Shown piece after piece: positions 1-64,000 of a DNA stretch of 64,000 nucleotides. The notes below the pieces were generated by a model. That model had not been told where the DNA came from, made no database searches, and was given only the letters and a program-made list of their open reading frames with translations. The DNA is from a phage, in the NCBI GenBank assembly GCA_024975835.1, contig GCA_024975835.1_4840.1; one strand, 5' to 3'. Numbering within the stretch: the first letter of the stretch is position 1; the number at the start of each line of letters is the position of its first letter. Made by a program: the position numbers and the translations under genes.

Positions 1-321
1 AGATTTACCGAGTTCGGTCAGGCGATAGAACGTCACCTCAGTGTTCGGCCAGTTCACGTAAGAACCGTCATGAACCATTGAGCCAGCTGGTTCGATCAAC
101 CCCTTGGCGAGCAGGGAAGCCCCAGTGCGGGGGTTGCCTTTGACGGAGGTGAAACCACCAGCGTTCGGGCATACCTGGAACGTCCAGACGGTGTTGCCCT
201 TGTCATTGGTCCAGGATTTGGGATGAAAGTACCATTCACCATAACGGTAATGACCTTTCTCAAAGTTCAACATTCCTAAAAGGACGCAGAGTTGATGTCC
301 TGTGATGCGCGGCTTTTTCAT
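1..321 (-). CDS. hypothetical protein, partial (3' end beyond window edge)
   Basis: Minus-strand ORF with ATG at 321..319 and no stop before position 1 ([18 protein letters not shown]...); start overlaps stop of upstream gene (ATGA). Confidence 0.45.
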   Translation of the reverse strand, partial: MKKPRITGHQLCVLLGMLNFEKGHYRYGEWYFHPKSWTNDKGNTVWTFQVCPNAGGFTSVKGNPRTGASLLAKGLIEPAGSMVHDGSYVNWPNTEVTFYRLTELGKS

Positions 322-635
322 GACAATACTCCTTTCAGAGCTAAAACGGAAAGCACACCAATAATCAACCATGTCGGGATAATTGGCTTGCAGTTCATGT
401 GGGTTTCTCCACCTTCGATGTTCGGGCTTCCTTGTATAAGAACGTGTTCACAGGAAGCTCTGAACGTCATTACACAGCCCATCAACACAATTGGCCTGAT
501 ATAATAACCCGTTTTAGTTTGCTTCACGATACATGGAGAGGAGAAGCGCAGATATGGATCCCCTTTCCGGTAGCCTGTGATTGTGACCTTCTGCACTTCA
601 GAAGGCACTTTTTGGCCAGGAAAATAAATTTTCAT
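318..635 (-). CDS. hypothetical protein
   Basis: 105-aa ORF; GGGGA ribosome-binding site upstream; 4-nt overlap with neighbouring genes in an operon-like array. Confidence 0.45.
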
Positions 636-1192
636 ATTTCAATCCCCAGATTGGTGTATAACAACTCAGACAGGGTTACAGGACGCTTGAATTGTTCCCA
701 GCTGCAGTTCAGGTATTCGCGCTCTTCACGCATTTCACCGTGAAGATGGCCATGGATATTATACACCCAGCGGTCTAATTGATAAGGAACGTGAGTGGTC
801 AGCACACGACCAACCGGAGTATCACGCTCATACATCGCACCAAAGGAGCTAATCCATCCCTCTTGATACAGCTGCATCAACATCTTGAATTTGTCATGGT
901 TGCCTTGCGCCACCCTGATGATAAAGTTCGGTCGCCAGTCATCAGGGACGGGGCGGCGCTTGAACTCATCAATATTCCGCTTGGCACCCTCGCGCATCAG
1001 GCGAATGAACCCCTCAGCCCCGATGAAGCAGATGTCCCCAGCCAGTTCAAGGACGTCTCGGGACTTCAGCCCCTGAAAGATACTGTCGATAACTGCAGCA
1101 TCATGTGCCTCTTGGGTATCGAACCCACGGGGCTTGAAGATCTTCTTGTGTCCGAGGTGAGTGTCGCCCAGATACTTTACAATTCCTGCCAT
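632..1192 (-). CDS. calcineurin-like metallophosphoesterase
   Basis: Motifs GDTHLG, GNHD and HGHLHGE in the expected order; start moved to internal ATG (MAGIVKY) preceded by GAGGAG. Confidence 0.6.
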
Positions 1193-1620
1193 TATGGTCT
1201 CCTCAACCATTCTAAAATCGGTACGTTCACAAACCCTTTATGCCAGCGATGGGGTTTATGGCCTCTGTTGTGTTCGAGCAAACACGTATCCGGTGGGACA
1301 CTGAAGTGGATGCCTTCGATGTCGTAGTAATGCCCATCAATCAGAGTATACACATGACCTTCGGTCTGACTGTAATGGATCTCTGCTTGGGGATACACGT
1401 GCTTCAGAAGTAGAGCAACCTGGTAACACTTCCCGTTCTTCCCCACGTACTCGACATCCACCTGTTGTGGAAACACATCTTTGATAAGGTTTATCAATCT
1501 CGTGATGTCATTTACGACAACCGAACGTTTCATATCACCTCTCCCGAGGATTCGTTGGTGAACCAATGATACTCTATCCCGGATATAGAAAAGCCCCTCA
1601 CGGGGCTTGATCGTCTTCAT
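1192..1620 (-). CDS. hypothetical protein
   Basis: 142-aa ORF; stop overlaps start of downstream phosphoesterase (TAATG); alternative start at MKRSVVV with GGAGAGG site. Confidence 0.45.
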
Positions 1621-1900
1621 CAGGGAATATACGCCATCGACCTATTCCATACCACTCACCGATAGAGTTCCATGTCCTTTCCCCAGGCCAGCCACCGACC
1701 GAGTAGTAATGCGCCACCAGCCGCCAGTAAGGAAGAGAGGCCGTGTTCACGCCGCCGTCGGCCTTTAGGCAGGCCAAGTACCAATTCGTGAGACTGAACG
1801 CCTGAAATAACGGATGAAGGAACATGAAGTACAGGTAGCCCAATATGGCTGTGAATACCCCAGCTGTTACGATCACACCGATGACAGTGAATACAATCAT
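1598..1900 (-). CDS. small membrane protein
   Basis: 100-aa ORF with hydrophobic N-terminal segment; GGAGG upstream; ATGA overlap with upstream gene. Confidence 0.5.
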   Translation of the reverse strand: MIVFTVIGVIVTAGVFTAILGYLYFMFLHPLFQAFSLTNWYLACLKADGGVNTASLPYWRLVAHYYSVGGWPGERTWNSIGEWYGIGRWRIFPDEDDQAP

Positions 1901-2529
1901 CCCACAACCTCCAGACCCATCAGATCTTCCATGGTCTTCTGAATACGCAGCCAGTCAAGCGCAGCGTCATAACGAGGGTCATGATAGACCATACCTTCCA
2001 GTTCCCACGCCTTGATACCAGCATACCGATCCTGCTGTCCAACACCCTTCAGCCAACTCACGATGTCGAAGGTGTGGTGGTAGTCCCAAGGCTCGTTGGA
2101 GTCCTGCTTACATGTCACCTCAATGATGTGCTGAGCCTTGCGCAGATCAAACAGGTTGCGATCACACCAGTCGACCGAGCGCGGGTCTACCCCAAGACGA
2201 TGACAACCCTTGCGGATTTCATCGGCCAATTGGAAGATAGAGATGTCATCTTCCTTGGGGTACAGACTGACTGCGCGAGCCGCATCACACGGGTTACGTT
2301 TACCCGCCCCCAACCACCATTCTACCGTCCCAGCGTCCTTCACGCGACCAAGTTCGAGCTGCTCTTTGACATTCAGCTTAATGAACGTCGTGCGCTCCTC
2401 AACCAGCTGCTGAAGAGTATAACGCTTGGTCAAGTCAGCGATGGTATGTGCCCAAGACAGCATGACTGCATCATCCCAGCGCCCCAGGGTTTCGCTGTCG
2501 GCCACAGCCAAAAAATTTGATTTATACAT
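1897..2529 (-). CDS. DEDDh-type 3'-5' exonuclease (DexA/oligoribonuclease-like)
   Basis: N-terminal AVADSETLG (D-x-E exo motif I) and C-terminal YHDPRYD (H-x4-D) by eye. Confidence 0.5.
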   Translation of the reverse strand: MYKSNFLAVADSETLGRWDDAVMLSWAHTIADLTKRYTLQQLVEERTTFIKLNVKEQLELGRVKDAGTVEWWLGAGKRNPCDAARAVSLYPKEDDISIFQLADEIRKGCHRLGVDPRSVDWCDRNLFDLRKAQHIIEVTCKQDSNEPWDYHHTFDIVSWLKGVGQQDRYAGIKAWELEGMVYHDPRYDAALDWLRIQKTMEDLMGLEVVG

Positions 2530-2773
2530 GTTTATTCTCCCAACACTTTATTTTGGCTTTTACTGTATAATAATTTTCATCAATGAACTTTTTGTTGACG
2601 CGCTTAATTTCTATCTCTGGGCAAAGTAACCCTATAGTTTCCCTCAAAATCTGGCTCACCCTGGCCTGTGAAATACAATAAATTTCTGATACTTCTTTCG
2701 AACTAGTTCCAGACATGACAAGTTTTAGAATATTGACCTTTTTATAAAATTCTTGATCAAACGCACATATCAT
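2522..2773 (-). CDS. small helix-turn-helix protein
   Basis: 83-aa ORF with HTH-like segment SEIYCISQARVSQILRE; strong GAGGAGGGG site inside the end of the upstream gene; AT-rich by eye. Confidence 0.5.
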   Translation of the reverse strand: MICAFDQEFYKKVNILKLVMSGTSSKEVSEIYCISQARVSQILRETIGLLCPEIEIKRVNKKFIDENYYTVKAKIKCWENKHV

Positions 2774-2776
2774 TAT

Positions 2777-3376
2777 TCACCCCTCCTCGTCGATGATTTC
2801 TTGCTCATCTTCGACAATCATGATACCTTCTGCGTCCAGATGAGAAAGTTCCATCAGATCATTATCGAATCCGTCTCCTTCCCTGATATAGAAGACTGGG
2901 ACGACACGACGGCGGGTCTCTTCATACACGCTTTCAGAGATTCGATTGATATGGCGTACTACACTGTAGAGGTTCAGGCCACCAATACCACAGCCGATAG
3001 CAGGCAGGCCGACATAGACAGTTTCGTCTTTAGTTGCTTCCACAATTTCATGCACCTGCTCAAACAGGGTCTGAACAGAACTGATGACAGACGGCATGCG
3101 AGCGTTCGGGCCTGGATAAAACTGAGTGTAGAGGTTCGCGCCCCAAACGCCCTTGCTGTGGTCAAATGCATAGGACATACCACCCAGGCGTTGCTCTGGA
3201 CCACGAGGGTCGTTCGCATCGACTTCGCGCAGCGCTGGGAAGTTGTTGCCGATGTGCAGGGCAATACCCGCGCCCATGGTAGACCAACAGTTGGCACCGT
3301 GGGCAAAGATGTCGATCAGATTGAAGCTACAGGCGGCTTTCAGTAAATCGCCGCCATTGATTACATAGGTTGTCAT
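2777..3376 (-). CDS. macro-domain protein (ADP-ribose binding/processing)
   Basis: GGDLLKAA...IDIFAHGANCWSTMGAGIALHI and VGLPAIGCGIGG resemble macro-domain glycine-rich ADP-ribose binding loops; acidic C-terminus; start moved to ATG at 3376 (GGAGACAG site, ATGA overlap). Confidence 0.55.
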   Translation of the reverse strand: MTTYVINGGDLLKAACSFNLIDIFAHGANCWSTMGAGIALHIGNNFPALREVDANDPRGPEQRLGGMSYAFDHSKGVWGANLYTQFYPGPNARMPSVISSVQTLFEQVHEIVEATKDETVYVGLPAIGCGIGGLNLYSVVRHINRISESVYEETRRRVVPVFYIREGDGFDNDLMELSHLDAEGIMIVEDEQEIIDEEG

Positions 3377-3615
3377 GCGTACTGTCTCCATTCAATAATG
3401 CTGTTGTCAACACATGACACCTGGATGATGCCTGTGCGGTGGTGATAATCAGTCATCTGCATGATAAAGTTGTTCCCATTGCGGATAATGGTGTTGACAA
3501 CGATACCCTTGGCAGCAAGGCGTATTACAATGGCAGTGCAAAGACGGTCCATGTAACCGGACACAGAACCTGGTTCGAAGCATCGCTCGAACAGGTTTTC
3601 AAATTCTGGGCTCAT
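3373..3615 (-). CDS. hypothetical protein
   Basis: 80-aa ORF whose stop overlaps the macro-domain gene start. Confidence 0.4.
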   Translation of the reverse strand: MSPEFENLFERCFEPGSVSGYMDRLCTAIVIRLAAKGIVVNTIIRNGNNFIMQMTDYHHRTGIIQVSCVDNSIIEWRQYA

Positions 3616-3665
3616 TTGATGTTACCAAACAAGAGGTCGAGGCGGTAATAATACCGCCTTTTTCT

Positions 3666-4076
3666 TCAATAGAGGTCTTCGGAAAAGAGTTCGCGGAAAG
3701 GGGTTGTCTTCAGGCGCACCTGATTGATCTGTCCAGCTTCACGGGCTACGATGCACGCCTCTTCACGAGTGAGGAAGTTGCCCTGGTTGTCGATGAATCC
3801 CTGTTCGCGGGTATGGGTGGATTTAATGACGCCTGCTTCTTTCAGGATCTTGAGCTGGCTGTTCATGAATCGGCTGTGGTGACGGTCGGCAACGACGATC
3901 ACGTCACCATATTTGTTGGCGGCAGCGACCACACGGCGCTCCCAGGCACCTTCGGCAGGAAGTTCACGAGTGTACAATGGAATCATCGTATCGCCGATGT
4001 CATCCCCTTTCACCTGTGAGAACAACTTGCCTTCAGTGCCCGTTGGGAGTTCACGAAAATATCCCAGTAATTTCAT
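3666..4076 (-). CDS. hypothetical protein
   Basis: 136-aa ORF with protein-like composition. Confidence 0.45.
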   Translation of the reverse strand: MKLLGYFRELPTGTEGKLFSQVKGDDIGDTMIPLYTRELPAEGAWERRVVAAANKYGDVIVVADRHHSRFMNSQLKILKEAGVIKSTHTREQGFIDNQGNFLTREEACIVAREAGQINQVRLKTTPFRELFSEDLY

Positions 4077-4135
4077 AATCTATTCAATCCAAATTTCAGG
4101 TTCATGGATGTCGACCATACCCACTGTCTGGTTCT

Positions 4136-4357
4136 TCAGATCGTGGAAACAGTCGCCGAGGAATTGTATTTGCCGTCGGTCAGGAACAGATGGCAACGTG
4201 ATGCTGGATCAGATGCATTCACCAGCAGGCTCGGTGTGAACGTAGGCTCAATAACATTGTTGTTCCACGACCACATCGGACCTTGGGTTTCGCCCTTAAT
4301 GTGATATAGATGAAGCATATCACACCTAGGACAATGAAAATACAAGGAATCATCCAT
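4136..4357 (-). CDS. hypothetical small Cys-containing protein
   Basis: 73-aa ORF with CPRC motif; weak support. Confidence 0.3.
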   Translation of the reverse strand: MDDSLYFHCPRCDMLHLYHIKGETQGPMWSWNNNVIEPTFTPSLLVNASDPASRCHLFLTDGKYNSSATVSTI

Positions 4358-4392
4358 AGACAGAAGTTTAGGGCTCAGAAGCTATGTTATGA

Positions 4393-4680
4393 TCAACCAT
4401 CTACAGTGGCTTCAGGATCGTAGGGGCGCAGTTCACCAACCAGTTTCGGAAAGAGTGCAAGCCCGAACAGGTTGAAAGAACGCATAGTGCCGACCATTGC
4501 AACATCTTCCCCTTCCTCGATATCTTTCATGGCGCACATTGGGTAATATTCATCGACCTCTGGGTCTTCCGTCTCACCATAGAGACCAAACGCTACCTCT
4601 TCTTTGATAAAGCGAGGAACCAAGAAATCAAATAGGATAATGATGAATACCACAGGTGCTGCAGAACGGAGATAGAACAT
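4393..4680 (-). CDS. small membrane protein
   Basis: 95-aa ORF with hydrophobic N-terminal segment. Confidence 0.4.
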   Translation of the reverse strand: MFYLRSAAPVVFIIILFDFLVPRFIKEEVAFGLYGETEDPEVDEYYPMCAMKDIEEGEDVAMVGTMRSFNLFGLALFPKLVGELRPYDPEATVDG

Positions 4681-4721
4681 AGCACAACCCTCCAGGTGAG
4701 GAGGGGCGAACCCCTCCGATG

Positions 4722-6062
4722 TTATAGGCCAAGAGCCTTTTCAAGGTCATCAAGGTCTTCAGTGTAAAGATCGATGTCCTCTTTCTTACTTAATTCCTTG
4801 TGCTGTGCTTCAAGGTTCTCAATCTGCTTGAGTAGGCGCTCACGGGCATCCAGAGTAATAGACGACAGAGGCATCTTGAACAACTCGTCAAGATCACCAC
4901 CAAAGTCCGGGTAGTCCTGCATGAACAGAGACTTCAGCACGTCAATCTTTTGGCGGAGATCAACACGCGTCGCCCATTCAATGAACACCGCCCGGTCACC
5001 CAGCTTGCGGATCCTGTCTGCCATGTCCTTCAACAGATACTGGCGACGGTCTTCATACCGTGACAGGCGATAATTGAAGAACGGCAGCAGCATATCCCGC
5101 CAACCAGAATAACGATGAATGACACCGTCTTCATCCCATGCCGTCCAAACAGGCTTGTTGGCTGAATACAACTTGAACATCTGCTCAACCTGCTCGTCAC
5201 TTAGCTTAGAGAGTTCGCCGCGCTTAAACACAACCGTGATATCCCAGCCGTCTTCGGTCGTGTCGTTGGCGTACTCGGTGAGGATACCAGCCTTGTACAG
5301 AGGCAGCAACACCTTGGTCTCATAGGTTTTGGCAAACCAACCCACTGGGACTTCGGTGATATGCAGGGTGGTGGCATTGACGCGACGGAAGATACCGCGA
5401 CTGTATGCTCTTCCTTCCTCAGTATAGCCTGTCTCTCCTTTGAAGCCGTTCCAGTACGGTTTTAAGTCTTTCGGGTCTTCGCCACGGAGAAGCGCTCTCA
5501 GGGCATTCAGCACGGACTTAACGCAATGACACGGGGTGTCGGTGGAATATCCGGTGCCGATACCATTGATCCCATTCACCAGGAACATGGGCAGGATGGG
5601 CAGAAAGAACTTCGGCTCTAGCCTTTCTTCACCAAGGTAGTTGTATTCCAAGATACCCTCATCCTCCTTGCGGAAGATCTTGCGGATAACATCAGACACA
5701 GCCACCGAAATGTAACGTGCTGACGACGCGTCGCGCCCCATGATAGAACCAAACTGGCCATCGCGGTCAAAGTACGGGATGTTGTTCGTGCCTGGGAACC
5801 CCTGAGCCATGTTCACGATAGTGCCGCTCATGTTCTCACCACCAGACTTGTAGTTGGTGCGAGCGGCGGCGAACATACCAAGGCGGTCAACAATCTCCTC
5901 CTTGTTGTACTCAAGAGCAGCGAAAAGGATCTTGCGCTGGCTTGGCTTGAGGCTGTCAATCAGCTGAGGGATTTGACGGATGCTGTTGACCACAGAAAAC
6001 TGCTTATGGTCAGTGTTGACAAAGTCCGTTACAGTAATGCTCTTAGCAACCATCTTATTCAT
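4722..6062 (-). CDS. 52: DNA topoisomerase II medium subunit (T4 gp52-like)
   Basis: Type II topoisomerase A-subunit-like sequence directly downstream of the ATPase subunit; start moved to internal ATG near the upstream stop. Confidence 0.8.
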   Translation of the reverse strand: MNKMVAKSITVTDFVNTDHKQFSVVNSIRQIPQLIDSLKPSQRKILFAALEYNKEEIVDRLGMFAAARTNYKSGGENMSGTIVNMAQGFPGTNNIPYFDRDGQFGSIMGRDASSARYISVAVSDVIRKIFRKEDEGILEYNYLGEERLEPKFFLPILPMFLVNGINGIGTGYSTDTPCHCVKSVLNALRALLRGEDPKDLKPYWNGFKGETGYTEEGRAYSRGIFRRVNATTLHITEVPVGWFAKTYETKVLLPLYKAGILTEYANDTTEDGWDITVVFKRGELSKLSDEQVEQMFKLYSANKPVWTAWDEDGVIHRYSGWRDMLLPFFNYRLSRYEDRRQYLLKDMADRIRKLGDRAVFIEWATRVDLRQKIDVLKSLFMQDYPDFGGDLDELFKMPLSSITLDARERLLKQIENLEAQHKELSKKEDIDLYTEDLDDLEKALGL

Positions 6063-7965
6063 CCTCAGTTTCAAACAGGCAAACATCGCTAAACCAGGTT
6101 TTACGGTAATCGGCAGCCTCATCACCGAAGCCATTCTTCAGTGACTGTTGGTAGCCATCGTCCAGCGTGACCGTCGTAGTATACGCATCTAGGTTGTTTA
6201 GAATACGTTTGAAGTCTTCAGTGCTGTTACCACCAAGACCTTTCAGATATTTCTTCTTCGTGATCTTCTTGGCATCAGGCGTCTTCAGGAACTCCTCATA
6301 CTCGGCGTTGTTCATGAACTCATGCATCACCTTACCACACCACACACGCATGTAAGGGGTGCGCAGGAGCTTCAGCCTGCCCTGACGGACATACTCCGGC
6401 CAGTAGGTGCAATACAGGGTGATCAACAACCCACGGATGTGGATGCCGTCATCGTCCGCATCGGTAGCCACAACAGTCTGTGGGTAACGGGTGATATCAA
6501 GGGGCTGGCCTGGCACTGCGCCGCCATGGATCGTACACAGGTTCTTGAACTCTTCATTGTTCATCACCTTTGAGCGCGGGGCGTTCAGGCAGTTGATGAA
6601 CTTACCACGAAGCGGGAACAACCCGATCTTCTTGGTGTCGCGGGCGTTCAGGATAGGATTGGAGGCACTATCACCCTCTGTCAGCAACAGGGAGCATCCG
6701 CTGCGGTCACCACGGGCGGTCGCCGGGTAATACTTCTCAATCTCACGATAATCCCGCTTGCTGATGTCCTTCTTGGCCTTTTCAAACTCAGCATCATCCT
6801 GCTCATTGCGCAGGGAAGCCAGTTCTTTGCTCAGACCAGCCGTAACGAACTCAAGCGCCTTGCGGATCAGTTTATCACTGGGCTTGTACGACGTACCGAA
6901 CTGGCTGACAGGAGTGGTCATGCGCTCCTTGGTCTGGCTGTCAAAGCGCGGGTTGTTGATGTCGGCAGCGATGAACAAGGACATGTGGTTCTTGATCATT
7001 GCTGGCTTCAGTTCGGTCTTGAACTTCTTCACCAGCTGGGGACGAATCGCTGCCACGATCTGGTCAGCAACATAATCAACGTGAGGACCACCGATGTGGG
7101 TGGCAATAGAGTTCACGTATGATGCGTGCATGAACGTACCGGATGAAGGGGCTACAGCAACAGACCAATCCCCGGTTTCGTCAACAGCCGAACCAGCATG
7201 GAAGTAATCAACGAAGTGGCCAAAGCGGTCAATCCGGATTTGCTTCCCGTTGAGAACAATCTTCAGGCGCGGGTTACACGCAGCCACTTCAAACGCGCGG
7301 CGATAGATCATCAGCAGGTTGTTCTGGTCAAGTCCTTTGACGCCCAGACGAGCATAGTCAGGGATCCAGGCGATGGATGTGCCAGGACTGTTCACGTTGC
7401 TGATGACTGGGTTAGATTTCTTGCTCATGTTGTCTTCAAACGTCTGAGTATAAGACTTCTTGCCGTCATTAGTCGTGACGCGGAACCATTTGGAGAACAC
7501 GTTGACGAGGGACGCCCCTTCGCCATTCTGACCACCGGACTTCTGGTTGTTGTACTCTTCGTCTTCGTCGTTGAAGTTCGATCCCGCATATAGAGAGCCG
7601 AACAACATTTCAGGAAGCCACTCGTTGGTGACGCCATGCTTGACCACAGGGATACCCCCGTTGTCAGCAACGATGATTTGACCGTTCATCGGGGAAACTG
7701 TGACGGTGATTTCCGTCAGGGATTTGCCCTCAGGGGTCTTGCTGTGGTCAACACAGTTGGTGATGATTTCATCAAACTGTTTGATCAGTGCGGGGGAGTA
7801 CTCAAAGTTGTCACGGAAGATGACTTTATCCTTAGTTGGGTCATACACCCACACCGTCCCCACAGACGAACGAATACTACCCAGATGACGCTCTGGGCGG
7901 AGTAGGATATGCTCAACGTGAGTGAGCTTCTTGTACTTGCGTTCAATATCAATTTTGTTGGACAT
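6055..7965 (-). CDS. 39: DNA topoisomerase II large subunit (ATPase; T4 gp39 and gp60 equivalents fused)
   Basis: 636-aa GyrB/ParE-like ORF with GHKL ATPase and TOPRIM-like regions; single ORF about the combined length of T4 gp39 plus gp60. Confidence 0.85.
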   Translation of the reverse strand: MSNKIDIERKYKKLTHVEHILLRPERHLGSIRSSVGTVWVYDPTKDKVIFRDNFEYSPALIKQFDEIITNCVDHSKTPEGKSLTEITVTVSPMNGQIIVADNGGIPVVKHGVTNEWLPEMLFGSLYAGSNFNDEDEEYNNQKSGGQNGEGASLVNVFSKWFRVTTNDGKKSYTQTFEDNMSKKSNPVISNVNSPGTSIAWIPDYARLGVKGLDQNNLLMIYRRAFEVAACNPRLKIVLNGKQIRIDRFGHFVDYFHAGSAVDETGDWSVAVAPSSGTFMHASYVNSIATHIGGPHVDYVADQIVAAIRPQLVKKFKTELKPAMIKNHMSLFIAADINNPRFDSQTKERMTTPVSQFGTSYKPSDKLIRKALEFVTAGLSKELASLRNEQDDAEFEKAKKDISKRDYREIEKYYPATARGDRSGCSLLLTEGDSASNPILNARDTKKIGLFPLRGKFINCLNAPRSKVMNNEEFKNLCTIHGGAVPGQPLDITRYPQTVVATDADDDGIHIRGLLITLYCTYWPEYVRQGRLKLLRTPYMRVWCGKVMHEFMNNAEYEEFLKTPDAKKITKKKYLKGLGGNSTEDFKRILNNLDAYTTTVTLDDGYQQSLKNGFGDEAADYRKTWFSDVCLFETEDE

Positions 7966-8014
7966 CGGCCTATCCCGTCAATGGTAAACACACAAGATTA
8001 TGTATGGGGTCGGC

Positions 8015-8596
8015 TTATAGACCAAATTTGCTACGCCACTTTTCAACCTTGTGTTCAATAGCGTGCTCCACTTTAATGCGAGTGGCCATCAAAGAGGATC
8101 CATGGATCGCCCCTTCCCCACACCCCATGCGCGCAACATGCTTGATTAGGTCATTGACGAGTTGATCCAATCTGTCTTGACTGCGATAAGGCTGGTTGCA
8201 CAACCGGATAATCCGGCCATGATAATGATGGATAAGATTCAGATGCTTTTGAGGATCACGATCAATCAGACGGAACCAGTCTTCTTCCAACAGATTAGAA
8301 GAAATATCGTTCACTGTCGCCATGTGGTTGATGACAGAGTCGATCATTTCGGCCTTGTTCATAGAGCCGCGCATTTGGACGTCGTCATAATCCATGACGT
8401 ACAGAAGGTCAATAGCAGAGATAATGACATCAGCAACTTCGCCATTCAACGGCTCAGAAGATACTATGCCATGAAACACATCAGACAGTTCACAGATCTC
8501 TTCACCTAGTTTGTTCAGAACAAACACAGGCGAGCGGTCTGGGGTATGAGCAGTGCAGTCATAAGAAGCGTCGACGATAGTGTGTAGAAATTTCAT
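8015..8596 (-). CDS. MazG-like nucleoside triphosphate pyrophosphohydrolase (putative)
   Basis: LGEEICEL...EVADVI acidic helical motif pair typical of MazG/HisE all-alpha NTP-PPases. Confidence 0.45.
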   Translation of the reverse strand: MKFLHTIVDASYDCTAHTPDRSPVFVLNKLGEEICELSDVFHGIVSSEPLNGEVADVIISAIDLLYVMDYDDVQMRGSMNKAEMIDSVINHMATVNDISSNLLEEDWFRLIDRDPQKHLNLIHHYHGRIIRLCNQPYRSQDRLDQLVNDLIKHVARMGCGEGAIHGSSLMATRIKVEHAIEHKVEKWRSKFGL

Positions 8597-9096
8597 TTCA
8601 AAGTTCCTTGTATGCGGAGACGATTAATGTGGGCAATGATATAGTCCATAGAGTTTTGAAAACTGTATTTCCCGTTCTGAACGTATGCATGGATCAGGGG
8701 TAGGCGACTGTACGCCAATCTGATCTTCAGACGTTCAGGCATTGTCTGGAGTTTCATACTAGTTGCAAATAGGATATCGCGCTTGAATTCTTCGGTAGAC
8801 GGGTCCAGGACAATGACGCGGGAAGCCGCCAATCCCTGTCCATATTGCTTGGCCTCATAACCGTCGAGCAGGCGCAGGTTGTCATCCCTATACTTCAGCC
8901 AATACCAGTACCCCTCCATGGAGTTAAACACACCATGTTCATGGGTAGTCATTGGATGATGGGTAAAATGCGAGAGGAAGCGCCCGAGTTCCGTCTGGCT
9001 CCGGCTGTAGATGTTGAAGTGATTCTTACCCTCTGTTGCAGGGGTCATCTTGTTCTGTGGAACGCTCATTAACATCATCATGATGTAGTTTCTCAA
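8593..9096 (-). CDS. hypothetical protein
   Basis: 167-aa ORF; Trp/Tyr/His-rich; no family recognised. Confidence 0.45.
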   Translation of the reverse strand: MRNYIMMMLMSVPQNKMTPATEGKNHFNIYSRSQTELGRFLSHFTHHPMTTHEHGVFNSMEGYWYWLKYRDDNLRLLDGYEAKQYGQGLAASRVIVLDPSTEEFKRDILFATSMKLQTMPERLKIRLAYSRLPLIHAYVQNGKYSFQNSMDYIIAHINRLRIQGTLK

Positions 9097-9123
9097 ATCA
9101 AAGTATTGCTGTGTGTAGCCAGT

Positions 9124-9321
9124 TTATTTCTTCACACACCCCAAATAGGAGCAGAGTAAACCGACAACAGAAAATATAATGGCAAGAAGGTAACGAGTCA
9201 CCTGCATTTGTGGTGTTGTAAGCAGGCCGATAACGCTTTCGAGCGCCAGGAACAAACACACCCCAGCGATTACACCGAATTTGAACGAATTACGTTCTCT
9301 GTTAATTCTGAACTTGTACAT
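9124..9321 (-). CDS. small membrane protein
   Basis: 65-aa ORF with two hydrophobic helices. Confidence 0.4.
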   Translation of the reverse strand: MYKFRINRERNSFKFGVIAGVCLFLALESVIGLLTTPQMQVTRYLLAIIFSVVGLLCSYLGCVKK

Positions 9322-9370
9322 TGCGCACCTCCTGTTAGGGAAATAGGGGAGTTTCCTCCCCTGTAACTAT

Positions 9371-9871
9371 CTAGCCCAGAAACACTACTAAAGTCAAATT
9401 AGTGAGGGCGCTGCGGCCTTCCCGCAGCATTTCATGCGCAGATGCAAGGCGCTTGGGGTCATGCAACGTATCAGAGAACACGATGATGTTTGCTTTATCG
9501 ATGCCCGTGCCCATGTAATGGGAGATGGTTGTCGTGTGCTGTTTCTTGTCTACATCGGGCAATGATACATCCGCGCCTGCTCGGGAGCGGAAGAAAGAAT
9601 CGCGTTCACTAACGCTATGGAAGACACCCATGATGTTGAGGTTGTTCTCTGTCTGGAAATCATAGGACAGAATCTTCTTCAGCGCGGCGGTGTGCCCAGT
9701 CTGGCGCAGCATGCGATAGTACAGTATGTTTCCAGGACAGGTGGGGTCCGTCACACCTCCCCTCGATTGGCGATCTTTCTGGATTTCATACGCATCCAGG
9801 ATAAGTTGTTGGACCATTTCAATATGGGCAGTCAGGGAGATTTCGACTTTACGTTTGACCATGGATTTCAT
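9371..9871 (-). CDS. hypothetical protein
   Basis: 166-aa ORF. Confidence 0.45.
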   Translation of the reverse strand: MKSMVKRKVEISLTAHIEMVQQLILDAYEIQKDRQSRGGVTDPTCPGNILYYRMLRQTGHTAALKKILSYDFQTENNLNIMGVFHSVSERDSFFRSRAGADVSLPDVDKKQHTTTISHYMGTGIDKANIIVFSDTLHDPKRLASAHEMLREGRSALTNLTLVVFLG

Positions 9872-9941
9872 TTGGTGTATCCTCAGTTAGGTTCCGCTCA
9901 TGGGGAACGGGTCCATTATACACCAAATGCTGGAAATGAAA

Positions 9942-9957
9942 AAGAGGCCGGAGCCTC
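9942..9957. terminator. stem-loop terminator (AGAGGCCGGAGCCTCT) with T-tracts on both sides
   Basis: Perfect hairpin followed by TTTTGTT on plus and TTTTTCATTT on minus; same stem core recurs at 12050. Confidence 0.5.
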
Positions 9958-9989
9958 TTTTGTTAACCCATGATCATCGCGTTCATGGC

Positions 9990-10223
9990 TCATTCCTCTT
10001 CATATTTGCCTGTCCTGAAGTTCCACTTTCGCGCATTCTTCAGGTCGAGGTCTTTGAAGATGTTTCCAAAGATCTTTTGGAAGGAGGTCTGCTCTTGTTC
10101 TTCCTCAAGATCCTTGGGCTTCTTGACAGGCTCTTTCACCATACCGCCTTCGGGTTTCCCCACATCGGCGGTCGTGGTTCCAGGGGCTGCTGAGTCTTCA
10201 AGGAAGTCCTGGAAGCCTTTCAT
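9990..10223 (-). CDS. hypothetical protein
   Basis: ORF trimmed to first ATG (MKGFQDF); translationally coupled to upstream Ig-like gene. Confidence 0.4.
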   Translation of the reverse strand: MKGFQDFLEDSAAPGTTTADVGKPEGGMVKEPVKKPKDLEEEQEQTSFQKIFGNIFKDLDLKNARKWNFRTGKYEEE

Positions 10224-10225
10224 GA

Positions 10226-11035
10226 TTAGACCGCAGCCATTTCGCAACGAGTAGAGGTCACAGAGTGGCCGTCAGCGTCTTCAACAACACACCAGTACTC
10301 ACCCTCGTTTTCGGCAGCAACTGCAGTGATAACCAGGCTCGCAGTTGCAGCAGTGGGGTTAGTGCCAGCATCGATCACCTCACCTTCACCACCAGGGACA
10401 TCAGAGAAGTACCAAGTATGTGTGTATGGGGTAGTGCCGCCTGTAGCAGCGATGGTGAAGGTTGCGGATTCACCTGTTGTTACATCCTGAGAAGCAGCCA
10501 GATCGGTAGACAGAGACAGAGCGCCAGCCACTGTGATGACGGTAGAGTCAGTGTGGTCACCTTCGATGGTCACGCCATAAACTGTTACCGAGCCAGGGGC
10601 CAGCAGCTTGAATTTACCACCACCGATGTGCACAGCTTTGGTCAGATCGCCAGAGTACCAGTTGACACCCTGGTAGGTCGCGTTCTCCGGAGCGACGACC
10701 GCCTTCAGTTCAACAACCTGACCGACTTCACCATTAGCAGTTTCAGGGGTGATGGTCAGGCCAGTGGTCAGCACAGCGCTTGGGTCGTGGATTTCATAAG
10801 ACAGCTGGAAGCCAACGGGCTTGGTTGGATCCACTTTGGTGACGCCATCGGCCTGCAAATTGCTCTTGGTCAGCAGTGCATCCAGACCTTTACACTCAGT
10901 CAGGATCTCGTCTGGGTCTTGGTTAAGACTGGTCTTTTCCCAACCCCGAGCAGTACCTGTTACAGTGTGAAGACGCTCAGTTTCCGGTTTGTTGCGAACA
11001 ACTTCCGGTGCTACTAATACAGTGATCGTTGGCAT
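10226..11035 (-). CDS. Ig-like domain protein (possible Hoc-like capsid decoration or adhesin)
   Basis: Thr/Val-rich beta-strand repeats and C-terminal GEYWCVVEDADG (Ig-fold Y-x-C signature); start at ATG 11035 preceded by GGAGGA. Confidence 0.5.
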   Translation of the reverse strand: MPTITVLVAPEVVRNKPETERLHTVTGTARGWEKTSLNQDPDEILTECKGLDALLTKSNLQADGVTKVDPTKPVGFQLSYEIHDPSAVLTTGLTITPETANGEVGQVVELKAVVAPENATYQGVNWYSGDLTKAVHIGGGKFKLLAPGSVTVYGVTIEGDHTDSTVITVAGALSLSTDLAASQDVTTGESATFTIAATGGTTPYTHTWYFSDVPGGEGEVIDAGTNPTAATASLVITAVAAENEGEYWCVVEDADGHSVTSTRCEMAAV

Positions 11036-11406
11036 GGTTTCCTCCACTCATCCAAATCGTTGTTCAGAGCCATCATCAGCTCATTATCTGGTTCGTATGA
11101 ACCGGAACATAAATCATCGCGCCATACGCCTAATGTCAACAAAGCAGCCTTGAGGCGTGGCAACTGGGGCTTATCCACCTTCAAAACGAGCATACGGCAA
11201 GCGGCCTCTGTTTCGAACGTATTGAAGACAGTAATCAATTGATTGAGAATCAACCGAGGACTCTTACCAGGGACAAATCTCTTCAATGATTGATTAATTA
11301 GCGAAATCCGCTGAATGTCTACCAGCAGTTCATCCCACGAGACAGAATCTACAATATAATGCCTCAGTGCATAATCCATCAAGTTGCTTTCGTCAACGAT
11401 AGGCAT
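11014..11406 (-). CDS. hypothetical protein
   Basis: 130-aa ORF. Confidence 0.45.
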   Translation of the reverse strand: MPIVDESNLMDYALRHYIVDSVSWDELLVDIQRISLINQSLKRFVPGKSPRLILNQLITVFNTFETEAACRMLVLKVDKPQLPRLKAALLTLGVWRDDLCSGSYEPDNELMMALNNDLDEWRKPCQRSLY

Positions 11407-11435
11407 ATTGAATAAGTTCAGCTGTTGTCATCGGC

Positions 11436-11861
11436 TTATTTAATCTGCAATTTTTCGATCAGCTTCGCAATCAGCTGAATGCGATCTTCTTCTGTGATAC
11501 CCAGCGGCGCAGCCAACAACTTGAGATCGTCAACCCCCAACAGGTTCAGAGTCTCGACTGTGATGTTGGTTTCAATCACAGCCCCGGTTTCAAACGGCTT
11601 GCCGAACTTGTCGCGACCATAACGCTTGAGGGTCGCAGCCAGCCCTGGAAGCTCCTGGAGGAGTTCTTTGGTGCCGTCTTGGTATTCGCACACCCAACCG
11701 TACCCGCCAGCGTAGACGACGCCTCCGTCTCCCCCTGGAGGGATGTTATCGATGGCGCGTTGTAGGTAGGTAGGCAACACACCTTCCTCCTTCGCCTGGA
11801 TGTCATCGACTGGGGCTTCGGTTTTAATTTCAACTTTCTTGACTTCAGGTTTCTTCGCCAT
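11436..11861 (-). CDS. hypothetical protein
   Basis: 141-aa ORF. Confidence 0.45.
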   Translation of the reverse strand: MAKKPEVKKVEIKTEAPVDDIQAKEEGVLPTYLQRAIDNIPPGGDGGVVYAGGYGWVCEYQDGTKELLQELPGLAATLKRYGRDKFGKPFETGAVIETNITVETLNLLGVDDLKLLAAPLGITEEDRIQLIAKLIEKLQIK

Positions 11862-12049
11862 GTTTGGTTCTCCTATAGACTGTTACGTATTTACCACAGC
11901 AATTGCAGCAGTATACGTGCATCGCGTATCCTTCGTCTGTGAAGTCGAAACCACCACAGCGACAGAACAATTTCACGAACTGTTGGTCATGAACTTCACG
12001 GGGAGGGAATTGTTTGTGGGGGTATTCCCTGGTCTCGCCTTCGAACTGA

Positions 12050-12067
12050 AAGGAGGCCGGAGCCTCC
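12050..12067 (-). terminator. stem-loop terminator downstream of the rIIB-like gene
   Basis: GGAGGCCGGAGCCTCC hairpin 20 nt after the stop codon, followed by TTTCAGTT on the minus strand. Confidence 0.45.
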
Positions 12068-12085
12068 TTGATGGATGGGGTTTAG

Positions 12086-13651
12086 TTACTTGTACAGACC
12101 TGTCACGTCAATAGACTTGTGCTGGCGGTTGTACTCAGCAGTGTAGTCATCCAACACCAGATATTCACAGCATCGGATCTTGCTGGAGCCATAGTCGTTG
12201 GTAATAGACACGATGTCTTTTGGGTTCAGCTTACAGCGAACAACGCGCTGGCCAACAGAACCGAAGCACTGTTTCAGATAGGCCAGGGAGCAAACGTGCA
12301 AACCGTATGAACACAGGTCAGAGTTGTTGTCGTTCACGAATGAGCGAGCCATCCGCACGATAGTGCCTGGGGCGTTGCTGATCGTGTTGCTGTGCTTGTC
12401 CATGTAGTTGCCGCGCACCGATTTGTAGAGGATGATGTCACCATCGTCGTCAATTTCGATGTCAGAGTACGCCATGAACTCATAGATGCGCCCAGACTGA
12501 ACCAGAGAAGCAGACGGGTTCTGGAACATTTTGTCCATAAACTTCGCCATGCGGTCCAGGTTGTGAAAGTCACCCTTCAGCATCAGCGCCAGTACACGCT
12601 TGGCGATGGATGTGCCTGTGATGTCATGGCCAGACCAGCGGACACGGTTGTCAGACACGTCTACCAGTCCAGCAGCGTACTTCGCGATCGCTTCACGAGG
12701 GCGCATCAGCGAGTATGCCAGCTTCACGTCTTTGTCTTTGATCGCCTGTACGATGCGGTCATAGGCCGGGTGTGAAGTGGTGATCGTTTCCGGCTTGCCG
12801 TCAATCGCGATAACAACGCTGTCAGGAAGAATCAGGATCTGGTGTTCGTTCAGGAACACGTCCAGGTCTTTCGCGCCGAAGTCCTGTTTGGTTTTCTTGT
12901 TATCAGCCGCTTCTTCAACTTCTTTGATAACAACAGCGAATTCCACAGAAGACAGAGCCAGGCGCAGAGTGCGGCCGAGGATGGCATCGAAGTAACCAAC
13001 ACGGCGACGGGCATCCAAGGATCCACGGATAGGATAGGTTTCCCCGTCAACCACAACGCTGATTTCAACGTTGCTCGGAACTTTGTCAGCGCCTTCTGTC
13101 AGCGCCACAGAAATTTCTGCCATCTTACCGACAGCTTCAACACCGAAAGCGCGACTATCACCTTCCACAGGAGTCAGTTCGGATTTTTCAAAGAGAGCCC
13201 CTTTGAAATTGCCGTCATTGGTGAGACACAGATACTTGTTATAGTTTGGTAAATATGCCCCAACATACCATTCTGAGCCATCTTTGTCTTTGGCCGTGCC
13301 GCCCGGTTGGACCTCGAATACTTCCTGCTCTTCCGGCTTGATAGGAGAGATCACAGTTACCTTGTTTTCCTCCTCGGTAATGCGGACCAACAGAGCGCGA
13401 GCAATGGTCTTGGCGGACACACCGTACACCTTGGCCAAGAATGCATTGCTGACATTACCTGCCGCCGAATCCCTTTGGATATTGGCGATCTGATCTGTTG
13501 TCAGGGATTTCAGCGAAGTAGGGTCAACACCAATTTCCGTGTCGGAAACACGTTGTACAGTCGAGCGGGGTATGCCCAACAGAGTAGCAATTGCGCTCTG
13601 GCTTTTGCCTTCCTTCAAATACTTCAGGATCTTTTCGTCAATCTTGTTCAT
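12086..13651 (-). CDS. rIIB: rIIB-like protein with N-terminal HTH domains
   Basis: Immediately downstream of the rIIA-like gene; two N-terminal HTH-like segments; C-terminal KHSNT...GLHVCS region recalled as rIIB-like; start moved to ATG (MNKIDEK). Confidence 0.55.
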   Translation of the reverse strand: MNKIDEKILKYLKEGKSQSAIATLLGIPRSTVQRVSDTEIGVDPTSLKSLTTDQIANIQRDSAAGNVSNAFLAKVYGVSAKTIARALLVRITEEENKVTVISPIKPEEQEVFEVQPGGTAKDKDGSEWYVGAYLPNYNKYLCLTNDGNFKGALFEKSELTPVEGDSRAFGVEAVGKMAEISVALTEGADKVPSNVEISVVVDGETYPIRGSLDARRRVGYFDAILGRTLRLALSSVEFAVVIKEVEEAADNKKTKQDFGAKDLDVFLNEHQILILPDSVVIAIDGKPETITTSHPAYDRIVQAIKDKDVKLAYSLMRPREAIAKYAAGLVDVSDNRVRWSGHDITGTSIAKRVLALMLKGDFHNLDRMAKFMDKMFQNPSASLVQSGRIYEFMAYSDIEIDDDGDIILYKSVRGNYMDKHSNTISNAPGTIVRMARSFVNDNNSDLCSYGLHVCSLAYLKQCFGSVGQRVVRCKLNPKDIVSITNDYGSSKIRCCEYLVLDDYTAEYNRQHKSIDVTGLYK

Positions 13652-13682
13652 CTTGTAGTTCCCACGTTGGTTAACAGGACTA

Positions 13683-16439
13683 TTATGCCCTGATAATGGA
13701 ATTTGAAATAACGTCCAAGTAATCCGAAGATTTTTCAATCGGGTTCAGGGCGCTTGGTTTGTAATTCTCTTTCAAGAACCGGACAACACGATGACGCTCG
13801 ATGGTCAATCGGTTTTCCCGCCTTGCTTTCAATGACGGAGTCCTCGATATATCAAACGGTGTAAATCCATGAAACCGCAACACATCCGAAGCGCATTCAA
13901 AGATCTGTAGCATCTGATGTTCTGAACGGAAGATCTTTTCGTCACGCTCGTTGGCGTACAAATTCACGTTAAGAGAATGTATTGTGTCCTGGAAATGGCT
14001 AAATCGACGCTTGTCATTGATTGAAACCGGGGCTTTCGCCAGGCTTTGGTAATGACGTACAGTCTGCTCATCCAAGATATCGTCCACAACTTTCATTAAC
14101 TTGTTGTAACGGCTGACCAATTTGCCATAACGATCGTCTTCAACATCACCAAACGCCTGATGAACCAGATGGCTCCCGTATTTTAATCGATCCGCCCCAA
14201 GGCGCATGCGGCGGTATGATTCCAGTATGCGCTTGGCGCTATCGCGCTCCATCATAGGCTTCACGTTTTCCAACATGATCTTCAGGATTTCATCGATCGG
14301 TATGAAGACCTCTGGGAACTTCTTCATCATTGGCACGGATTTACGACGAGCCAAGAAGATTCGGTTGTGAACGTTCAACATATCGCTGATGTACACTGGC
14401 TTGCCTTCATCGTCGACACTGACTGCGTGCTCATACAGAGATTTACGAATACCCCGCGCCGCCGCAGTCGTCAACGTTCTGTCCATCACCTGATGGATAC
14501 ACGCATGGCCAGACACCTCAATATAGACGATGCGCTCGCCCTTGTTGATGATATCTGAGATCTGGTCGCCCGTTAGTTCTTCATACTGGTATATGTCGAA
14601 GTTGCTGCGCGTGAACGGAAACAGGCCAGGGTCTTTGGTGACCGGGGGCGTGACATACGACAGTTCGTTCATGAACTTGACTTCAGCAGGCTCCAACACC
14701 GCACTCAGCCAATCGACGAACTTGTCGGCGAAGCACAGATAATCAACCGTCGTTTCTTCTTTACCAATCCAAGTTTCAAAGAAATCATAGAGAGCCTGAG
14801 AATTCTTGAACGCAGGGTTGTCCTTAGATTGGTTGCGCTTGGTGACATAGGATGTGTTCGGCTTGGCCACGATGACTATCGTCCCTGTATCTTTCAGCTG
14901 CTTGATCTTCAGGTTACGAGCACGAACACTATCTTCGATCACCACAGTAACATGCTGGCCGCGATCAATCCACTTCTGGATTTCTGAAATGGTCAAATTA
15001 CTGGACTCACCCCAGTCATAGAAGATCTCCATAGAGAACGGCGATGACAGCTCATTGAACGGCGCGGTATGGTCATAATCGCGATCTATCTCAACAGGCA
15101 GCGGGTAACGGTAATATGAATCATGAAAGCGCTTGTCTGCCGGGTATTCCTTTTCAACCATCTTGCGGAACCCACTGCCGAACATTTCACTCAGTTTTAC
15201 CTTCTCCATATACAGGGCAAGAGGACCACGCTTACACGCCAGCTCCAGGTCACGCATCTTTTCTGTCAAGATTGCATTGGCGGTGCCCTTAAACTCCTCA
15301 GAGAGCGTCTCACGCGTGAATTCGTCATATGAAAGGTCTTCACGCGACGGTGGTACGTTCAGCGAGCCAAGTTCGAAGAACGTATAGGACGATGGAAACT
15401 TGCTCATGATGGAAGCAGTGTCCGGGTCCAGCTGGTCCAGGTCAATCGGGTACGACACGCCACCCATTACAGCATAATGGGTGTTCCCCTGACCTTTCGG
15501 CTGGATGTACGTGTTGTTGACCTTGAAATCATAACTGATATCTTCCCAGCTGAAGCGGTATGAAGCGTTCTCAACAATTGGACGTTGTTCAGGGCGCATA
15601 ACACGACCAAGGCGAACCAGTTCATCAGAGAATGCGGAGAAGCGAGCGTTCTTCACCGGGATCTTCACCGTCATGCCGTTGAACTCATCGGTGTCTTCCG
15701 GCTTAGGATCACGGGTTTCAAGATCTTTGGTGATCAGGTCAACAGTCGGGATGCGCTTGGCATTCAGGTACATCAGGAAGCGATGGAGTTTACCGTCCAT
15801 GCGGCTTTCCACAGTGAACGAATCCGATACCGCAAATGGTGATTTGGAGCCAAGACCGAATGCCCCAATCTGATCATCATCTTCTTCCTTCGTACTGTGG
15901 AAGAGAGTGGTATACAACCCAGGCGTACGAATGATTTCACCATCTTCGCGACGGAACACTAGACCACCATTATAGAACGCAGGCACGCCGATGACCTCAG
16001 CTGAGTCAGGGATCTCATCTTCCTTGACCACCATGTTGCCTTCCAGCAACACTTCATCTTCCTGCGCTGGGATAGGCTCGCCAATGATCTTCTCAAGTGG
16101 CAGACCGATGCCGTAATCACGGATTTCCAGCCATGGCTCAAAGTCATCAGGTAGATGCACAACAACCTGCTTACCCTTCGGTGCAAGGTATTTGCTATGG
16201 CGGGCAGGAGGCGGAGTGAGAGGCGCGTAGTGGGACGCCATCACACGGTGCATACGATCACGCATGCCATGGGAGTCGATGGCGTTACAGACGGTTTCGC
16301 GCAGGGCTGCAGCCTCTTTGTAACGATACAATGATGAGAACAGAGTCTCAAACATCTTATCGTTCATCTTCACGTTGAACGCCTGCCCCTGAATGGAAGA
16401 CGACGAGCGGATAAAGTGCTCGGACTTGCGCATTTTCAT
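13683..16439 (-). CDS. rIIA: rIIA-like protein (N-terminal GHKL/Bergerat ATPase fold)
   Basis: N-terminal NAIDSH and IRDYGIGL boxes plus GAFGLGSKSPF glycine box, as in T4 rIIA; 918 aa; adjacent to rIIB-like and topoisomerase genes. Confidence 0.65.
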   Translation of the reverse strand: MKMRKSEHFIRSSSSIQGQAFNVKMNDKMFETLFSSLYRYKEAAALRETVCNAIDSHGMRDRMHRVMASHYAPLTPPPARHSKYLAPKGKQVVVHLPDDFEPWLEIRDYGIGLPLEKIIGEPIPAQEDEVLLEGNMVVKEDEIPDSAEVIGVPAFYNGGLVFRREDGEIIRTPGLYTTLFHSTKEEDDDQIGAFGLGSKSPFAVSDSFTVESRMDGKLHRFLMYLNAKRIPTVDLITKDLETRDPKPEDTDEFNGMTVKIPVKNARFSAFSDELVRLGRVMRPEQRPIVENASYRFSWEDISYDFKVNNTYIQPKGQGNTHYAVMGGVSYPIDLDQLDPDTASIMSKFPSSYTFFELGSLNVPPSREDLSYDEFTRETLSEEFKGTANAILTEKMRDLELACKRGPLALYMEKVKLSEMFGSGFRKMVEKEYPADKRFHDSYYRYPLPVEIDRDYDHTAPFNELSSPFSMEIFYDWGESSNLTISEIQKWIDRGQHVTVVIEDSVRARNLKIKQLKDTGTIVIVAKPNTSYVTKRNQSKDNPAFKNSQALYDFFETWIGKEETTVDYLCFADKFVDWLSAVLEPAEVKFMNELSYVTPPVTKDPGLFPFTRSNFDIYQYEELTGDQISDIINKGERIVYIEVSGHACIHQVMDRTLTTAAARGIRKSLYEHAVSVDDEGKPVYISDMLNVHNRIFLARRKSVPMMKKFPEVFIPIDEILKIMLENVKPMMERDSAKRILESYRRMRLGADRLKYGSHLVHQAFGDVEDDRYGKLVSRYNKLMKVVDDILDEQTVRHYQSLAKAPVSINDKRRFSHFQDTIHSLNVNLYANERDEKIFRSEHQMLQIFECASDVLRFHGFTPFDISRTPSLKARRENRLTIERHRVVRFLKENYKPSALNPIEKSSDYLDVISNSIIRA

Positions 16440-16506
16440 AGTATAGAAATCCTATCAATGTCAAAGGGGAACATATTGGTTGAGTGGGTATAATACGGTG
16501 GGCGTC

Positions 16507-16528
16507 TTCAATTGAAAAAGCCCTCAGC
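16507..16528 (-). terminator. rho-independent terminator
   Basis: AAAGCCCTCAGCTGAGGGCTTT hairpin followed by TTTTTCAATTG on the minus strand, upstream of the rIIA-like gene. Confidence 0.5.
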
Positions 16529-16545
16529 TGAGGGCTTTGTTCAGA

Positions 16546-16893
16546 TCAATCTTCAGTGGCAAATTGTGCCTGGAAGTTGAATGTCGGTCGGGTGGCACCA
16601 GGCTCAAGGGTTTCCTCAAGATAGCCCACGACCGTGCGGGTGACTGACACAGTCTCTTTGCGCGGTTTGACTGGAGTGGCCAGTGCGATGATAGATGCCT
16701 TCTCTTCTTCAGTGCGGGTATAATCCACGTTGAAATGATAACGGCTACCGAACGCTGCCACTTCCACTTTGGTGATCTGTAGATCTTTCAGTTCAGTGCT
16801 GTTCAGGGTTCCCACGTTCAACTGTGAGCGCAGATGCTCAACAATGTTGGAGTACACATACTGTGGGGTGATCAGCTGTTCAATAGAACTCAT
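16546..16893 (-). CDS. hypothetical protein
   Basis: 115-aa ORF. Confidence 0.45.
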   Translation of the reverse strand: MSSIEQLITPQYVYSNIVEHLRSQLNVGTLNSTELKDLQITKVEVAAFGSRYHFNVDYTRTEEEKASIIALATPVKPRKETVSVTRTVVGYLEETLEPGATRPTFNFQAQFATED

Positions 16894-17034
16894 AACATAT
16901 CCTCTACTTTTTGGGTTCGGTTTTACTTAATCGAGCGACCTCTGCTCGAAGGAAGATTATCTCGTCGGTCATCAAACATCACCCATGATCTGCCTAACTT
17001 AGGATTGCCAACGGACAAATCCTTCAGGCGCTCC

Positions 17035-17235
17035 TCACTTACGTTTGCGCTTGTTCTTTCCATGAGTCTTCGCCTTCTTCTTGCGGGTTACAGACGGGCG
17101 ACCATGTCCCGGTTCGCCGGGTGTGCCACCCTGAGTGTAACGACGCCCCCACATGTCATCACCACGATGCGCGGCGACGATTTCCATTTCTGACAGCGCT
17201 AGCATAGCAGCAACAGCCGCAGATGATTTCTTCAT
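17035..17235 (-). CDS. small protein with Lys/Arg-rich C-terminal tail
   Basis: 66-aa ORF, AAGGGGGA site, ATGA overlap with upstream gene. Confidence 0.4.
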   Translation of the reverse strand: MKKSSAAVAAMLALSEMEIVAAHRGDDMWGRRYTQGGTPGEPGHGRPSVTRKKKAKTHGKNKRKRK

Positions 17236-17687
17236 TTCGTTTCCCCCTTGGCAGCATAGGACAGTGCCTTGACGATCATTACAGCCAGATCGATCGGCGA
17301 GTAGGTGCTGTTCAGATCTTCTCGAACACTCTGCTCTATTTCTTCATCAGACTGGACTACAGGACAGTTCTTTCCCTGGCGACGGCGTTCTGTGTTGATC
17401 ATATCACGCAGGAGCAGATCGGTGAAGGAGTACTCATCAAAGTTTTCCAGATAATTCTGAATCCCAGTGGATACAGGGGTTGGCTCCGGTTCCTGTTCTC
17501 CAGGATCTTTCAGGGCAGCAACAGTGGCATCAATATCCCACAGAGGGTTCAGCAGTAACAGAAGATTAACTGTTTCTCCTGACTCTGAAGTCGGGTTATT
17601 TCCCAGCACCTTGTACAGATTCTTCAGGGTGCTGTCGAAGGTCAGAACGGTCTGCGCCAGTTCTTCATAAGTTGGTTTGGTAGTCAT
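17232..17687 (-). CDS. hypothetical acidic protein
   Basis: ORF-track TTG start lies inside a terminator hairpin; trimmed to in-frame ATG (MTTKPTY) preceded by GGAG. Confidence 0.45.
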   Translation of the reverse strand: MTTKPTYEELAQTVLTFDSTLKNLYKVLGNNPTSESGETVNLLLLLNPLWDIDATVAALKDPGEQEPEPTPVSTGIQNYLENFDEYSFTDLLLRDMINTERRRQGKNCPVVQSDEEIEQSVREDLNSTYSPIDLAVMIVKALSYAAKGETK

Positions 17688-17754
17688 CAGCGTTTGCTCC
17701 GGCGTTTGTTCTTCATCTTTCTTGGCTTGTCTGTCATGTTCCTGTCCACGAAAA

Positions 17755-17796
17755 AGGGGATAGAGCAATAATACCCTATCCCCTTTTATTGAAGAA
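17755..17796 (-). promoter_or_regulatory. terminator hairpin overlapping a sigma70-like promoter (TTCTTC-N17-TATTAT)
   Basis: GGGGATAG...CTATCCCC hairpin with TTTTT tract after the 17800 gene stop; minus-strand -35 TTCTTC at 17796..17791 and -10 TATTAT at 17773..17768 in the loop. Confidence 0.4.
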
Positions 17797-17799
17797 CGA

Positions 17800-18213
17800 T
17801 TAGTCTTCAGATTCTACTTTGCCGCCTCGTAGATCCCGAACTGGTTTACCGTCCGGTGCCATCACATAAATGGTGTTGATTGTCTCAAACCAAGACAGCT
17901 GGTCAACACCCTCGGTGTATGGGGTCACCGGAACAGAAGTCTTGACCTCTTTGCCTTTCGTGTTCGGATGTTCAACCACATCCAAGAACGCACATTTCCC
18001 GCTCGGAAGGATCACACCATCAGTAAACAGCACGATCTTCTTGCGAGGGTTGCTGGCCTCACCCAGGCACACCACCAGATGATGGATCATCTCGGGGCGG
18101 TCAATCAACATGTCGTCTTTGATAATCCCTTGCTTGATAGCAGAGATCACCACCTCATCCAACAGAGCCTGCTGTTGGTCCAGTGTCAGGGATTCAGTGA
18201 GTTTCACGCTCAT
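17800..18213 (-). CDS. hypothetical protein
   Basis: 137-aa ORF. Confidence 0.45.
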   Translation of the reverse strand: MSVKLTESLTLDQQQALLDEVVISAIKQGIIKDDMLIDRPEMIHHLVVCLGEASNPRKKIVLFTDGVILPSGKCAFLDVVEHPNTKGKEVKTSVPVTPYTEGVDQLSWFETINTIYVMAPDGKPVRDLRGGKVESED

Positions 18214-18217
18214 GACA

Positions 18218-18787
18218 TCAGCCTTTGAAGTTAATCGGTTTCTGAATACCAGCGTCGAACGCGGCCTGGGTACGGGTATCGCTCACCACCTGGCAGGTCT
18301 TGTCAAGGTCGATACGCGGGTAGCCGAACATGCCAGCAATCAACGAACCAGGGAACTGAGCCAGCTTGGTTTCGTATATTGTGCAGATATCCAGCTTCTT
18401 GGTCTGGCTGATGCGGAATTCATCACGCCCAGAACTGATCACCACCTGGATCTCTTTGTACAGGCTGGAATCGAACTGAATATTCTGCTCCTGGATCCAC
18501 TGCATGACGGCCTTGGAACCATCAGCACCATAACGCCCTTCGAACGTGCCTTTGATCACTTCCTTCAAGCCGTCTTTATACATGTCAGGAATCTGCGCCG
18601 TCTCCTGAACTTTGAGCGTGTAGTTGCTCAGGTAGTTCTCGGAGTCTTTGTTGAACTTCTTGACCTGCTGCTCAGTGCGGTTGAAGTCGTTGAAGTAGCT
18701 GATGACTGTACCGATGCCGAGAATCACTACACCCAGAAAAGCCAAACCAACTATCCAACCTGTTGCAATACCCTTAGATTGAGACAT
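18218..18787 (-). CDS. LemA-family membrane protein
   Basis: N-terminal transmembrane helix; C-terminal GRDEFRISQTK...FPGSLIAGMFGYP matches the LemA signature; AGAGGAAG site. Confidence 0.6.
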   Translation of the reverse strand: MSQSKGIATGWIVGLAFLGVVILGIGTVISYFNDFNRTEQQVKKFNKDSENYLSNYTLKVQETAQIPDMYKDGLKEVIKGTFEGRYGADGSKAVMQWIQEQNIQFDSSLYKEIQVVISSGRDEFRISQTKKLDICTIYETKLAQFPGSLIAGMFGYPRIDLDKTCQVVSDTRTQAAFDAGIQKPINFKG

Positions 18788-18805
18788 TCTTACTTCCTCT
18801 TTTGA

Positions 18806-19921
18806 TTAAAAATTAAACGGATAACGACGACGGCCACCATTGTACTCCATTCGCTGTAATATGAAAATTGCGGTGAATGGTAAGCAGCCCAGCAGAACAA
18901 CAACCACAACTTCCCAGGTCTTGAGTTCCCGCCACTTCAGGTACTCCATTTCCTTCATCTCAACGCGGTTGTAGCCTTTGGTGATGTTAGCGACAACATC
19001 AGCCATGACACCGACACCCATGTCGTGGCCTGTGAGAGCCATGCCATTGCGAGAATGGAGTTCACGGTTGTGCATACCATCAGCGAACGAAGTGCTCTTA
19101 CCCCAGTTGATCTTCAGGTCTTTGTTGATGTCGGTCACGACGATAACGTCGTTCTTTTTACCACCATCCCAAGCATAGACCAAGCCCTGGAAGTATTCAA
19201 CTGGCTGCCCGGAAGTCACAACCCAGACGATGTTCACCTGCTTGGCTGCGCCCAGCTTCTTCAGGGCATCATTCAGATAATCGTTCCAGTATGTGGTCGG
19301 TAACGCCAGGCCGGACACGTTCAGCACACGAGTGACGCGATAGTAGTCATAGACTTCGGGATACTTCGGAATCTTGTCTTTGAAGCGCTCAGCAAACTGC
19401 TGGTCTGAACGAGAGAACAGAGAGTCTTTGTTGCCCAGCACATAATTCATATATGAATGTTCACGTGCCGCAGGTTCCCCGATTTTAACTTGTGTCCAAC
19501 GCGGAGGCTCTGTAGTACCCTGACGATCAATACGGTCAATGCTCAGATCGCCGACGGTTGTTAATACATCCCAATCAACGTCATAAGAGTGCTCATAGCA
19601 TGTGCTGCAATGACGCGTTTGTGTACAAGATCGGTTATTTCCTGAACCTGTACAAGATGTTGTGTAATAGCACATACATTCATATGAATGCTCACAGCTC
19701 ACCTTATTGCGCTCCTTGCCAGTGACGTATCCGTTCAGGATCTCAACGTCCCCTGAACTGCCGAGGGAGAACGCAGCATAAGCCCCGACCTGAATCAGAC
19801 AGGACAGCACCACCACAATCGCCGTCGCTATCAGGGTCTCTTTCGGCTCATGGGTCTTGCGGTGGTAGGTCACAAACAGGATAGCCAGTACCAATGGCAC
19901 ACCAAACAGGAGGTAGATCAT
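18806..19921 (-). CDS. TPM-domain-like membrane protein with Cys-rich region
   Basis: Transmembrane segments at both ends; ten-Cys segment; VWVVTSGQPVEYFQGLVYAWDGGKKNDVIVVTD resembles the TPM core; paired with LemA as in bacterial LemA-TPM loci. Confidence 0.5.
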   Translation of the reverse strand: MIYLLFGVPLVLAILFVTYHRKTHEPKETLIATAIVVVLSCLIQVGAYAAFSLGSSGDVEILNGYVTGKERNKVSCEHSYECMCYYTTSCTGSGNNRSCTQTRHCSTCYEHSYDVDWDVLTTVGDLSIDRIDRQGTTEPPRWTQVKIGEPAAREHSYMNYVLGNKDSLFSRSDQQFAERFKDKIPKYPEVYDYYRVTRVLNVSGLALPTTYWNDYLNDALKKLGAAKQVNIVWVVTSGQPVEYFQGLVYAWDGGKKNDVIVVTDINKDLKINWGKSTSFADGMHNRELHSRNGMALTGHDMGVGVMADVVANITKGYNRVEMKEMEYLKWRELKTWEVVVVVLLGCLPFTAIFILQRMEYNGGRRRYPFNF

Positions 19922-20304
19922 TTGGATTCACCGACGAGCTGTGCCTTGGTCATCCCAAGGAGTTGATCTTTATGCTCAGGATTGGCACCGTTCTTTAACA
20001 ACAAATCCCAACGCTCTTCATGGTACTGTGGAGTTATTGCATCGTCAAAAGAAACATGGTGGCGATGCATAATTGTTGCAACGGTGTGAAGAACGATTGC
20101 TGTTGCTCTTTTTAAAGCACGTGTATCCGTGATGTGGTCTTCGTATTCGATTCCCAACAAATCGAGTTCTTTTCGGATATATGCTATAGACAAATTACCT
20201 TCAGAATGCAACGCGACGATAGTGGCTTTCTTAGGGTGGAGTGTACCATCCGTTTCTTTCATGAACAGATCGTACAGGTACTGTTTGTATTCGGACTGTG
20301 TCAT
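19918..20304 (-). CDS. hypothetical protein
   Basis: 128-aa ORF overlapping neighbours by 4 nt. Confidence 0.45.
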   Translation of the reverse strand: MTQSEYKQYLYDLFMKETDGTLHPKKATIVALHSEGNLSIAYIRKELDLLGIEYEDHITDTRALKRATAIVLHTVATIMHRHHVSFDDAITPQYHEERWDLLLKNGANPEHKDQLLGMTKAQLVGESK

Positions 20305-20513
20305 TTAGATTCTCCCATGACGATAACAGGAGCGCCATTACGGAAACAACTATATTCTGCAGGAAGACCTTCGCGAACCTTCTGGGCGAACGCTTCAGAA
20401 ACAACCAAACGACCAACCAGAGGTTCTTTTTGTTTTGGGGTGGACTCAAAGTAATCACCAAAAGTCGCTTCCATATCGAGCGCAGACATGTCTTCAATTC
20501 GTTGCATTGCCAT
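20301..20513 (-). CDS. hypothetical protein
   Basis: 70-aa ORF. Confidence 0.4.
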   Translation of the reverse strand: MAMQRIEDMSALDMEATFGDYFESTPKQKEPLVGRLVVSEAFAQKVREGLPAEYSCFRNGAPVIVMGESK

Positions 20514-20524
20514 GATATAGGACC

Positions 20525-20716
20525 TCAGTATAATTTCGTATAAACTTGTTTAACGCCAATATCGGCAGGAGCTGTGCTCTGCTGCATATTATAGAATGCC
20601 AAATCTGCTTGTTCTTTGTTTTCAAAATCAACTACAACTGTGTGTACTGATATTGCTTCACCCTGTCCATAAGCATAACAACGGCTGGTGACCAATATTT
20701 TGTATTGAGGTGTCAT
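20525..20716 (-). CDS. hypothetical protein
   Basis: 63-aa ORF with AAGGA site. Confidence 0.4.
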   Translation of the reverse strand: MTPQYKILVTSRCYAYGQGEAISVHTVVVDFENKEQADLAFYNMQQSTAPADIGVKQVYTKLY

Positions 20717-20738
20717 AAATCAATCCTTGCAAAAAGAA

Positions 20739-20780
20739 AGGGGAACGGGCTAATATTAACCCATTCCCCTTTATTGAAGA
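20739..20780 (-). promoter_or_regulatory. terminator hairpin overlapping a sigma70-like promoter (TTCTTC-N16-TAATAT)
   Basis: AGGGGAACGGG...CCCATTCCCCT hairpin followed by TTTCTTTTTGC on minus; -35 TTCTTC at 20780..20775, -10 TAATAT at 20758..20753 in the loop; same layout as 17755. Confidence 0.4.
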
Positions 20781-20797
20781 ACGCAATCCGCAGTCAG

Positions 20798-20965
20798 ATT
20801 ACTTTTTCTTCAGCTCTTCCAGCTTGGCTTCGATTTGTTCCAGGATGTCCTTACCCTTCTGAACAATCACTTCACCGTCTTGCGCGTGTTTACGGAAGAC
20901 CAGAGCACCAGCTACGAAACCGACAACAACGCCAGGAAGCGCGTACACCAACAGATCTTGTAACA
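20798..20965 (-). CDS. small single-pass membrane protein (55 aa; below ORF-track cutoff)
   Basis: ATG at 20965 preceded by GTGAGGA; MLQDLLVYALPGVVVGFVAGALVF transmembrane segment then charged tail. Confidence 0.4.
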
Positions 20966-21002
20966 TGATAATATCCTCACTTTATAGGCGAGGATATTTA
21001 TA

Positions 21003-22241
21003 TCAGCGTTTCAAGAGTGTCATGAGGTTGACGCTATGTTTGCGCGGCTGCTTGTCCTCAACCTTGCGCACAGGCATCTTCAGGTTCGTACATACCTCGG
21101 ATGGTTCCCAGCGCGTACCCTTTTGCAGGTGCCAGATGTGCAGAGGAACGCCAGTCTCAAAGAACACAGGCATCTTCCACTTCTGGACGCCTGGAACGTG
21201 CCCTGCAGGAGCCTTTTCACACAACAGGGTATCTGGCAGCCAGAGCGAACGGGCTTCCCAGAGCGCTGCGCAGGAGTATTCAGGCCAGACGCGTTCCATG
21301 TAGTCTATCTCATCCCAGGTACGCTCTGCGTCCCACCCGATGTAACGGGTATTCTTCAGTCGGAAGAACTTCTTCAGCCAGCATGCACCGGAGGTTTCAA
21401 AGTTCAGACGGTTGATGAACGTCAGGTGCCCGAACTCAGCCACACAATCCTGGAACGCCTGCTCAAGGTCGGCCTCAAGGATGTCACACTCTTCATCCGT
21501 GATAGGACAACCGTTGATCTTTTTCTTCCCGTGTTTAGTCACCCAATCGTCACGGTTGGACAAGAACGCCGCGCCATTACGGTTGGACTCGCTTCCATCA
21601 CGATCACGCAGCATGAAGCCAGGGACGTCAATGGTGTATTCGTTCCCGAAGACCATGTTCAGGGCTTCCAGGAAGTTCCAGGCGCTCAGGCGACCGAAGT
21701 ATTTCCAGGACATCGCCGTGTCCCACAGCTGGGTGAATTGTTCTGTCTTATCGATGCACACCAACATCCCACGGAAAGCGTCATATTGAGTACGGCCAGC
21801 CAGCCAGTCAATATAGGACTGAACACACGGAATCATCTTGGACTTGCGGTAGCGACAGTCGGTATCGAATCGCATGCGTTCAAAGTTCAGGTTATACCAA
21901 TCAGAGAAGCGCTGCATCTCTTCCTTAGACTGAGGCGGCACAGGGAACTCACTGTAGATTGTCCACGGTCCGACAGCGTTATAGCAACAACCCCACAGGA
22001 ATGCCATCCAGATCTTGCGCTCGACTTTCTGTTCGAGGCTGATGCCTTCAGTGACTTCGATCGCATAGTCCATCAGACGCATCTGCTGGTTGTGCTCTTC
22101 TGTGTAGGACAGCGCCTCCACCCAAGCCTTGAGCAGGTACATGCGATTCTCAGGCTTGCGATAATCAACAGCCAGGTCAATCGGGTACTTCCATTCAGCC
22201 GGAGGCGTATAGCCCGTCGGCATTTTAGATAAATGATGCAT
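21003..22241 (-). CDS. conserved hypothetical protein (412 aa; candidate DNA-modification enzyme)
   Basis: Trp/Cys/Tyr-rich composition; the opposite-strand ORF is Arg/Leu/His-rich; sits with the P-loop kinase and HAD genes. Confidence 0.5.
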   Translation of the reverse strand: MHHLSKMPTGYTPPAEWKYPIDLAVDYRKPENRMYLLKAWVEALSYTEEHNQQMRLMDYAIEVTEGISLEQKVERKIWMAFLWGCCYNAVGPWTIYSEFPVPPQSKEEMQRFSDWYNLNFERMRFDTDCRYRKSKMIPCVQSYIDWLAGRTQYDAFRGMLVCIDKTEQFTQLWDTAMSWKYFGRLSAWNFLEALNMVFGNEYTIDVPGFMLRDRDGSESNRNGAAFLSNRDDWVTKHGKKKINGCPITDEECDILEADLEQAFQDCVAEFGHLTFINRLNFETSGACWLKKFFRLKNTRYIGWDAERTWDEIDYMERVWPEYSCAALWEARSLWLPDTLLCEKAPAGHVPGVQKWKMPVFFETGVPLHIWHLQKGTRWEPSEVCTNLKMPVRKVEDKQPRKHSVNLMTLLKR

Positions 22242-22581
22242 CTTTCGCTTCCTCTTCAGGAGCCAACTGAATGTCTTCTGGTTTCACAAACCCCATCGGA
22301 CGTTCCCACATATCGATGAAGCGGCGGTCGGCGGTCACAAACCAAAGACGGGCTGCAGTGTGGGTCTTACCCGAGATGAACATCTGGGCATTCGTCTGGG
22401 TACGGAACGGAGCCGCCTGCAACCACTTACCGAAGTCTTTGGACGACGGATTGGCATTCAACTGGAACTGAGGGATGACGCAGTTCTTTTCAGGAATCAG
22501 GCGCACGGCAGTAATGTGCTTGGCGTTTCCGGTGTAGTCGATCGCAACAGCCACAGCATCGCGAGGGATTTGAATTTTCAT
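22225..22581 (-). CDS. hypothetical protein
   Basis: 118-aa ORF overlapping neighbours. Confidence 0.45.
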   Translation of the reverse strand: MKIQIPRDAVAVAIDYTGNAKHITAVRLIPEKNCVIPQFQLNANPSSKDFGKWLQAAPFRTQTNAQMFISGKTHTAARLWFVTADRRFIDMWERPMGFVKPEDIQLAPEEEAKDASFI

Positions 22582-22781
22582 TTTGGTTCCTTGAATATTT
22601 TATAGCCAGCAGCGCCGATAGCCATAATCGCGCCGATACAATACAACATGGTCAGGTTCATCTTTTCTGAGGTTGTTAAGTCCAGAGGGGTGAAATGATA
22701 GGCTAGGGCAGTACACATTGAAACGGCTGCCATAACCAGACCAATGAACAACAGATAATTAGACAACCGTTTCATGATCAC
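22578..22781 (-). CDS. small two-helix membrane protein
   Basis: 67-aa ORF with two hydrophobic segments; ATGA overlap with kinase stop. Confidence 0.4.
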   Translation of the reverse strand: MIMKRLSNYLLFIGLVMAAVSMCTALAYHFTPLDLTTSEKMNLTMLYCIGAIMAIGAAGYKIFKEPK

Positions 22782-23695
22782 CCCTTCTTCATCAGGTCAA
22801 GGAGAGAGCGCGACGCTGCCTTCGTTGCTTCTGGCTGGGCGCTCGCCTTGGTTTTAGTTTTGGATGCCTTCTGCGGCTTCTCAGGGACTCTGTGCGCCAA
22901 AGGATCCTGGCCGCCGATTTCACGAGTCATCGGATTGGTTTCACAGTAGGCGTAGAAGTCTTTGGTGTCCATGTTAACTTCACGCAGTTCGGACCGTATC
23001 TGATGACAAATCGCATTACCCACAACCCACAGCGGGGCGTCGAACGGTAGTACCGCCAACTCGGACTGCTGTTTGGTCGTGAACTCCTGGGTGTTGGCGT
23101 CCGGTGATTTATACAGGATATCCTGTCCGCTGTAATCATCAACAGCCACAGTGAAGCCCAGCGCCAGCATTTCGGCCTTCGACTTCTCAAACTCCTTGTA
23201 GTAAGATTCGTTGCGCGACCAGCCGGAGTTCCCTGCTTCTTTACCAGATCGACCACGGATACGAGCATCGTACTGATAGCGGTCGGGGTACGCAAAGTAC
23301 AGCAGCGCCAATGATTCAATCGGATAGTTCTTGAACATCCATTCAGGACGCCATTTGTCCGATAGCATGAGGGGTTCACCCTCGCACACCAGAGTGTATC
23401 CCTGAACCAACCAGCACTTGATTAGATCACGAGCAATATCGCCTGAGCCTGTAGCAGCATGGATTGCATCCATTGAAGTCCAGGAAGCCAGGCCGGATTT
23501 GTTAGACACGGTGTACTGTCCAACGAAGATTAACTTCAGCTCTCCGAACTTCAAGCCAAACGGGCGAGTCTTGTCACCAACGGTGTAGGTCAGTTCGGTA
23601 GGCTCCAGCTTAGTGCGCAGCCATTCGATGAACTGGACCACTCTCGTACCCTTGCCCGTGGCCGAGGTGCCTTTCACTACGATAATTTTTGCCAT
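22778..23695 (-). CDS. P-loop kinase (candidate 5-hydroxymethyl-dU DNA kinase type)
   Basis: N-terminal Walker A IIVVKGTSATGKGTR; 305 aa; Lys-rich C-terminal tail; identity beyond P-loop kinase not established. Confidence 0.55.
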   Translation of the reverse strand: MAKIIVVKGTSATGKGTRVVQFIEWLRTKLEPTELTYTVGDKTRPFGLKFGELKLIFVGQYTVSNKSGLASWTSMDAIHAATGSGDIARDLIKCWLVQGYTLVCEGEPLMLSDKWRPEWMFKNYPIESLALLYFAYPDRYQYDARIRGRSGKEAGNSGWSRNESYYKEFEKSKAEMLALGFTVAVDDYSGQDILYKSPDANTQEFTTKQQSELAVLPFDAPLWVVGNAICHQIRSELREVNMDTKDFYAYCETNPMTREIGGQDPLAHRVPEKPQKASKTKTKASAQPEATKAASRSLLDLMKKG

Positions 23696-24000
23696 TACAC
23701 AGCATCCTCAATACGCCAGCTCACGCCGCCCAGCCAAGGTGCCCAGAACACAGCAACCTGTGGGCGGCCATTCTCTTCAAACTTCACTTTATACTGGTCG
23801 TCGAAGTTATAGAAGATTTCATCCGCTTCAGAGCGCTGGCCGATCTTCACCAGTACATCATGAAGAGCCTTGGCTGCACCGATAGGAGTCGGAGTCTCCT
23901 GCTGACGAATGAAGTTGTTCACATGGTTAATCACGCCATCCATGTCGCTATCACCGAAACGCTCGTCGGGGATTTCCCCGAACTTGGATTGTTCTTGCAC
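23695..24000 (-). CDS. hypothetical protein
   Basis: 101-aa ORF, TAATG overlap with kinase start. Confidence 0.45.
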   Translation of the reverse strand: MQEQSKFGEIPDERFGDSDMDGVINHVNNFIRQQETPTPIGAAKALHDVLVKIGQRSEADEIFYNFDDQYKVKFEENGRPQVAVFWAPWLGGVSWRIEDAV

Positions 24001-24009
24001 GATGTCCTC

Positions 24010-24789
24010 CTATCGGACGTATTGATAATGACTAATCAGGCGGTTCACCACTTCGACAATATTGCGGTTCAGGAAGTCGAAGTGATTCTGGCCTTCTACT
24101 GGTTTAATATAAAGCATGTCTTCCGAATTCGAAAGATCCAGTTTTTCATAATTGCCCTGAGGAACAAAGATGACAAAGATGTTGTTCAGGCCACACGGCT
24201 CGACATACTTCGGATTGTCATCAATCAGGACATCGCCAGCCAGCAGATGCTTTTCGTCGGTGCTGACAAACCCGTTGAAGATACCAGGGAACTTGTCATA
24301 GACAAACTGACGCTTGCTGCGCTCGTGTTCCGGCTCGCACTTCGACACCGCGATGAATTCCACATTGTCGAAATCTTCAAGCAAGATATCCTTCAGATTT
24401 ACCAGGAACTCGTAAGCGCCGGGGAGCGGGTTCATCTTGGCGTACAGGTCAGGGCGACGCCACCAATCCATAGGATCGTTACCGCTTGGCACACGTTGTT
24501 TGTGCATCCCCAATTGGACTTCATGGTATAGCCACGCCGGATGCGCACGTTCACGCATCAGAATAGCCAGGTCGCCAGCATGGGACATATAACACTCTTT
24601 GGTGATCGGCTGGAACTGGTATGACTTATGTTCCCCCGTAGCGATAGCAGCGGCGGCGATGTTCTCTTCGTTGAACCACTGCACCCAAGGGGAGAGGCTG
24701 TCGACCAACGTCAGGTCAACATCCACGAGGACGCGATACAGGCCACCGACCTTTGATTTCATATCATAGATACAAACCAGGTTGTTCAT
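24010..24789 (-). CDS. HAD-superfamily hydrolase (5'(3')-deoxyribonucleotidase-like)
   Basis: N-terminal LVDVDLTLVDS (DxDxT HAD motif I); 259 aa. Confidence 0.5.
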   Translation of the reverse strand: MNNLVCIYDMKSKVGGLYRVLVDVDLTLVDSLSPWVQWFNEENIAAAAIATGEHKSYQFQPITKECYMSHAGDLAILMRERAHPAWLYHEVQLGMHKQRVPSGNDPMDWWRRPDLYAKMNPLPGAYEFLVNLKDILLEDFDNVEFIAVSKCEPEHERSKRQFVYDKFPGIFNGFVSTDEKHLLAGDVLIDDNPKYVEPCGLNNIFVIFVPQGNYEKLDLSNSEDMLYIKPVEGQNHFDFLNRNIVEVVNRLISHYQYVR

Positions 24790-25127
24790 TTGTCTTCCTC
24801 AACTTTATCGTAGCCTGTAGCAACACACTGTTCTTCGGTACAATCTGCATACAGAACGACGGAGGCCTGCTTCACGTAGGTGATGCAGTGGTAAGTTTCG
24901 TCTTCCTGGATGGAATCGTCATAGTTGCAGACAGTTTGGAGCGGACCCGGAGTAGTGTTGTCCAGTGCTGCATGTGCCTTAATGGTGTCTTCCATCTTGG
25001 ACACGGCCTGCTCATTGGTGAACGTCGGCGCGTCAAGGTCTACAGTAGACGCAACGTCCAGAAGGGTGGAACACGCAGTGGTAGAGAAAGCCAGAGCACA
25101 CACCAGAAGAATCTTATTGAGTTTCAT
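24786..25127 (-). CDS. secreted protein or lipoprotein (4 Cys)
   Basis: Signal-peptide-like N-terminus KILLVCALAFSTTAC; start moved to ATG with AGGTGA site; strong promoter upstream. Confidence 0.5.
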   Translation of the reverse strand: MKLNKILLVCALAFSTTACSTLLDVASTVDLDAPTFTNEQAVSKMEDTIKAHAALDNTTPGPLQTVCNYDDSIQEDETYHCITYVKQASVVLYADCTEEQCVATGYDKVEEDK

Positions 25128-25157
25128 TTCAATCACCTGTTTGTCAAAGGGTTAACA

Positions 25158-25193
25158 GGGGGAATTATATCCCCCTTTGGTTTATTGAATCAA
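25158..25193 (-). promoter_or_regulatory. sigma70-like promoter (TTGATT-N18-TATAAT) overlapping a GGGGG/CCCCC hairpin
   Basis: Minus-strand -35 TTGATT at 25193..25188 and consensus -10 TATAAT at 25169..25164 in the hairpin loop; follows the DNA polymerase stop. Confidence 0.45.
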
Positions 25194-28189
25194 CCTTTCT
25201 TCTTTTGCATCATGGCAAGAAGGTTCACACGGCGCTTGTGTGACCAGCCGACCACGTCGAGGATAGACTGAATCGGATCAATGAAGGACTTCTCAAAGGC
25301 CGCCTGATAATCCACCCATTTGCCCAGACCAAGCTCCTCAGGGAAGAACTCAGGATATGCGAAGTAATTCTGGCCGAATGGGTTGCCTGGCTTCAACAAC
25401 ACCATCTGTACCTTATCACCCGACTCGATCATCGGCAGGCCGAGATCTTCGTTCTTCTCAACCAGACGGTTGTAACCCACACAAGCCTTTGCAGCAAAAT
25501 GAGCACCAGAGATGAACGATCCGTCAGCAGCCACACACTTCTCTATGTCGGACACGCCTGACGCCTTGGCGATATCGTCTACAGAGAGTTTCATGTACTC
25601 CTCTTTGTACTGGGAGATGAGCGCCTGTACTTCCTCTTCGGTGCCGAGTAGGATCTTCTCATAGCACTTGACAAGGCGCTCACGACACCATTCCGGCGTG
25701 GTGGACTTGCGGGCTTCCAGACCTTTGAACTTGATCTTCGGCTTCTCGTACTTGATACCCTCACTGTCGTACACGGCCATGGCATACATCTTCTTGGCTC
25801 GCCAGACAGCGGCTGACGCAATGACCTCACGCTCCCACACCATGCGCTGTTCAAATCCGTTCATGGTGTTACATAGAAGCTGTGCCCACTCATTGGTCTT
25901 CGGCTGGTAGTTGTCTTTGATCCATTGGTCGATATTATCAACCATAGCATGATGGTCAGTAACATCAGGCCACAACTGCTTGACAAGACGCTCAATGCAG
26001 ATGTAGTTGGAGTCGGTATCCCCTGCGATGACGAAGTCCTGACCTGTTGTACCACACAGCTTGTTCAGATAGTCATCAGTGTAACGCTTGTTCCACTTGT
26101 TGATCAGCTGACCGGATGTGGTGATGGCTTCGGCAATGTTGAGGTTGAAGTACTCTTTGAACCAGACGTTTGAGATCGCGCCATAACCTGCGTTCATCAA
26201 GATCTTCAGACCTTGCTGAAGGGTATCTTGAGCAACGCCCAGATCTTCCCACTTCTTCATCACTTCGGTCAGTGCATCAAGATCAACGTTCTTGTGCTCT
26301 TCATACCACTCTGGGTCATAGTAGCGAGACTTCATGGCAGACTCAAGATGGAAGTCGCCCTTCGACATCTCTTTACACCAGCCAGCCCACTGCTCATACT
26401 TCAGACCCTTGGCCTTCTCTACTTTACGGTCGCTGTAGATACCACGCATGATTTCAGACAGGAACGACATCTTCTCGTTGCTGAAGAACTGAACGTTCGG
26501 CGTGAAGGACACGTTGTAGAGGCGCAGGGTTTCAAAGTGGAACTCACCCAGGGCAACCAACTCATCAACAACCTGCAGGCGTTCGTCAACCGCACGCAAC
26601 AGCTTGTCGTGAAGGGCTTTCATCAACCGACGTTTGTGCATCGGCGTTGCCATGTTATTCATCTGAGCAGCCAGCTCTTCACACATAGCCTCAATAATCT
26701 CGCGGCGCTGGTGTTTGTCGCCAACGATAGTCTCTGGACCGAGGTTGTACTGCTGAATGATGTGAGGATACAGGGAGTTCAAATCTTCCGAGAAGACCCA
26801 GAAGTAGATTCCTGGTGTCACATCCATGACGTATGCACCCTCAAAGTCGGTCGGACCATCGTATACACGCTGGATCTTAGGCACTATCCCCTTCTCGTAC
26901 AGGCGATAGTAGCACATGGCCAGCCACGGAGCCACAGTGCCCAGACCGTCTTCATAGTTGGACTTGGTGCGGTAGGCCAGGACGAACATCAGCTGGAGCA
27001 GGCGCAGCTTCTGTTCAAGTCGCCATACCAGCTTAACGTCTTTGATACCATATCGGGTGTGTTTGCAGTAGTCGTTGAAGTACAGATCAAAGAGCGACTT
27101 GCTCTCACTGTAGTCCATCTTCTTCTCACCCAGCTCACAATACGCAATCCAGTCAAGAGAGTAGCGTTCACGGGTGGTGTACGTGTGTTTCTTGTAGATC
27201 TGCATATAATCGAGCATAGGGCAACCCACGAACTGATACGTCGTGATATCGCCCTTCTTATCGCGAATGATACGCTTCTTAATGATACCCCAAGGACTGA
27301 GGCGCGACGTTTCAGCCTCTCCCAGAACCTGATTCATGCGCTCAACAAGATAAGGGCTATCAAACGTCTCAATGTTCCAGCCAGTCCATCCGTCGAACTG
27401 ACGCTCCGACCAGAAGTCCAGGAAAGAGCGCAGCAGGTCTTGTTCGGTGGTGAACTCCTGATAAACAACCTCCAGGCCGCCGATCTCTTTGTCTTCTGCG
27501 TCATAGGTGAATTTGTTACGATCTTTGGCGCACGGCATACCCCAGACCATGAACTTGTTGGTCGCCATATCCTGAAGCTGGATCAGGGTAATGGGGAACG
27601 CCGCATTCATGTCTTGGGTGATCTTGCCGTTGCTGTCAATGATAGGGAACTGATCAGTGACGTTGTTGCTGATGAAAGAACCAGGGAAGTGCTCACGGAC
27701 AAAATCATGGTTGGCCAGCACTTGTTTATGGAAGCGGCGAATGCGCGCCTCATTCCCTTTGAACGTCTGCTGCTCAATGGTTGGGTGAGGGAATGGACCT
27801 TTGGTCATCTTTCCGTCTTTCCACCCGGCGGAGAACACTTCGATATCGAGGTTAGCAATATGGATGTTGGAATAATCCGGCTCAATCTTTCCAGGAAAGC
27901 TATGGGCGATGAACTGGTATGCATAATCGGTCTGCCCGTAAATGGCAGCACCCTGGACTTCCTTGTACTCTTCAAGATAGTTGTCAGCGTCACGCATGGA
28001 AGGGAACTGCTTGGCTACCAGGGGTTCATTGAGAAGGCCAACCTTTTCAACATTTGAATAGTCAGCCGTGGGTAAATAGAGAGTGGGTTCGAATTTCTTT
28101 TTCAACAGACGGCGATTACCCATGTCATCTGCAATTCGAATCAACAGGTCATTGCCCCTGCGGGCAACGTTCGTATAGAAAACGGTCAT
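25190..28189 (-). CDS. 43: family B DNA polymerase (T4 gp43-like)
   Basis: 999-aa ORF with DLNSLYP (motif A), KILMNAGYG (motif B) and IAGDTDS (motif C); N-terminal exonuclease-region length. Confidence 0.9.
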   Translation of the reverse strand: MTVFYTNVARRGNDLLIRIADDMGNRRLLKKKFEPTLYLPTADYSNVEKVGLLNEPLVAKQFPSMRDADNYLEEYKEVQGAAIYGQTDYAYQFIAHSFPGKIEPDYSNIHIANLDIEVFSAGWKDGKMTKGPFPHPTIEQQTFKGNEARIRRFHKQVLANHDFVREHFPGSFISNNVTDQFPIIDSNGKITQDMNAAFPITLIQLQDMATNKFMVWGMPCAKDRNKFTYDAEDKEIGGLEVVYQEFTTEQDLLRSFLDFWSERQFDGWTGWNIETFDSPYLVERMNQVLGEAETSRLSPWGIIKKRIIRDKKGDITTYQFVGCPMLDYMQIYKKHTYTTRERYSLDWIAYCELGEKKMDYSESKSLFDLYFNDYCKHTRYGIKDVKLVWRLEQKLRLLQLMFVLAYRTKSNYEDGLGTVAPWLAMCYYRLYEKGIVPKIQRVYDGPTDFEGAYVMDVTPGIYFWVFSEDLNSLYPHIIQQYNLGPETIVGDKHQRREIIEAMCEELAAQMNNMATPMHKRRLMKALHDKLLRAVDERLQVVDELVALGEFHFETLRLYNVSFTPNVQFFSNEKMSFLSEIMRGIYSDRKVEKAKGLKYEQWAGWCKEMSKGDFHLESAMKSRYYDPEWYEEHKNVDLDALTEVMKKWEDLGVAQDTLQQGLKILMNAGYGAISNVWFKEYFNLNIAEAITTSGQLINKWNKRYTDDYLNKLCGTTGQDFVIAGDTDSNYICIERLVKQLWPDVTDHHAMVDNIDQWIKDNYQPKTNEWAQLLCNTMNGFEQRMVWEREVIASAAVWRAKKMYAMAVYDSEGIKYEKPKIKFKGLEARKSTTPEWCRERLVKCYEKILLGTEEEVQALISQYKEEYMKLSVDDIAKASGVSDIEKCVAADGSFISGAHFAAKACVGYNRLVEKNEDLGLPMIESGDKVQMVLLKPGNPFGQNYFAYPEFFPEELGLGKWVDYQAAFEKSFIDPIQSILDVVGWSHKRRVNLLAMMQKKKG

Positions 28190-28268
28190 GTAATTCTCCA
28201 GGTTATCCGTGCCGTTAGCACGTGGGCATATTTAACCATAGAGCCATTCATTGACCAAGGAGTTTAAT

Positions 28269-28841
28269 ATGGCAATCCCCCTCGTTGGTATGATCCCAGG
28301 GGCGCTCAAGCAACTCTGGAACCTCGGGACTGATTTGATCCAATATAAGCGGGAAGTTGTACAGGCCAAACACGACGTCAAGCTGGAGGCCATCAAGTCC
28401 TCCTCAGATTGGGAGCTGTCTAAGATCACCGAAGTCGGCGGATCTTGGAAAGATGAATTCTGGACTATCGTGTTGGCCATACCCGCCATCCTCGTCATGA
28501 CTGCTCCGGTTGTGGAACTGATTCTGTTCCCTGGTGAGTATCATAAAGGGGATTTCATCAAAGCAGTAATCGGTGGCCTTCAGGCACTAGATACCGCACC
28601 TGAATGGTATACCTATTCGTTATTGACAGCAATTAGTGCATCATTCGGTATCAAAGGCTACAACCACTACAAAAGCAACAGGCGAAAAGCCCAAGCTATG
28701 GATGCTCTCAAGCAATTTGGGGTTCGGGTCGTACAGAAAGATCCCACTGTTGTTACTCAGTCGGGTGCTCCCGATCTTGAGTCTGCTCCCCCAGCTGGGT
28801 CTACTGCGACCTCTGGTGCGTGGCCTGATCTGAAGAAATAA
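28269..28841 (+). CDS. membrane protein (holin-like topology?)
   Basis: Start at ATG 28269 with AAGGAG site; central hydrophobic segments; divergent from DNA polymerase gene. Confidence 0.5.
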   Translation: MAIPLVGMIPGALKQLWNLGTDLIQYKREVVQAKHDVKLEAIKSSSDWELSKITEVGGSWKDEFWTIVLAIPAILVMTAPVVELILFPGEYHKGDFIKAVIGGLQALDTAPEWYTYSLLTAISASFGIKGYNHYKSNRRKAQAMDALKQFGVRVVQKDPTVVTQSGAPDLESAPPAGSTATSGAWPDLKK

Positions 28842-28845
28842 GTTC

Positions 28846-28865
28846 AAGGGGAGGAAACTCCCCTT
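28846..28865 (+). terminator. rho-independent terminator
   Basis: AAGGGGAGGAAACTCCCCTT hairpin followed by TCTTTTGG. Confidence 0.5.
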
Positions 28866-28883
28866 TCTTTTGGTGTTTAGGGA

Positions 28884-29096
28884 ATGAATGTGGTAAACAA
28901 GAGATTGCTCGTCACCCAAGGCGGGGCGACGATAGTGCGCGGAAGGATCTATGAACAAACACAGCTGGGTGATCACAAGACGCGCCTGACTGTTAAGGCT
29001 CCAGATGGTGGTTGGCCGACAAAGGTAATTGTCCCTGACGGTCTCATAGAACGAGGGTCGGCGGTGTATAAAGGAGCAGAGTTCAAAATTTATTAA
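28884..29096 (+). CDS. hypothetical protein
   Basis: 70-aa ORF after a GGGAATGAATG start context. Confidence 0.4.
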   Translation: MNVVNKRLLVTQGGATIVRGRIYEQTQLGDHKTRLTVKAPDGGWPTKVIVPDGLIERGSAVYKGAEFKIY

Positions 29097-29191
29097 AATA
29101 TTTATTGAATAAAGTTTACTTCTTCAATAACTGGCGTATACTTCTAATTGTAGTACGAACAAACAACAATCTGAAGAGAAGGAAATACATC

Positions 29192-29749
29192 ATGGCAATC
29201 GAAATTATCGCTCAATCCAAATCTGGTAAAACTGTAATGTACGGCACTGAAGAAGGCCGCGCAATCACCACTCTGGGCACAATTGACGGTTCCAACCCAG
29301 TGAAAGGCGGTCGCTACCTGGTTGAATACGGTTCACACCTGCTGATGGTAAGCAAAGTCGATGGTCGTGAAATCATGATTCCCCGCAAAGAGTACTTCGA
29401 CTCGCGCATTGAAGCCATGAACTTCTTCCTTTTCCAGGAACGTCACGAACTGTTCGTTGAAGCGAAAGACGCAGGCCTGGACGATGCGACTGCCGAACTG
29501 ATTGCCGAAGGTAAAATGTCCCTCGAAGAAGCTCTGGGTGACATGGATTGCGATGCTGAAGCCCATTACATCGAATATTCCGCTTATCAGAATGAATGCG
29601 AAGACGATCCTGAAGATGACGGCTTCGACCCTGACCTTCACGGTGGCGAGGATGACAATACTCCTTCCCTGGAAGTGATCATGGCAGGCGGCCAGGCCGC
29701 TTGGGAGTGGCAGAACGAAAAGAACGCCTGGCTGGATTCCCACCTTTAA
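29192..29749 (+). CDS. acidic hypothetical protein
   Basis: Start at ATG 29192 with AAGGAAAT site; strongly acidic C-terminal half. Confidence 0.5.
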   Translation: MAIEIIAQSKSGKTVMYGTEEGRAITTLGTIDGSNPVKGGRYLVEYGSHLLMVSKVDGREIMIPRKEYFDSRIEAMNFFLFQERHELFVEAKDAGLDDATAELIAEGKMSLEEALGDMDCDAEAHYIEYSAYQNECEDDPEDDGFDPDLHGGEDDNTPSLEVIMAGGQAAWEWQNEKNAWLDSHL

Positions 29750-29765
29750 TGTGAAGAAATAAAGA

Positions 29766-29784
29766 AAGGGGCTTAACGCCCCTT
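29766..29784. terminator. bidirectional terminator between convergent genes
   Basis: GGGGCTTAACGCCCC hairpin with T-tracts on both strands between the 29749 and 29788 gene ends. Confidence 0.55.
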
Positions 29785-29787
29785 TTC

Positions 29788-30246
29788 TTATTCTTCCCAG
29801 AAGTCTTCGTCGTCCCCGACAGCAGCCAGTTCCGTGTCCAGTTCTTCATCGGTAAACGGTGGCAGCACCCCGTTCTGAATCAGATAATCCATCTCATCAT
29901 CTTCCAGCTGCAGGTCGGTGGCAATATACAGCGCTCCGCTGCCCTCTTCGTCCGTCTCGATACTGTACGAAGTGTATGGCACCCCATTCACTGTAATGAT
30001 GATAGACGTTGGATCCTTGGGATCTACGTGCGCCTCGAACGGCACGCCATCAATCGGTGCGTCTTCCAGGAAGGTGGCAAGTGCTACGGCGGCGCGGACA
30101 ACATCAGTGCCTTCAACGCCTGCATAGATCTCTTCCGCGCCTGTCTCTTCACGATCAAACAGCTCAATCGTGATACCGTCTTGAACACCAGTCCATACAG
30201 GGATGTCATTAGTGTATTCTGATTCAAACAATTTGGAGGTTGGCAT
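29788..30246 (-). CDS. highly acidic hypothetical protein
   Basis: 152-aa ORF, Asp/Glu-rich throughout. Confidence 0.5.
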   Translation of the reverse strand: MPTSKLFESEYTNDIPVWTGVQDGITIELFDREETGAEEIYAGVEGTDVVRAAVALATFLEDAPIDGVPFEAHVDPKDPTSIIITVNGVPYTSYSIETDEEGSGALYIATDLQLEDDEMDYLIQNGVLPPFTDEELDTELAAVGDDEDFWEE

Positions 30247-30390
30247 GTTAGGTTCCTCAGTGGGTTAGCCATATGGGGTATTTAGGCTTCCCGCTTGGCG
30301 ATGCCTGGTTTGTACAGGACGCCTCTCGGAATATTGGAGGAAGGTTTTCATAGATACCCCACACTGGTTGTATGGGGTATTTAGGATGGA

Positions 30391-31584
30391 TCAGGAAGGG
30401 GTGAAGTCGTTCACAGGAACTGTTTCAGGGATAGCCAGCTCAGGGCATGCTGCCTTCATTGGCTCAATGTACGGCTTACTACCCACAATCCAGAACAGAG
30501 TGTTCTCATTGAGCAACTCTGGCTTGTTCTGCTGGATCCAGGTCATGACCTTGCCTTCATAGCGAGGATGCAACTCAATATCGCCCCACTGATATTCCAT
30601 CAGGTCATTATAACGAACCCAATTAGTGGTATGAAGATCCCAATGGTGTACCTCAAAGCGAGGAAGCACGACCTCTGGCTCTTCCTTCTGCCTGATACCA
30701 CTTAGGAGGCCAGCCAGCGAAACGCTCTTAGAGGCATGCTGAAGCTCCTTCTTGCCGTGTACATAGTCTGGGTTGTCGTGATAGCGACGGGTAAAGTCGA
30801 CAATGTGCGGCAGATTGGCATGTTTGCCGATGATGCGCAGGCGGCTCTCGATAAAGTCAAGGCGGTTAGGACCGATGCCGATTAGATACACACGCTTCAG
30901 ATTAGGCTTCGGATGCATTGCCAGCCCGGTCAGGATGCTTGTGCAAGAGTTGCACGATCCGGCTGGGATGATCAGGTCAGTAATGTGATCAGGAATGTTG
31001 GCAACCTGCTCGCCACCCAACATATGGAACCCAGCAATGCGCTCAGGGGAGTGGGCTGTATGGTCGAGGGTGATACCATACTCCAGATAATACGCCTTTG
31101 GATTCTGTTGTTCGATCAACTTCTTACAGCGCGGCTGGATGGTGCTGTTGTAACCCGAGCCGACGAAGTTGAACTCACTACCAAACCAGGCTGACATTGC
31201 CACCATTTCATGGTTCATACAGGTGGTGGGTTTGGTCGCGCCGAGCACAGTAGTTGTCTTGCCGCCGAAGTGCCGAGAGACTGCTGTCGCCATAGGGGAC
31301 TGCGGACTACCAACGACAGTACCATGGATGATGTCAGGGGAGCCTCCGGCCTTGAGGTGCTCAACCATCAACCAGATGGCCTGGCGGAGTTTGCTGCCAT
31401 TGATGCCCTGCTTGGCGTTGGCATAGTTAGACAGCGGCGCAAAATAATCTTCACGCTTGAACCAGACCTGCTGGTTGGTTTCGGGATTGACGACAAGTTC
31501 GCACGGGGTGTGCTTGTAGAGATAGTCTTCCCAGTGAACCAGATTGCGGTCGAGGGAAAGGGTATCGAAAATGGTCTTGTTCAT
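30391..31584 (-). CDS. PLP-dependent enzyme (fold-type II-like; candidate base-modification enzyme)
   Basis: About 400 aa with Gly-rich loops (IIPAGSCNSCTSILTGL) resembling tryptophan-synthase-beta/ACC-deaminase-type PLP enzymes; start moved to ATG with AGGAGAAA site. Confidence 0.5.
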   Translation of the reverse strand: MNKTIFDTLSLDRNLVHWEDYLYKHTPCELVVNPETNQQVWFKREDYFAPLSNYANAKQGINGSKLRQAIWLMVEHLKAGGSPDIIHGTVVGSPQSPMATAVSRHFGGKTTTVLGATKPTTCMNHEMVAMSAWFGSEFNFVGSGYNSTIQPRCKKLIEQQNPKAYYLEYGITLDHTAHSPERIAGFHMLGGEQVANIPDHITDLIIPAGSCNSCTSILTGLAMHPKPNLKRVYLIGIGPNRLDFIESRLRIIGKHANLPHIVDFTRRYHDNPDYVHGKKELQHASKSVSLAGLLSGIRQKEEPEVVLPRFEVHHWDLHTTNWVRYNDLMEYQWGDIELHPRYEGKVMTWIQQNKPELLNENTLFWIVGSKPYIEPMKAACPELAIPETVPVNDFTPS

Positions 31585-31654
31585 TCTATTTTCTCCTGTA
31601 GACATTGGTTTATCATAGTGTATCTACAGGAGTATAGAAAAGGAGAATCTCGGC

Positions 31655-32314
31655 TTATTTCTTGAATAAACGAAGGAACTTCATCATGTTTTCCATGAAA
31701 GTCGGCTTCTTGACCTTTTGTTTTACCGGAGCGCCCTGATCATTCAGAACACGACTGGCCGGAGGAGTAGGTGGTGTCGGTGCTTTCGTTTCACAGGCCG
31801 GAACGATGTTCACGTCATGATGAGAAGACTCAGCTGTAGTGTTAACAACATTGTTCTCCTGGACGACAGGCTTAACGAGATTCTTTTCATACTCGCGAGC
31901 AATCGCCTGGTACTTCCGATTCTCCGCGTCAAAGTCCATAGAAACGACTTTACGACGGCGGCGCGTCGCGCTCTCATCACCATAGAAATCGTATCCGTTC
32001 TTGACCAGCCAGTGTACAGCTTGGACAAATGAATGGAAGATCATGAACGGCTGGCCATTACCCTCTTCAGCAGCGGTGATGCCGGAGTAGCCCATGAGCA
32101 CAACCTGACCCTTTACGTCGAGGTCAAAAGATGTACATTCACCGTGCTGGTTCAGATCACGCGGAGCCAGCTGGGAATCACGATGGATATAATTCGGCGA
32201 CAAAAACTCATTCAGAGTTCGTTTGTTGCCTTTGTATTCAAACAGGCGAATACAGATGGGAGTCGTCAGTTCATGCCATTCGGCATCGTTGACCCAGATA
32301 GAAACATTACGCAT
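31655..32314 (-). CDS. hypothetical protein
   Basis: 219-aa ORF with GAGGA site; Pro/Thr-rich linker; promoter-like element upstream. Confidence 0.5.
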   Translation of the reverse strand: MRNVSIWVNDAEWHELTTPICIRLFEYKGNKRTLNEFLSPNYIHRDSQLAPRDLNQHGECTSFDLDVKGQVVLMGYSGITAAEEGNGQPFMIFHSFVQAVHWLVKNGYDFYGDESATRRRRKVVSMDFDAENRKYQAIAREYEKNLVKPVVQENNVVNTTAESSHHDVNIVPACETKAPTPPTPPASRVLNDQGAPVKQKVKKPTFMENMMKFLRLFKK

Positions 32315-32354
32315 CGGTGTATCCTCAAATCAATGGATAGGGGTTTAACGGTTA

Positions 32355-32383
32355 AATTTTAAACCATTCTATCTCATTGAACA
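32355..32383 (-). promoter_or_regulatory. sigma70-like promoter (TTGTTC-N17-TAAAAT)
   Basis: Minus-strand -35 TTGTTC (32383..32378) and -10 TAAAAT (32360..32355) upstream of the 32314 gene start. Confidence 0.4.
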
Positions 32384-32413
32384 AATACAGAATGGGAAGG
32401 ATGGACAAAAGAA

Positions 32414-32435
32414 AGCCGGATAAGGATATCCGGCT
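32414..32435 (-). terminator. rho-independent terminator closing the tRNA cluster
   Basis: Perfect 9-bp stem AGCCGGATA/TATCCGGCT followed by TTCTTTTGTCC on the minus strand. Confidence 0.55.
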
Positions 32436-32653
32436 ATACCACATCGATGGGATGGGTTGAAAAGACTACACGCTTGCACTGGTACTGCCTTATGGGAGAG
32501 CGCGTCAGGAGTCGAACCTGAAGTCGTCGACGTAGAGAAAGCTATTTGCATTTCACTATCCTCGCCGCGATTTTCTTAACTTCCTAAACACCCCGATTAC
32601 GAGAGAGTCGACATGCACATCTTCTAACTCTTCAGGAAGTCACGCCCGTAATT

Positions 32654-32742
32654 TGGCGGAAGGTGAAGGATTCGAACCTTCGGGGGCTAAAAGCCCCACT
32701 CGATTAGCAATCGAGTCCCTTAAACCTCTCGGGCAACCTTCC
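32654..32742 (-). tRNA. tRNA-Ser (anticodon GCT)
   Basis: Hand-folded: acceptor GGAAGGT/ACCTTCC, anticodon arm CTCGA-TTGCTAA-TCGAG, long variable arm GGGGC/GCCCC, T-arm GAAGG-TTCGAAT-CCTTC, encoded CCA; 89 nt. Confidence 0.85.
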
Positions 32743-32962
32743 AATTTGGACGGGCTTCGCACCCGATTGAGCATTTGATCTACCGTAGCCCAACTCCCCG
32801 CGCTTCTCAGCGCCGATTGGTTAACTGGCGACCAGTGCCTTCTGGTTCGATCTCCTGGAACTTTACAGGCTTTGCGCCAGACCATTTCTGGAAGTTGGGG
32901 CATCGTTTCCGATGTGGAGTCACCCCATTTTATACACAGCTGGCTGCAACGCTTACTGTGTT

Positions 32963-33046
32963 TGGTGTGAGTGGATGGATTCGAACCACCGCGCTGTTAC
33001 GGGGAGATTTACAGTCTCCTGCATTCGACCGCTCTGCCACACTCAC
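32963..33046 (-). tRNA. tRNA-Tyr (anticodon GTA)
   Basis: Hand-folded: acceptor GTGAGTG/CACTCAC, anticodon arm GGAGA-CTGTAAA-TCTCC, extended variable region, T-loop TTCGAAT, encoded CCA; 84 nt. Confidence 0.75.
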
Positions 33047-33303
33047 ATTTGGTCTGCCGCTGCGTGCTGGGCCACGCTCGAGGACATCGGCCATCCTTCC
33101 TCAGCTAATCCACGCAGCGGTAGATTTGTATCAGAGTGTCCGGTGTAGCAACCCGTGAGGTGCGCACTACTGTAGCCTCTACACTCTGAATTTGGTGGGT
33201 GTTACTATCGTCGTCTTCGGATTCCGTTCGGCTATTGGACAGAGGCTTGGAGCTTGTCGGTCGCGTACTTTATGCCTATTCACTTTCGTTCACACCCATT
33301 GTC

Positions 33304-33379
33304 TGGCGACGATGGCAGGACTTGAACCTGCGACATATGGATTAACAGTCCACCGTTCTACCGACTGAACTACATCGTC
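33304..33379 (-). tRNA. tRNA-Asn (anticodon GTT)
   Basis: Hand-folded canonical cloverleaf: acceptor GACGATG/CATCGTC, D-arm GTTC-AGTCGGTA-GAAC, anticodon loop CTGTTAA, T-arm GCAGG-TTCAAGT-CCTGC, CCA; 76 nt. Confidence 0.85.
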
Positions 33380-33388
33380 TTGCAAATC

Positions 33389-33416
33389 ACTATACCATAT
33401 AAAGTTTATTGAACAA
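33389..33416 (-). promoter_or_regulatory. sigma70-like promoter (TTGTTC-N16-TATAGT, TG-extended) upstream of tRNA-Asn
   Basis: Minus-strand -35 TTGTTC (33416..33411) and TGgTATAGT -10 (33394..33389); predicted start falls within a few nt of the tRNA-Asn 5' end. Confidence 0.45.
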
Positions 33417-33550
33417 ACATTTATTTTACAACAAACTGTATTGGCGGGGTCTGAGGCTTTTCACCTCACCTGCTGGGTTTGGCCGCCCAGCCGTTCTCTA
33501 TGAGGATTCACTGTCCGGACAGCTATCCATTAAACTATCGCCCCTCAATA

Positions 33551-33627
33551 TGGTGATCCTGATTGGGTTTGAACCAATGACCAATGAATTATGAGTTCAC
33601 TGCTCTAACCGACTGAGCTACAGGACC
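33551..33627 (-). tRNA. tRNA-Met or tRNA-Ile2 (anticodon CAT)
   Basis: Hand-folded: acceptor GGTCCTG/CAGGATC, D-arm GCTC-AGTCGGTTA-GAGC, anticodon loop CTCATAA, T-arm ATTGG-TTCAAAC-CCAAT, CCA; Met versus lysidine-Ile not resolvable by eye. Confidence 0.8.
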
Positions 33628-35011
33628 AAATTATTGTGTGACCAACCAAGGACTGTCAACCCTTTATCCCGTTTGTGCATGATCAGTTCATACAGGCCTC
33701 TTTGTGCTGCCTCACGGCATGCGCTTCTGTTGGTCATTGGCTTACACTGTGGCCTCACAACAGGCGTTTATTTTTCCAGGGCTTTCCACTTACAAGTCTT
33801 AACCAGACCGGGATACGGGCTTGTAAGATCGGGTTGGACACAACTTTGAGGACACTGACGACGTATACGAGTCACCCATAACAGATATTCGGATGCCAGT
33901 GTCCTCAAAGTTGCAACCAATGTCGCAACTCGCAGCTTCCATACAGAAGCAACTTGTCCTCTAACGCTCGGACCAAACGAGGCTGGCTGGTTGATTCAGA
34001 GCCGCTGGTTGCTCCAGCAAGCATGGGTTGATAGCCCGGCAACATAGAATCACCCAAAGATGAAGAACATTCATGACTCACATCACACCACGAATGGCCT
34101 GAAAGAGAATCGAACTCTTTAAATGCTCTTCATTTTGTGAACTTGAGAATACTACGCCTGTCTCGGGTTTCCCCTTAGTTCGGCCTCCCAGTCCTCGCCG
34201 CGCCGGGTAGCTAACCCTGATGGCTCGTCTGCTACTGAGTTCTTCTTGGTGCCCACCAGTGTCCGGAATGTGTAGGCATCGCAATCTGCAAGGCATGGTC
34301 TATTTCACCCAATGCTCTCTCAAGTTCACAAATCGAAGTGCCCTGACTCAACAGTATGGCCCAATATGCTGTTATCGTCCACCGGATTGGCCGCCCAATT
34401 TGTAGATCAACCTTTGGGTTTAAGATAAATTGTCAAGGCACTTCGATTTGTGTGCCCTTCACCTGCCAGGGATCAGGGCTGATGGCAAGACTTCGCTCAC
34501 ATCTTTCAAGATACTCGTGAGAATATCCTCAAAGATGTGGAGCCGTTTTAGGGAGTCGAACCCAAATGCTTGGCCAGCGCTGACCTTACATCCCATCTGA
34601 CTTAGGCAACCCACCTCTGCTTACTCAGGAGCTTATCCCCTTTGGACAGTCAGATATAACGGCATTGTCGACGGGAGCTTATTAATCACACCCTCCCGTC
34701 TATTTTAGTGCGCCGAATTTGGTGATGAGGAATCGGAAGACCTCACTGACTTATAGGCTGTTACGCCGCCATCAGAACTTCGGAATCATTAGCAGTTATT
34801 TGCTTGGTCAGTTTCTAAAAACCCGCAAAGTCACTCACAACGAAAACGAAAACCTGTTTGAGCACAAGACGCCATGTCCTGGGTTCACATCGAAGTGTTT
34901 GTCTAATGCCCAAACAGCTTTTCGTTCAGTGGGTTAACTATACTTTGTAACCCGTTATTGACAAAACCTTAAATTAAGTTGCGGTGTACTCAAGACCACC
35001 GCACTATTAAT

Positions 35012-35326
35012 CTACTTCAGCCAGCCCATGACTGCTTTGATGGTGTTGTCTGAATTAACTTCCACAGACTCAACCCAAACAGCCTGACACGAGGCCGAGA
35101 AATTATACAGGGCATCGTAGTTCTCAAACTTCTTGTCCACCAGAGCGATGGCACGCTTCCGTCCTGAGATTTCTACCTTGGTTGAGTCTTCAGATTTCAC
35201 CAGAGTGCATGAAACCCCATCCCAACCCAGTTGCTTCTGTAAATTCTCTAAATTGATCATAACTACCTCTTTGTCGATATTTGTTGGACATTTCCATTCG
35301 CGGACTATGTCAACACCCACCAACAT
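35012..35326 (-). CDS. hypothetical protein
   Basis: 104-aa ORF. Confidence 0.4.
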   Translation of the reverse strand: MLVGVDIVREWKCPTNIDKEVVMINLENLQKQLGWDGVSCTLVKSEDSTKVEISGRKRAIALVDKKFENYDALYNFSASCQAVWVESVEVNSDNTIKAVMGWLK

Positions 35327-35772
35327 TTTGCCGGAACTTACGCATCCGGCCTCGCCTGTTGGTGCTCCTTCGAATCCGGGAAGATCAGTAGGAACTATGA
35401 ATCAAGTTAATTCGACCAACAGGAACCTTGTTGCCCTTTGACGCAACATTATGAACCCTCTATGGAAGACTCATAATGTTGTCGGCGTGATGGAGATTAG
35501 CGCCCCCGACCTCCCCTTGTGTTGGTGTCGACTTGCCAACGGGGTGCTCTCTATTTCTGAGCTAATCACGCTGCAACAGGGAGTTTCGTTCTCCGACGGT
35601 CAAGTGCGTCCACTGACACCATGCAAGGTGGATATTGACTTATGAAGCCGGAGTCCTCGTCCTAGGACTGTGCTTGGCCTCAGCCTTTACACCGCTGGTC
35701 GCCCGACTCTTTACACCATAAAATTTACTATACTACAGCCAAGCTAATTTGAAAAGTCCTCTCCTCTTTGTG

Positions 35773-35919
35773 CTACACTGCCCACAGCAGTGCGGACGAA
35801 CCTTCACACAAAACCGGATGCGCCGAAGTGGGCGACTGTTTACCGGACTGATCGGGTAGACCCAGGAGAGAGCAGGTAATCCCGATCAGGAGGATGAGGA
35901 GTAACATCATGTAAAACAT
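35773..35919 (-). CDS. small membrane protein (48 aa; below ORF-track cutoff)
   Basis: ATG at 35919 preceded by GGAAGGGAGGG; MFYMMLLLILLIGITCSLLGL hydrophobic segment. Confidence 0.35.
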   Translation of the reverse strand: MFYMMLLLILLIGITCSLLGLPDQSGKQSPTSAHPVLCEGSSALLWAV

Positions 35920-35976
35920 AGTGTTCCCTCCCTTCCATGCAACTAACTTTACTGCAATTATTTATTGAATAAAGCG

Positions 35977-36546
35977 TTATTTTAACACTTCTAACTTCAC
36001 AATACGACGCAGAAGGTAAACATATTCGCCAGCAGCTTCATGCGTCATATAATGGGTAGAAGGTGTGGAATGAGTGTTCTGGGTTTCTTTTAATCCAACG
36101 CGTTCAGCCCAACCATTAATAGAGTTCCCATAGAAACCGATAATCGCGCCAAAATAAATACGCCCGCTTTCTGGCTCTAAAACGTAGTTGACAGTGAAGC
36201 AAATGTCAGAACGAATAGACTCCAGTTTCATACCAACACGACCTTCAGAGAATTCGTTACGAACATATAAATGACGGAAGCGATCGCGCCGTGCTTGTGA
36301 TGATTCTTCCAATTCTTGTCGAAGTGAAGAAGTTATGTCAATATTAAATGAAAATGTTGGATTTCGTAAATCAGAACGGGCCAACTCTAACGCAGATTCA
36401 ATAACGCGACGGAAATTGATACTTTTACCTGTCAGGCGTTTCACTTCATCGGTGATTTTTTCAAAAGGGATTTTCGTGGCGCGTTCCCCTTCGTATTTTG
36501 CTAACAAAGGAACAATGTGTTTCATGATTGCTGTGTTAATGTGCAT
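35977..36546 (-). CDS. hypothetical protein (AT-rich orphan)
   Basis: 189-aa ORF in an AT-rich patch between the tRNA region and baseplate genes; no family recognised. Confidence 0.45.
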   Translation of the reverse strand: MHINTAIMKHIVPLLAKYEGERATKIPFEKITDEVKRLTGKSINFRRVIESALELARSDLRNPTFSFNIDITSSLRQELEESSQARRDRFRHLYVRNEFSEGRVGMKLESIRSDICFTVNYVLEPESGRIYFGAIIGFYGNSINGWAERVGLKETQNTHSTPSTHYMTHEAAGEYVYLLRRIVKLEVLK

Positions 36547-36861
36547 TCCGGAGCCTCACTGGATTGATTAAATGTCTCCGTTATTATATTGGGAGTATGT
36601 TTATTGAATATAAACACAGGAATGACCAATAAAATAATGACAGTGATTATTAATAGGTAAAAACTACTTTTCTACAACATCAAGAAACTGTATCCTAACG
36701 CAGTGCCCTTCGAGTTGTGAGTGTTAACGAACAACGAGAAGCAGCCTCCATGGCTGTGGAATGGTGCTGCCCGCATAGGGCGGTGTTACGAGCGAGGGCG
36801 TTAGCCCCCTCGCGAGTTATATTCGAATAAATTAAACGCGCGCGAGCGTTTTGATTCCCGT

Positions 36862-36875
36862 TGGCTAAATATCTT
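36862..36875 (+). promoter_or_regulatory. late-promoter-like motif CTAAATA (T4 TATAAATA analogue)
   Basis: GGCTAAATATC about 40 nt upstream of the gp6-like start; motif recurs upstream of six other plus-strand structural genes. Confidence 0.45.
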
Positions 36876-36911
36876 CAACACCATATTCAAACTCAGGTGA
36901 TGGAGATTATC

Positions 36912-38690
36912 ATGGCCACGCAAACAGTCCCTTCACTCGATGTCAGGGCTTTCGAGTATCTTATCAAGAAGCGTATGAAAGCTGATCCAACTTTCAAGGA
37001 TTATGACTTTGAAGGTTCTGGTCTCAGTGCAATCGTGCGTATCTTGGCCTCGGATGCCAACTCTATCGGGTTCATGCAGAACATGCTGAATGGCGAAAGC
37101 CATCTTCACTCTGCTCAACAGCGTTCTAATGTCGGTCTTGCGGCCGGGTTCTTGTCGTACACCCCTCATAACTACCAGGCGGCGTACCTGTATGCAAACG
37201 TCACAGTCACTCCATATGACGCCAGCACGGCTCCGGACACGATTATAATGGATCGCCGCGCGATGTTCATTGGGGCGAAGGATGGCAAATCCTACAACTT
37301 CACGGTTGAACAACCTGTGAGTGCCTCTCTTGTAGACGGCTCTTACAAGTTCGAGAACATCAAACTCATACAGGGTAACTGGCTGTACAAGTCCTATGAC
37401 GTGGAAGGCAGCGCGATTTCTACCTATGTGATCCCATCTTCTTCCGTGGACATCGACCATATGGTAGTGCAGGTACAGGAATCTGAGACATCTGACGTGC
37501 GGTCTACCTTCTCACGGTATGTCAGCCCGTTCGATTTGAGCCAGTATGCGCAACTCTACTTCGTTGAGCTGGGGTTGGACGGAATGTACACGTTCGAATT
37601 CGGTGATGGGTACATCTGCAAGCGAGTAGAAGACGGCAATGTTGTGTACCTCCAGTATCTGGAGACAGCTGGTGCGGACGGCAATGACATCACTGCCTTG
37701 TCCTCCGCGTCTTCCATCGGGGGATTCAACCTTGTAGATGTTGAGCTGGTGTCAGAACGTTCTTCCGGCGGTGCGGACCCAGAGAGCATTGAGGACATCA
37801 AGCGCCTTGCTCCGCTGGCTTATCAGGCAGAGGGTGCGGCGGTAGCCGAAGTCGATTATGCTGTGTTGACCGAGCGTCTGTTCTCCAACGTCTCCCGCGC
37901 CAAAGCATATGGCGGAGACACGCTCTCTCCGCCCGACTCCGGATACGTTTACATTGCTGTGGTGCCTTCTGTTGGTGAGACGCTCTCGGACGCCGAGAAG
38001 GCAGATATCGTGGCGACGTTGGACAAGTACAATGTGGGTACGATCACACCCAAGATTGTCGACGCTGAACTGACTTATGTTGATGTCACCACCCGCGTGT
38101 TCTGGGATCCGACTTCCACGTCCTATACCGAAGAGCAGTTGAAGACAGTCGTGAAGAACGGTGTTGTCAACTGGGGCTTGGGGAACCTAGAAGGATTCGA
38201 CGAACTGTTCGATAAAGAGCAGTTACAGTCGGCCATCACCGACATGGACAGATCGATAGTGTCAAACATCACTTCTGTGAAGTATAAGCGCCATTTCAAG
38301 CCAGACTATGGGGTACTGGACAGCTTCACATTCGATTTTGGGCGCTCGATTGCGTCTGGTTCTGTGCGTATCAGTGGGTTTAAGCCGCTTCCGGCCGAGG
38401 TCGAATTCACTTACTACATACGCGACGTCAGTGGTGTCCTGAATATGTACAAGGTGAGTACAACAGACACGACCAAGGAATATCTGGTACAAGCTGTTGG
38501 AACGGTTGATTATGTGAATGGCGTTGTTGAACTCCAGCGTATCATAGTATCCAACTACAACACTGAGGGTGTGACAATAATTGTGTCTCCAGACGGTCTT
38601 GACCAGAACATTCAGGCCACACAGAATCAGGTGCTCCGCATCGGTGCTGTAACTGTGGAGCCGGAGGTGCGTTATGTCCAAAGATCTTAA
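36912..38690 (+). CDS. 6: baseplate wedge protein (T4 gp6-like)
   Basis: KDYDFEGSGLSAIVRILAS resembles the N-terminal region of T4 gp6 as recalled; about 590 aa; start at ATG 36912 with GGTGATGGAG site. Confidence 0.65.
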   Translation: MATQTVPSLDVRAFEYLIKKRMKADPTFKDYDFEGSGLSAIVRILASDANSIGFMQNMLNGESHLHSAQQRSNVGLAAGFLSYTPHNYQAAYLYANVTVTPYDASTAPDTIIMDRRAMFIGAKDGKSYNFTVEQPVSASLVDGSYKFENIKLIQGNWLYKSYDVEGSAISTYVIPSSSVDIDHMVVQVQESETSDVRSTFSRYVSPFDLSQYAQLYFVELGLDGMYTFEFGDGYICKRVEDGNVVYLQYLETAGADGNDITALSSASSIGGFNLVDVELVSERSSGGADPESIEDIKRLAPLAYQAEGAAVAEVDYAVLTERLFSNVSRAKAYGGDTLSPPDSGYVYIAVVPSVGETLSDAEKADIVATLDKYNVGTITPKIVDAELTYVDVTTRVFWDPTSTSYTEEQLKTVVKNGVVNWGLGNLEGFDELFDKEQLQSAITDMDRSIVSNITSVKYKRHFKPDYGVLDSFTFDFGRSIASGSVRISGFKPLPAEVEFTYYIRDVSGVLNMYKVSTTDTTKEYLVQAVGTVDYVNGVVELQRIIVSNYNTEGVTIIVSPDGLDQNIQATQNQVLRIGAVTVEPEVRYVQRS

Positions 38691-39528
38691 TAACGGACAC
38701 AATGGGGTGAAATATGAAACCCCATTGTTTTACCAGAATGAATTCCCAGTATTCATCGAGTTTATGGATACGTTCTTCAACTGGTTGTATCGACAGCAGG
38801 GATTCACCGAAGAGGAGATCTTGGCGTATCTGGCAGACACTGGTGGCTGGGTGAACCCAAATACGGATCAGTCTCCTATTGAGCAGTTGATTGACATCAA
38901 GAAGCGCAAGACGCCAGGTACTGAGGCCAAAGACTTCTTGGAAGACAAGTTCCTGACGCGCACGTTTGAGAACATGATGGCGCTAGACTTCGAAGATTTG
39001 CTGGACGTGGACGGTCGGCCATTAATCTCAATGGAAGACAAGAACGAACGCATCGACGATTGGTATGCTGATTTTGGATTCCAGAGAACGGTTGATAAGT
39101 CCTTCCTGGAGTTCGGGAAGTTTGTGCCAGTTGGTTCGGACAGTTTGGTGACTTCAGACGGAGACACTCTCTCTGTATATGTCGAGGGAACTGAACGCCG
39201 GACACTGGACCATGTACGCTGGTTGAAGTTACTTAAACACATTTATCGCATTCGCGGGACGAAGAAAGCGATTGAATTGTTCTTCTGGATTTACTTTGGT
39301 TGCCCAGTGAGTGTGTATTATCCCAAGGAAGCAATTGGTGGCCTGGATGACAACTTTGAATGTGACGGCGCGACAGGAATGCGTGACGATTACTACTATG
39401 ATGAATTCACGTATGTGATAAGAGTTCCTGGCAACGTATCTGATTTTGAAGGTGTGTTTGATCGCGTCTTCCGTCAGCATTTCCATCCTGCTGGGTTTAC
39501 TGTATTCCTAGAAAGTTCAAGGAGTTAA
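38674..39528 (+). CDS. baseplate-associated structural protein (putative)
   Basis: 284-aa ORF coupled to gp6-like gene (GGAGG site, 17-nt overlap); assignment by position only. Confidence 0.4.
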   Translation: MSKDLNNGHNGVKYETPLFYQNEFPVFIEFMDTFFNWLYRQQGFTEEEILAYLADTGGWVNPNTDQSPIEQLIDIKKRKTPGTEAKDFLEDKFLTRTFENMMALDFEDLLDVDGRPLISMEDKNERIDDWYADFGFQRTVDKSFLEFGKFVPVGSDSLVTSDGDTLSVYVEGTERRTLDHVRWLKLLKHIYRIRGTKKAIELFFWIYFGCPVSVYYPKEAIGGLDDNFECDGATGMRDDYYYDEFTYVIRVPGNVSDFEGVFDRVFRQHFHPAGFTVFLESSRS

Positions 39529-39530
39529 AA

Positions 39531-40721
39531 ATGGCCGATTTTCTGAGTCAATACACAGGTCAGCAGATTGATGCAATCCTTTCTTCTGTTGACGATAAAA
39601 TAAGCAAGACTGATGTTGTCAACGATTTCGCTGTTGATGATCCGTTGTTCCCTCCTTCAGCTCATTTGACATACGAGCTGAAGCGTTCTGTGGATAATAT
39701 CTACGACACACTGGAAAACAAAGTGATCCGCACCGACGGTGGTGAACAAACGATCAACGGGAGAAAGACTTTTGTTGCGTTGTTGACCGCCAACGGCGGC
39801 CTGACTGTTCCGGCTGGAAAGAAACTTTCTATCGCGGATGAGCCTACGATAGCGACAGATGGTGTTAACCTGAGCATGTTGAGAAAGCATGGTGTCAGTG
39901 AAGACACTACCCCACCTGGTTCTGGTTTGGCTGGGGAGTTGTTGGCATCCGGATATTACAAATTCAATTTGGATTTCACCAAATTGTCTGCGTATATCGG
40001 ATCAACGTTGCCGACTTCAATCCCAGTACAAACAGATTCTGGAGCGCGTTATTGGACAATGACTGCATTTTTTGATGCGTTGTTTGCAGATAACCGATTT
40101 AATGGATATGTGACAACGACAGCGTATGATGCAGATATGCTGAGTTTAGAGTCCCAGATTAATAACATCAACACATCGTTGAACGGGAAAGTCAACACAT
40201 CGACTTACAACACTAAGATGGCGTCATTGGATTTGAGTATCTCCAATATCAATACGTCTCTGGGTAATAAAGTCGAGGTCAGCACGTACAACACGAAGAT
40301 GACATCTCTGGATAACAGCATCAGTTCTCTTTCCAGTGATAAAGTTAATGTATCAACGTATAATGCCAAGATGACCTCTGTCGACAATAGTTTAGGGAAC
40401 GCCGTTTATCGTACCAAAACGAATTTGTCTTCTTACACGGTTTCGGCTTCTGGGACGACGGCTCTTCCAGATTTTGATTTGGTGAACCTTTGTCAAATAC
40501 TGGTGACCGCGCAATGGGGAACAGGTAACGTTGTTGATACATATCGAGTAACCATAACTCGCGACGGAACTATCAAATCGGAGTTGTTGGTTCAGAAAAG
40601 TACGAGCGGTACAGTGACGTTCACAGGTTCTGTGGTGGGTGGTAAATTGAGAATTTCCGTTGTTAATGCGAACACGACGACTGCGTGCTACGTTGACTAC
40701 AATCTAGTCGCTTCTTTCTAA
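39531..40721 (+). CDS. tail fibre/fibritin-like protein with internal 27-aa tandem repeats
   Basis: AAGGAG site; three repeats of the KVNTSTYNTKM-SLD-SIS type; Ser/Thr/Asn-rich. Confidence 0.5.
   Translation: MADFLSQYTGQQIDAILSSVDDKISKTDVVNDFAVDDPLFPPSAHLTYELKRSVDNIYDTLENKVIRTDGGEQTINGRKTFVALLTANGGLTVPAGKKLSIADEPTIATDGVNLSMLRKHGVSEDTTPPGSGLAGELLASGYYKFNLDFTKLSAYIGSTLPTSIPVQTDSGARYWTMTAFFDALFADNRFNGYVTTTAYDADMLSLESQINNINTSLNGKVNTSTYNTKMASLDLSISNINTSLGNKVEVSTYNTKMTSLDNSISSLSSDKVNVSTYNAKMTSVDNSLGNAVYRTKTNLSSYTVSASGTTALPDFDLVNLCQILVTAQWGTGNVVDTYRVTITRDGTIKSELLVQKSTSGTVTFTGSVVGGKLRISVVNANTTTACYVDYNLVASF
40164..40400 (+). repeat. in-frame tandem repeat (about 81 nt x 3) within the fibre-like gene
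   Basis: Repeated nucleotide and peptide units visible by eye. Confidence 0.5.
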
Positions 40722-40726
40722 AGTGA

Positions 40727-40740
40727 AAACTAAATACCCC
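40727..40740 (+). promoter_or_regulatory. late-promoter-like motif CTAAATACCCC
   Basis: 34 nt upstream of the first tailspike ATG (40774); part of an 11-bp inverted repeat with the GGGGTATTT ribosome-binding region. Confidence 0.45.
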
Positions 40741-40773
40741 TAGATGAAACGAACACATTTAGGGGTATTTGAA

Positions 40774-43700
40774 ATGGCTAATAAACCAACACAGCCTGTT
40801 TTCCCTCTCGGTCTGGTGGCTGAAGAGCAGTCTACTTTGGCTGGTGTCGTCAACACGGGTACGATTGAGCATGGACCAGATGCTGTCCTGACTTTACCCG
40901 AGGGTAATGCCAGCGCAGGACTCCCGTCTTCCGTTCGCTACAATGCCGACTCCGACGAATTTGAGGGCTTCTATGAAAATGGTGGATGGTTGCCGCTGGG
41001 TGGCGGTGGTATCCGCTGGGAAGTCCTTCCGCATGCCTCTACGGCAACGCTCACTGAAGGGCGAGGCTATCTCATTAATAATACCACAGGGGCATCTACA
41101 GTGGTTCTCCCTTCCCCTACGCGTGTTGGGGATTCTGTTACTATTTGCGACGCTTATGGGAAATTTGCCACTTACCCATTGACTGTGTCTCCTTCTGGAA
41201 ATAATTTGTATGGCTCCACTGAAGACATGGCTATAACAACTGATAACGTATCAGCAACGTTCACTTGGTCTGGACCTGAACAAGGTTGGATTATTACATC
41301 CGGCGTCGGTCTTGGCCAAGGTCGTGTCTACAGTCGTGAAATCTTTACAAAAATTTTGGCGTCTGAGACAAGTTCTGTCACTCTCAATACTCCACCAACA
41401 ATCGTGGACGTGTATGCTGATGGAAAACGTCTTGCGGAATCCAAATATTCACTAGATGGGAATGTAATCACTTTCAGTCCTTCTTTGCCAGCCAGCACAG
41501 AACTTCAGGTGATTGAATATACTCCTATTCAATTGGGTATTGGGGATGGTTCTGGCTCTTCCACGATTACCTGGGTCTATAATGGGGGTTCAGCGATTGG
41601 TGGTGAAACCGAAATCACGTTGGACGTCGTTGTTGATGATGTTCCGGCCATTGATATAAACGGAAGTCGCCAGTATAAAAATCTGGGGTTCACATTCGAT
41701 CCATTAACCAGTAAAATCACTCTTGCGCAAGAACTGGAACCAGAGGATGAAGTTGTTGTAATTATCAATGGAACACCAAACATCTATAATCAAATTGATC
41801 ATACTTTGCGGGAAGTTGCTCGCGCAACCAATGTTAAAGATACAGAGGTCGTTTATTTTAGTGTTGGTGCTGCGTTAAGTGGGTATAAAGTTATTTATGA
41901 CAAGGAGACGCAAAGGGCTTATCCCTTGCCTGCTGATATTGCCCCTGGTACTACTGCTGTCAGTCTTAGTTCTTCCGCTGTACTTGTGCATTCAGCGGGT
42001 TCTGTAGACCTCGGGGAATTGGCTGTTACTCGTGAAGAGTACGTCACATTGTCCGGAACATTTGATACTGGTGTAACAGTTAATACCAAGAATGAACTGG
42101 TTGTTTTTACTGATGGTAAGTACCGTTGGGATGGGGTGTTGCCTAAAGAAGTTTCTGCTGGCTCAACTCCAGAGACTGCTGGTGGTGTAGGTGCGGGAAA
42201 ATGGTTGAGTGTTGGTGATGTATCATTGAGAGCCGACTTACTGTCAGGTGGCATGACTGATTTAATTGGATTTCCTGGGTACAACAATCTTACAGCATTC
42301 TTGCATACCACTGTTCGTACAGTAGAAGAGTTCAGAAGTGACGGACTAACTGACGCACAGGTATTCCAAGCGGCAATCAATGCAGGTAACGTGCGTGTGC
42401 CAGCAGGTAGCGTTATTAACATCACAGGGAATATTGATATCACTATCCCAGCCAATCGTTTAATTGTTGTAGATGACGGAGGTATATTACGCTCTAACGG
42501 TCGTTTTACAGCTTACGGCGTAAACGATGTTCATTGGGTAATTAACGGACTAGTTGAAAGCACTGGCATGGTTGCGGCCCCGGCAAAATCTGGATGGCCC
42601 AATACAGCAGAAGGCACTCAAGCGGGAGATGAGCGTGGGTTTATTGAGTTTGGTGGTGTTGTATTCGCCGGTAACGATGGGAAGAATTATTCTGTAACTG
42701 GTTCAGGGCACATTCAGGGTCCATGGTCTGGAACTCCTAACGTTTCAGATTTAGCCAATCAGTTAAATAAAAAGGGTATTGCTGCGTGGAACTGCTCAGG
42801 ATTCACTGTTGAAGGCGTTAGTATCGACGGCTTTGAAGGTGAGCAAGTGTATTGGTTTGCTCGCAACGCAGACAACAGAGACGCAATTTTCAATAGAGTA
42901 AAAAGTACCAATGCACGTTTTAACGCCCTGAACATGAACGTGTACAGCGCAACAAAAAATATTCGTGTGATCGATTGTTACACCAATAATTCGTACAACG
43001 GAATTGAATCATCTGCTGGTGATATCATTAACACAATCCATGACAATCCGGTTAACACAGGTATTCTGTTTGGTTCAGGTACTGGTGGTGGCAACCGATT
43101 AATTGAAGGCAATCAGGTGAACGAATGCCTCGGAACACCTTATTCACTACTTTATAATAAGGACTATGAAAGTCGTGGGTATGTACCTAACGTTACAGTG
43201 GTAAACAACACCGCAACAAACCCCGGCGTTCACTTCATCGCCATCTCAGGCATCACTGGATTCAAAGTCGCCAACAATACATGTTACGGGCTTAAAACAG
43301 GTAGATTTATTCAGGCCACCGTTTTACAAGGCGGTATTATAGAAAATAATACTAACTACAAACCATCACCAGGGACAGAGCACGTCTATCGTGGCGAATG
43401 TTATAGCGTAGAAGAGCATAATAACGCGCGTGTACTTTTAGGCGGTTCGTATGTTACTGCCGCCGCGTCAGACCACGCCATAACCGGGGGGAATTCAAGC
43501 GCTATAACGACATTCGGCAATCGTGAAAACTTCAAGGATTTACGTGCTGACAGTCCAGCAATCGGAACTGGCGCAGAACTTAGATACTCTGTTGATATAG
43601 GCGCCGCATTTACTCCTGTATCGTTAAGTATGCAACTGACCACATATGGGGGTTCAGGCGCTCAAGCTGACTGGTCTATCAATAACCTAAAGATAAATCC

Positions 43701-44253
43701 TAATGATGTACTTGGGCAGTCATGGGTGTCTCGACATACAGGACATTGGGAACCTGGGACTGATGGTATACAAAATTTCGGGTCACCAACGCGCCGTGTT
43801 AACAACAGCTATTTCACGGTAGCGCCTACTGTAACGTCTAATGAAATGGCTAAAACTGCGCTGTTAGATCTATCTGAAGCAGAACGTAACGCGGCATTAG
43901 AAATTAAAGATAACATTCGCAAGTATAAGCTATTAGATGCTATCGCTATTAAAGGGGAGGATGGTGCCCGTTGGCACTTCGGTGTGGGTGCACAAACGGT
44001 AGGCGATATAATGAGAAAACATGGACTTAATCCTGCTGACTATGGGTTTTGGTGTCACGATACATGGGAAGACCAATACACGGATGTAATGAAAAAAATT
44101 TATACCGGAAATACCGTTGTAAATGAGGAAGGACTTTCAGTTCCTGAATACACATTAGAACCAACAGGTGAAAGGATGCTTGTTAGGACCGCCGGAGAAA
44201 ACTACGGCATTCGTTATGATGAATTGTCTATGTTTATATTAAGTGCAATATAA
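40774..44253 (+). CDS. tailspike protein with N-terminal anchor region, beta-helix and C-terminal chaperone-like domain
   Basis: 1159 aa; conserved about 130-aa module (VKDTEVVYFSVGA...KYRWDG) shared with the next tailspikes; Gly/Asn/Thr-rich beta-helix composition; start at 40774 because the promoter motif precludes the 40744 ATG. Confidence 0.7.
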   Translation: MANKPTQPVFPLGLVAEEQSTLAGVVNTGTIEHGPDAVLTLPEGNASAGLPSSVRYNADSDEFEGFYENGGWLPLGGGGIRWEVLPHASTATLTEGRGYLINNTTGASTVVLPSPTRVGDSVTICDAYGKFATYPLTVSPSGNNLYGSTEDMAITTDNVSATFTWSGPEQGWIITSGVGLGQGRVYSREIFTKILASETSSVTLNTPPTIVDVYADGKRLAESKYSLDGNVITFSPSLPASTELQVIEYTPIQLGIGDGSGSSTITWVYNGGSAIGGETEITLDVVVDDVPAIDINGSRQYKNLGFTFDPLTSKITLAQELEPEDEVVVIINGTPNIYNQIDHTLREVARATNVKDTEVVYFSVGAALSGYKVIYDKETQRAYPLPADIAPGTTAVSLSSSAVLVHSAGSVDLGELAVTREEYVTLSGTFDTGVTVNTKNELVVFTDGKYRWDGVLPKEVSAGSTPETAGGVGAGKWLSVGDVSLRADLLSGGMTDLIGFPGYNNLTAFLHTTVRTVEEFRSDGLTDAQVFQAAINAGNVRVPAGSVINITGNIDITIPANRLIVVDDGGILRSNGRFTAYGVNDVHWVINGLVESTGMVAAPAKSGWPNTAEGTQAGDERGFIEFGGVVFAGNDGKNYSVTGSGHIQGPWSGTPNVSDLANQLNKKGIAAWNCSGFTVEGVSIDGFEGEQVYWFARNADNRDAIFNRVKSTNARFNALNMNVYSATKNIRVIDCYTNNSYNGIESSAGDIINTIHDNPVNTGILFGSGTGGGNRLIEGNQVNECLGTPYSLLYNKDYESRGYVPNVTVVNNTATNPGVHFIAISGITGFKVANNTCYGLKTGRFIQATVLQGGIIENNTNYKPSPGTEHVYRGECYSVEEHNNARVLLGGSYVTAAASDHAITGGNSSAITTFGNRENFKDLRADSPAIGTGAELRYSVDIGAAFTPVSLSMQLTTYGGSGAQADWSINNLKINPNDVLGQSWVSRHTGHWEPGTDGIQNFGSPTRRVNNSYFTVAPTVTSNEMAKTALLDLSEAERNAALEIKDNIRKYKLLDAIAIKGEDGARWHFGVGAQTVGDIMRKHGLNPADYGFWCHDTWEDQYTDVMKKIYTGNTVVNEEGLSVPEYTLEPTGERMLVRTAGENYGIRYDELSMFILSAI

Positions 44254-44257
44254 CAAA

Positions 44258-44277
44258 AACCCCGCTTTGGCGGGGTT
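44258..44277 (+). terminator. rho-independent terminator
   Basis: AACCCCGCTTTGGCGGGGTT hairpin then CTTATTATAC. Confidence 0.5.
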
Positions 44278-44288
44278 CTTATTATACC

Positions 44289-44352
44289 TTTGTTCATAAA
44301 TTTATTAGTTCAGACTAAATACCCTATATTGGCAAATCCTTTATGGGGTATT
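44289..44352 (+). repeat. direct repeat copy 1 (intergenic promoter/leader cassette)
   Basis: About 64 nt nearly identical to 46949..47012 (one mismatch by eye), containing TTGTTCATAAATTTATTAG and CTAAATACCC. Confidence 0.6.
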
Positions 44353-44355
44353 ATC

Positions 44356-46674
44356 ATGATTTCTCAATTCAATCAACCACGCGGCTCCGCTTCCATAGAA
44401 GTTAACAAACAATCTATCGCTCGAAATTTCGGTGTCAAAGAAGACGAAGTCGTTTATTTCACTGCTGGTATTGATCTCAGTGGATTTAAAGTAATTTATG
44501 ATGAGACCACCCAACGGGCTTATTCTCTCCCTTCCGGTATTGTTTCAGGGACAACTGCAATTAGTCTGGACGAACGAGCTATCCTCACTCATTCCGCTGG
44601 TTCTGTTGATCTAGGGGAACTTGCCGTAGCCAGAGAAGAATATGTAACCTTACCTGGTTCATTTGATACCGGTGTAACCGTCAATGCTAAGAATGAATTG
44701 GTTGTCTTTACCGACGGCAAGTACCGTTGGGATGGGGAGATTCCCAAAATAGTACCTGTCAACACAACCCCTAAAGATACTGGGGGTGTTGGTCTAGGGG
44801 CATGGTTAAGAGTCGGCGATGCATCTTTGCGTTCTGAAGTTTACTCAAATATGGCTTGGGTTTCTCCTGAAATGTACGGTGCACTTGAAACGGAATCTGA
44901 TGCGGATACTCAAGCTGTTATAGATGCGTTTATTACCGCGAAGACAATGGGGCTGGCTGTGAAGCTGTCCAGAATATATAAGTGTGATCAAAACATATCA
45001 GTAGCTAATTTTTACGGAGATATTTTTGGCGTAAGTATGGCCACATGCGGAATAAAATTTGCTGCTGGATATGGTCTTATCATTGATAACTCTGGGACCA
45101 CAGTAGTACGCAAACCTGTAGGTCTTTGTAATTTCACCATTAAAGCCACTGGTAAACGACAAGGCACTGCTCTAGAGTTTCTAGGTACTGGTGGAATAGC
45201 TTATGCACGACAACTTATTGTAAGAGATTTAGATGTATCAAATGATGCTGGAACCCCTACCTCTTTTGATGTAGTATTCAAGTTAAACCGTGCAGGTCAA
45301 TGTGTATTTGATGGGGTGAATGTCGCTGGCGGTGGCACAAGCGACCCCAACGCTCGCATGGGCAAAATATTCGACCTGTACTCAACAAAGAATATCAATG
45401 TTGTCAACGGTTCTTATCAGAACTTCGACACCTTCATGTACGCGCATGACGATACCGAAGGTGTTGTGGTTTTCGGTAACCACATCATCGCAGGTCGTCG
45501 TGGTGTTGTCTCAGAAAACAATGTTGGCAACTTGTTCCAGGTAACGAACAACCACTTCAACACATCGTTGAGTGCTGTAGAGTTGGGCGATCTGTCTAAC
45601 AACGGTGGGAACCATAGCATAATCACCGACAACTTCTGTATGGTATGGAATGGGATTCCTGAAGATGATACTACGCCATATATCGGGTTCAAGTCCTGTG
45701 CCATGTACGGAACCTATAGTGATAATGAGGTGCTTCTGTCTGGTTTCACTAAAGACGTTACTCACACCTTGTTTACTTCTAATGCCACAGGGACCAGAAC
45801 GGCACAATACAATATAGTAAGCAACCCAAGAGTTAATAATTGTACCAGAGGCATTCATATGCTGGCTGGCACCCAATCGAACCATGTGAGCAACGTCCAG
45901 CGCGTAGGCGTAACACTGGCAAATGCCATCATAGATGAAGGGGCAAACAACAGGTCATGGATGTTTGATGTAGATAATAATGCATTTATGACCAGAAACA
46001 TAAAATTGTGCACTCCAGGTTCAGCCGTTGCGCAGCAAATTCGTTTTTACTCCGCTACTGATGCAAATACACCAAGCGCCATTCTCCGAGTATCTGGAGG
46101 CGTTGCCGGTGTTGGCGGGGATGGGACGGCAGAGCTTACTGCTGGTACTACCGTCTTTAAAAACATTAGACCGTCAGCTGCAAACACTTATAGCTGCGGA
46201 TCTAGCGGTGCACCGTGGTCTGGCGGGTTCACACAAACTGCATTCACCGTGACATCTGATGCTGATTACAAATCAGATCCACTGCTGATGACTGATGATA
46301 TTCTTGATGCAGCAGAAGAGGTACAACTTGTCCAGTATCAATATCTCGACAGGATTGAAGAAAAAGGAGCTGACGGTGCCCGCTGGCACTTCGGAGCCAT
46401 TGCACAACGGTATGTAGAGGCATTTGAAAGACACGGGCTTGATGCTCATCGCTTTGGGTTCATCTGTTATGATGAATGGGGTGATGCTCCTGCTGTCATA
46501 GATGAAGATACTGGCGAAGTGATCACGCCAGCTATTGAGGCAGGATCAAGATACGGCATTCGTTATGAAGAAATGCTGGTAATGGAAGCAGCGCTGCAAC
46601 GCAGAAACTATGCGCGGCTACTTGATAAATACGAAACACTTGAGGCTCGTATTAGCTCATTAGAGAATAAATAA
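44356..46674 (+). CDS. tailspike protein with C-terminal chaperone-like domain
   Basis: 772 aa from ATG 44356 (GGGG site); N-terminal module shared with the other tailspikes; C-terminal GARWHFG...YGIRYEE region shared with the first tailspike. Confidence 0.7.
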   Translation: MISQFNQPRGSASIEVNKQSIARNFGVKEDEVVYFTAGIDLSGFKVIYDETTQRAYSLPSGIVSGTTAISLDERAILTHSAGSVDLGELAVAREEYVTLPGSFDTGVTVNAKNELVVFTDGKYRWDGEIPKIVPVNTTPKDTGGVGLGAWLRVGDASLRSEVYSNMAWVSPEMYGALETESDADTQAVIDAFITAKTMGLAVKLSRIYKCDQNISVANFYGDIFGVSMATCGIKFAAGYGLIIDNSGTTVVRKPVGLCNFTIKATGKRQGTALEFLGTGGIAYARQLIVRDLDVSNDAGTPTSFDVVFKLNRAGQCVFDGVNVAGGGTSDPNARMGKIFDLYSTKNINVVNGSYQNFDTFMYAHDDTEGVVVFGNHIIAGRRGVVSENNVGNLFQVTNNHFNTSLSAVELGDLSNNGGNHSIITDNFCMVWNGIPEDDTTPYIGFKSCAMYGTYSDNEVLLSGFTKDVTHTLFTSNATGTRTAQYNIVSNPRVNNCTRGIHMLAGTQSNHVSNVQRVGVTLANAIIDEGANNRSWMFDVDNNAFMTRNIKLCTPGSAVAQQIRFYSATDANTPSAILRVSGGVAGVGGDGTAELTAGTTVFKNIRPSAANTYSCGSSGAPWSGGFTQTAFTVTSDADYKSDPLLMTDDILDAAEEVQLVQYQYLDRIEEKGADGARWHFGAIAQRYVEAFERHGLDAHRFGFICYDEWGDAPAVIDEDTGEVITPAIEAGSRYGIRYEEMLVMEAALQRRNYARLLDKYETLEARISSLENK

Positions 46675-46762
46675 AAATCCTACTCTCCTGAGAGTACTAT
46701 GTATATGCATTCGTTATTTACGGTTGTAAACTATAGTAATTACATTAACAATCCAATAGGTA

Positions 46763-46780
46763 AGCCCCAGCATATGGGCT
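46763..46780 (+). terminator. rho-independent terminator
   Basis: AGCCCCAGCATATGGGCT hairpin followed by TTTTTGTTG. Confidence 0.5.
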
Positions 46781-46914
46781 TTTTGTTGTACCCCAAACAA
46801 TCCTTTATGTAGACTGTTTTAGTCAATTACGACTTAACTAACCTGAGAAAGTCCCTATGGGAAATGAACCAGATAACGTAACTCTAGCGAGAGACTGAGA
46901 AACATTTCGAAAAC

Positions 46915-46937
46915 CAAAACCCCGCTTCGGTGGGGTT
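46915..46937 (+). terminator. rho-independent terminator (second, tandem)
   Basis: AACCCCGCTTCGGTGGGGTT hairpin then TCTCTTATAC; homologous to the 44258 terminator. Confidence 0.45.
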
Positions 46938-46948
46938 TCTCTTATACA

Positions 46949-47012
46949 TTTGTTCATAAATTTATTAGTTCAGACTAAATACCCCATATTGGCAAATCCT
47001 TTATGGGGTATT
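46949..47012 (+). repeat. direct repeat copy 2 (intergenic promoter/leader cassette)
   Basis: Near-identical to 44289..44352; includes the late-promoter-like CTAAATACCCC and GGGGTATTT leader. Confidence 0.6.
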
Positions 47013-47017
47013 TTCAA

Positions 47018-49081
47018 ATGACCAGAAACGTCGAGAGCATCTTTGGAGCGGTCGTAACAGCTCCACACCAGATTCCATACACTTACACAGCAACTGGCGG
47101 AGAGAAGTTTATCTCCCTCCCTTTCTACCCTGTCACTGGAGTAGTCACAGTCAACGGTAGTATGCAAGTTCCGTTAGACAACTTCGAGATAGACGGGAAT
47201 ACGTTAAACCTTGGGCGCGCATTATCCAAAGGCGATGTTGTGTTCTGTCTGTTTGATAAGATTCTTTCGCCAGAAGATTATAAAACCGGGATTCGAATCT
47301 ATAAGTTTCAGGCTGTAGGAGGTGAAACTGAGTTCACTCCTGATTTCACATCTTATGGAGTCCAATCTCTTTATATCGGTGGTGAGTACAAAACACCCGA
47401 AATTGAATATTCCTATAACAGCACGACAGGGAAAGTGTCTTTGCAAACTGCACTGACTGCAGGCGTTTGGGTTGTGGCTGAAATGTCTGCTAAACAACCG
47501 AATATCGGTCCGTTGTTTGACCGAAGTATTCAAGAAATCGCTCGTGCAGCTAACGTAAAAGACTCTGAAGTAATCCTTAGTACAGATAGTACCCAGTTCC
47601 TGAATGACAAGAAGATTGTTTATTCTGTTAGTGAACAGAAGGCTTATGGGTTACCAGTATTACCTACTAACGTATTCATTCAGTCTGTGGATAATGGCAA
47701 GTTAACTTACTCCCCAGGTAACATTGCTGTAGACCTGGTTCCTGTTCCTGGCTCTGCTGAGTCACTTACTGCTTCGGATGTTCCAACTACTTCTGGGGAT
47801 TCCGTACAGGATGGGTTAGATAGTATTGATGTATTTATTGATACTGACTCATATAAGAGAGTTGGGGATATTCGCGGTTATACAACCACGCAGGATGTAA
47901 CTCCTGTTAACGCAATTATTGCAGCAAATCAAGATGTTGGTATTATTCGGCTACCTAAGGGTAACTGGACTGGTAACTTTGCTCTGCTAAATAAAACTAG
48001 TTTAGATGGCACTTCACTTGCTACTACAACGTTAACTGTTCCAATTAATACAGCAGGTATTAAACCCTCCGGTACTGATGTACGTGGTATTAACATTAGT
48101 AACATTGCTATGCAGGTGGTGGGTGCTGTGTCTGGTGGGGCACCAATTGGTACAGGTATTGGTCTGGATATGACTGGCTGTACTAAGATGGTTAACTGTA
48201 CTATTTCTAATATCTATAGTGATTTCTTTGATATTGGTTTCAAAGCTGGCCCTGCTGATTTCTCTAACGTTTACAATAACATTCGCTGTAATAACAACCG
48301 TATTGGTTTTGATATTTCTAGTAACGGGCAGATTATTGAGAATACCTGGAACAGCCCATATGCTGCTAACTGGACCCAGATTGGTATGAAGATTAGTGGT
48401 GTTGGTGGTCAGGTAATCAATGCACCAAACTTTGGGCATAATGGCACCGCTGGCGCTTACTTCATGCACATTGACACCAACTCCCGTGGAGTGATTATTA
48501 ATGGTGCTAACTTCGAAATGGATGCTGTAGGTGGTAAACTTTCTGCTGGTAGCCAAGCAGTAATTGTAGCTTCTGACTCAGCAGTTACTTTTAATGCCCC
48601 TGTATTCAATAAGGTTGGTGCTGCTGGCCCTAATACCTATCTTTTTCGTATCCGTGGTACATGTGTAGTACATATTAACAATCCGCAGATTTACAATGAT
48701 GATGGGATTGTTGGACACTTACGTATTGAAGATACTGCTACTGTATATCTGAATGACCCTAAAGGCGTTATTACGGTAATTTCTGTGGCAGCAGGTGCTA
48801 AGTTGATTCGTGTACATGAAAAACTGGCTAATGCACCTAGTTATACGGCTGTTCAATCAGTTCAGTCTGGTACAGTTGTAAACGTTGGTTTCTATCCTAC
48901 GTATGCTATAGGTGTACCGGATTTCCATGCCAGCGCACTACCAGCTACATTTAAGTATGCCGTTACCTTTGATACGTATAACTCTACCCATGGAACTATG
49001 GTAGCTAGGGTTTACGATACTACTACCGGGTTGTATGTTACTTCAGTATCTGTTCCCACATTCATTCAAGCATGGCGTTAG
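47018..49081 (+). CDS. tailspike protein (divergent N-terminal module, beta-helix)
   Basis: 687 aa; Gly/Asn/Thr-rich repeats; VKDSEV remnant of the shared module; start at 47018 after the promoter cassette. Confidence 0.65.
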   Translation: MTRNVESIFGAVVTAPHQIPYTYTATGGEKFISLPFYPVTGVVTVNGSMQVPLDNFEIDGNTLNLGRALSKGDVVFCLFDKILSPEDYKTGIRIYKFQAVGGETEFTPDFTSYGVQSLYIGGEYKTPEIEYSYNSTTGKVSLQTALTAGVWVVAEMSAKQPNIGPLFDRSIQEIARAANVKDSEVILSTDSTQFLNDKKIVYSVSEQKAYGLPVLPTNVFIQSVDNGKLTYSPGNIAVDLVPVPGSAESLTASDVPTTSGDSVQDGLDSIDVFIDTDSYKRVGDIRGYTTTQDVTPVNAIIAANQDVGIIRLPKGNWTGNFALLNKTSLDGTSLATTTLTVPINTAGIKPSGTDVRGINISNIAMQVVGAVSGGAPIGTGIGLDMTGCTKMVNCTISNIYSDFFDIGFKAGPADFSNVYNNIRCNNNRIGFDISSNGQIIENTWNSPYAANWTQIGMKISGVGGQVINAPNFGHNGTAGAYFMHIDTNSRGVIINGANFEMDAVGGKLSAGSQAVIVASDSAVTFNAPVFNKVGAAGPNTYLFRIRGTCVVHINNPQIYNDDGIVGHLRIEDTATVYLNDPKGVITVISVAAGAKLIRVHEKLANAPSYTAVQSVQSGTVVNVGFYPTYAIGVPDFHASALPATFKYAVTFDTYNSTHGTMVARVYDTTTGLYVTSVSVPTFIQAWR

Positions 49082-49085
49082 TAAC

Positions 49086-49112
49086 TGCCCCCCCCTTCTC
49101 TCCTGGGAGGGG
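49086..49112 (+). terminator. stem-loop (weak terminator) between tailspike genes
   Basis: CCCCCCT...AGGGGGG hairpin followed by TTTCC. Confidence 0.35.
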
Positions 49113-49140
49113 GGTTTCCTAGAAAAACAAAGAGGTTTAT

Positions 49141-51219
49141 ATGAACGAAATGTTCTCACAAGGTGGTAAGGGTTCAACTGGAATCTTAACCAACAAACAA
49201 GCAGTAGCTCGTCACTTTGGGGTTAAACAATCTGAGGTTGTTTACTTCTCAGTGGGTGCTGTACTAAGCGGTTATAAAGTTATCTATGACAAAGTGTCAC
49301 AGCGTGCTTATTCCTTACCTGCCGACATTGGTTCAGGGGTTACTGCTGTAAGCCTTAGTCCTGCTGGGGTATTAGTTCACTCTGACGGTAATGTTGACTT
49401 GGGTGCACTAGCCGTTACCCGCGAAGAGTATGTAACCCTACCTGGCTCATTTACTACAGGCGTTACTGTTAATAGTAAAAATGAACTTGTTGTGAGTGTT
49501 GGTGTTAAATACCGTTGGGATGGTTCTCTACCTAAAGTAGTTCCTCCTGATTCTACTCCATTAAGCACTGGGGGAGTTGGCCCAGGGGCATGGATAGTAG
49601 AAGGTGTTGCTGGGTTGGAGCAACGTTTGGCTTCCTGGGAAGGTTCATCCATTATTGACTCTGGTAATCTGTCCCTTTACAAAAAGAGTGGTGTATTTGG
49701 TGATGGTGGGGAAGTAACTGATAAGCAACAGGTTATTAAGCATACAGATGGATTTTGGTACAAGTATACTGGAACCCTGCCCGTTAGCTATGGCTCTGCC
49801 CCAGACTCTTCCTGGACTAATGTTGGTAAGTTAACCGGGTTTAATGAACACTCACCTGAGAACTTTGGGGCAATCCCGAACGATGCCAGCTTTGACTGTC
49901 TACCTGCTATAAAATTAGCTATAGCTACAGGCACATTAAACCTGGATGGTAATTCTACCTACCACGTAACTGATGAGGTTATCATACCCTCACATCTACG
50001 TGGGAATTTGAATGGGGCAACAATCAAAGCAATCGGTCCTACCTGGCCTGTATTAAAATCTGTTGTTCGTGTTAGTAAATTTCCTATTGGAACCCCAACC
50101 GTTGATGTAGCTAATACTGAGAACCAGGTACGAGGGCTACGTTTAATTGGTAGTTTGAACATAGACTGTGCAGATATTGCATCGTATGGTTTTTACGCAC
50201 GACTAATGTGTGCAGAATCCGAGATGGGTAGTATCTATTCTTACAATGCTAATAAGTATGGCATTGTAATGTTCGCTTGCTGGTATTTTCAGATGGGCGT
50301 GCTTCATGCAAACAATTGTGCAAGGGGGATGGCTTTAGGTTACTCAACAGAAGGGGAGCAGGGCGATACTTACGTAAACGCAACATACTTCCCACACATT
50401 AGTGCATGGGGTACTGATAAGTCTACGGGGCTAGGCTATGACCCAATCACCGACGATGCAAGTAAGTACACAATAGGTGCTGGTATTATTCTAGGCCGTG
50501 GTTTGTCCACTAGTGTTGGTGTGCTGTGCTCTGAGAATACATCCGGTGCTGGTGTGGTAACAATGGACCCTGCTGCGTGGGATATTGGAGTTATGTACTG
50601 TGAGGGCAACAGTAAAGACTTCACTCAGGAGGGTGAGCCGAAGGTATCATTGTTGTCATCTAAGGCTAACAGCGAGAGTCATACACTTACCATCTCTACA
50701 CTTCACCTATCTGCTGGTTGTGGCATTTTAACCAGAAGTAAACAAGAACGGGTGTTGATCAGAAGTCTTTACCGTTTTGATAATTCAAAAACCTTCCACT
50801 CTTACTGCACAGAAGATACAATAGAGATTGGTAGTAGCAACTACTATGTACTTAATGGTCATAATTACAATGCACCTGCTGCACTTATTAAAGAACCTCT
50901 CAATGTGGATTTTGTGCGATCAGGGCTGACCTTGAGTGAGTGGACACCTACCGTTATTGGTTACTTTCCTGGCAGCACGTCAGAACAACAGCTTTATGTT
51001 AAGCTGCCTGTAAGCCCTAGTGGGCTAGATCTACAGATTGCTAGTGAAGATGGTACAGAATACATCACTGTAACTGGCACAGATTTTAAAGCCTCTTTAA
51101 CCAAGAAAAGGCTGCCCAGTAAGGTGTATGAGATAAAGATTGGGTCTGTCTCAACAGTAGCTGTTACTGATTGCTCCATTTTAATCAGAAGTAAAAAAGG
51201 AGATTGGTACTACTGGTAA
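49141..51219 (+). CDS. tailspike protein
   Basis: 692 aa; AAAGAGG site; N-terminal module VKQSEVVYFSVGAVLSGYKVIYDK...KYRWDG closely matches the first two tailspikes. Confidence 0.65.
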   Translation: MNEMFSQGGKGSTGILTNKQAVARHFGVKQSEVVYFSVGAVLSGYKVIYDKVSQRAYSLPADIGSGVTAVSLSPAGVLVHSDGNVDLGALAVTREEYVTLPGSFTTGVTVNSKNELVVSVGVKYRWDGSLPKVVPPDSTPLSTGGVGPGAWIVEGVAGLEQRLASWEGSSIIDSGNLSLYKKSGVFGDGGEVTDKQQVIKHTDGFWYKYTGTLPVSYGSAPDSSWTNVGKLTGFNEHSPENFGAIPNDASFDCLPAIKLAIATGTLNLDGNSTYHVTDEVIIPSHLRGNLNGATIKAIGPTWPVLKSVVRVSKFPIGTPTVDVANTENQVRGLRLIGSLNIDCADIASYGFYARLMCAESEMGSIYSYNANKYGIVMFACWYFQMGVLHANNCARGMALGYSTEGEQGDTYVNATYFPHISAWGTDKSTGLGYDPITDDASKYTIGAGIILGRGLSTSVGVLCSENTSGAGVVTMDPAAWDIGVMYCEGNSKDFTQEGEPKVSLLSSKANSESHTLTISTLHLSAGCGILTRSKQERVLIRSLYRFDNSKTFHSYCTEDTIEIGSSNYYVLNGHNYNAPAALIKEPLNVDFVRSGLTLSEWTPTVIGYFPGSTSEQQLYVKLPVSPSGLDLQIASEDGTEYITVTGTDFKASLTKKRLPSKVYEIKIGSVSTVAVTDCSILIRSKKGDWYYW

Positions 51220-51278
51220 TAGATAGGAAAAGCCCCCAGAATTGGGGGCTTATTTCTTTCTATTCCTCGGTTGGTTGT

Positions 51279-51292
51279 ATACTAAATATCTC
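51279..51292 (+). promoter_or_regulatory. late-promoter-like motif CTAAATATC
   Basis: TACTAAATATCTC about 35 nt upstream of ATG 51323. Confidence 0.4.
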
Positions 51293-51322
51293 TATAATGG
51301 CACCTATCGATGGAGCATCAAA

Positions 51323-54300
51323 ATGCAAGAAATGAACCTCAACCGCCGCCCATATTGGGATGACTGGAATCCAGAGAAGCGTTTTTCGCGCATCCTATTC
51401 CGTCCGGCACCTATCAAAGTTCAGACGCGTGAACTGAACCAGATGCAGACCATCTTCCAGGATCAACTGGAGAAACTTGGCAACCATCTGTTCAAAGACG
51501 GTTCAATGGTTATCCCCGGCGGCCTAACGATCACCAACACTGCTGTGTCCATGAAGTTCACTCTGGCTGGTGGTAGTGAGTTCACTGATCTGGAAGGTAT
51601 CTCCGAACTCTATGTTCTGGGCAAGGACAACAATGCGAAAGCACGCGTCCTGTCCTTGGAACGTTATCCGGCTGAGCCAGATACAATGTATGCCATCTTA
51701 GAGATGACTGAGAGTGGTAGTTCAGACGGTTTCGAAGCTGGCGACAATCTATACTTCAACACCTATGACGTGAACGATAACTTCATCCGTGTCGGCTATG
51801 GTGTGGCCGATACTGTTGGTGGTTCGATTGTCGCTCGCATGACAAAGGGTGTTTATTTCGTTCGTGGTATGTTCCTGGATGTTGAACCAACCACTTTGAT
51901 CGTAGACAACGCATCGAACTCTACATCTCACCGCATTGGCTTCAAAGTTACAGAAACAATCGTGACTGAAGCAGAAGATGAAAGTCTGTTCTCCAATGCT
52001 CAGGGTACTCCGAACTCTAAAGCCCCTGGTGCGCATCGCCTGCGCGTCGACCTCGTGTTGTCTCGCTACGGTTATGATGAAGAAGTGGCCGACTTCGTTG
52101 AACTGGCGAAGGTGAAAGACGGTCGCATTCAGTCCATGGTCACCCAGTCAACGTACAACATCCTCGAAGACGCCATGGCTCAGCGTACCTATGAGACTAA
52201 TGGTGACTACAACGTCTCTACTCACCAGATCGACCTGCGCGAACATCTGAAACAGAACAACAACGGCGGCGTTTACACTCCGGCTGAAGGTGGTGATGAA
52301 AGCAAATTCGTGGCGGTTATGAAGCCAGGGATATCCTACGTTCGTGGTCGTCGTATCGAAAACCTCGGCGAAGAGCTGGTCATAATTGAAAAAGCCCGTG
52401 ACACTGATATCCTGAACAACAACCCTGTGGCTGTTTCGACTGGCAACTATCTGGTGTCCAAGAACTCCAAAGGGGTTCCGGTTGTCTCCCGCACAATCCG
52501 CTACAAGTTCCTGAACGCATCTAGCGATGTGCAGGCCACCGCCCTGCTGATTTCGGCAGAGCGCTCCGGTACTGAATTCCGTCTGTATATGCGCGACCTG
52601 GTTGTGACTGGAGACATGGGTACGGTGACCAAAGTCGCTTATGAAGAAAGCGGTACAACGATGTTCTCTTGCGAACTGGAGTCCAATCAGTTCAGTCAGA
52701 GTTCGGCGATTGACCTGATCTTCCCTCTTCCTGTATTTGGTGTGAAGACCCTAGCACCTACAGGCACCATCGACATCAACTACACTGTCCTGCGGTCAAA
52801 CAAGATCACGTTGAACGCCGCTGGTGCAGGCTCAATCTCTGCTCCTCTGGGTTACAGCTTCAGCCCTGAGTTTTCACTGTACTCCGCAGCGAAAGCAGAT
52901 GGCACTGCAGCTCAGTTTGATATCTCTTCGGGACTGTCCCTGGCTGGTACTCCGGTTGGTTCAGCACTGCAGATTTCCCTGGGCGCGGGGTACGCCAACC
53001 AGTCTATCAACCTGTTGGCATTGATGGTCCGCACCACAGCGACGATCAAGACCAAGACTGTTACCGAAGTCACCGAGACTGTGACGTTTACTACGGCAGC
53101 CAGCGTACAACTTGGGAACCACGACGGATACAAGCTGGTCAGCGTGAAGAACGCAAATGGTGCTGACGTCACCTCGAACTTCACTCTGGACGGCGGTCAG
53201 CGTGATGCTGCATACTACCTTTCTAACCTCGTATCGTCTACTGGATCCATCTCAGGCGTGTTCACAGTGGTGTACCAGTACTTCGCTCACAGTTCTGGTG
53301 ATTTCTTCACAGCGGACTCCTATTCGTCCATCAACTACCCAGACATCCCGAACTATGTTTCATCCAGTTCTGGTACTGTGTATGGGTTGGCCGACAGCCT
53401 GGACTTCCGTCCTAAGATCACCAACGGAACGTCTGACACGGACATGGTTCGCCCGAACACCGCGATCATCCTAGATGCAGAGTACTATCTGCCTCGTATT
53501 GATGCCGTGTATCTGGCAGACAACGGCGTGTTCAACGTTGCTCGCGGTGTGAGTTCCAACAGCCTGGCTTCCCCTGCGATCCCAGACAACGGCATGCGTC
53601 TGTACGAATTGATGATCCCACCATACACGGCCAACATTGACGACATCCAGATTCGCACTATCGACAACCGCCGCTACACGATGCGCGATATCGGTAAACT
53701 GGAGACCCGTATCTCCAATGTCGAATATTACACCTCACTGTCTCAGCTGGAATCCTCGGCGATGGCGCAACAGGTGTTCGATCCAATTACTGGCAACCCG
53801 CGCTTCAAGAACGGTATCGCAGCAGACCCGTTCAAAGACTTCCGTCTGATCGACGATTTGTCTGCAGACTGGGTGGGTTCAATCGACACTGACAATGGTC
53901 GCCTGCGTCCGTTTGTTCAGCAGAACGCGATTGACCTGACGCCAGTCGGTTGGAACAACGTTCAGGATGGCATGGTTGTATGCAACTACACCCGTGAGAT
54001 CTCTGTCCGCCAGGACTATGCAACCACGACCATCAACGTGAACCCGTATGCGGTGTTCAACTGGGAAGGTTTCCTGAAACTGAACCCAACTACTGATTAC
54101 TGGTTTGAGAACTACTATGTTACCCCACGTGTGATCAACGAAACGATCAACACCCGTGGTGCGATCAAAGAAGGTTCTGTGTATGGCACATGGCGTACTG
54201 TGTCCGTGTCTGAGCGTGTGTGGGAACCGCATGGTGCGGGTGGTGTATGGTGGGGCTACCGCTACCGCACGACTGTGTCTACCCGTGACATTACCACGTA

Positions 54301-56161
54301 CACGTACACCGACAGGACGACTACCACCATGACTGGTGAGCAGATCGTTGAAACGCAGGTAATCCCATACATGCGCAAAACGAACATCAACTTCGAAGCC
54401 ACAGGCCTGCGTCCGTTCACTCGTGTGTATCCGTTCTTCTCCGGGCGTGATGTGAGCGCGTACTGTACCCCAAACGGTGGCGCTCTGGGTGGTGCGTTGA
54501 ATACTGATGCCAACGGCAACATCAAAGGTGTGTTTGCGGTTCCTCAGAACGAGACTATCAAGTTTAACACGGGTGACAACGTCTTCCGTCTGACTGACAG
54601 TCCTGTGGACAGCAAGTCTGCTGATGATACCCTGACCAATGCTGAGGCTGTTCATAAGTCCTTCGGTAAGAAACAGGGTATCCAGAAGACTTATGTCAAC
54701 ACTCGCGTCCTGGGATACACTGCGACCAAGTCTACGGAAAACAAAACAGAGACGGTTGAAGTCGCGAAGTGGAAAGATCCTATCGCCCAGTCCTTCATGG
54801 TTGCCACCAATATCGGCGGCGAATACATCGAAGGCATCGAAGTGTTCTTCTCTACCAAGTCTCGCGATATTCCAATCACTTTGGAAATCCGTGAGATGAG
54901 CAATGGTCTGCCAGCGACGACTGTCGTCACTCGTAAGACTCTGAATCCATCAGAAGTTTCCATCTCCACAGACTCTTCTGTGCCGACGATGTTCAAGTTT
55001 GATTATCCTGTGTATCTGCAGGCGCAGACTGAGTTCGCGATTGTTCTCTTGGCCAACACTCAGGACTACAACGCATACATCGCAGAGATGGGTAAGAAGA
55101 ACTTGCTGACCAACGAGTTCATTGCCAAACAGCCGTATACTGGCGTGTTCTTCACATCTTCAAATGGTACGACCTGGACTCCAAACCAGACTGCTGATAT
55201 GAAGTTCCGTGTGTATCGCTGTAACTTCTCCGCTGGTTCAAACATCGTGACCTTCGATGCTAAAGTCGGTCCGAAGATCCGCCCTCTGGGTCTGAACACC
55301 GTGAAATGTGTCAACGGTTCTTCAACTGTTACTGTGTACGCTCCGGGGCATGGCCTGACTGCGGGTGAAAGTGTTACTCTGTCTGGGTTGACGGGTGGTT
55401 GTGGTTTCACTCCTGAGCAACTGAACGCTCGACACACTGTGACTGATGCGACGTTCACGACGTTCAAATTCGTTCTGAGTTCCAACGCCGACTCCGACGG
55501 TCAGATTGGTGGTGAAGCGGCTTCTTTCCTAGGCAACTACTTGGTAGACATGTTCTATGCAAGCGTCACCAATTCAGCCCTAGAAGGATCTGTATTGAAA
55601 CTGGAATACCGCTATCGCGATGCGACCTCCAACTCATTCTCTGATTGGGTTGAGTTCGAATCCGATACGGACGTGTCTCTGCCGACGGAAGGTATCTATC
55701 GTCAGGTGGGCGACTTCCAGGTTCGTGCAACTATGACTCGCAACGAGAGTAATGTCTACACGGCTCCAATGATCGACGGTGATGATTTCACTATCATCTT
55801 CAACACCTACGGTGTGGATCCGTTTGAAGACGTGTTCAGCTACGTGACCAAGGATATCGGATTCGATAACCCTTGCACCACTCTGAAACAATACTTCGGC
55901 GCGATGCTACCTTCTCAGTCTTCAATGACTGTACAGGTTAAACTGCTGCGCGCAGGTCAGGAGATGGATGACGTGGAATGGGAAACTGTGACACCGACAT
56001 CCCCTCTGGTCAATGACGGTTCTACATTCTTCGAATATGAGTATGACAAGACTGTAGCCAGTACCAATCCTTTCGTTGGCCTGAAGATCCGCCTGCTGGT
56101 CAGAGGCAACCGCACAGCACCGCCGTCATTCAAAGATTTCCGTTTGATTGCTCTGGCATAA
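51323..56161 (+). CDS. large virion structural protein (1612 aa; baseplate/tail-associated)
   Basis: Very long ORF with structural-protein composition between tailspike and neck genes; start at ATG 51323 with GGAG site. Confidence 0.5.
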   Translation: MQEMNLNRRPYWDDWNPEKRFSRILFRPAPIKVQTRELNQMQTIFQDQLEKLGNHLFKDGSMVIPGGLTITNTAVSMKFTLAGGSEFTDLEGISELYVLGKDNNAKARVLSLERYPAEPDTMYAILEMTESGSSDGFEAGDNLYFNTYDVNDNFIRVGYGVADTVGGSIVARMTKGVYFVRGMFLDVEPTTLIVDNASNSTSHRIGFKVTETIVTEAEDESLFSNAQGTPNSKAPGAHRLRVDLVLSRYGYDEEVADFVELAKVKDGRIQSMVTQSTYNILEDAMAQRTYETNGDYNVSTHQIDLREHLKQNNNGGVYTPAEGGDESKFVAVMKPGISYVRGRRIENLGEELVIIEKARDTDILNNNPVAVSTGNYLVSKNSKGVPVVSRTIRYKFLNASSDVQATALLISAERSGTEFRLYMRDLVVTGDMGTVTKVAYEESGTTMFSCELESNQFSQSSAIDLIFPLPVFGVKTLAPTGTIDINYTVLRSNKITLNAAGAGSISAPLGYSFSPEFSLYSAAKADGTAAQFDISSGLSLAGTPVGSALQISLGAGYANQSINLLALMVRTTATIKTKTVTEVTETVTFTTAASVQLGNHDGYKLVSVKNANGADVTSNFTLDGGQRDAAYYLSNLVSSTGSISGVFTVVYQYFAHSSGDFFTADSYSSINYPDIPNYVSSSSGTVYGLADSLDFRPKITNGTSDTDMVRPNTAIILDAEYYLPRIDAVYLADNGVFNVARGVSSNSLASPAIPDNGMRLYELMIPPYTANIDDIQIRTIDNRRYTMRDIGKLETRISNVEYYTSLSQLESSAMAQQVFDPITGNPRFKNGIAADPFKDFRLIDDLSADWVGSIDTDNGRLRPFVQQNAIDLTPVGWNNVQDGMVVCNYTREISVRQDYATTTINVNPYAVFNWEGFLKLNPTTDYWFENYYVTPRVINETINTRGAIKEGSVYGTWRTVSVSERVWEPHGAGGVWWGYRYRTTVSTRDITTYTYTDRTTTTMTGEQIVETQVIPYMRKTNINFEATGLRPFTRVYPFFSGRDVSAYCTPNGGALGGALNTDANGNIKGVFAVPQNETIKFNTGDNVFRLTDSPVDSKSADDTLTNAEAVHKSFGKKQGIQKTYVNTRVLGYTATKSTENKTETVEVAKWKDPIAQSFMVATNIGGEYIEGIEVFFSTKSRDIPITLEIREMSNGLPATTVVTRKTLNPSEVSISTDSSVPTMFKFDYPVYLQAQTEFAIVLLANTQDYNAYIAEMGKKNLLTNEFIAKQPYTGVFFTSSNGTTWTPNQTADMKFRVYRCNFSAGSNIVTFDAKVGPKIRPLGLNTVKCVNGSSTVTVYAPGHGLTAGESVTLSGLTGGCGFTPEQLNARHTVTDATFTTFKFVLSSNADSDGQIGGEAASFLGNYLVDMFYASVTNSALEGSVLKLEYRYRDATSNSFSDWVEFESDTDVSLPTEGIYRQVGDFQVRATMTRNESNVYTAPMIDGDDFTIIFNTYGVDPFEDVFSYVTKDIGFDNPCTTLKQYFGAMLPSQSSMTVQVKLLRAGQEMDDVEWETVTPTSPLVNDGSTFFEYEYDKTVASTNPFVGLKIRLLVRGNRTAPPSFKDFRLIALA

Positions 56162-56174
56162 GTAGTATTAACAA

Positions 56175-56191
56175 GGCGGGGTTGCCCCGCC
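56175..56191 (+). terminator. stem-loop after the large structural gene
   Basis: GGCGGGGTTGCCCCGCC hairpin; no strong T-tract. Confidence 0.3.
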
Positions 56192-56210
56192 ATTAACAGA
56201 GGATATTATC

Positions 56211-56459
56211 ATGCGTGGTGTAAAAGTACAAGGGCATGCATCGATGATGAGAAGTAGCTCTTGCCCTGGGGCTATCATCTGCACAGACAATGCTGCCGGT
56301 TTGGCAGCACTGAACGCTCGTCGAAATCAGGAAGAAAAGGACAGAACTATTGCAGCGCAGGCAGCGCAAATAGATCAACTGACAGCGATGGTACAACTCA
56401 TGGCGGAACACCTCGGGATTGAACTCCCGTCAGGAGGCCAAGATGGCAACCCAAACTGA
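56211..56459 (+). CDS. hypothetical protein
   Basis: 82-aa ORF with GAGGA site; overlaps the next gene by 17 nt in another frame. Confidence 0.35.
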   Translation: MRGVKVQGHASMMRSSSCPGAIICTDNAAGLAALNARRNQEEKDRTIAAQAAQIDQLTAMVQLMAEHLGIELPSGGQDGNPN

Positions 56460-56781
56460 CACTGTGATCGATGTGAAAGCGATCCTCACCGGGGTGCTGA
56501 CGGCGACGATAGTCTCTGTTGGCTCGGTTGTTTGGATGATGGGTAAATTTGAGAATCGCCTTGATGTGGTTGAGCGTGACTCCAACAAGGTCGACCTAAT
56601 CCTCACCAAGGTGAACGATATGAATGAGAAGATTGCTGTGTTAAACACAGACGTTAACTACGTCAAGCAGAACGTTGCTGAGTTGAAACTCAATAGCAAC
56701 AGTCTATCCGACGACGTTCGCACTTTACGTATCACCGTCGCTGATATCCAGAGCAACAAGGGGAATGGCAATGGCCGTTAA
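56443..56781 (+). CDS. small membrane/coiled-coil protein
   Basis: Start at ATG with GGAGG site; one hydrophobic helix then heptad-like region. Confidence 0.45.
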   Translation: MATQTDTVIDVKAILTGVLTATIVSVGSVVWMMGKFENRLDVVERDSNKVDLILTKVNDMNEKIAVLNTDVNYVKQNVAELKLNSNSLSDDVRTLRITVADIQSNKGNGNGR

Positions 56782-57523
56782 TTCTATTGTTGATCGTAAA
56801 GGATTTATGAATTACATTCTCAAGAAATTGGGGGCACCTGTAATTCAGATCAACCTTGACCCAACGCAAGTTTCGGATGCTGTAGACGATGCTCTACAGA
56901 AGTTTTGGGAGTATCATCGTGATGGCAGTCAGGACGCATTCTTTGTTCACCAGGTGACTGAAGAAACTATCACCAACGGTTACATCGAATTCCCCAAAGA
57001 CATCGACGACGTGGTGGAAGTCATCGTTGGCCCTCCGATTGAATCGATCGGTAACTGGGCAACCCCTCAATGGCAGATGGCCCAAGCCATGTTGGTACCA
57101 AAGGCCGCCCTCGTTTCCATCCGCTTGGTCGACTATGTTTCAATGCAACAGCGTTTGTCTGACATCACCAGTGTGCTGAACGTGAAGCGCACCTTCGTTT
57201 ACAAGAAATTCCAGCGCAAACTCTACCCACAATTCGCCCTGATAAAGGACGAGGTGTTGGCGTTCAAATGCTTCCAGAACATCGACCCAGAGGTTGAGGG
57301 TAATGAAGAAGCATGGAATGATATGTGGCTGAAGGCATATGCAACTGCGTTGGTCAAGCGCCGCTGGGCAGAAGTGCTCAAGAAGGCAAGAGGCATCCGT
57401 CTCCCTGGCGGTATCGAGCTGGATGGCGATAGTATGTTCAGTGAGGCTGAAGCGGAGATCGAGCGTTTAGAGGAAGAATTGCGTACTGGTCAGCAGTACC
57501 CTATCGACTTCTACATGGGATAA
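56765..57523 (+). CDS. neck protein (gp13-like, by position)
   Basis: 252-aa ORF ahead of neck/terminase genes; alternative start at 56771. Confidence 0.4.
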   Translation: MAMAVNSIVDRKGFMNYILKKLGAPVIQINLDPTQVSDAVDDALQKFWEYHRDGSQDAFFVHQVTEETITNGYIEFPKDIDDVVEVIVGPPIESIGNWATPQWQMAQAMLVPKAALVSIRLVDYVSMQQRLSDITSVLNVKRTFVYKKFQRKLYPQFALIKDEVLAFKCFQNIDPEVEGNEEAWNDMWLKAYATALVKRRWAEVLKKARGIRLPGGIELDGDSMFSEAEAEIERLEEELRTGQQYPIDFYMG

Positions 57524-57526
57524 GGA

Positions 57527-57547
57527 AAGGCGGGATTACCCGCCCTT
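57527..57547. terminator. bidirectional terminator
   Basis: AAGGCGGGATTACCCGCCCTT hairpin between the plus gene end (57523) and the minus gene end (57551), T-tracts on both sides. Confidence 0.45.
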
Positions 57548-57550
57548 CTT

Positions 57551-57763
57551 TTAGATTTTCAAATCCAGGTTTCCGTTACCACTACCACGCAGCAGACCGT
57601 CTTCTGTCTTGTCTTTGGAGTTCCACCACTCAATGAAGTCTGTGCCGTCTACTTCTTTCACCAGACCGACGATGTCGTAATCACCACCTCCAATCTTGGC
57701 GTCTACACAGATGATTCGGACGCGACGACCGCTGCGAACTTCTTTGATGTCTTCCACTTGCAT
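57551..57763 (-). CDS. small hypothetical protein encoded antisense within the late gene block
   Basis: 70-aa ORF with ATG start and GAGGAA site; only minus-strand gene in the structural module. Confidence 0.4.
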   Translation of the reverse strand: MQVEDIKEVRSGRRVRIICVDAKIGGGDYDIVGLVKEVDGTDFIEWWNSKDKTEDGLLRGSGNGNLDLKI

Positions 57764-57789
57764 GAGCTATTCCTCAAAAGAATAAACTT

Positions 57790-57802
57790 CGACTAAATAC
57801 CT
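57790..57802 (+). promoter_or_regulatory. late-promoter-like motif CTAAATACC
   Basis: GACTAAATACC 24 nt upstream of ATG 57823; near-inverted repeat with the TTGAGGGTAT ribosome-binding region. Confidence 0.45.
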
Positions 57803-57822
57803 TCAAAATTGAGGGTATCGAT

Positions 57823-58473
57823 ATGGCCACTTCTAAATATTTCAACGCCACCAATCACCAAGGCACACAGAAGCTGATTGAAGATTTGGTACAGGAAATG
57901 ATTGAGTTGCGCGGGATAGACATCAAGTATATACCCCGTTCCATCGTTGAAAAATTTCCTATCACCAACGATGCCAACCACAGGTTCGACCAGGCGTTCG
58001 ACATCGAAGCGTACATGCAGGATTATCAGGGCTTCAACACCCAGATGTGGGAGAAGTTTGGGGGTATCCAATTGCAAGACGAAGTGACGTTCTCTATCTC
58101 GCGCCGCCGATTTGCCGAGGTGATAGGCAACGGTGTTGGGTTTGAACAACAACCTCAGGAAGGCGACCTGATCTATCTGCCACTGGCGAACAAGATCTTC
58201 AAGGTCAACAACCCGAACAACGATGAAGACTTCATGCAATTTGGCAAATGGTATACGTTCTCTCTGCCGTGCACGTTGTTCCAGTACGGCAACGAAAACT
58301 TCGATACAGGCGTTCCGGAAATCGACGATATCGACAAACGTCTGTCCATCTTAGACGAAGAGAACGAACCGGACGTGTACAAGGATTCTTCTCTACAGAC
58401 CGACAATGCTTTAGCAGATGTTCTTGAGAAGGGGCTTGCAACAGACAAGATGAAGATCGACTTTGGAGAATAA
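57823..58473 (+). CDS. neck protein (gp14-like, by position)
   Basis: 216-aa ORF following a late-promoter motif. Confidence 0.4.
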   Translation: MATSKYFNATNHQGTQKLIEDLVQEMIELRGIDIKYIPRSIVEKFPITNDANHRFDQAFDIEAYMQDYQGFNTQMWEKFGGIQLQDEVTFSISRRRFAEVIGNGVGFEQQPQEGDLIYLPLANKIFKVNNPNNDEDFMQFGKWYTFSLPCTLFQYGNENFDTGVPEIDDIDKRLSILDEENEPDVYKDSSLQTDNALADVLEKGLATDKMKIDFGE

Positions 58474-58475
58474 TC

Positions 58476-59171
58476 ATGGCCAGACCATTTGAAAATTACT
58501 TCTACCATGATTCATTGATGAAATACATCAATCTGTTTGCCACCATTATGTCTGACCTGAAGGTGAACACAGAGCGTGGACTTATGGAAGTCCCATTACA
58601 CATGGCCATCGGGAGACGCAATGACCTCAACAGGAACGTGCCGTCCAACATGCTTCCATTTGCGACCTTCTCTTTTGGTCAGTTTGAGATCAACAAACAG
58701 GTGACGAAGACGTACCACAATCGACAATCGACACCAACAGCAGGGGCGAAGCAGCGAATCCCCCTGATTATCGATTTTGAGTACAATATCCGAACCAAGA
58801 AATTGGTTGAGATGTTACAGGTGCTAGAGCAGGTTTATTCGGTATTCACTCCCTCTCTAGACTGTGGTATCAAAGACAACGATACACTACAGCAAGACCA
58901 GAAGATCAAGATCCAACTGATCAGCCACCAGATGTCCGATAACTGGGAAGGGGATGCTTCTGATTCACCACACGTCGACTGCTCCTTCATGTTCCAGCTG
59001 AGCGGCTTCATCTACGGGTATGACTATTGGGTGGACAACGGTGGAGGCGGGGATCCTAACGGGATCAAAGAGATAATTATCGAAATGTCTAATGATTTGA
59101 AAACACCGTGGACGGAACTGCCGGAGTGGTTCCGTGTTGACAAAGACGGTGTACATCATCCTGGAGATTGA
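58476..59171 (+). CDS. tail completion/terminator protein (gp15-like, by position)
   Basis: 231-aa ORF coupled to neighbours (GGAGA site). Confidence 0.4.
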   Translation: MARPFENYFYHDSLMKYINLFATIMSDLKVNTERGLMEVPLHMAIGRRNDLNRNVPSNMLPFATFSFGQFEINKQVTKTYHNRQSTPTAGAKQRIPLIIDFEYNIRTKKLVEMLQVLEQVYSVFTPSLDCGIKDNDTLQQDQKIKIQLISHQMSDNWEGDASDSPHVDCSFMFQLSGFIYGYDYWVDNGGGGDPNGIKEIIIEMSNDLKTPWTELPEWFRVDKDGVHHPGD

Positions 59172-59173
59172 TT

Positions 59174-59881
59174 ATGAGTGCTATGTCAGAACGCCTATTA
59201 TCCACCCTCAGCGCTATCCAAGCGCGAGATGAGGTCGCTCAAGAAGTCATGGAGAAGACCTCGCCTGTGGCTGGAAAGGATTACGATCCGGATACAGGTG
59301 TATGGTTGGGTGAAAAGCCTGCGGGGTATGAGCCTGTGGTGTTTCCTCCTTCATTGGACCCAGAAGAGCTGAAGCCCAAGGAGTCTAAGGTTCCAGACTT
59401 CGAAGACACTGATGCCACCACCGACTACAAACGCATCCGTGACACGACTTATGCCATGCAGGAAGCCACGATGTTCATGATGGGGCAGGCAGCCAAACTT
59501 GCGACGACGACTGAAGCACCCCGTGCCTTCACAGTCTTCAAAGAGTTGGGTGAACTCATGCGCGGTCTGAACAAAGACCTGATGGAGAACCAGAAAACCA
59601 TCAAGGCGGTCACGGGCGACAGAGAGCCACCTCCTGGAGACGAAACAACCGTCGAGGTCACCACTTCCCCTGATGGGACAACAACAGTCAACGTCGGTAA
59701 ACAGGCCAGGTCTTCCCGTGATCTACTGAAGACCATCGAAGACGCCCGTAAACGTGCTGAAGAACGTGCTGCAGCGAAATCTGCGCCCAAAGGACCTGAT
59801 CCCGAAGAAGATGTAATCGACGTTCAGGCGGAGCCGCAGCCGAAGGAAGAAGGTGAAGACAATGGCGTATCAGAAGCGTGA
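59174..59881 (+). CDS. terminase small subunit (putative)
   Basis: Immediately upstream of and overlapping the large terminase gene; acidic/Lys-rich C-terminal tail; GGAG site. Confidence 0.45.
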   Translation: MSAMSERLLSTLSAIQARDEVAQEVMEKTSPVAGKDYDPDTGVWLGEKPAGYEPVVFPPSLDPEELKPKESKVPDFEDTDATTDYKRIRDTTYAMQEATMFMMGQAAKLATTTEAPRAFTVFKELGELMRGLNKDLMENQKTIKAVTGDREPPPGDETTVEVTTSPDGTTTVNVGKQARSSRDLLKTIEDARKRAEERAAAKSAPKGPDPEEDVIDVQAEPQPKEEGEDNGVSEA

Positions 59882-62072
59882 TGTAGAATACGCCCCACTC
59901 AAGACGGGGTTTAAAACAGAAGACGTCAGACTGCGTATGGACCAAACGTTCATGCGCAAGCCGTCTGTGCGCGCTCCTCGCGTGGAGTTGATGCTAACAG
60001 ATGAGCAGGAATCGGAGTTCGTCGAGTGCGCGATGGACGCCCATTACTTCGCCGCCAACTACTACAAGATCACGACCATCGATAAAGGCTTCATCCTCTT
60101 TGACATGCACGATTATCAGAAGCAGTTGTTCCATGACTTCCAGGACTATCGATTCAATGTGGTCGTCCAGGCTCGTCAGTCTGGGAAATGTGTAAAAGGT
60201 GACACGCTTGTCACAGTTTACGATACTCTCAGCCAAGAGGAGTTGATCCTGACCATAGGGGAGCTTCACAGCCGCTTCGAGGACGTCAACCACGCTGTGC
60301 CGCTGAATACCATTGGCAACCATGACAAGTTCGTGGACAGCCGCTTCGGTAAACGTTACTTTGTACAATCCGATAGTGGCTGGGTTCCGGTTATCGCGGC
60401 GCATAAGACGAAGAAATATGCGGAATTCGTTATTGTCACCGTTACCGGGCGACGAATTAACGTGGCCGATGAACATATGTTCTTCACTCCGGAAATGAAG
60501 GAGATATTTGCCAAAGACCTGAATGCTGGGTCATACATCATGACGTCAGAAGGTCCAGAAGAAATCCGTGAGATTTGGCAGACTGGTGAAATGCATCACA
60601 TGTATGACCTACAGGTGAAATCTGGTGATCAGCGCTACTACACCAACGGCTTCCTCAGCCACAACACGACAGTCGTGGCAGCATTCCTTCTCTGGTATGC
60701 GATGTTCCACTCCGACAAAGAGATCGCAGTACTGGCGAACAAAGAGAAGCAGGCGATTGAAATCCTGGATCGTATTCGAAAAGCATATCAAGATTTGCCA
60801 TTCTTCCTCCAACAGGGTTGTGAGAAGTTCGGTTCCACGCTGATAGAGTTCGAAAACGGATCAAAGATCTACGCCTATGCGACATCTTCCGACTCCATCC
60901 GTGGTCGATCTGTATCGCTCCTGTATGTGGACGAAGTGGCGTTCATTGAAAACGACTTTGAATTCTGGGAGTCTACATTCCCGGCGATTGCATCTGCAGA
61001 GACTTCACGTTGTATTCTGACCAGTACGCCGAAAGGTCAGCGCGGGTTATTCTACGACATCGTCACCAAGGCGAACCCAGAACACCCACAATACAACGAC
61101 TTCAAACTCACAGAGGTCCCATGGTATCGTGTTCCAACGTACACCAAAGATCCAGACTGGGAATCCAAACAAAGGGCGAAGCTGGGTGATGCACGTTTCG
61201 ATCAAGAATTTGGCATTAAGTTCCGTGGTTCTGTGGGATCACTGATACCTGCCAAGTGTCTGGACAAGATGACCTCGAAGCTGTATCAGGAGCCGAACGA
61301 GTTCACCAAGATTTACCACGACTACGATCCTAAGCGCATCTATATGGGTATCGCAGATACAGGCAAGGGTGTCGAAGGGGATTATTCTGTGCTGACCATT
61401 ATCGACATCACAGACTATCCTCACAAGATCGCAGCCAAGTATCGGAACAACACGATACCTCCAATGATGTATGCGTACACAATCGCCGATATGGGCGAGA
61501 AGTATGGAACGTGCCCGATGCTAGTCGAGACCAACAACGACGTGGGTGGTCAGGTAATCACTATCCTCTACCAGGAAATTGAATATCCCGAGATCATCTT
61601 CACCACAACAGATACCAAGGGCACAGGCAAGAGAATCGGTGGTCGCCGCCCTGAACCTGGTATCAATACCAACAAGAAGGTGCGCACAAACGGCTGTGCC
61701 AACCTGAAAGCCCTGATTGAACGTGAAATGCTGGTGATAGATGACCAGGACACGATAGATGAACTCAGTACATTCGTATGGACTGGGACAAGGTATGAAG
61801 CCGATGATGGTTGTCATGATGACTGTGTAATGCCTCTTGTGCTGTATGCATGGGCGGTGAAACAAGAATGGTTTAGTGACCTCACCAACTCCAGTATCTC
61901 AGTCGACATGAGAGGACGGTTGTCTGCGATGGAAGAATCACAGATGCTACCATTTGGAGGTATGATGTCGACGCCAGATCCTCACTCTGTGGAGAACATC
62001 CCAGGGTTCGGTGGAATTCAGGTTTATGACGACCGCTCTGGTATGTCTATGGAAGAATGGCTGAGACGGTGA
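59862..62072 (+). CDS. 17: terminase large subunit (T4 gp17-like) interrupted by a mini-intein
   Basis: Walker A split as QARQSGK / intein / TTVVAAF; removing 159 aa leaves about 577 aa; start at ATG 59862 (ORF track used GTG 59853). Confidence 0.85.
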   Translation: MAYQKRDVEYAPLKTGFKTEDVRLRMDQTFMRKPSVRAPRVELMLTDEQESEFVECAMDAHYFAANYYKITTIDKGFILFDMHDYQKQLFHDFQDYRFNVVVQARQSGKCVKGDTLVTVYDTLSQEELILTIGELHSRFEDVNHAVPLNTIGNHDKFVDSRFGKRYFVQSDSGWVPVIAAHKTKKYAEFVIVTVTGRRINVADEHMFFTPEMKEIFAKDLNAGSYIMTSEGPEEIREIWQTGEMHHMYDLQVKSGDQRYYTNGFLSHNTTVVAAFLLWYAMFHSDKEIAVLANKEKQAIEILDRIRKAYQDLPFFLQQGCEKFGSTLIEFENGSKIYAYATSSDSIRGRSVSLLYVDEVAFIENDFEFWESTFPAIASAETSRCILTSTPKGQRGLFYDIVTKANPEHPQYNDFKLTEVPWYRVPTYTKDPDWESKQRAKLGDARFDQEFGIKFRGSVGSLIPAKCLDKMTSKLYQEPNEFTKIYHDYDPKRIYMGIADTGKGVEGDYSVLTIIDITDYPHKIAAKYRNNTIPPMMYAYTIADMGEKYGTCPMLVETNNDVGGQVITILYQEIEYPEIIFTTTDTKGTGKRIGGRRPEPGINTNKKVRTNGCANLKALIEREMLVIDDQDTIDELSTFVWTGTRYEADDGCHDDCVMPLVLYAWAVKQEWFSDLTNSSISVDMRGRLSAMEESQMLPFGGMMSTPDPHSVENIPGFGGIQVYDDRSGMSMEEWLRR
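60189..60665 (+). mobile_element. mini-intein (159 aa) in the terminase Walker A motif
   Basis: Begins with Cys (CVKGDTLV), ends with His-Asn (GFLSHN) followed by Thr; splicing reconstitutes GKT; too short for a homing-endonuclease domain. Confidence 0.7.
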
Positions 62073-62084
62073 TCACTAAATATC
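62072..62084 (+). promoter_or_regulatory. late-promoter-like motif CTAAATATC
   Basis: CACTAAATATC about 45 nt upstream of the sheath start. Confidence 0.4.
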
Positions 62085-62124
62085 TTTCAAATTGAGCGAA
62101 ACTCTACAGAGAAGGAATAAGATT

Positions 62125-64000
62125 ATGGCAACTCAAAGCTTCAGCGTTGCGCCGTCCGTACAGTGGACTGAGCGTGATGCCACGCTTCAGACGTCCCCAT
62201 CCGTTGTTGTTCAGGGTGCGGCTGTCGGCAAATTCCAATGGGGTGAAGCAGAACTCCCTGTGTTGGTCACTGGTGGCGAAACTGGTCTGGTGAAGAAATT
62301 CTTCAAGCCAAACGATGCAACTGCCACCGACTTCTTGGTGATTGCTGACTTCCTGTCTTACAGCTCTGTTGCATGGGTGACCCGTGTGGTCGGTCCGGCG
62401 GCACGCAACGCTGTAACCAAAGGTCAGAGTGCAATCCTTATCCGCAACAAACTGGACTTCGAAACTGCGTCCCCATCTGCGTCTATTACCTGGACAGGCC
62501 GCTATGCTGGCTCTCTGGGTAACGACATTGCTGTGAACATCTGTGACGCTGCGCTGTTCCCGACCTGGGAATTCCGTAACAACTTCGCATATGCTCCGCA
62601 GGATGGCGAGTACCATATCGCCATCGTTGACAAAGTAGGTCGCATCACCGACTCTTCTGGCGCTGTTAGTCAGGTTGATCGTATCTCTGTATCCGGTACT
62701 GCCACCGCTGCTGGTTCCATCTCTGTTGCTGGTGAAGCCGTGGCGTACACTGACGCTGACACCCCGGCGACTCTGGCGACAAAGATCGGAACTGCGCTGA
62801 CGGAGCTGTCTGACGTGTATTCTTCTGTTGTCGTGAAGTCCAACACCGTCACCGTCACTCACAAAGCAATCGGTCCTCAGGCTGCGACTGCGATTGTTCC
62901 AGACGCGAATGGTCTGACTGCTACCGCTGCCGTCACCACTGTTGGTGCTTCCGGTACGATCATCGAGAAGTATGAACTGGTTCAGACCGCTCAGGGTTCT
63001 AAGAAATCTGATGGATCCAATGCGTACTTCAAAGACGTGATCAACGGCACCTCAAATTGGGTGTACACCTTCGCCACTACCCTGGCTGCTGGTGTCATTG
63101 AACTCGAAGGTGGTGTAGACGATTACACTGGGAACCGTGTTGCGGCTATCCAGGCACTGAACAACGCCGAAGCGTATGATGCCAAGCCAGTGTTCGGTTT
63201 CTGTGAAGAACTGATTGAGCAGCAGGCACTGATCGACCTGTCCACCGAGCGTAAAGACACAGTGTCCTTCGTGTCTCCTCTTCGCGATACGGTCGTCGGA
63301 AACCGTGGCCGTGAGATGGATGATGTTGTGGCCTGGCGTGAAAGTCTTGTTCGCGACTCCTCCTACTTCTTCATGGATGACAACTGGGCGTATGTGTACG
63401 ACAAGTACAACGACAAAATGCGTTGGATTCCGGCTTGTGGCGGCACCGCAGGTGTTTGGGCGCGCAGCATTGAAATCGCGGGTATCTACAAATCTCCGGC
63501 GTTCCACAACCGTGGTAAATACAACAACTATAATCGAATGGCGTGGTCTGCGTCTTCTGATGAGCGTGCTGTGCTGTATCGCAACCAGATCAACAGCATT
63601 GTCACCTTCTCCAACGAAGGCATCGTGTTGTACGGCGACAAGACTGGCCTGACCCGCCCATCTGCGTTCGACCGCATCAACGTTCGTGGTCTGTTCATTA
63701 TGGCAGAACAGAACATCGCAGCCATCGCCAAATACTACCTTGGTGAGAACAACGATGCATTCACTCGTGGATTGTTCAGCAACGCTGTCCGCCCATATAT
63801 CCGCCAGTTGGCCAACATGGGCGCGATCTATGACGGGATGGTGAAGTGTGATGAGGACAACAACACTGCGGAAGTTATCGCTGCCAACCAGATGGTTGCT
63901 GGTATCTGGCTGAAGCCCGAGTACAGCATAAATTGGGTGTATCTCGACTTCGCCGCCGTTCGCCCGGACATGGAATTCAGTGAGATCGAATCCGGTGGTG
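62125..64000 (+). CDS. 18: tail sheath protein (gp18-like), partial (3' end beyond window edge)
   Basis: Open frame from ATG 62125 (GAAGGA site) to the window end, not in the ORF track because no stop is reached; directly follows terminase as in T4. Confidence 0.65.
   Translation, partial: MATQSFSVAPSVQWTERDATLQTSPSVVVQGAAVGKFQWGEAELPVLVTGGETGLVKKFFKPNDATATDFLVIADFLSYSSVAWVTRVVGPAARNAVTKGQSAILIRNKLDFETASPSASITWTGRYAGSLGNDIAVNICDAALFPTWEFRNNFAYAPQDGEYHIAIVDKVGRITDSSGAVSQVDRISVSGTATAAGSISVAGEAVAYTDADTPATLATKIGTALTELSDVYSSVVVKSNTVTVTHKAIGPQAATAIVPDANGLTATAAVTTVGASGTIIEKYELVQTAQGSKKSDGSNAYFKDVINGTSNWVYTFATTLAAGVIELEGGVDDYTGNRVAAIQALNNAEAYDAKPVFGFCEELIEQQALIDLSTERKDTVSFVSPLRDTVVGNRGREMDDVVAWRESLVRDSSYFFMDDNWAYVYDKYNDKMRWIPACGGTAGVWARSIEIAGIYKSPAFHNRGKYNNYNRMAWSASSDERAVLYRNQINSIVTFSNEGIVLYGDKTGLTRPSAFDRINVRGLFIMAEQNIAAIAKYYLGENNDAFTRGLFSNAVRPYIRQLANMGAIYDGMVKCDEDNNTAEVIAANQMVAGIWLKPEYSINWVYLDFAAVRPDMEFSEIESGG

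Follow-up and report, generated by a model that had tools for sequence, protein, structure and literature searches.

Within the 64,000-nt window of phage DNA (the whole stretch, numbered from its first letter), the region examined holds one probable counter-defence gene, a macrodomain gene related to the anti-DarTG2 gene tk.4 of phage T4. On balance we favour, with fair confidence, an explanation of the region as a whole in which a Tk.4-type anti-DarT2 macrodomain sits amid DNA-metabolism genes that serve separate purposes. The window comes from an Agtrevirus-like Ackermannviridae phage with a DNA identity of ~96% to AV101. In the ORF list, positions 318-3615 hold eight ORFs, all on the minus strand, and the features of this string and its borders are as follows.

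1..273, minus strand: a further gene of which only the start is present, with at least 91 open codons from an ATG at 273, running out over the window edge
318..635, minus strand: DUF7618 protein, 105 aa (phrog_6872; Pfam PF24594, 1.3e-49), with an ATGA junction to the phosphoesterase gene
632..1192, minus strand: calcineurin-like metallophosphoesterase, 186 aa, of the aq_1665-like subfamily (motifs, Foldseek and phrog_547, 3e-44)
1192..1533, minus strand: YunG-like phage protein, 113 aa (Pfam PF24591, 4.5e-43), with TAATG coupling to the phosphoesterase gene
1591..1608, minus strand: terminator-like GC-rich hairpin with a U-run (terminator scan), spanning the TM100 stop codon
1598..1900, minus strand: TM100, 100 aa, with a single transmembrane helix at its N terminus (hydrophobic residues 1-28; phrog_2531, 9.5e-25)
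1897..2529, minus strand: DexA, 210 aa, a DEDDh 3'-5' DNA exonuclease orthologous to T4 exonuclease A by homology and catalytic residues
2522..2773, minus strand: weak helix-turn-helix (HTH) protein, 83 aa (sigma-70 region 4 and HTH_23/28 matched only weakly, with E about 5e-3)
2777..3376, minus strand: macrodomain protein, 199 aa, of the T4 Tk.4/AdfM family with a DarG/TARG1-like fold (homology and predicted structure)
3373..3615, minus strand: DUF7234 protein, 80 aa (phrog_5593; Pfam PF23881, 7.7e-41), its stop overlapping the macrodomain start (ATGA)
3639..3660, minus strand: stable hairpin with an 8-bp GC-rich stem, separating the string's first gene from the Arn.3-like gene upstream of it

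We are confident that the ORF at 2777-3376 encodes a true macrodomain, one that is homologous to Tk.4 and belongs to the TARG1/DarG clade. It matches T4 Tk.4 in BLASTP (E 1e-15, 33% identity over 115 aa), and tblastn with its protein finds annotated tk.4 genes of T4-like phages. For the AlphaFold2 model (pLDDT 96.5), the top Foldseek matches, with E values of about 1e-9 to 1e-8, are TARG1 (2.3e-9), DarG (1.2e-8) and Poa1p; the target-normalised TM scores to TARG1 and DarG are 0.77-0.81, and one match among viral proteins is tk.4 of Acinetobacter phage 133. A profile of the family finds DarG (5M3I) with E 4.1e-17, and the NCBIfam model antitoxin_DarG is matched at 2.4e-8 over its positions 6-135 of 338, scoring 33.7 bits and so falling below the cutoff of 250. 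Nine residues (H26, G27, N29, C30, N81, T84, Q85, G89 and P125) do not vary in 56/56 members of the family, and T4 Tk.4 has the same residue at each of these positions. Annotations of the relatives include 'phosphatase' and 'O-acetyl-ADP-ribose deacetylase'. A sequence-only reading of this DNA had recognised three enzyme folds here, a macrodomain, a DEDDh exonuclease and a calcineurin-like phosphoesterase, and the profile and structure searches together with the motifs bear out all three. Two outcomes had been set against that reading: the first, an unrelated fold for the macrodomain ORF, is not what we found; of the second, syntenic housekeeping homologues for all three enzymes and no effect on any defence system, a part was found, in that DexA has a housekeeping homologue.

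T4 lacking tk.4, the gene whose product has been renamed AdfM, turns sensitive to DarTG2, and tk.4 was the single significant hit of the T4 DarTG2 screen; the evidence in that preprint is genetic only, and hydrolysis is a proposal there (10.1101/2025.11.20.689424, 2025 preprint). T4 Tk.4 and the window protein share the motifs HG(A/C)NC, NLYTQ, PGPN and IG(C/A)GIG, as well as a Gln at the position of the DarG Lys, and both are free-standing phage macrodomains with no DarT partner. They differ in a C-terminal extension of ~45 residues with an acidic tail, which only the window protein has, and in their settings: Tk.4 is found in Straboviridae, its gene adjoining tk and vs, whereas the Ackermannviridae gene adjoins dexA. 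The DarT-binding C-terminal domain of DarG is absent from the window protein, whose NCBIfam match covers only positions 6-135, and no darT gene is adjacent to the ORF, its neighbours being the DUF7234 gene and the HTH gene or dexA. Because the closest characterised relative, Tk.4/AdfM, is a genetic anti-DarTG2 factor, reversal of DNA ADP-ribosylation is the best-supported role, and this had been one of the options named from the sequence. DarT2, the toxin of DarTG2, ADP-ribosylates thymidine in single-stranded DNA, and the macrodomain, judging by homology, would remove or otherwise neutralise this modification and most likely thereby shield the replicating phage DNA. The suggestion that the locus resembles no described anti-defence locus is superseded, since this type of counter-defence is already described for T4 Tk.4/AdfM. 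In the literature we found no published link between DarTG and Ackermannviridae and no experiment on any Ackermannviridae macrodomain gene.

We compared the active site with the DarG structures from T. aquaticus and M. tuberculosis (5M31, 5M3E and 5M3I) and with human TARG1 (4J5R). The active-site Asn of DarG (N22 in Taq DarG) is kept as the invariant N29, and the GxGxGG diphosphate-binding loop of DarG and TARG1 is kept as well; the IGCGIGG motif, H26, N29 and Q85 are all invariant in the family. His26 is common to TARG1 but absent in DarG. Gln85, in turn, aligns with the catalytic Lys of Taq DarG (K80; both Taq residue numbers are from PMC13309987) and of TARG1 (K84). Since this Lys has given way to an invariant Gln, simple DarG-like hydrolysis by the window protein is not to be assumed, and Tk.4-type macrodomains may not be simple erasers. 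The orphan macrodomain AdfM of phage PhiKZ (gp104), which removes T-linked ADP-ribose by hydrolysis (Cell Rep 2026, PMC13309987), is related to the window protein (hhalign probability 97.9%, E 3.7e-13) at only 21-27% identity, and retains the DarG active site with N23 and K78 (FPTKDNW), whereas the window protein has LYTQFYPGPN there.

The missing DarG/TARG1 catalytic Lys also bears on the substrate. A target other than DarT2-modified DNA seems improbable to us: the candidates would be ADP-ribosylated RNA or protein, for instance from mRNA modification of the CmdTAC type or from another ADP-ribosyltransferase of the host, or small metabolites such as ADP-ribose-1''-phosphate and O-acetyl-ADP-ribose. 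The invariant His26 as in TARG1 and unlike DarG, the phosphatase or deacetylase annotations of relatives, and the presence of Poa1p, an ADP-ribose-1''-phosphate phosphatase, among the top structural matches would fit such a target; but T4 Tk.4 carries the same Gln and His and is the single significant hit of the DarTG2 screen, and DarG is the best match both by sequence profile and in NCBIfam. A tblastn search of Ackermannviridae confined to ModA-type phage ADP-ribosyltransferases found none, so it is unlikely that the macrodomain regulates a phage-encoded enzyme of that type.

By its sequence, the exonuclease of the string is an orthologue of a housekeeping DNA-scavenging enzyme. DexA matches T4 DexA (PDB 8KEL) over its full length (phmmer E 2.7e-4, residues 9-207 against 5-210) and phrog_255 ('exonuclease') at 7e-53, and the DEDDh residues D11, E13, D128, H183 and D188 are all present and aligned with those of T4 DexA. 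The two proteins have low sequence identity and differ in length (227 aa in T4, 210 aa here), and in either phage the gene has those for topoisomerase II and rII within a few kb of it. Within its own family DexA is 92-97% identical, with dN/dS of 0.035-0.05. T4 DexA has roles in DNA scavenging and homing and discriminates modified DNA (NAR 2025, PMC12153337). As in T4, the window enzyme would degrade DNA 3'-5' to mononucleotides, in host-DNA scavenging and in recombination or homing. The discrimination of modified DNA may not carry over, because the DNA modifications differ, Ackermannviridae DNA having thymidine hypermodification and T4 DNA 5hmC.

We then investigated how the macrodomain, DexA and phosphoesterase genes are linked across phages. 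The macrodomain gene and dexA are neighbours in 21/21 Ackermannviridae loci, with at most one small inserted gene between them, and the three genes are conserved together in 19-21 of the 21; the phosphoesterase gene is not in the fetched flank of a Serratia/Klebsiella-type locus (L019) and an Erwinia Bue1-like locus (L022). Outside Ackermannviridae, a DexA relative lies within 10 kb of the macrodomain gene at 1 of 60 macrodomain-bearing phage loci, and a phosphoesterase relative is likewise found at 1 of 60. In T4, tk.4 (at 60.9 kb) and dexA (at 8.2 kb) are 52 kb apart. The adjacency of the two genes in Ackermannviridae could reflect function beyond inheritance alone. One such function would be cooperative repair, in which the Lys-less macrodomain recognises an ADP-ribosylated-DNA lesion that DexA, possibly with the phosphoesterase, excises or trims. 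The constant pairing of the two genes, their position within one hairpin-bounded unit and the lack of the canonical catalytic Lys are all consistent with it; nevertheless we give it very little weight, as tk.4 alone is the single significant hit of the DarTG2 screen, far from dexA in T4, no DexA is nearby at 59/60 of the other phage macrodomain loci, unrelated sequences have inserted between the two genes, and the literature yielded no biochemical precedent for such a pathway. We regard as equally far-fetched the more specific idea that a Lys-less Tk.4-type macrodomain reads or binds ADP-ribosylated thymidine, or uses a new mechanism, and hands the lesion to DexA and perhaps to the YunG-like protein and the phosphoesterase. 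If it were true, several enzymes of the Ackermannviridae cluster would together make up a pathway that repairs ADP-ribosylated DNA.

The sequence-only reading had proposed that these genes are expressed as one coupled unit through overlaps of 1-8 nt. Such overlaps are present among the eight genes at 5/7 junctions of the 318-3615 string: ATGA overlaps of 4 nt at 3373/3376, 1897/1900 and 632/635, an 8-nt overlap of the HTH gene and dexA (2522/2529), and a 1-nt TAATG overlap of the YunG-like and phosphoesterase genes at 1192. The other two junctions depart from that description, with a 3-nt spacer and no overlap between the macrodomain and HTH genes, and an uncoupled 64-nt gap between TM100 and the YunG-like start at 1533. 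Inside this gap, before the YunG-like start, the hairpin at 1591-1608 (AAGCCCC-GUGA-GGGGCUU, then UUCUAUAU) has an RNA fold of -21.5 kcal/mol (z = -2.74). The gap and this terminator-like hairpin divide the string, which argues against a single coupled unit. At the upstream border, the RNA fold of 3610-3668 has -19.7 kcal/mol (z = -4.57); the hairpin there (3639-3660), which is terminator-like on the plus strand too in the terminator scan, is possibly a terminator, an attenuator or an RNA-stability element. The 9.2 kb of AV101 that are homologous to this region have 17 same-strand junctions, of which 9 are overlaps of 1-8 nt, and the genes for topoisomerase and dCMP deaminase are among those that overlap. 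Overlaps of this size are thus the default of the genome and not special to the macrodomain, DexA and phosphoesterase cluster.

These junctions bear on the reading of the string as one anti-defence operon, whose three enzymes would jointly destroy gcADPR or His-ADPR (Thoeris) and cyclic oligonucleotides (CBASS, Pycsar and type III CRISPR). Each of the three enzymes has substrates derived from nucleotides and appears capable of catalysis, the same-strand packing is tight, and the metallophosphoesterase superfamily includes cyclic-nucleotide phosphodiesterases, to one of which, Rv0805, the window protein has a weak match. We nonetheless consider such an operon highly unlikely: the hairpin parts the macrodomain gene and dexA from the phosphoesterase gene, the overlaps are ordinary for the genome, the three genes are not together outside Ackermannviridae, nor in T4, and the L019 and L022 flanks lack the phosphoesterase. 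Moreover, the HTH gene is sporadic, and DexA and the phosphoesterase share the slow pace of evolution of topoisomerase II. The closest relatives with a known role also suggest something other than signal destruction, since Tk.4/AdfM is linked to DarTG2, and T4 DexA to the scavenging of DNA and to homing. We found no evidence pointing to degradation of Thoeris, CBASS or Pycsar signals. Because the macrodomain gene sits amid ordinary DNA-metabolism genes, the region is in all likelihood not a dedicated signal-erasing operon.

The motifs and model of the small metallophosphoesterase suggest that it is probably active, as a phosphodiesterase or as a phosphatase. Across 13 homologues, none of its five motifs (GDxH, GD, GNHD, H and HxHxH) varies, with D10, H12, D53, N98, H99, H134, H147, H149 and H151 as the invariant residues. 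Its model (pLDDT 87) has 1XM7 as best Foldseek match (E 9.6e-6, TM 0.61), with weaker matches to LpxH, MJ0936, Mre11, GpdQ and Rv0805, the last being a cyclic-nucleotide phosphodiesterase matched at E 1.2e-2 and TM 0.34. The protein itself has no Pfam match, and distant members of its 2142 relatives match PF00149. Aquifex aeolicus aq_1665 (1XM7) has the same motifs and a similar length (~190 aa), and small metallophosphoesterases of T5-type phages annotated 'Ser/Thr phosphatase' are 26-30% identical; an insertion of ~35 residues in the window protein (roughly 58-92) is missing from most relatives. Mycobacteriophage gp48 is a phosphoesterase of another subfamily; it damages host DNA and in this way subverts host defence. 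Among the phage enzymes that degrade signals, Acb1 and Apyc1 have 2H and metallo-beta-lactamase folds, which are other than the metallophosphoesterase fold. The phosphoesterase is coupled to the YunG-like protein, with a conservation like that of core replication genes. The YunG-like protein is conserved at 93-97%, and its start is the ATG at 1533, which has a Shine-Dalgarno sequence (GGAGAGGTGAT) and is annotated as the start in Ag3 and AV101; in the long form of the ORF, the PF24591 alignment begins at residue 42 and that of phrog_4814 at residue 30.

DexA, the phosphoesterase and the YunG-like gene evolve at a rate like that of topoisomerase II and the macrodomain gene is faster, its dN being 2-5x theirs. 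All testable genes of the 318-3615 string have dN/dS of 0.03-0.45 against relatives, and are therefore real genes. The string does not stop at 318, since a further minus-strand gene lies at 1..273; downstream of the homologous string, AV101 has two further small genes and then dCMP deaminase. The block is flanked by topoisomerase II on one side and by dCMP deaminase on the other, past the window edge. The string would be part of an early DNA-metabolism and accessory block of an Agtrevirus-like phage, its overlapping packing being the usual style of the genome and the purposes of its genes separate.

The small HTH protein noted earlier does have a gene, although its HTH matches are weak (E about 5e-3). 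This gene has a GC content of 32.5%, against about 52% in its flanks, is present in only four other phage records and is absent from Ag3 and Kuttervirus; it is a sporadic AT-rich insertion between the macrodomain gene and dexA, and is probably a recently acquired passenger rather than a regulator of the block. The DUF7234 protein is fast-evolving, with 53-72% aa identity to relatives. TM100 diverges strongly between close relatives, having 39% identity to its Ag3 counterpart where its neighbours have 95-97%, with dN/dS of 0.45.

The stretch comes from an Agtrevirus-like member of the Ackermannviridae. A nucleotide search with positions 1-6200 found DNA matches in 267 phage records, the best of which are those of fGh-Ecl02, YX22, AV101 and Ag3 (Agtrevirus-like Ackermannviridae, ~96% identity). 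The rIIA, topoisomerase II, DNA polymerase and baseplate wedge genes and the four tail-spike genes found elsewhere in the window are as expected for this family. The small minus-strand genes under study run downstream of the gene for the topoisomerase II medium subunit, and in relatives the same gene run extends to dCMP deaminase (annotations of Ag3, AV101 and EP75). An ORF of at least 91 codons on the minus strand (1-273, start at 273) is cut by the window edge, indicating that the gene string of the sequence-only reading is truncated by the window. Just upstream of the string are the genes of two proteins of unknown function that evolve moderately fast: a homolog of T4 Arn.3 (3666-4076; phrog_839) and a zinc-ribbon-like DUF6527 protein of 73 aa (4136-4357). 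The gene set was derived from a mechanical ORF list, the lengths of homologs and the published annotations of Ag3, AV101 and EP75:

3373-3615, minus strand, DUF7234 protein
2777-3376, minus strand, macrodomain protein
2522-2773, minus strand, HTH protein
1897-2529, minus strand, exonuclease (dexA)
1598-1900, minus strand, one-helix membrane protein (TM100)
1192-1533, minus strand, YunG-like protein
632-1192, minus strand, metallophosphoesterase
318-635, minus strand, DUF7618 protein

Every gene that could be tested is under purifying selection (dN/dS 0.03-0.45). The long ORF starts at 3391, 1620 and 1210 were dropped in favor of 3376, 1533 and 1192 on the basis of homolog lengths, Shine-Dalgarno sequences and the published annotations. 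For the YunG-like gene, family alignments leave out the beginning of the long ORF and set in at its residue 30-42; the ATG at 1533 follows a strong Shine-Dalgarno sequence and is the annotated start in Ag3 and AV101. Given this start, a 64-nt gap separates TM100 from the YunG-like gene. A GC-rich hairpin followed by a U-run (1591-1608; -21.5 kcal/mol, z -2.74 versus shuffles) spans a stop codon here, and a second, stronger GC-rich hairpin (3639-3660; z -4.57 versus shuffles) lies upstream of the first gene. The two hairpins flank five genes, from DUF7234 through the membrane protein, and may either end transcription or stabilize mRNA. The proposed string of overlapping minus-strand genes holds in that overlaps of 1-8 nt (ATGA, ATGTATAA or TAATG) occur at five of the seven junctions and the macro-HTH junction has a 3-nt spacer, but it is interrupted by the gap with its hairpin, and overlaps are usual here. 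The homologous stretch of AV101 has overlaps of 1-8 nt at 9 of its 17 junctions, and the topoisomerase and dCMP deaminase genes are among those that overlap; tight packing thus says little about shared function. A sigma-70 promoter scan gave 8 sites versus 9.7 expected from shuffled sequence, and we therefore claim no promoter. A literature search on Ackermannviridae transcriptomics or promoters yielded nothing useful.

We then investigated the macrodomain protein. Its Pfam Macro match is marginal (E 9e-3), and its sole NCBIfam match is antitoxin_DarG (2.4e-8, far under the cutoff and confined to the macro part). The macro assignment is borne out by an AlphaFold2 model built with 55 homologs in the alignment (pLDDT 96.5), by Foldseek searches against the PDB, where TARG1, Poa1p and the DarG macrodomains of M. 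tuberculosis and T. aquaticus lead (E 2e-9 to 3e-8), and by the family profile, which matches DarG at 4e-17 and TARG1 at 2.5e-14. The protein shares 33% identity with T4 Tk.4 (E 1e-15), and its relatives occur in more than 2600 phage records, many annotated as tk.4 or macro domain. Its family is also related at the profile level (97.9% probability) to gp104 of PhiKZ, which, like Tk.4, has been named AdfM. According to a preprint of November 2025, tk.4 was the single significant hit in a T4 transposon library challenged with DarTG2, and a clean tk.4 knockout rendered T4 sensitive to DarTG2, after which the gene was named adfM; the authors proposed, without testing it, that Tk.4 strips ADP-ribose from DNA (10.1101/2025.11.20.689424). 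In independent work, PhiKZ gp104 removes thymidine-linked ADP-ribose and protects against DarTG2 (PMC13309987). On the strength of these T4 and PhiKZ results, reversal of DNA ADP-ribosylation is the best supported of the options offered for the locus by the sequence-only reading, which had not recognized it as a described anti-defense locus; this mechanism has now been described.

The active site was compared by adding DarG and TARG1 to the macro family alignment. N22 of Taq DarG aligns with N29, which is invariant in the family, as is His26. The position of the catalytic lysine (K80 in DarG, K84 in TARG1, K78 in PhiKZ) is occupied by Gln85, which is invariant in 56/56 family members as well as in T4 Tk.4. 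TARG1 has an equivalent of His26, as do the Tk.4-family macro proteins, whereas DarG is unlike the Tk.4 family at this residue. Because Gln85 replaces the catalytic lysine and His26 is unlike DarG, we do not class the protein among the DarG-type enzymes. It belongs to the Tk.4 family, which counters DarTG2 genetically and whose catalysis is putative; the novelty is that of a further family-level member of the Tk.4/AdfM group. That the entire group is without the canonical catalytic lysine is a useful observation, and the Lys-to-Gln change poses a cheap and concrete question: is thymidine-linked ADP-ribose hydrolyzed by a different mechanism, or only bound? The Ackermannviridae proteins extend ~45 residues further at the C terminus and end in an acidic tail. 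Two other candidates were rejected: AdfB of ICP1 is a DarT-binding antitoxin mimic and not itself a relevant macro homolog, and a macrodomain regulating phage ADP-ribosyltransferases of the ModA/ModB type was set aside, as a tblastn search with T4 ModA found homologs only in T4-like phages. A literature search for DarTG in Ackermannviridae gave nothing useful. The Ackermannviridae have a broad host range, infect Salmonella, E. coli, Klebsiella and Dickeya, and are used in biocontrol. If the macro protein works like T4 AdfM, essentially all of them would carry a built-in DarTG2 counter, which would help to explain and predict their host range.

The two other enzymes were also correctly recognized from the sequence. 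The exonuclease aligns end to end with T4 DexA (PDB 8KEL), matches the phage exonuclease family phrog_255 at 7e-53 and retains all five DEDDh residues. It is a housekeeping enzyme. Its gene is 92-97% conserved among Ackermannviridae genera, with a dN/dS of 0.035-0.05 like that of topoisomerase II, and maps within a few kb of the topoisomerase II and rII genes in both T4 and the window phage. The calcineurin-like phosphoesterase has all its metallophosphoesterase motifs invariant, and its model (pLDDT 87) shows the expected fold. Structurally, the one strong match is to the uncharacterized Aquifex protein aq_1665 (1XM7), with weak matches to LpxH, MJ0936, Mre11, GpdQ and Rv0805. A cyclic-nucleotide role would have superfamily membership as its sole basis. 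The NCBIfam PdeM match is too weak (E 1.2e-3, 18 bits versus a cutoff of 150). Mycobacteriophage gp48, a phosphoesterase that subverts host defense via host-DNA damage (PMC12287305), belongs to another subfamily; we rejected it as a close relative, as the profile of its Bxb1 homolog gp47 gives a motif-level match only (5% probability). The phosphoesterase family comprises 2142 representatives, including 'Ser/Thr phosphatases' of T5-type phages. The YunG-like and phosphoesterase genes meet at a TAATG junction, and the conservation of both across genera (92-97%) equals that of core replication genes; this coupling and conservation suggest a functional pair. The pairing is not seen in T5-like phages, where the neighbors of the T5-type phosphoesterase are not YunG-like. 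With its YunG-like partner, the small phosphoesterase is an uncharacterized enzyme; it is shared with T5-like phages and merits a substrate screen.

Do the three enzymes form one unit? We fetched 79 viral loci, each consisting of a gene for a macro relative and flanks of 10 kb, extended the set by the Ag3 and AV101 regions, and sought DexA and phosphoesterase by tblastn and profile HMMs. In the Ackermannviridae loci, dexA adjoins the macro gene in 21/21 and the phosphoesterase is present in 19/21. Among the 60 other phage macro loci, a DexA relative is found in one (5 kb off) and a phosphoesterase relative in one (9.7 kb off, on the opposite strand); in T4, tk.4 and dexA map far apart, at 60.9 kb and 8.2 kb. 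Intergene distances shift through insertions of HNH endonucleases, a QueC-like gene and small ORFs. The macro, DUF7234, membrane protein and DUF7618 genes evolve at several times the rate of the DexA, YunG-like and phosphoesterase genes, which fits a mix of host-interaction and housekeeping genes. The larger idea of a new, integrated multi-enzyme operon that erases immune signals is not supported; the trio is linked only in Ackermannviridae. The cluster is inherited synteny within one phage family; it holds one probable counter-defense gene of a recently described kind, together with a housekeeping exonuclease, an uncharacterized but conserved phosphoesterase and a number of small accessory genes.

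The HTH gene is a passenger, and no conserved regulator of the block. It encodes 83 aa with weak similarity to sigma-70 region 4 and HTH_23, has a GC content of 32.5% versus ~52% in its flanks, and is shared by just four further phage records. Between macro and dexA, Ag3 has no gene at all and Kuttervirus EP75 an unrelated one encoding 114 aa; the slot resembles an insertion hot spot. The cargo of this slot (2522-2773 in the window) differs by phage in the related loci L001, L003 and L084 (EP75). The sole distant match of the HTH gene carries a LAGLIDADG endonuclease annotation in Streptomyces phages; the gene may be what is left of a mobile element's DNA-binding domain. TM100 (1598-1900; dN/dS 0.45) shares 39% identity with its Ag3 and P46FS4-like counterparts, whose flanking genes are 95-98% identical, and 91-98% with other relatives (AV101 and the related locus L005), suggesting allelic replacement or very fast evolution. 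In Kuttervirus phages, dexA and the YunG-like gene are separated by an additional small ORF and a gene for a QueC-like PP-loop ATPase (4199-5157 in L084), both absent from the window (1533-1598).

Elsewhere in the window, a cluster of four tRNA genes (Ser-GCT, Tyr-GTA, Asn-GTT and Met-CAT) lies at 32654-33627 on the minus strand. Four successive tail-spike genes (1169, 794, 692 and 692 aa) occupy 40744-51219; the GC content of this block is 0.43-0.45 versus ~0.50, a pattern that fits the horizontal exchange of receptor-binding modules described in AV101-type phages. A 1639-aa ORF at 51242-56161 matches only the phage families phrog_358 and phrog_877, both of unknown function.

Follow-up and report, generated by a model that had tools for sequence, protein, structure and literature searches.

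The window and its three intergenic cassettes

The window, a stretch of 64,000 nt, belongs to an Ackermannviridae phage (ViI-like, Agtrevirus-like), and three of its minus-strand sites carry a G-run hairpin together with a -10-like hexamer, TATTAT, TAATAT and TATAAT at sites 1, 2 and 3, respectively, in the sequences that the first-pass annotation had described (Table 1). At all three sites, the word TTCAATAA is followed by 12 nt and then by TAnnnT, and a G-run/C-run hairpin spans both this spacer and the hexamer. Each cassette is intergenic, with the stop codon of the gene upstream on one side and the ribosome-binding site and start ATG of the following gene on the other. The neighbouring genes of the three cassettes all lie on the minus strand.

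Table 1. Coordinates of the cassettes, their parts and related box promoters in the window
Feature	Position	Strand	Remarks
rIIA upstream cassette	16490..16538	-	different register
rIIA cassette terminator hairpin, AAAGCCCTCAGCTGAGGGCTTT	16538-16517	-	U-run continues into box variant
rIIA cassette box variant, TTCAATTG	16516-16509	-	followed by 13 nt
rIIA cassette TATTAT	16495-16490	-	
Ribosome-binding region and ATG after site 1, ACAGGAACATG	17735..17745	-	
Site 1 cassette	17752..17796	-	sequence anatomy, folding, conservation
Site 1 weak -35-like TTCTTC	17796-17791	-	
Site 1 box, TTCAATAA	17793-17786	-	
Site 1 hairpin, AAAAGGGGATAGGGTATTATTGCTCTATCCCCTTTT	17787-17752	-	
Site 1 -10-like TATTAT	17773-17768	-	at apex
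Site 1 U-run	ends at 17749	-	
Site 2 cassette	20730..20781	-	sequence anatomy, folding, alignment, published Torf248
Site 2 TTCTTC	20781-20776	-	
Site 2 box, TTCAATAA	20778-20771	-	
Site 2 hairpin, AAAGGGGAATGGGTTAATATTAGCCCGTTCCCCTTT	20772-20737	-	
Site 2 -10-like TAATAT	20758-20753	-	
Site 2 U-tract, TTTCTTTTTG	20739-20730	-	
Site 3 cassette	25157..25193	-	sequence anatomy, folding, published Porf237
Site 3 TTGATT	25193-25188	-	overlaps DNA polymerase stop codon TGA (25192-25190)
Site 3 box, TTCAATAA	25189-25182	-	begins directly past DNA polymerase stop codon
Site 3 hairpin, AGGGGGA-TATAAT-TCCCCCT	25176-25157	-	
Site 3 TATAAT	25169-25164	-	exactly the hairpin loop
Box promoter upstream of 32314 gene	32356..32381	-	TTG, TTCAATGA, 12 nt, TAAAAT; no embedded hairpin
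Box promoter upstream of tRNA-Asn	33389..33413	-	TTGTTCAATAA, 11 nt, TATAGT
Box promoter heading leftward gene block	36583..36608	-	TTCAATAA, 12 nt, TATAAT

The predicted folds reach -25.3 kcal/mol at site 1 (z = -6.0 against shuffles), -25.8 kcal/mol at site 2 (z = -6.2) and -18.5 kcal/mol at site 3 (z = -2.7). The -10 had been placed in the hairpin loop, which is exact for site 3, whereas in the minimum-energy fold of sites 1 and 2 most of the hexamer is paired within the upper stem around a 4-nt loop, so that "apex" describes its position more exactly. The likeness of the hairpins to terminators holds for two sites of the three. Specifically, a U-run lies directly 3' of the GC-rich hairpin at site 1 (CCCCUUUUUCG) and at site 2 (CCCCUUUCUUUUUG), as in an intrinsic terminator, and site 2 is listed as terminator-like in the scan; its counterpart in phage Ag3 has been published as terminator Torf248, with -22.9 kcal/mol (Anany et al. 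2011, PMC3121705, Table S2). By contrast, the minus strand of site 3 has no U-run in the window (CCCCCUGUUAACCC), and this hairpin would therefore be at best a weak terminator; the Kuttervirus site 3 is richer in U. On the promoter side, a consensus sigma-70 scan finds only site 3 promoter-like (10/12), whereas sites 1 and 2 fail, and the Ag3 counterpart of site 3 appears in the same published table as the predicted early promoter Porf237 (Anany et al. 2011, PMC3121705, Table S2).

Sites 1 and 2 are paralogous and make up a direct-repeat pair of 47 nt with 74% identity (repeat family D4). The ATG downstream of site 1 opens, in the window, only a 16-codon remnant ORF that overlaps the start of the DUF7181 gene, and the deletion adjoining site 1 lies inside a gene, not at the cassette.

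The conserved upstream element is a box at about -30

TTCTTC (sites 1 and 2) and TTGATT (site 3) had been proposed as -35 elements, and the resulting spacers of 17, 17 and 18 nt at sites 1, 2 and 3 do fall within the range claimed for them. However, these hexamers are not conserved, whereas TTCAATAA is. At locus L009, a different gene lies ahead of site 3, an ORF having been inserted precisely at the 5' border of the box; there, TTGATT is changed to CTAATT and TTCAATAA is retained. Compared with the sigma-70 -35 consensus, TTGATT matches at 4/6 positions and TTCTTC, a poor candidate, at 2/6. The invariant upstream word is TTCAATAA, which begins 3 nt further downstream than the proposed -35 and would occupy about -32 to -25.

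The word is strongly over-represented. Where 0.52 exact matches to TTCAATAAA are expected, there are seven, each of them on the minus strand, and none of 100 shuffles reaches seven. The complete genome of the relative MK-13 contains 30 copies of TTCAATAA, with about 3.9 expected; in it, the offset of a downstream TAnnnT peaks sharply at 12 nt (7 of the 30 boxes), and TTCAATNN-N12-TAnnnT is found in 13 instances against 1.3 expected. Further cassette copies lie in MK-13 at 3923, 97944, 114718 and 97287, and cassettes in other registers at 41202, 114755 and 146007. Elsewhere, TTTACT-N16/17-TATACT promoters carry TTCAATAA in their spacer and, in inverted orientation, on their upstream side; the word is therefore not a fixed core-promoter element.

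Copies of the box free of any hairpin precede tRNA-Asn, the 32314 gene and the first leftward gene. Related elements ahead of tRNA-Asn (33413) and the 32314 gene (32381) had already been pointed out; they are real, and the geometry from box to -10 is common to both. In the tRNA-Asn promoter, TGG stands immediately 5' of the hexamer, which makes it extended -10-like. Taken together, the offset peak, the excess in MK-13 and the hairpin-free copies indicate that the box and the -10 belong together as a single unit. The arrangement of the cassette upstream of rIIA also occurs in Taipeivirus and in Serratia KNP4.

Conservation of the hairpin and of the -10

Conservation in relatives, on which the first-pass annotation had staked its proposal, is observed across several genera: the cassettes are present in Agtrevirus, Limestonevirus, Kuttervirus, Taipeivirus and Serratia IME250, while Erwinia phiEa2809 carries sites 2 and 3 and Serratia KNP4 carries site 3, with 14-nt spacing. 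The site 1 cassette is kept in all of the enterobacterial relatives examined, and its stem changes are one-sided (GU/GC and UG/UA). At site 2, 6 of the 11 stem pairs in Erwinia phiEa2809 differ by compensatory double changes, which stem from this one lineage only. All 44 pair cells of the site 2 alignment are standard pairs, a value reached by none of 500 shuffles, and pairing falls to 39-64% once the structure is slid by 1-3 columns. The site 3 stem reads GGGGGA/TCCCCC here, GTGGGGC/GCCCCAC in Erwinia and GGGGGC/GCCCCC in Serratia KNP4. Additionally, 16 of the 17 cassette copies fold better as sense than as antisense RNA, since only the sense strand allows G·U pairs. The compensatory stems, the fold z-scores and this sense-strand bias indicate that the RNA hairpin is under selection.

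The hexamer follows a different pattern. In the site 2 alignment, T21, A22 and T26 (corresponding to -12, -11 and -7) are invariant across genera, and the hexamer itself appears as TAATAT, TATTAT, TATATT or TATGAT. In Kuttervirus, the site 2 stem has lost one G and the hexamer has moved by 1 nt, with its spacing to the box preserved. At site 3, the hexamer is TATAAT, GATAAT or TATACT, depending on the genus. With -12, -11, -7 and the box spacing fixed and the bases between them varying, these comparisons indicate that the -10 is under selection as well. The compensatory stems, the fixed positions and spacing and the precedent in T4-type phages therefore bear out the proposal of a single conserved unit in which a hairpin overlies a promoter-like element.

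Differences in gene content fall at the borders of sites 2 and 3. Three different gene contents are found downstream of site 2 among the genera, with the breakpoint just past the cassette, and a 63-aa ORF is inserted after site 2.

Comparison with the stem-loop cassettes of T4-type phages

PeSL cassettes are known in RB49/phi1, T4/PST and KVP40/nt-1 (Arbiol et al. 2010, PMC2839356; Comeau et al. 2014, PMC4122927). Their stem-loop mostly occupies the stretch from -35 to -10 or overlies the -10, their stems contain poly-G/poly-C tracts and G-T pairs, and reporters have demonstrated both promoter and terminator activities (Arbiol et al. 2010, PMC2839356). The cassettes described here resemble them in several respects: an intergenic unit fills the gap between one gene's stop codon and the ribosome-binding site and ATG of the gene after it; its stem-loop, of a kind that in PeSLs serves as terminator or attenuator, has G-run and C-run arms with G-T pairs and is placed between -35 and -10 or over the -10; a promoter, here predicted from sequence, falls within the same roughly 60 nt; and several copies occur per genome, some of them here beside small-gene insertions or deletions. 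Unlike PeSLs, they occur in Ackermannviridae rather than Straboviridae, their upstream half is TTCAATAA, with a set distance of 12 nt to the -10, instead of TTGACA or TTTACW, and the sites are flanked by conserved genes of nucleotide metabolism and DNA modification rather than being confined to hyperplastic ORFan regions.

The PmSL of Vibrio phage nt-1 pairs a -30 box with TATTAT in combination with a stem-loop. In common with PmSL and the MotA-dependent middle promoters of T4, the present cassettes have a box near -30 that replaces the -35 and a sigma-70-type -10, often TATTAT, 12±1 nt downstream; however, the box is TTCAATAA, which does not correspond to the Mot box (a/t)(a/t)TGCTT(t/c)A of T4. 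The GC-rich hairpin and U-run of sites 1 and 2, with an upstream A-tract mirroring the U-run, are also shared with intrinsic, partly bidirectional terminators, whereas an apex TAnnnT conserved in register with an upstream word, and a site 3 lacking a U-run on the coding strand, set the cassettes apart from plain ones. The anatomy, conservation, compensatory pairing, fixed spacing and genomic repetition of the three sites are direct observations, and we consider it probable that these sites belong to the PeSL/PmSL type of composite promoter–terminator cassette.

This type of cassette is thus already known from T4-type phages, and what differs here is the family-specific word TTCAATAA. The Ag3 paper gives promoters and terminators as separate lists and does not remark on their overlap, on TTCAATAA or on the spacing; Porf067 and Torf069 overlap at another Ag3 locus (Anany et al. 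2011, PMC3121705). In the literature, we found no PeSL/PmSL-type cassette described for Ackermannviridae and no mapping of transcription starts, 3' ends or transcripts for members of the family.

A working model and its alternatives

In the mechanism that we propose, the inverted repeat in RNA arriving from the upstream gene would fold into a stable hairpin that, given the U-run at sites 1 and 2, should act there as an intrinsic terminator or attenuator, and at site 3 more likely as a weak attenuator or 3'-end stabiliser. As AATAAA before the stem is a U-run on the opposite strand, the cassette could also stop antisense transcription. A promoter would be superimposed on the same DNA, with the box at about -32 to -25, a spacer made up of the repeat's 5' arm and a sigma-70-type TAnnnT at the apex, exactly 12 nt past TTCAATAA. 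Transcription would then start in the 3' arm of the hairpin, at site 1 at about 17761, so that the new transcripts would hold half a stem, form no terminator and continue into the gene downstream. Start sites, promoter activity and the efficiency of termination are predictions here, and the C-rich stretch right after the -10 counts against a promoter, as it would disfavour stable open complexes.

The AATAAA part of the box can also be explained as a terminator A-tract, that is, as an opposite-strand U-run. Were the sites bidirectional intrinsic terminators only, with TTCAATAAA as A-tract and a fortuitous apex -10, the extension of the stems by AAAA/UUUU flanks would be accounted for, as would the plus-strand listing of site 3 as terminator-like, with TTTGGTTTATT as the tail after its hairpin, and chance TAnnnT matches are frequent in AT-rich loops. 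We nevertheless regard this as distinctly unlikely. The hexamer keeps -12, -11 and -7 while its middle varies and shifted by 1 nt after the stem deletion, an identical box and spacing recur where there is no hairpin, the TTC of the box is conserved though an A-tract does not need it, the all-minus-strand neighbourhood offers no annotated convergent transcription to stop, and many other terminators of the genome have plain tetraloops such as GAAA or TTCG. The composite reading may instead be refined, rather than excluded, by a dependence on a factor, as in T4 middle promoters: a putative activator, phage-encoded or delivered with the virion, would bind TTCAATAA at about -30 in place of a -35 contact, and when bound in the spacer of TTTACT-N17 promoters or upstream of them would shut these off. 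The geometry agrees with the Mot box of T4, whose 9-mer has its centre near -30 and has TAnnnT 12±1 nt after it; the true -35 positions are weak and unconserved; TTCAATAA is flexible in position and sometimes lies within a palindrome, TTTATTCAATAAA; and the two kinds of promoter stand ahead of different genes, the box type ahead of rIIA, tRNA and nucleotide-metabolism genes and the TTTACT type ahead of clusters of small genes of unknown function. However, tblastn and phmmer gave no significant MotA or AsiA match in the window or the complete MK-13 genome, searches that remote homologues would escape, the 36608 promoter heads a block without upstream transcription and may need unmodified host polymerase, and TTG often stands 5' of the box (TTGTTCAAT), as fits an ordinary weak sigma-70 -35. 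We hold such a dependence to be unlikely, if worth keeping in view. More speculative, and rather improbable, is the conjecture that TTCAATAA is the recognition word of an Ackermannviridae transcription factor that is MotA/AsiA-like in action and non-homologous, activating box-N12-TAnnnT and repressing TTTACT-N17 early promoters. If so, its targets would be rIIA, the tRNAs and nucleotide-metabolism and DNA-modification genes, possibly with the gp55 and gp33 genes; repression would occur where TTCAATAA sits in the spacer or upstream of TTTACT-N17 early promoters; a -10 within a terminator hairpin would insulate middle units from early read-through; and T4-related phages would have solved the early-to-middle switch a second time and independently.

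Two further readings concern what the overlap itself may do. A polymerase terminating at the U-run might stay on the DNA and re-initiate at the promoter beneath it, the coupling that the first-pass annotation had suggested. In single-molecule experiments in vitro, E. coli RNA polymerase often remains on the DNA after intrinsic termination, diffuses and re-initiates nearby, with an efficiency that depends on the terminator-to-promoter distance (PMC6978380), and in the cassettes this distance is essentially zero. Such coupling seems very unlikely to us: the sequence is equally compatible with independent recruitment of polymerase, recycling has so far been seen in vitro and none has been observed in vivo (PMC6978380), and the differing hairpin registers of other cassettes argue for compaction rather than for a precise hand-over geometry. 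Finally, the inverted repeat might act at the DNA level, as a cruciform exposing a single-stranded -10 or as a recombination hot spot. PeSLs have been proposed as recombination sites, with crossovers mapped in or beside the stem-loop (PMC2839356), and the changes of gene content at the cassette edges are in line with this; yet the greater stability of the sense hairpin over its complement in 16 of 17 copies, owing to G·T pairs, points to selection on RNA and not on a two-sided cruciform, which leaves a DNA-level function highly improbable. A role in recombination and a regulatory role of the cassettes are mutually compatible.

Three intergenic sites share a cassette of hairpin and putative promoter

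Three minus-strand intergenic sites in the window carry a cassette of common layout, in which the conserved word TTCAATAA (the box, at approximately -32 to -25) is followed after 12 nt by a -10-like hexamer, TAnnnT, and a G-run/C-run inverted repeat begins within the spacer and encloses the hexamer. The three sequences match their first-pass annotation exactly, and their RNAs fold with energies of -25.3, -25.8 and -18.5 kcal/mol at sites 1, 2 and 3 (z = -6.0, -6.2 and -2.7). The earlier placement of the -10 in the hairpin loop holds for site 3, where TATAAT is the exact loop, but not for sites 1 and 2, where the best fold leaves the hexamer mostly paired in the upper stem. Similarly, the -35 elements proposed there (TTCTTC and TTGATT) turn out to be weak, with only site 3 passing a consensus scan, and the word that is conserved is TTCAATAA, 3 nt downstream. 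In the homologous locus L009, where a small ORF separates the polymerase gene from site 3 and the junction reads CTAATTCAATAA, TTGATT is gone and the box is retained. Additionally, TTCAATAAA occurs seven times in the window, on the minus strand only, against 0.52 expected, and sites 1 and 2 form a 47-nt repeat pair of 74% identity.

The 9 kb surrounding the sites match 284 phage records. Escherichia phages RPN242 and AV101 come closest (~95%), followed by Shigella phages Ag3 and MK-13 (~90%); all four are Ackermannviridae of the genus Agtrevirus. Minus-strand genes run from ~1 to 28200 and from 29788 to 36600, separated by a short plus-strand island. The DNA polymerase gene directly precedes site 3; counted from there, site 2 lies 4.4 kb and site 1 7.4 kb downstream, and rIIA comes next. 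Pfam searches of eight proteins neighbouring the sites retrieved no phage sigma factor, only DUF7292, DUF7181 and a weak PALP match, and Rfam over the whole window returned four tRNAs only.

Positions of the cassettes and associated features
Record	Position	Strand	Feature
Window	17752..17796	minus	Site 1
Window	20730..20781	minus	Site 2
Window	25157..25193	minus	Site 3
Window	~17685-17735	minus	16-codon gene remnant after site 1 (MTDKPRKMKNKRRSKR), overlapping the DUF7181 gene start
Window	20507-20534	plus	TTGCCA, 16 nt, TATAAT; near-consensus sigma-70 match (11/12), antisense
Window	20525-20716	minus	Extra 63-aa ORF immediately downstream of site 2
Window	21003-24789	minus	Genes between sites 3 and 2
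Window	28846-28865, 29764-29786		Two bidirectional terminator-like hairpins flanking the plus-strand island
Window	28884..29096	plus	Small gene, annotated in Klebsiella phage FKP14
Window	29101-29113, 35961-35973		13-nt palindrome TTTATT-C/G-AATAAA, box inside
Window	29109	minus	Box
Window	29115-29142	plus	TTTACT-N16/17-TATACT promoter, TTCTTCAATAA within spacer
L009	10905-11192		Inserted ORF between DNA polymerase stop codon and site 3 cassette
MK-13	3923, 97944, 114718, 97287		Additional copies with -10 at hairpin apex
MK-13	54046, 98952, 135930, 143005, 150273		TTTACT-N16/17-TATACT copies with TTCTTCAATAA; 98952 and 135930 share the leader TATACTTCATTCCATAAGCAG
MK-13	114755		U-run running into box, as at the rIIA promoter
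MK-13 (L013)	129120		Box-N12-TAAAAT inside RNase H gene
MK-13 (L013)	156340		Box-N12-TATAAT inside RuvC-like gene
MK-13 (L013)	146007		Box variant TTCAATCT in loop of CGCCGCC/GGCGGCG hairpin, TATAAT right after stem; before nrdA
K393 (L015)	12973-20334		Homologous intergenic regions

Hairpin and hexamer are conserved across enterobacterial genera

Homologous regions were compared in IMG/VR contigs (three Agtrevirus-like, LIMEstone1, Serratia IME250 and four Kuttervirus-like) and in two Taipeivirus genomes, Erwinia phiEa2809 (Nezavisimistyvirus), Serratia KNP4 (Miltonvirus) and Vibrio phage K393. The enterobacterial genera as far as Taipeivirus carry all three cassettes, bearing out the expectation that the motif would recur in relatives, and there the cassettes are far more conserved than the coding sequence on either side. 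Erwinia has sites 2 and 3, with stems of different sequence. At site 2, standard pairs fill 44/44 cells of the stem alignment with both sides changed in 6 of the 11 pairs, a level of pairing that none of 500 shuffles matched, and slid structures pair 39-64%. The site 3 stem reads GGGGGA/TCCCCC in the window, GTGGGGC/GCCCCAC in Erwinia and GGGGGC/GCCCCC in KNP4; other stem changes are one-sided GU/GC or UG/UA switches. Pairing is kept across these changes, and for 16 of 17 cassette copies the sense strand gives the more stable RNA fold; what is under selection is therefore an RNA hairpin of the coding-strand transcript. In K393, a distant relative, the homologous regions lack TTCAATAA and have ordinary terminators, with extended -10 sequences within a few bases (e.g. 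TTTTTTCATGTATAATGG), so the cassette form is confined to the enterobacterial clade. Taken together, the cassettes are a real, conserved feature.

The most conserved positions of a sigma-70 -10 element are -12, -11 and -7. The site 2 alignment is gap-free from box through hexamer, and its hexamers (TAATAT, TATTAT, TATATT and TATGAT) keep T, A and T invariant at positions 1, 2 and 6. In Kuttervirus, the stem is one G shorter and the hexamer is displaced by one base, which restores the 12-nt spacing, and the site 3 hexamer is TATAAT, GATAAT or TATACT among genera. As judged from these alignments, the conservation pattern is that of a sigma-70 -10 element and not that of a structural loop, since predicted loop sizes differ.

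A terminator-promoter mechanism is the most likely reading of the cassettes

The sequence logic and its conservation are observed, and the activities that they most likely encode form a three-step mechanism. Specifically, the hairpin would form in transcripts arriving from upstream, ending them at the U-run at sites 1 and 2 and merely attenuating or stabilising them at site 3; RNA polymerase would be recruited to the same DNA by TTCAATAA together with the apex -10; and transcription would start in the 3' arm of the hairpin, so that the new RNAs, having no 5' arm, would not be terminated there. Termination-coupled re-initiation is possible in principle only.

Composite promoter-terminator cassettes of T4-type phages were previously known as regulatory units and proposed gene-shuffling recombination points. 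The promoter-early stem-loops (PeSLs) of RB49 and phi1 are intergenic, combine a strong sigma-70-like promoter with a stem-loop carrying poly-G/poly-C tracts and G-T pairs, showed promoter and terminator activities with lacZ reporters, and recombine with one another to shuffle small flanking genes (Arbiol et al. 2010, PMC2839356). PeSLs were later extended to T4/PST and KVP40/nt-1, and promoter-middle stem-loops (PmSLs), with a Mot box in place of the -35, were added (Comeau et al. 2014, PMC4122927). The three sites fit with these PeSL/PmSL cassettes, and the design is present in Ackermannviridae, extending the principle to a second family. The box-hexamer geometry resembles a Mot-type promoter, but tblastn and phmmer searches of the window and the full MK-13 genome with the T4 middle-promoter factors MotA and AsiA gave noise only, and TTG often precedes the box. 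In the Ag3 paper (PMC3121705), a promoter is listed at site 3 and a terminator at site 2, unconnected; the LIMEstone paper relied solely on T4 consensus sequences for its promoter predictions; and the 2024 Ackermannviridae review leaves promoters and transcription unmentioned. Literature searches for TTCAATAA and for Ackermannviridae transcript start mapping or transcriptomes found nothing relevant.

TTCAATAA-N12-TAnnnT offers a concrete promoter motif for annotating early/middle transcription units in ~280 related records, and is a family-specific candidate promoter word worth experimental follow-up. A factor-dependent box, should it prove to be one, would point the way to a new regulator of host RNA polymerase. 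Biocontrol targets of such phages are Salmonella, E. coli O157, Shigella, Klebsiella and Dickeya.

The box recurs in other predicted promoter contexts

The assembled MK-13 genome contains 30 occurrences of TTCAATAA against ~3.9 expected, largely between genes by our reading of the annotation. The distance from box to TAnnnT has its peak at 12 nt (7/30 boxes), and TTCAATNN-N12-TAnnnT occurs 13 times against 1.3 expected. Enrichment against a maximal-order Markov background was uninformative, because the sub-words are themselves enriched. The related elements reported before tRNA-Asn and the 32314 gene were recovered as box-hexamer units with no embedded hairpin, and such a unit also precedes the first gene of the leftward block. 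Upstream of rIIA, the hairpin lies just upstream of the unit.

The position of the box varies; it is also present within the spacer of TTTACT-N16/17-TATACT promoters and, in inverted orientation, upstream of them. These promoters fit the T4/PST PeSL consensus TTTACW-N17-TAYWAT (PMC4122927) and often lie directly 3' of a terminator, whose U-run supplies the -35. A plus-strand TTTACT-N16-TATACT promoter is preceded by an AT-rich element whose reverse complement is the 29109 box. A small RNA starting from this box was rejected, as the conserved 200 nt are the small plus-strand gene. An IHF site as a reading of the box was dropped by eye, the 3' TTR half being missing. The 13-nt palindromes containing the box would suit a dimeric DNA-binding protein.

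Promoter and hairpin also overlap in other registers (see table), and in at least one copy the loop holds the box. The Ag3 counterpart of the hairpin before nrdA is listed as terminator Torf095 only. Of the two intragenic matches, the one in the RNase H gene lies immediately 5' of the gene for the gp55-like late sigma factor, and the one in the RuvC-like gene a few genes ahead of the gp33-like gene; both may be internal promoters for late transcription factors. A permissive genome-wide hairpin scan for -10-like apices in early versus late regions was noisy, with numbers too small for significance.

Gene content changes at cassette edges

The window and the homologous locus L003 share the extra 63-aa ORF, which Ag3, MK-13 and LIMEstone1 do not have; in Kuttervirus and Taipeivirus the next 70-aa ORF is missing as well. 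The breakpoint at site 2 falls between cassette and ATG. The L009 insertion lies exactly at the 5' edge of site 3, the TAA stop of its ORF directly abutting TTCAATAA. These changes at sites 2 and 3 are possible signs of a cassette shuffling role.

Separately, the remnant after site 1 reflects an in-frame deletion of ~310 nt of the MK-13 gp065 homologue. The antisense sigma-70 match sits where the 63-aa ORF meets the next gene, and a candidate transcript from it would head to the hairpin of site 2, where that strand carries a U-run. The plus-strand island is bounded by the DNA polymerase gene and the 29788-30246 gene. Close relatives carry, from site 3 to site 2, genes annotated as a 5'(3')-deoxyribonucleotidase, a P-loop nucleotide kinase and an alpha-glutamyl/putrescinyl thymine pyrophosphorylase clade 2, enzymes of the thymidine hypermodification pathway.

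Follow-up and report, generated by a model that had tools for sequence, protein, structure and literature searches.

We find that a self-contained pair of phage genes, whose products are predicted to sit in the inner membrane and to face the periplasm, very probably represents a phage-adapted form of the bacterial LemA-TPM module that has spread horizontally among lytic phages of Gram-negative bacteria with genomes of at least 100 kb. The window, by which we mean the whole stretch of 64,000 nucleotides that was analysed, comes from a ViI-like phage (Ackermannviridae). Both genes are encoded on the minus strand and are co-directional, in the order partner gene, 18-nt spacer, LemA-like gene. The two open reading frames, and the position of the LemA-like gene directly after (18 nt) the gene for a 371-residue protein, are as an earlier sequence-only reading had described them. 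The features of the locus are as follows.

17800..20716, minus strand: six-gene unit, co-directional and tightly packed, encoding proteins of 63, 70, 128, 371, 189 and 137 aa
18806..19921, minus strand: partner gene (phrog_2087), 371 aa; open reading frame, PHROG match with E 9.5e-164, AF2 model with pLDDT 88
18218..18787, minus strand: LemA-like gene (phrog_1383), 189 aa; open reading frame, assigned as a divergent LemA homolog from hhalign, a match to 2ETD and a helical model
18793..18800, minus strand: Shine-Dalgarno sequence AGAGGAAG before the LemA-like gene, read from the sequence of the 18-nt spacer
20737..20772, minus strand: rho-independent terminator upstream of the unit, 16-bp stem, dG -25.8 kcal/mol, z -6.2
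20783..20770, minus strand: CGTTCTTCAATAAA box of 14 nt preceding the upstream terminator
17753..17786, minus strand: twin terminator downstream, which closes the six-gene unit, dG -25.3 kcal/mol, z -6.0
17798..17785, minus strand: the same 14-nt box (CGTTCTTCAATAAA) preceding the downstream terminator

The GAGG of the Shine-Dalgarno sequence lies 8 nt 5' of the LemA-like ATG, and the junctions inside the six-gene unit are overlapping or near-overlapping. Only the 371-aa and 189-aa genes of this unit are conserved outside Ackermannviridae. A late-promoter scan gave no clear promoter, the single TATAAATA found upstream being at chance level. DNA-polymerase and DNA-modification genes lie upstream in the same orientation; the pair is not placed among structural or lysis genes.

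The assignment of the 189-aa protein to the LemA family is carried by profile-profile comparison. The Pfam LemA model (PF04011), whose cutoff is 26.2 bits, gives the single sequence a score of 13.7 (E 0.056) and aligns with no more than residues 125-158; none of about 130 LemA-like homologs has a precomputed Pfam domain. When an alignment of 50 phage sequences was compared with one of 8 bacterial LemA sequences, whose genes were taken from plasmids, hhalign returned a probability of 96.6 % (E 4.8e-10) over 141 columns, running from the transmembrane (TM) helix through the FP..FG motif. A search of the PDB with the phage LemA-like profile gave LemA (2ETD) as the best match (E 6.7e-4, residues 29-158 against 9-155), while among the 120 matches listed for a large-database search with this profile we found close phage relatives only and no bacterial LemA. 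In the Foldseek comparison of the model with the PDB, 2ETD came third and had the highest probability of the matches (0.47), at a non-significant E of 0.53 and a TM-score of 0.32-0.39. The model itself is all-helical (pLDDT 84; helices 4-63, 68-82, 87-100 and 107-143), with a TM anchor at residues 4-35 and the helical bundle directly after it, so that the layout of LemA, i.e. one anchor, an all-helical bundle and a C-terminal FPxxxxAxxFG, is present in full. Two features of the coding sequence bear on this domain.

18320..18355, minus strand: FPGSLIAGMFGY, LemA C-terminal signature motif, residues 145-156, aligned with the invariant F161/P162 and FG of bacterial LemA
18293..18385, minus strand: Cys135 (18383-18385) to Cys165 (18293-18295), covarying, predicted disulfide

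The phage family does not keep the LemA core motifs RRxDLIPNL (RRADLIPNL), AENYPxLK and vEn..aR, and has in their place the phage-specific QVPxMY, GRYGADGSKAxMQWIQEQN and aGRxEF. The only positions shared by phage and bacterial sequences are R85/R74 (an invariant Arg), Y70/Y59, the YN anchor motif and FP..FG. On this evidence the 189-aa protein is a divergent LemA with a predicted signal-anchor TM helix and a putative periplasmic helical bundle. The C-terminal FPGSLIAGMFGY motif on which the LemA claim had been made is thus upheld, together with homology at the level of profiles, although the Pfam cutoff is missed.

The partner belongs to a family of 2137 representatives at 50 % identity. Hydropathy gives three hydrophobic segments (residues 1-21, 27-55 and 333-358), and in the AF2 model the N-terminal helices span residues 2-19 and 26-54. 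The protein can be divided as follows.

19757..19921, minus strand: residues 1-55, two TM helices (hydropathy, loop charges, model and conservation)
19448..19753, minus strand: residues 57-158, beta-rich domain with 7 conserved Cys (long beta strands in the model, Cys covariation)
18932..19327, minus strand: residues ~199-330, alpha/beta domain with a TPM fold (structure comparison)
18809..18925, minus strand: residues 333-371, C-terminal TM helix and basic tail GGRRRYPFNF (model, hydropathy)

The first two TM helices are linked by a short basic loop, HRKTHEPKET, and E28 is near-invariant. Conserved residues of the beta domain comprise Cys 76, 82, 84, 90, 99, 105 and 108 as well as His78 and His111; the ten-Cys region of the sequence-only reading is therefore to be corrected to seven Cys within residues 76-108, with two more inside TM helices (nine in all). 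Structure comparison indicates that the core of the partner is a TPM fold, a result that sequence comparison did not reproduce. The Pfam TPM model (PF04536) does not match the partner even at E<=1, the PDB sequence search with the family profile returned no match, and hhalign of the family against 12 LemA-adjacent bacterial TPM proteins gave a probability of 0.3 % (E 0.18). The TPM motif D-R-x-x-R-I-E-V-G-Y-G, of which the bacterial alignment keeps D98/R99/G108, is not found in the phage family, whose TPM-fold domain carries instead an invariant, family-specific W-x-G-G-K-K-N-D at residues 251-258, followed by a variable strand. Since one invariant motif has been exchanged for another, the activity of the phage protein may differ. 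The claim of a 371-aa membrane protein with a TPM-like core is borne out by the three hydrophobic segments and by the fold, but not by any TPM signal in the sequence. In single-sequence HMM searches, which had been proposed as a check on both proteins, neither one reaches its family threshold, so that at this level the refuting condition of the sequence-only reading, a lack of significant LemA/TPM profile matches, formally applies. Other matches in the Pfam, NCBIfam and PADLOC scans of the two proteins (DUF948, LeoBC, thylakoid ssl2009 and TcdA glucosyltransferase) were below threshold and were rejected as chance.

Cysteine residues covary in pairs in both families. In the partner, C84 and C105 occur together in 122 sequences, singly in 1 and not at all in 39, and the corresponding numbers for C90 and C99 are 135, 3 and 24. 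Cys135 and Cys165 of the LemA-like protein are both present in 28 of 50 homologs and both absent from the other 22, with no homolog having a single one, and the number of Cys residues beyond the anchor is 0 or 2 in 127/128 homologs. A lipobox is found in ~6/128 LemA-like homologs, as it is in LemA of Pseudomonas and Burkholderia, and the basic residues of the pair fall on predicted cytoplasmic loops and tails. Because of the covarying Cys pairs, the lipobox variants and the distribution of charge, we place the soluble domains of both proteins in the periplasm. The beta domain of the partner is accordingly a predicted disulfide-bonded, periplasmic domain, and the disulfide covariation within it supports an extracytoplasmic site for the adjoining TPM-fold domain.

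The pairing of LemA with TPM proteins in bacteria, which the sequence-only reading had invoked, is real: 6 of the 11 bacterial LemA loci that we sampled have the order LemA, TPM, TPM, while in 2/11 LemA is followed by HtpX/M48. Operons of the LemA-YgcG(TPM)-TPM type (PF04011 and PF04536) are found in Pseudomonas fluorescens pG20, Burkholderia vietnamiensis pBVIE02, Ralstonia, Variovorax, Acidovorax and Leptospira. As in these operons, the phage module encodes a membrane- or lipid-anchored LemA beside an extracytoplasmic TPM-fold protein, and the partner has the YgcG-type layout of an extracytoplasmic TPM fold, a TM helix and a cytoplasmic tail. The terminal basic-aromatic dipeptide is shared in part ([RK][WYF] ends 61/260 sequences of the partner family and 0/128 of the control). 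The differences are nevertheless considerable. LemA comes first in all 11 bacterial loci, whereas in phages the partner precedes it; the phage module has one partner gene where the bacterial operon has two TPM genes; and the phage partner has two further TM helices at its N terminus and a disulfide-rich beta domain of 100 residues that is unique to it, but lacks the Gly-rich tail and the sequence-level TPM signal of its bacterial counterparts.

In another group of TPM-domain proteins the domain is anchored by a TM helix to a membrane that transduces energy and lies on its lumenal or extracytoplasmic side, an arrangement that the phage partner resembles. These are TLP18.3, Psb32 and LMTP1 of the thylakoid lumen and DUF5130, a subunit of the mycobacterial CIII2CIV2 supercomplex, whose identity to the partner is only 10-16 %; the partner differs from them in the absence of the conserved TPM motif, in its extra Cys-rich domain and in being paired with LemA. 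In the other bacterial LemA modules (HtpX/M48 protease, DUF2207, DUF3137), which resemble the phage pair in joining LemA to a membrane-anchored partner, LemA is always followed by this variable partner; the arrangement suggests that LemA serves membrane-bound effectors as a general adaptor. No similarity could be detected between the phage partner and DUF2207, DUF3137 or an uncharacterised LemA partner from Providencia, and hhalign found no significant relationship of the partner family to any of the three.

The pair occurs in ~490-500 of 50,697 phage records, and the statement that it is not standard phage equipment is thus wrong in degree, the pair being common in large phages. Its carriers have genomes of 100 kb or more and include Ackermannviridae, T4-like Aeromonas phages, ICP1, T5-like phages and jumbo phages; the hosts given for them are all Gram-negative. 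T4 and T5 themselves are not known to carry it. The LemA-like gene lies downstream of the partner gene on the same strand in all 79 viral loci with room downstream, and the reverse, LemA-first order was seen in only 3 of 39 genome-contig loci. In 119 loci, which represent 68 partner lineages, no genes other than these two recur together; a third recurrent cluster of open reading frames, located on the opposite strand within the conserved partner gene, is an artefact. The pair is therefore an autonomous two-gene module, sporadic and accessory across many lineages, whose versions in Ackermannviridae, T4-like and T5-like phages, ICP1 and jumbo phages retain 34-48 % identity and do not vary in architecture. 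A gene adjoining the pair in 121Q is annotated as a metallopeptidase, but by Pfam it encodes a Rv2179c-like exoribonuclease, and so provides no link between LemA and M48. In Rak2-like jumbo phages a TelA stress-family gene is found just upstream of the pair, an observation that is circumstantial for a role in membrane maintenance.

It is well supported that the two proteins are made in the infected cell, and they are not known to be packaged in the virion. The roles that the sequence-only reading had put forward (superinfection exclusion, envelope remodelling, lysis timing) are speculative. By analogy, we tentatively regard membrane maintenance or remodelling during infection as their most likely role. 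The 371-aa and LemA-like proteins would bind each other in the cytoplasmic membrane of the host, an interaction that we infer only from the strict synteny. If TPM proteins and the other partners of LemA, the HtpX/M48 quality-control proteases, are a guide, the resulting complex would work from the periplasmic side of that membrane. The TPM analogues are TLP18.3/Psb32/LMTP1 (photosystem II repair and maturation), DUF5130 (mycobacterial CIII2CIV2 supercomplex) and YdjH, with PspA. Such a complex might help other complexes of the membrane to assemble, to stay stable or to be repaired, or it might dampen envelope stress, and the benefit to a large phage would be an inner membrane that stays energised and intact through its long latent period. 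A chaperone-like role of TPM domains in the assembly of membrane complexes has been proposed (PMC11237479; bioRxiv 10.1101/2024.10.28.620569). In the literature that we searched on LemA in phages, LemA-TPM, LemA-HtpX and YgcG, we found no functional study of the phage families or of bacterial LemA.

The main rival to this reading, which we consider unlikely, is superinfection exclusion, in which a periplasm-facing complex would alter the entry route at the inner membrane or in the periplasm so that the DNA of a later phage is stopped, in the manner of Imm and Sp of T4. Inner-membrane proteins with predicted periplasmic domains would be in the right place to act against an incoming phage, and the accessory, sporadic occurrence of the genes in many lineages, as well as their non-structural, non-lysis context, would suit such a role. 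However, known exclusion proteins such as Imm and Sp are small, fast-evolving and lineage-specific; the conservation of the pair is far broader, and neither its sequences nor its PHROG matches relate it to the Imm or Sp families. That identity and architecture are maintained despite different injection machineries points to a conserved host target, and the presence of the pair in so many unrelated phages speaks to some degree against a role in exclusion that is specific to the phage. Less likely still is counter-defence, by which the pair would shield the membrane from abortive-infection effectors that depolarise or permeabilise it, following the logic of T4 rII against RexAB. The membrane location, the wide horizontal spread among virulent phages, the accessory distribution and the TelA neighbours in jumbo phages are consistent with this idea, but there is no homology to known anti-defence proteins, the sole PADLOC match being a weak, partial one to LeoBC (E 8e-4) in a TM/coiled region, and the soluble domains are predicted to be periplasmic, whereas the majority of membrane effectors enter the membrane from its cytoplasmic side.

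That the pair is a component of lysis or of the virion is very unlikely. Control of lysis, either as a timing regulator of the antiholin or lysis-inhibition kind or as a non-canonical, membrane-linking spanin, is improbable even though the LemA-like protein, anchored at its N terminus and with a predicted helical part in the periplasm, is laid out like an i-spanin, and a few of its homologs are lipoproteins. The partner, a protein of 371 aa with three TM segments encoded upstream, is not a small o-spanin lipoprotein located in or after an i-spanin gene; no endolysin or holin gene is near the pair; and the bacterial homolog of the LemA-like domain is a compact bundle of helices and no extended coiled coil. 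In the related Kuttervirus phages an Rz-spanin and an endolysin are predicted separately (PMC9409062). The pair resembles Rz/Rz1 in consisting of adjacent phage genes for envelope proteins with periplasmic domains, but its partner shows no o-spanin features, it does not lie in a lysis cassette and it has no sequence relationship to them; a spanin or holin identity is very unlikely. We give least credence to the remaining reading, which follows RefSeq and phrog_1383 in labelling the 189-aa protein a virion structural protein, and even 'major capsid protein' in some records. The latter label is clearly wrong for a LemA homolog. ORF194/195 are not among the 39 proteins identified by ESI-MS/MS in virions of LIMEstone1, the one phage covered, though the proteins might be virion-associated in some other phage. 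The papers on Ag3 and phiD3 give no list that includes the pair proteins. Moreover, the 189-aa protein is a predicted signal-anchored membrane protein homologous to bacterial LemA, and its gene lies outside the structural gene block.

Returning to membrane maintenance, a more specific version is possible but doubtful: the pair might be a 'life-support' device, that is, a LemA-scaffolded, TPM-fold periplasmic chaperone, or else a phosphatase whose substrate is a phosphorylated lipid or protein of the envelope. We hold with similar reserve that such a device would keep the host inner membrane energised, or resist membrane-targeting abortive-infection effectors, during infection by a large phage.

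For annotation, these results mean that the 'virion structural protein' label of phrog_1383 is unsupported in the one virion proteome checked (LIMEstone1), and that phrog_2087, at present 'unknown', can become a TPM-fold periplasmic membrane protein. LemA (PF04011) and the TPM/YgcG proteins of bacteria are envelope proteins of very wide occurrence, with no function reported for them in the literature searched. Among the accessory cassettes of large lytic phages that infect Gram-negative bacteria, a rearranged, streamlined LemA-TPM module is one of the more widely shared; ICP1, a phage of Vibrio cholerae, and Ackermannviridae relevant to therapy are among its carriers. Since the phage copy can easily be deleted, or expressed by itself, it could show how the module affects the inner membrane and what large phages require it for. 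If the 'life-support' reading is true, this compact, dispensable, phage-borne version of a ubiquitous module would for the first time make the function of LemA and of bacterial TPM proteins accessible to genetics.

The source of the window is an Ackermannviridae (ViI-like, Aglimvirinae) phage: positions 17000-21000 matched 233 phage records, with Escherichia phages RPN242, A221 and their relatives the best at ~94-95% identity. The two minus-strand open reading frames of the sequence-only reading are present exactly as it placed them and lie within a co-directional run of six genes:

19921..18806, minus strand: partner gene, 371-aa ORF
18787..18218, minus strand: LemA-like gene, 189-aa ORF
20716..17800, minus strand: six-gene run holding the pair, junctions overlapping or near-overlapping
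17785-17798 with 17786-17753, and 20770-20783 with 20772-20737, minus strand: exact CGTTCTTCAATAAA copies, each with its terminator hairpin

The 18-nt spacer from the partner to the LemA-like gene carries a GAGG Shine-Dalgarno sequence. Two near-identical terminators flank the run, each with a 16-bp stem (dG ~-25 kcal/mol, z ~-6) into which an exact CGTTCTTCAATAAA leads. With three weaker copies at 5070, 29101 and 35961, CGTTCTTCAATAAA has five matches in all against 0.41 expected, and together with the hairpins it may constitute a family of repeated terminator elements.

The DNA polymerase and thymidine-hypermodification genes lie upstream of the pair and share its orientation. Adjoining genes at 21003-22241 and 22778-23695 (both minus strand), named from the annotation of the close relative OL656110, encode homologs of an alpha-glutamyl/putrescinyl thymine pyrophosphorylase (clade 2) and a P-loop nucleotide kinase; both belong to the thymidine hypermodification set that ViI-like phages typically carry. 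The sole TATAAATA of the 64-kb window, the T4 late-promoter consensus, is found at 20995-21002 (minus strand; 0.79 expected, i.e. chance level), just upstream of a 55-aa membrane ORF and a terminator that both precede the operon; the annotation of phage LIMEstone1 places a 'putative late promoter' at the equivalent position. Directly past the downstream terminator, the 178-aa ORF at 17232-17768 (minus strand) encodes a DUF7181 protein (Pfam E 1.5e-64), although the TTG start listed for it probably lies too far upstream. The 918-aa ORF at 13683-16439 (minus strand) gave no match in a Pfam search and contains a GAFGLGSKSPF motif, by eye reminiscent of GHKL/Bergerat ATPases.

On profile comparison, the 189-aa protein is a genuine but divergent LemA, and the FPGSLIAGMFGY motif attributed to it is found at residues 145-156. 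The assignment fails with single-sequence Pfam, which scored residues 125-158 only, at 13.7 bits where the gathering score is 26.2; no precomputed Pfam domain is present among ~130 database homologs. The reason is that the LemA core motifs are mostly replaced by family-specific ones, e.g. GRYGADGSKAxMQWIQEQN. A profile of 50 phage homologs, however, ranked the LemA crystal structure 2ETD first among PDB entries (E 6.7e-4, residues 29-158). Aligned by hhalign with eight bacterial LemA sequences, whose genes were fetched from plasmids using TM0961 (PF04011 score 200 bits) as query, the same profile gave 96.6% probability and an E of 4.8e-10 over 141 columns that begin at the membrane anchor and end with the FP..FG motif. 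The AlphaFold model is all-helical (pLDDT 84), and Foldseek placed 2ETD at rank 3 with the highest probability (0.47; E 0.53), a result not decisive alone.

The fold of the 371-aa protein is that of TPM, although sequence methods do not reveal it; the TPM-like core proposed for it stands by fold and not by sequence. Pfam, NCBIfam and PADLOC scans of the protein gave no match, nor did its family profile against PDB sequences, and hhalign against 12 LemA-adjacent bacterial TPM proteins returned a non-significant probability of 0.3%, with the short aligned stretch correctly positioned within the TPM core. An AlphaFold model from 50 homologs (pLDDT 88, pTM 0.77) comprises TM1 and TM2, a beta-rich domain (57-158), an alpha/beta domain (~199-330) and TM3, and a distant full-length relative in a viral structure library (E 3.6e-22) carries the name 'TPM domain-containing protein'. 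The supposed ten-cysteine region actually counts seven cysteines (residues 76-108), with two more inside TM helices; no relatives of the N-terminal beta/Cys domain were detectable among other LemA partners.

Six of 11 bacterial LemA loci sampled have the order LemA, YgcG-type TPM, TPM, with TPM domains confirmed by Pfam; two pair LemA with an HtpX/M48 protease, and DUF2207, DUF3137 and an uncharacterised partner occur once each. The bacterial LemA-TPM pairing invoked for the phage genes is therefore real and, given the varied partners, LemA seems to accompany membrane-anchored effectors in general. In contrast to the bacterial module, the phage pair has the reversed gene order, a single partner with two extra TM helices and an added disulfide-rich domain, and has lost the TPM and LemA signature motifs.

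The pair was thought not to be standard phage equipment; it is instead common in large phages, as tblastn against 50,697 phage records gave matches in 502 for the LemA-like protein and in 488 for the partner. Carriers include Ackermannviridae, the T4-like Aeromonas phages Aeh1, phiAS5 and PX29, Vibrio cholerae phage ICP1, T5-like Vibrio and Pectobacterium phages, Acinetobacter phages of ~100 kb and the jumbo phages 121Q/Rak2-like, CBB, Ea35-70, Lu11 and PaBG. Among the matches listed, all named hosts are Gram-negative and complete genomes are ~100 kb or larger. At the 50% identity level, 2137 sequences represent the partner family in metagenomes, all of constant full-length architecture. With the partner profile we retrieved 80 viral contigs and scored the 79 loci with room downstream: all 79 have the LemA-like gene downstream on the same strand, ~73 directly adjacent and 6 after a 0.2-1.3 kb insertion. 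Across 119 loci and 68 partner lineages, no third gene family recurs beyond 2-3 lineages. A set of 185,579 species-level bacterial and archaeal genomes yielded only 39 loci, mostly MAG contigs, some phage-sized; the one isolate locus examined, in Achromobacter anxifer, looks phage-like and carries YqaJ recombinase, RecA and ORFan genes. The pair is autonomous as a module and has spread widely among phages.

Several loci show further features. In the Achromobacter locus (L101, strain LMG 26857), a gene at 1650-2489 matches the MscS beta-domain of mechanosensitive channels, ~2.4 kb upstream of the pair and alongside the recombinase genes. Three of the 39 genome-contig loci (L102, L135, L137) have the phage-type LemA-like gene directly upstream of the partner, the bacterial order, and could be evolutionary intermediates between the two arrangements. 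Prevotella Lak megaphages MK250018 and MK250020 match residues 60-186 of the LemA-like protein at 33-36% identity, are absent from the partner matches listed, and may encode LemA alongside another partner or a highly divergent one. In Rak2-like jumbo phages, a gene of the TelA (PF05816) toxic-anion/stress family lies just upstream of the pair; in phages 121Q (locus L004, 986-2891) and CBB (L006, 635-2850) it is accompanied by a gene annotated 'metallopeptidase', which Pfam identifies instead as an Rv2179c-like 3'-5' exoribonuclease.

The soluble domains of both proteins are predicted to face the periplasm. Cys135 and Cys165 of the LemA-like protein are both present in 28 homologs, both absent in 22 and never single, and 127 of 128 homologs have 0 or 2 cysteines after the anchor. 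Among 162 unique partner sequences, C84/C105 occur as both, single or neither in 122, 1 and 39, and C90/C99 in 135, 3 and 24, while C76 and C82 are nearly invariant together. Pairwise cysteine covariation is a disulfide signature, and disulfides in turn imply an oxidising compartment. A lipobox replaces the TM anchor in about six LemA-like homologs, as in Pseudomonas and Burkholderia LemA, and basic residues concentrate at the LemA-like N-terminus, the partner TM1-TM2 loop and the partner C-terminal tail. The tail ends in [RK][WYF] in 61/260 sequences against 0/128 in a control set, echoing the G(R/K)W terminus of bacterial YgcG-type TPM proteins, a likeness that is suggestive only.

The searchable literature yielded no experiments on either phage family or bacterial LemA. 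We tentatively propose that the pair would form a complex facing the periplasm, which would maintain or remodel the inner membrane and buffer envelope stress. TPM domains have been implicated in assembling and repairing energy-transducing membrane complexes and in partnering PspA (PMC11237479; bioRxiv 10.1101/2024.10.28.620569), and bacterial LemA is also found next to HtpX-type quality-control proteases. The pair is strongly conserved across phages whose virions and injection machineries are unrelated, and it is confined to large phages of diderm hosts; both features argue for a conserved host target rather than a phage-specific one. The same conservation speaks somewhat against superinfection exclusion, which we consider unlikely, though ahead of protection against membrane-acting abortive-infection effectors, a rather improbable role.

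Lysis control is less probable still. The pair is not a known spanin/holin module: the partner gene lies upstream and encodes a large protein with three TM helices, the wrong type for a spanin, and no endolysin or holin gene lies nearby; in Kuttervirus relatives, Rz-spanin and endolysin are predicted separately (PMC9409062). Least probable is a virion component, a role suggested by the 'virion structural protein' label in RefSeq Ackermannviridae and phrog_1383; the LIMEstone1 copies, ORF194/195, are absent from its 39 virion proteins identified by MS, and the label is unsupported in this one proteome checked. The remaining probability belongs to explanations we have not considered. Capsid labels also occur on homologs: 'major capsid protein' on P0154, the LemA-like protein of Pectobacterium phage DU_PP_V, 'putative major capsid protein' on one feature under the match in Shigella phage Gloob, and 'nonfunctional major capsid due to mutation' on the feature that the partner matches in Aeromonas phage DM12-TAAL (MZ768923.1). 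These are errors, probably propagated between records.

The original observation was thus essentially correct, although its family assignments hold only when remote homology and fold are compared. Common in large phages, the module is a variant of the known LemA-TPM pairing; its analysis corrects database annotation, and it offers a tractable entry point to LemA/TPM biology.
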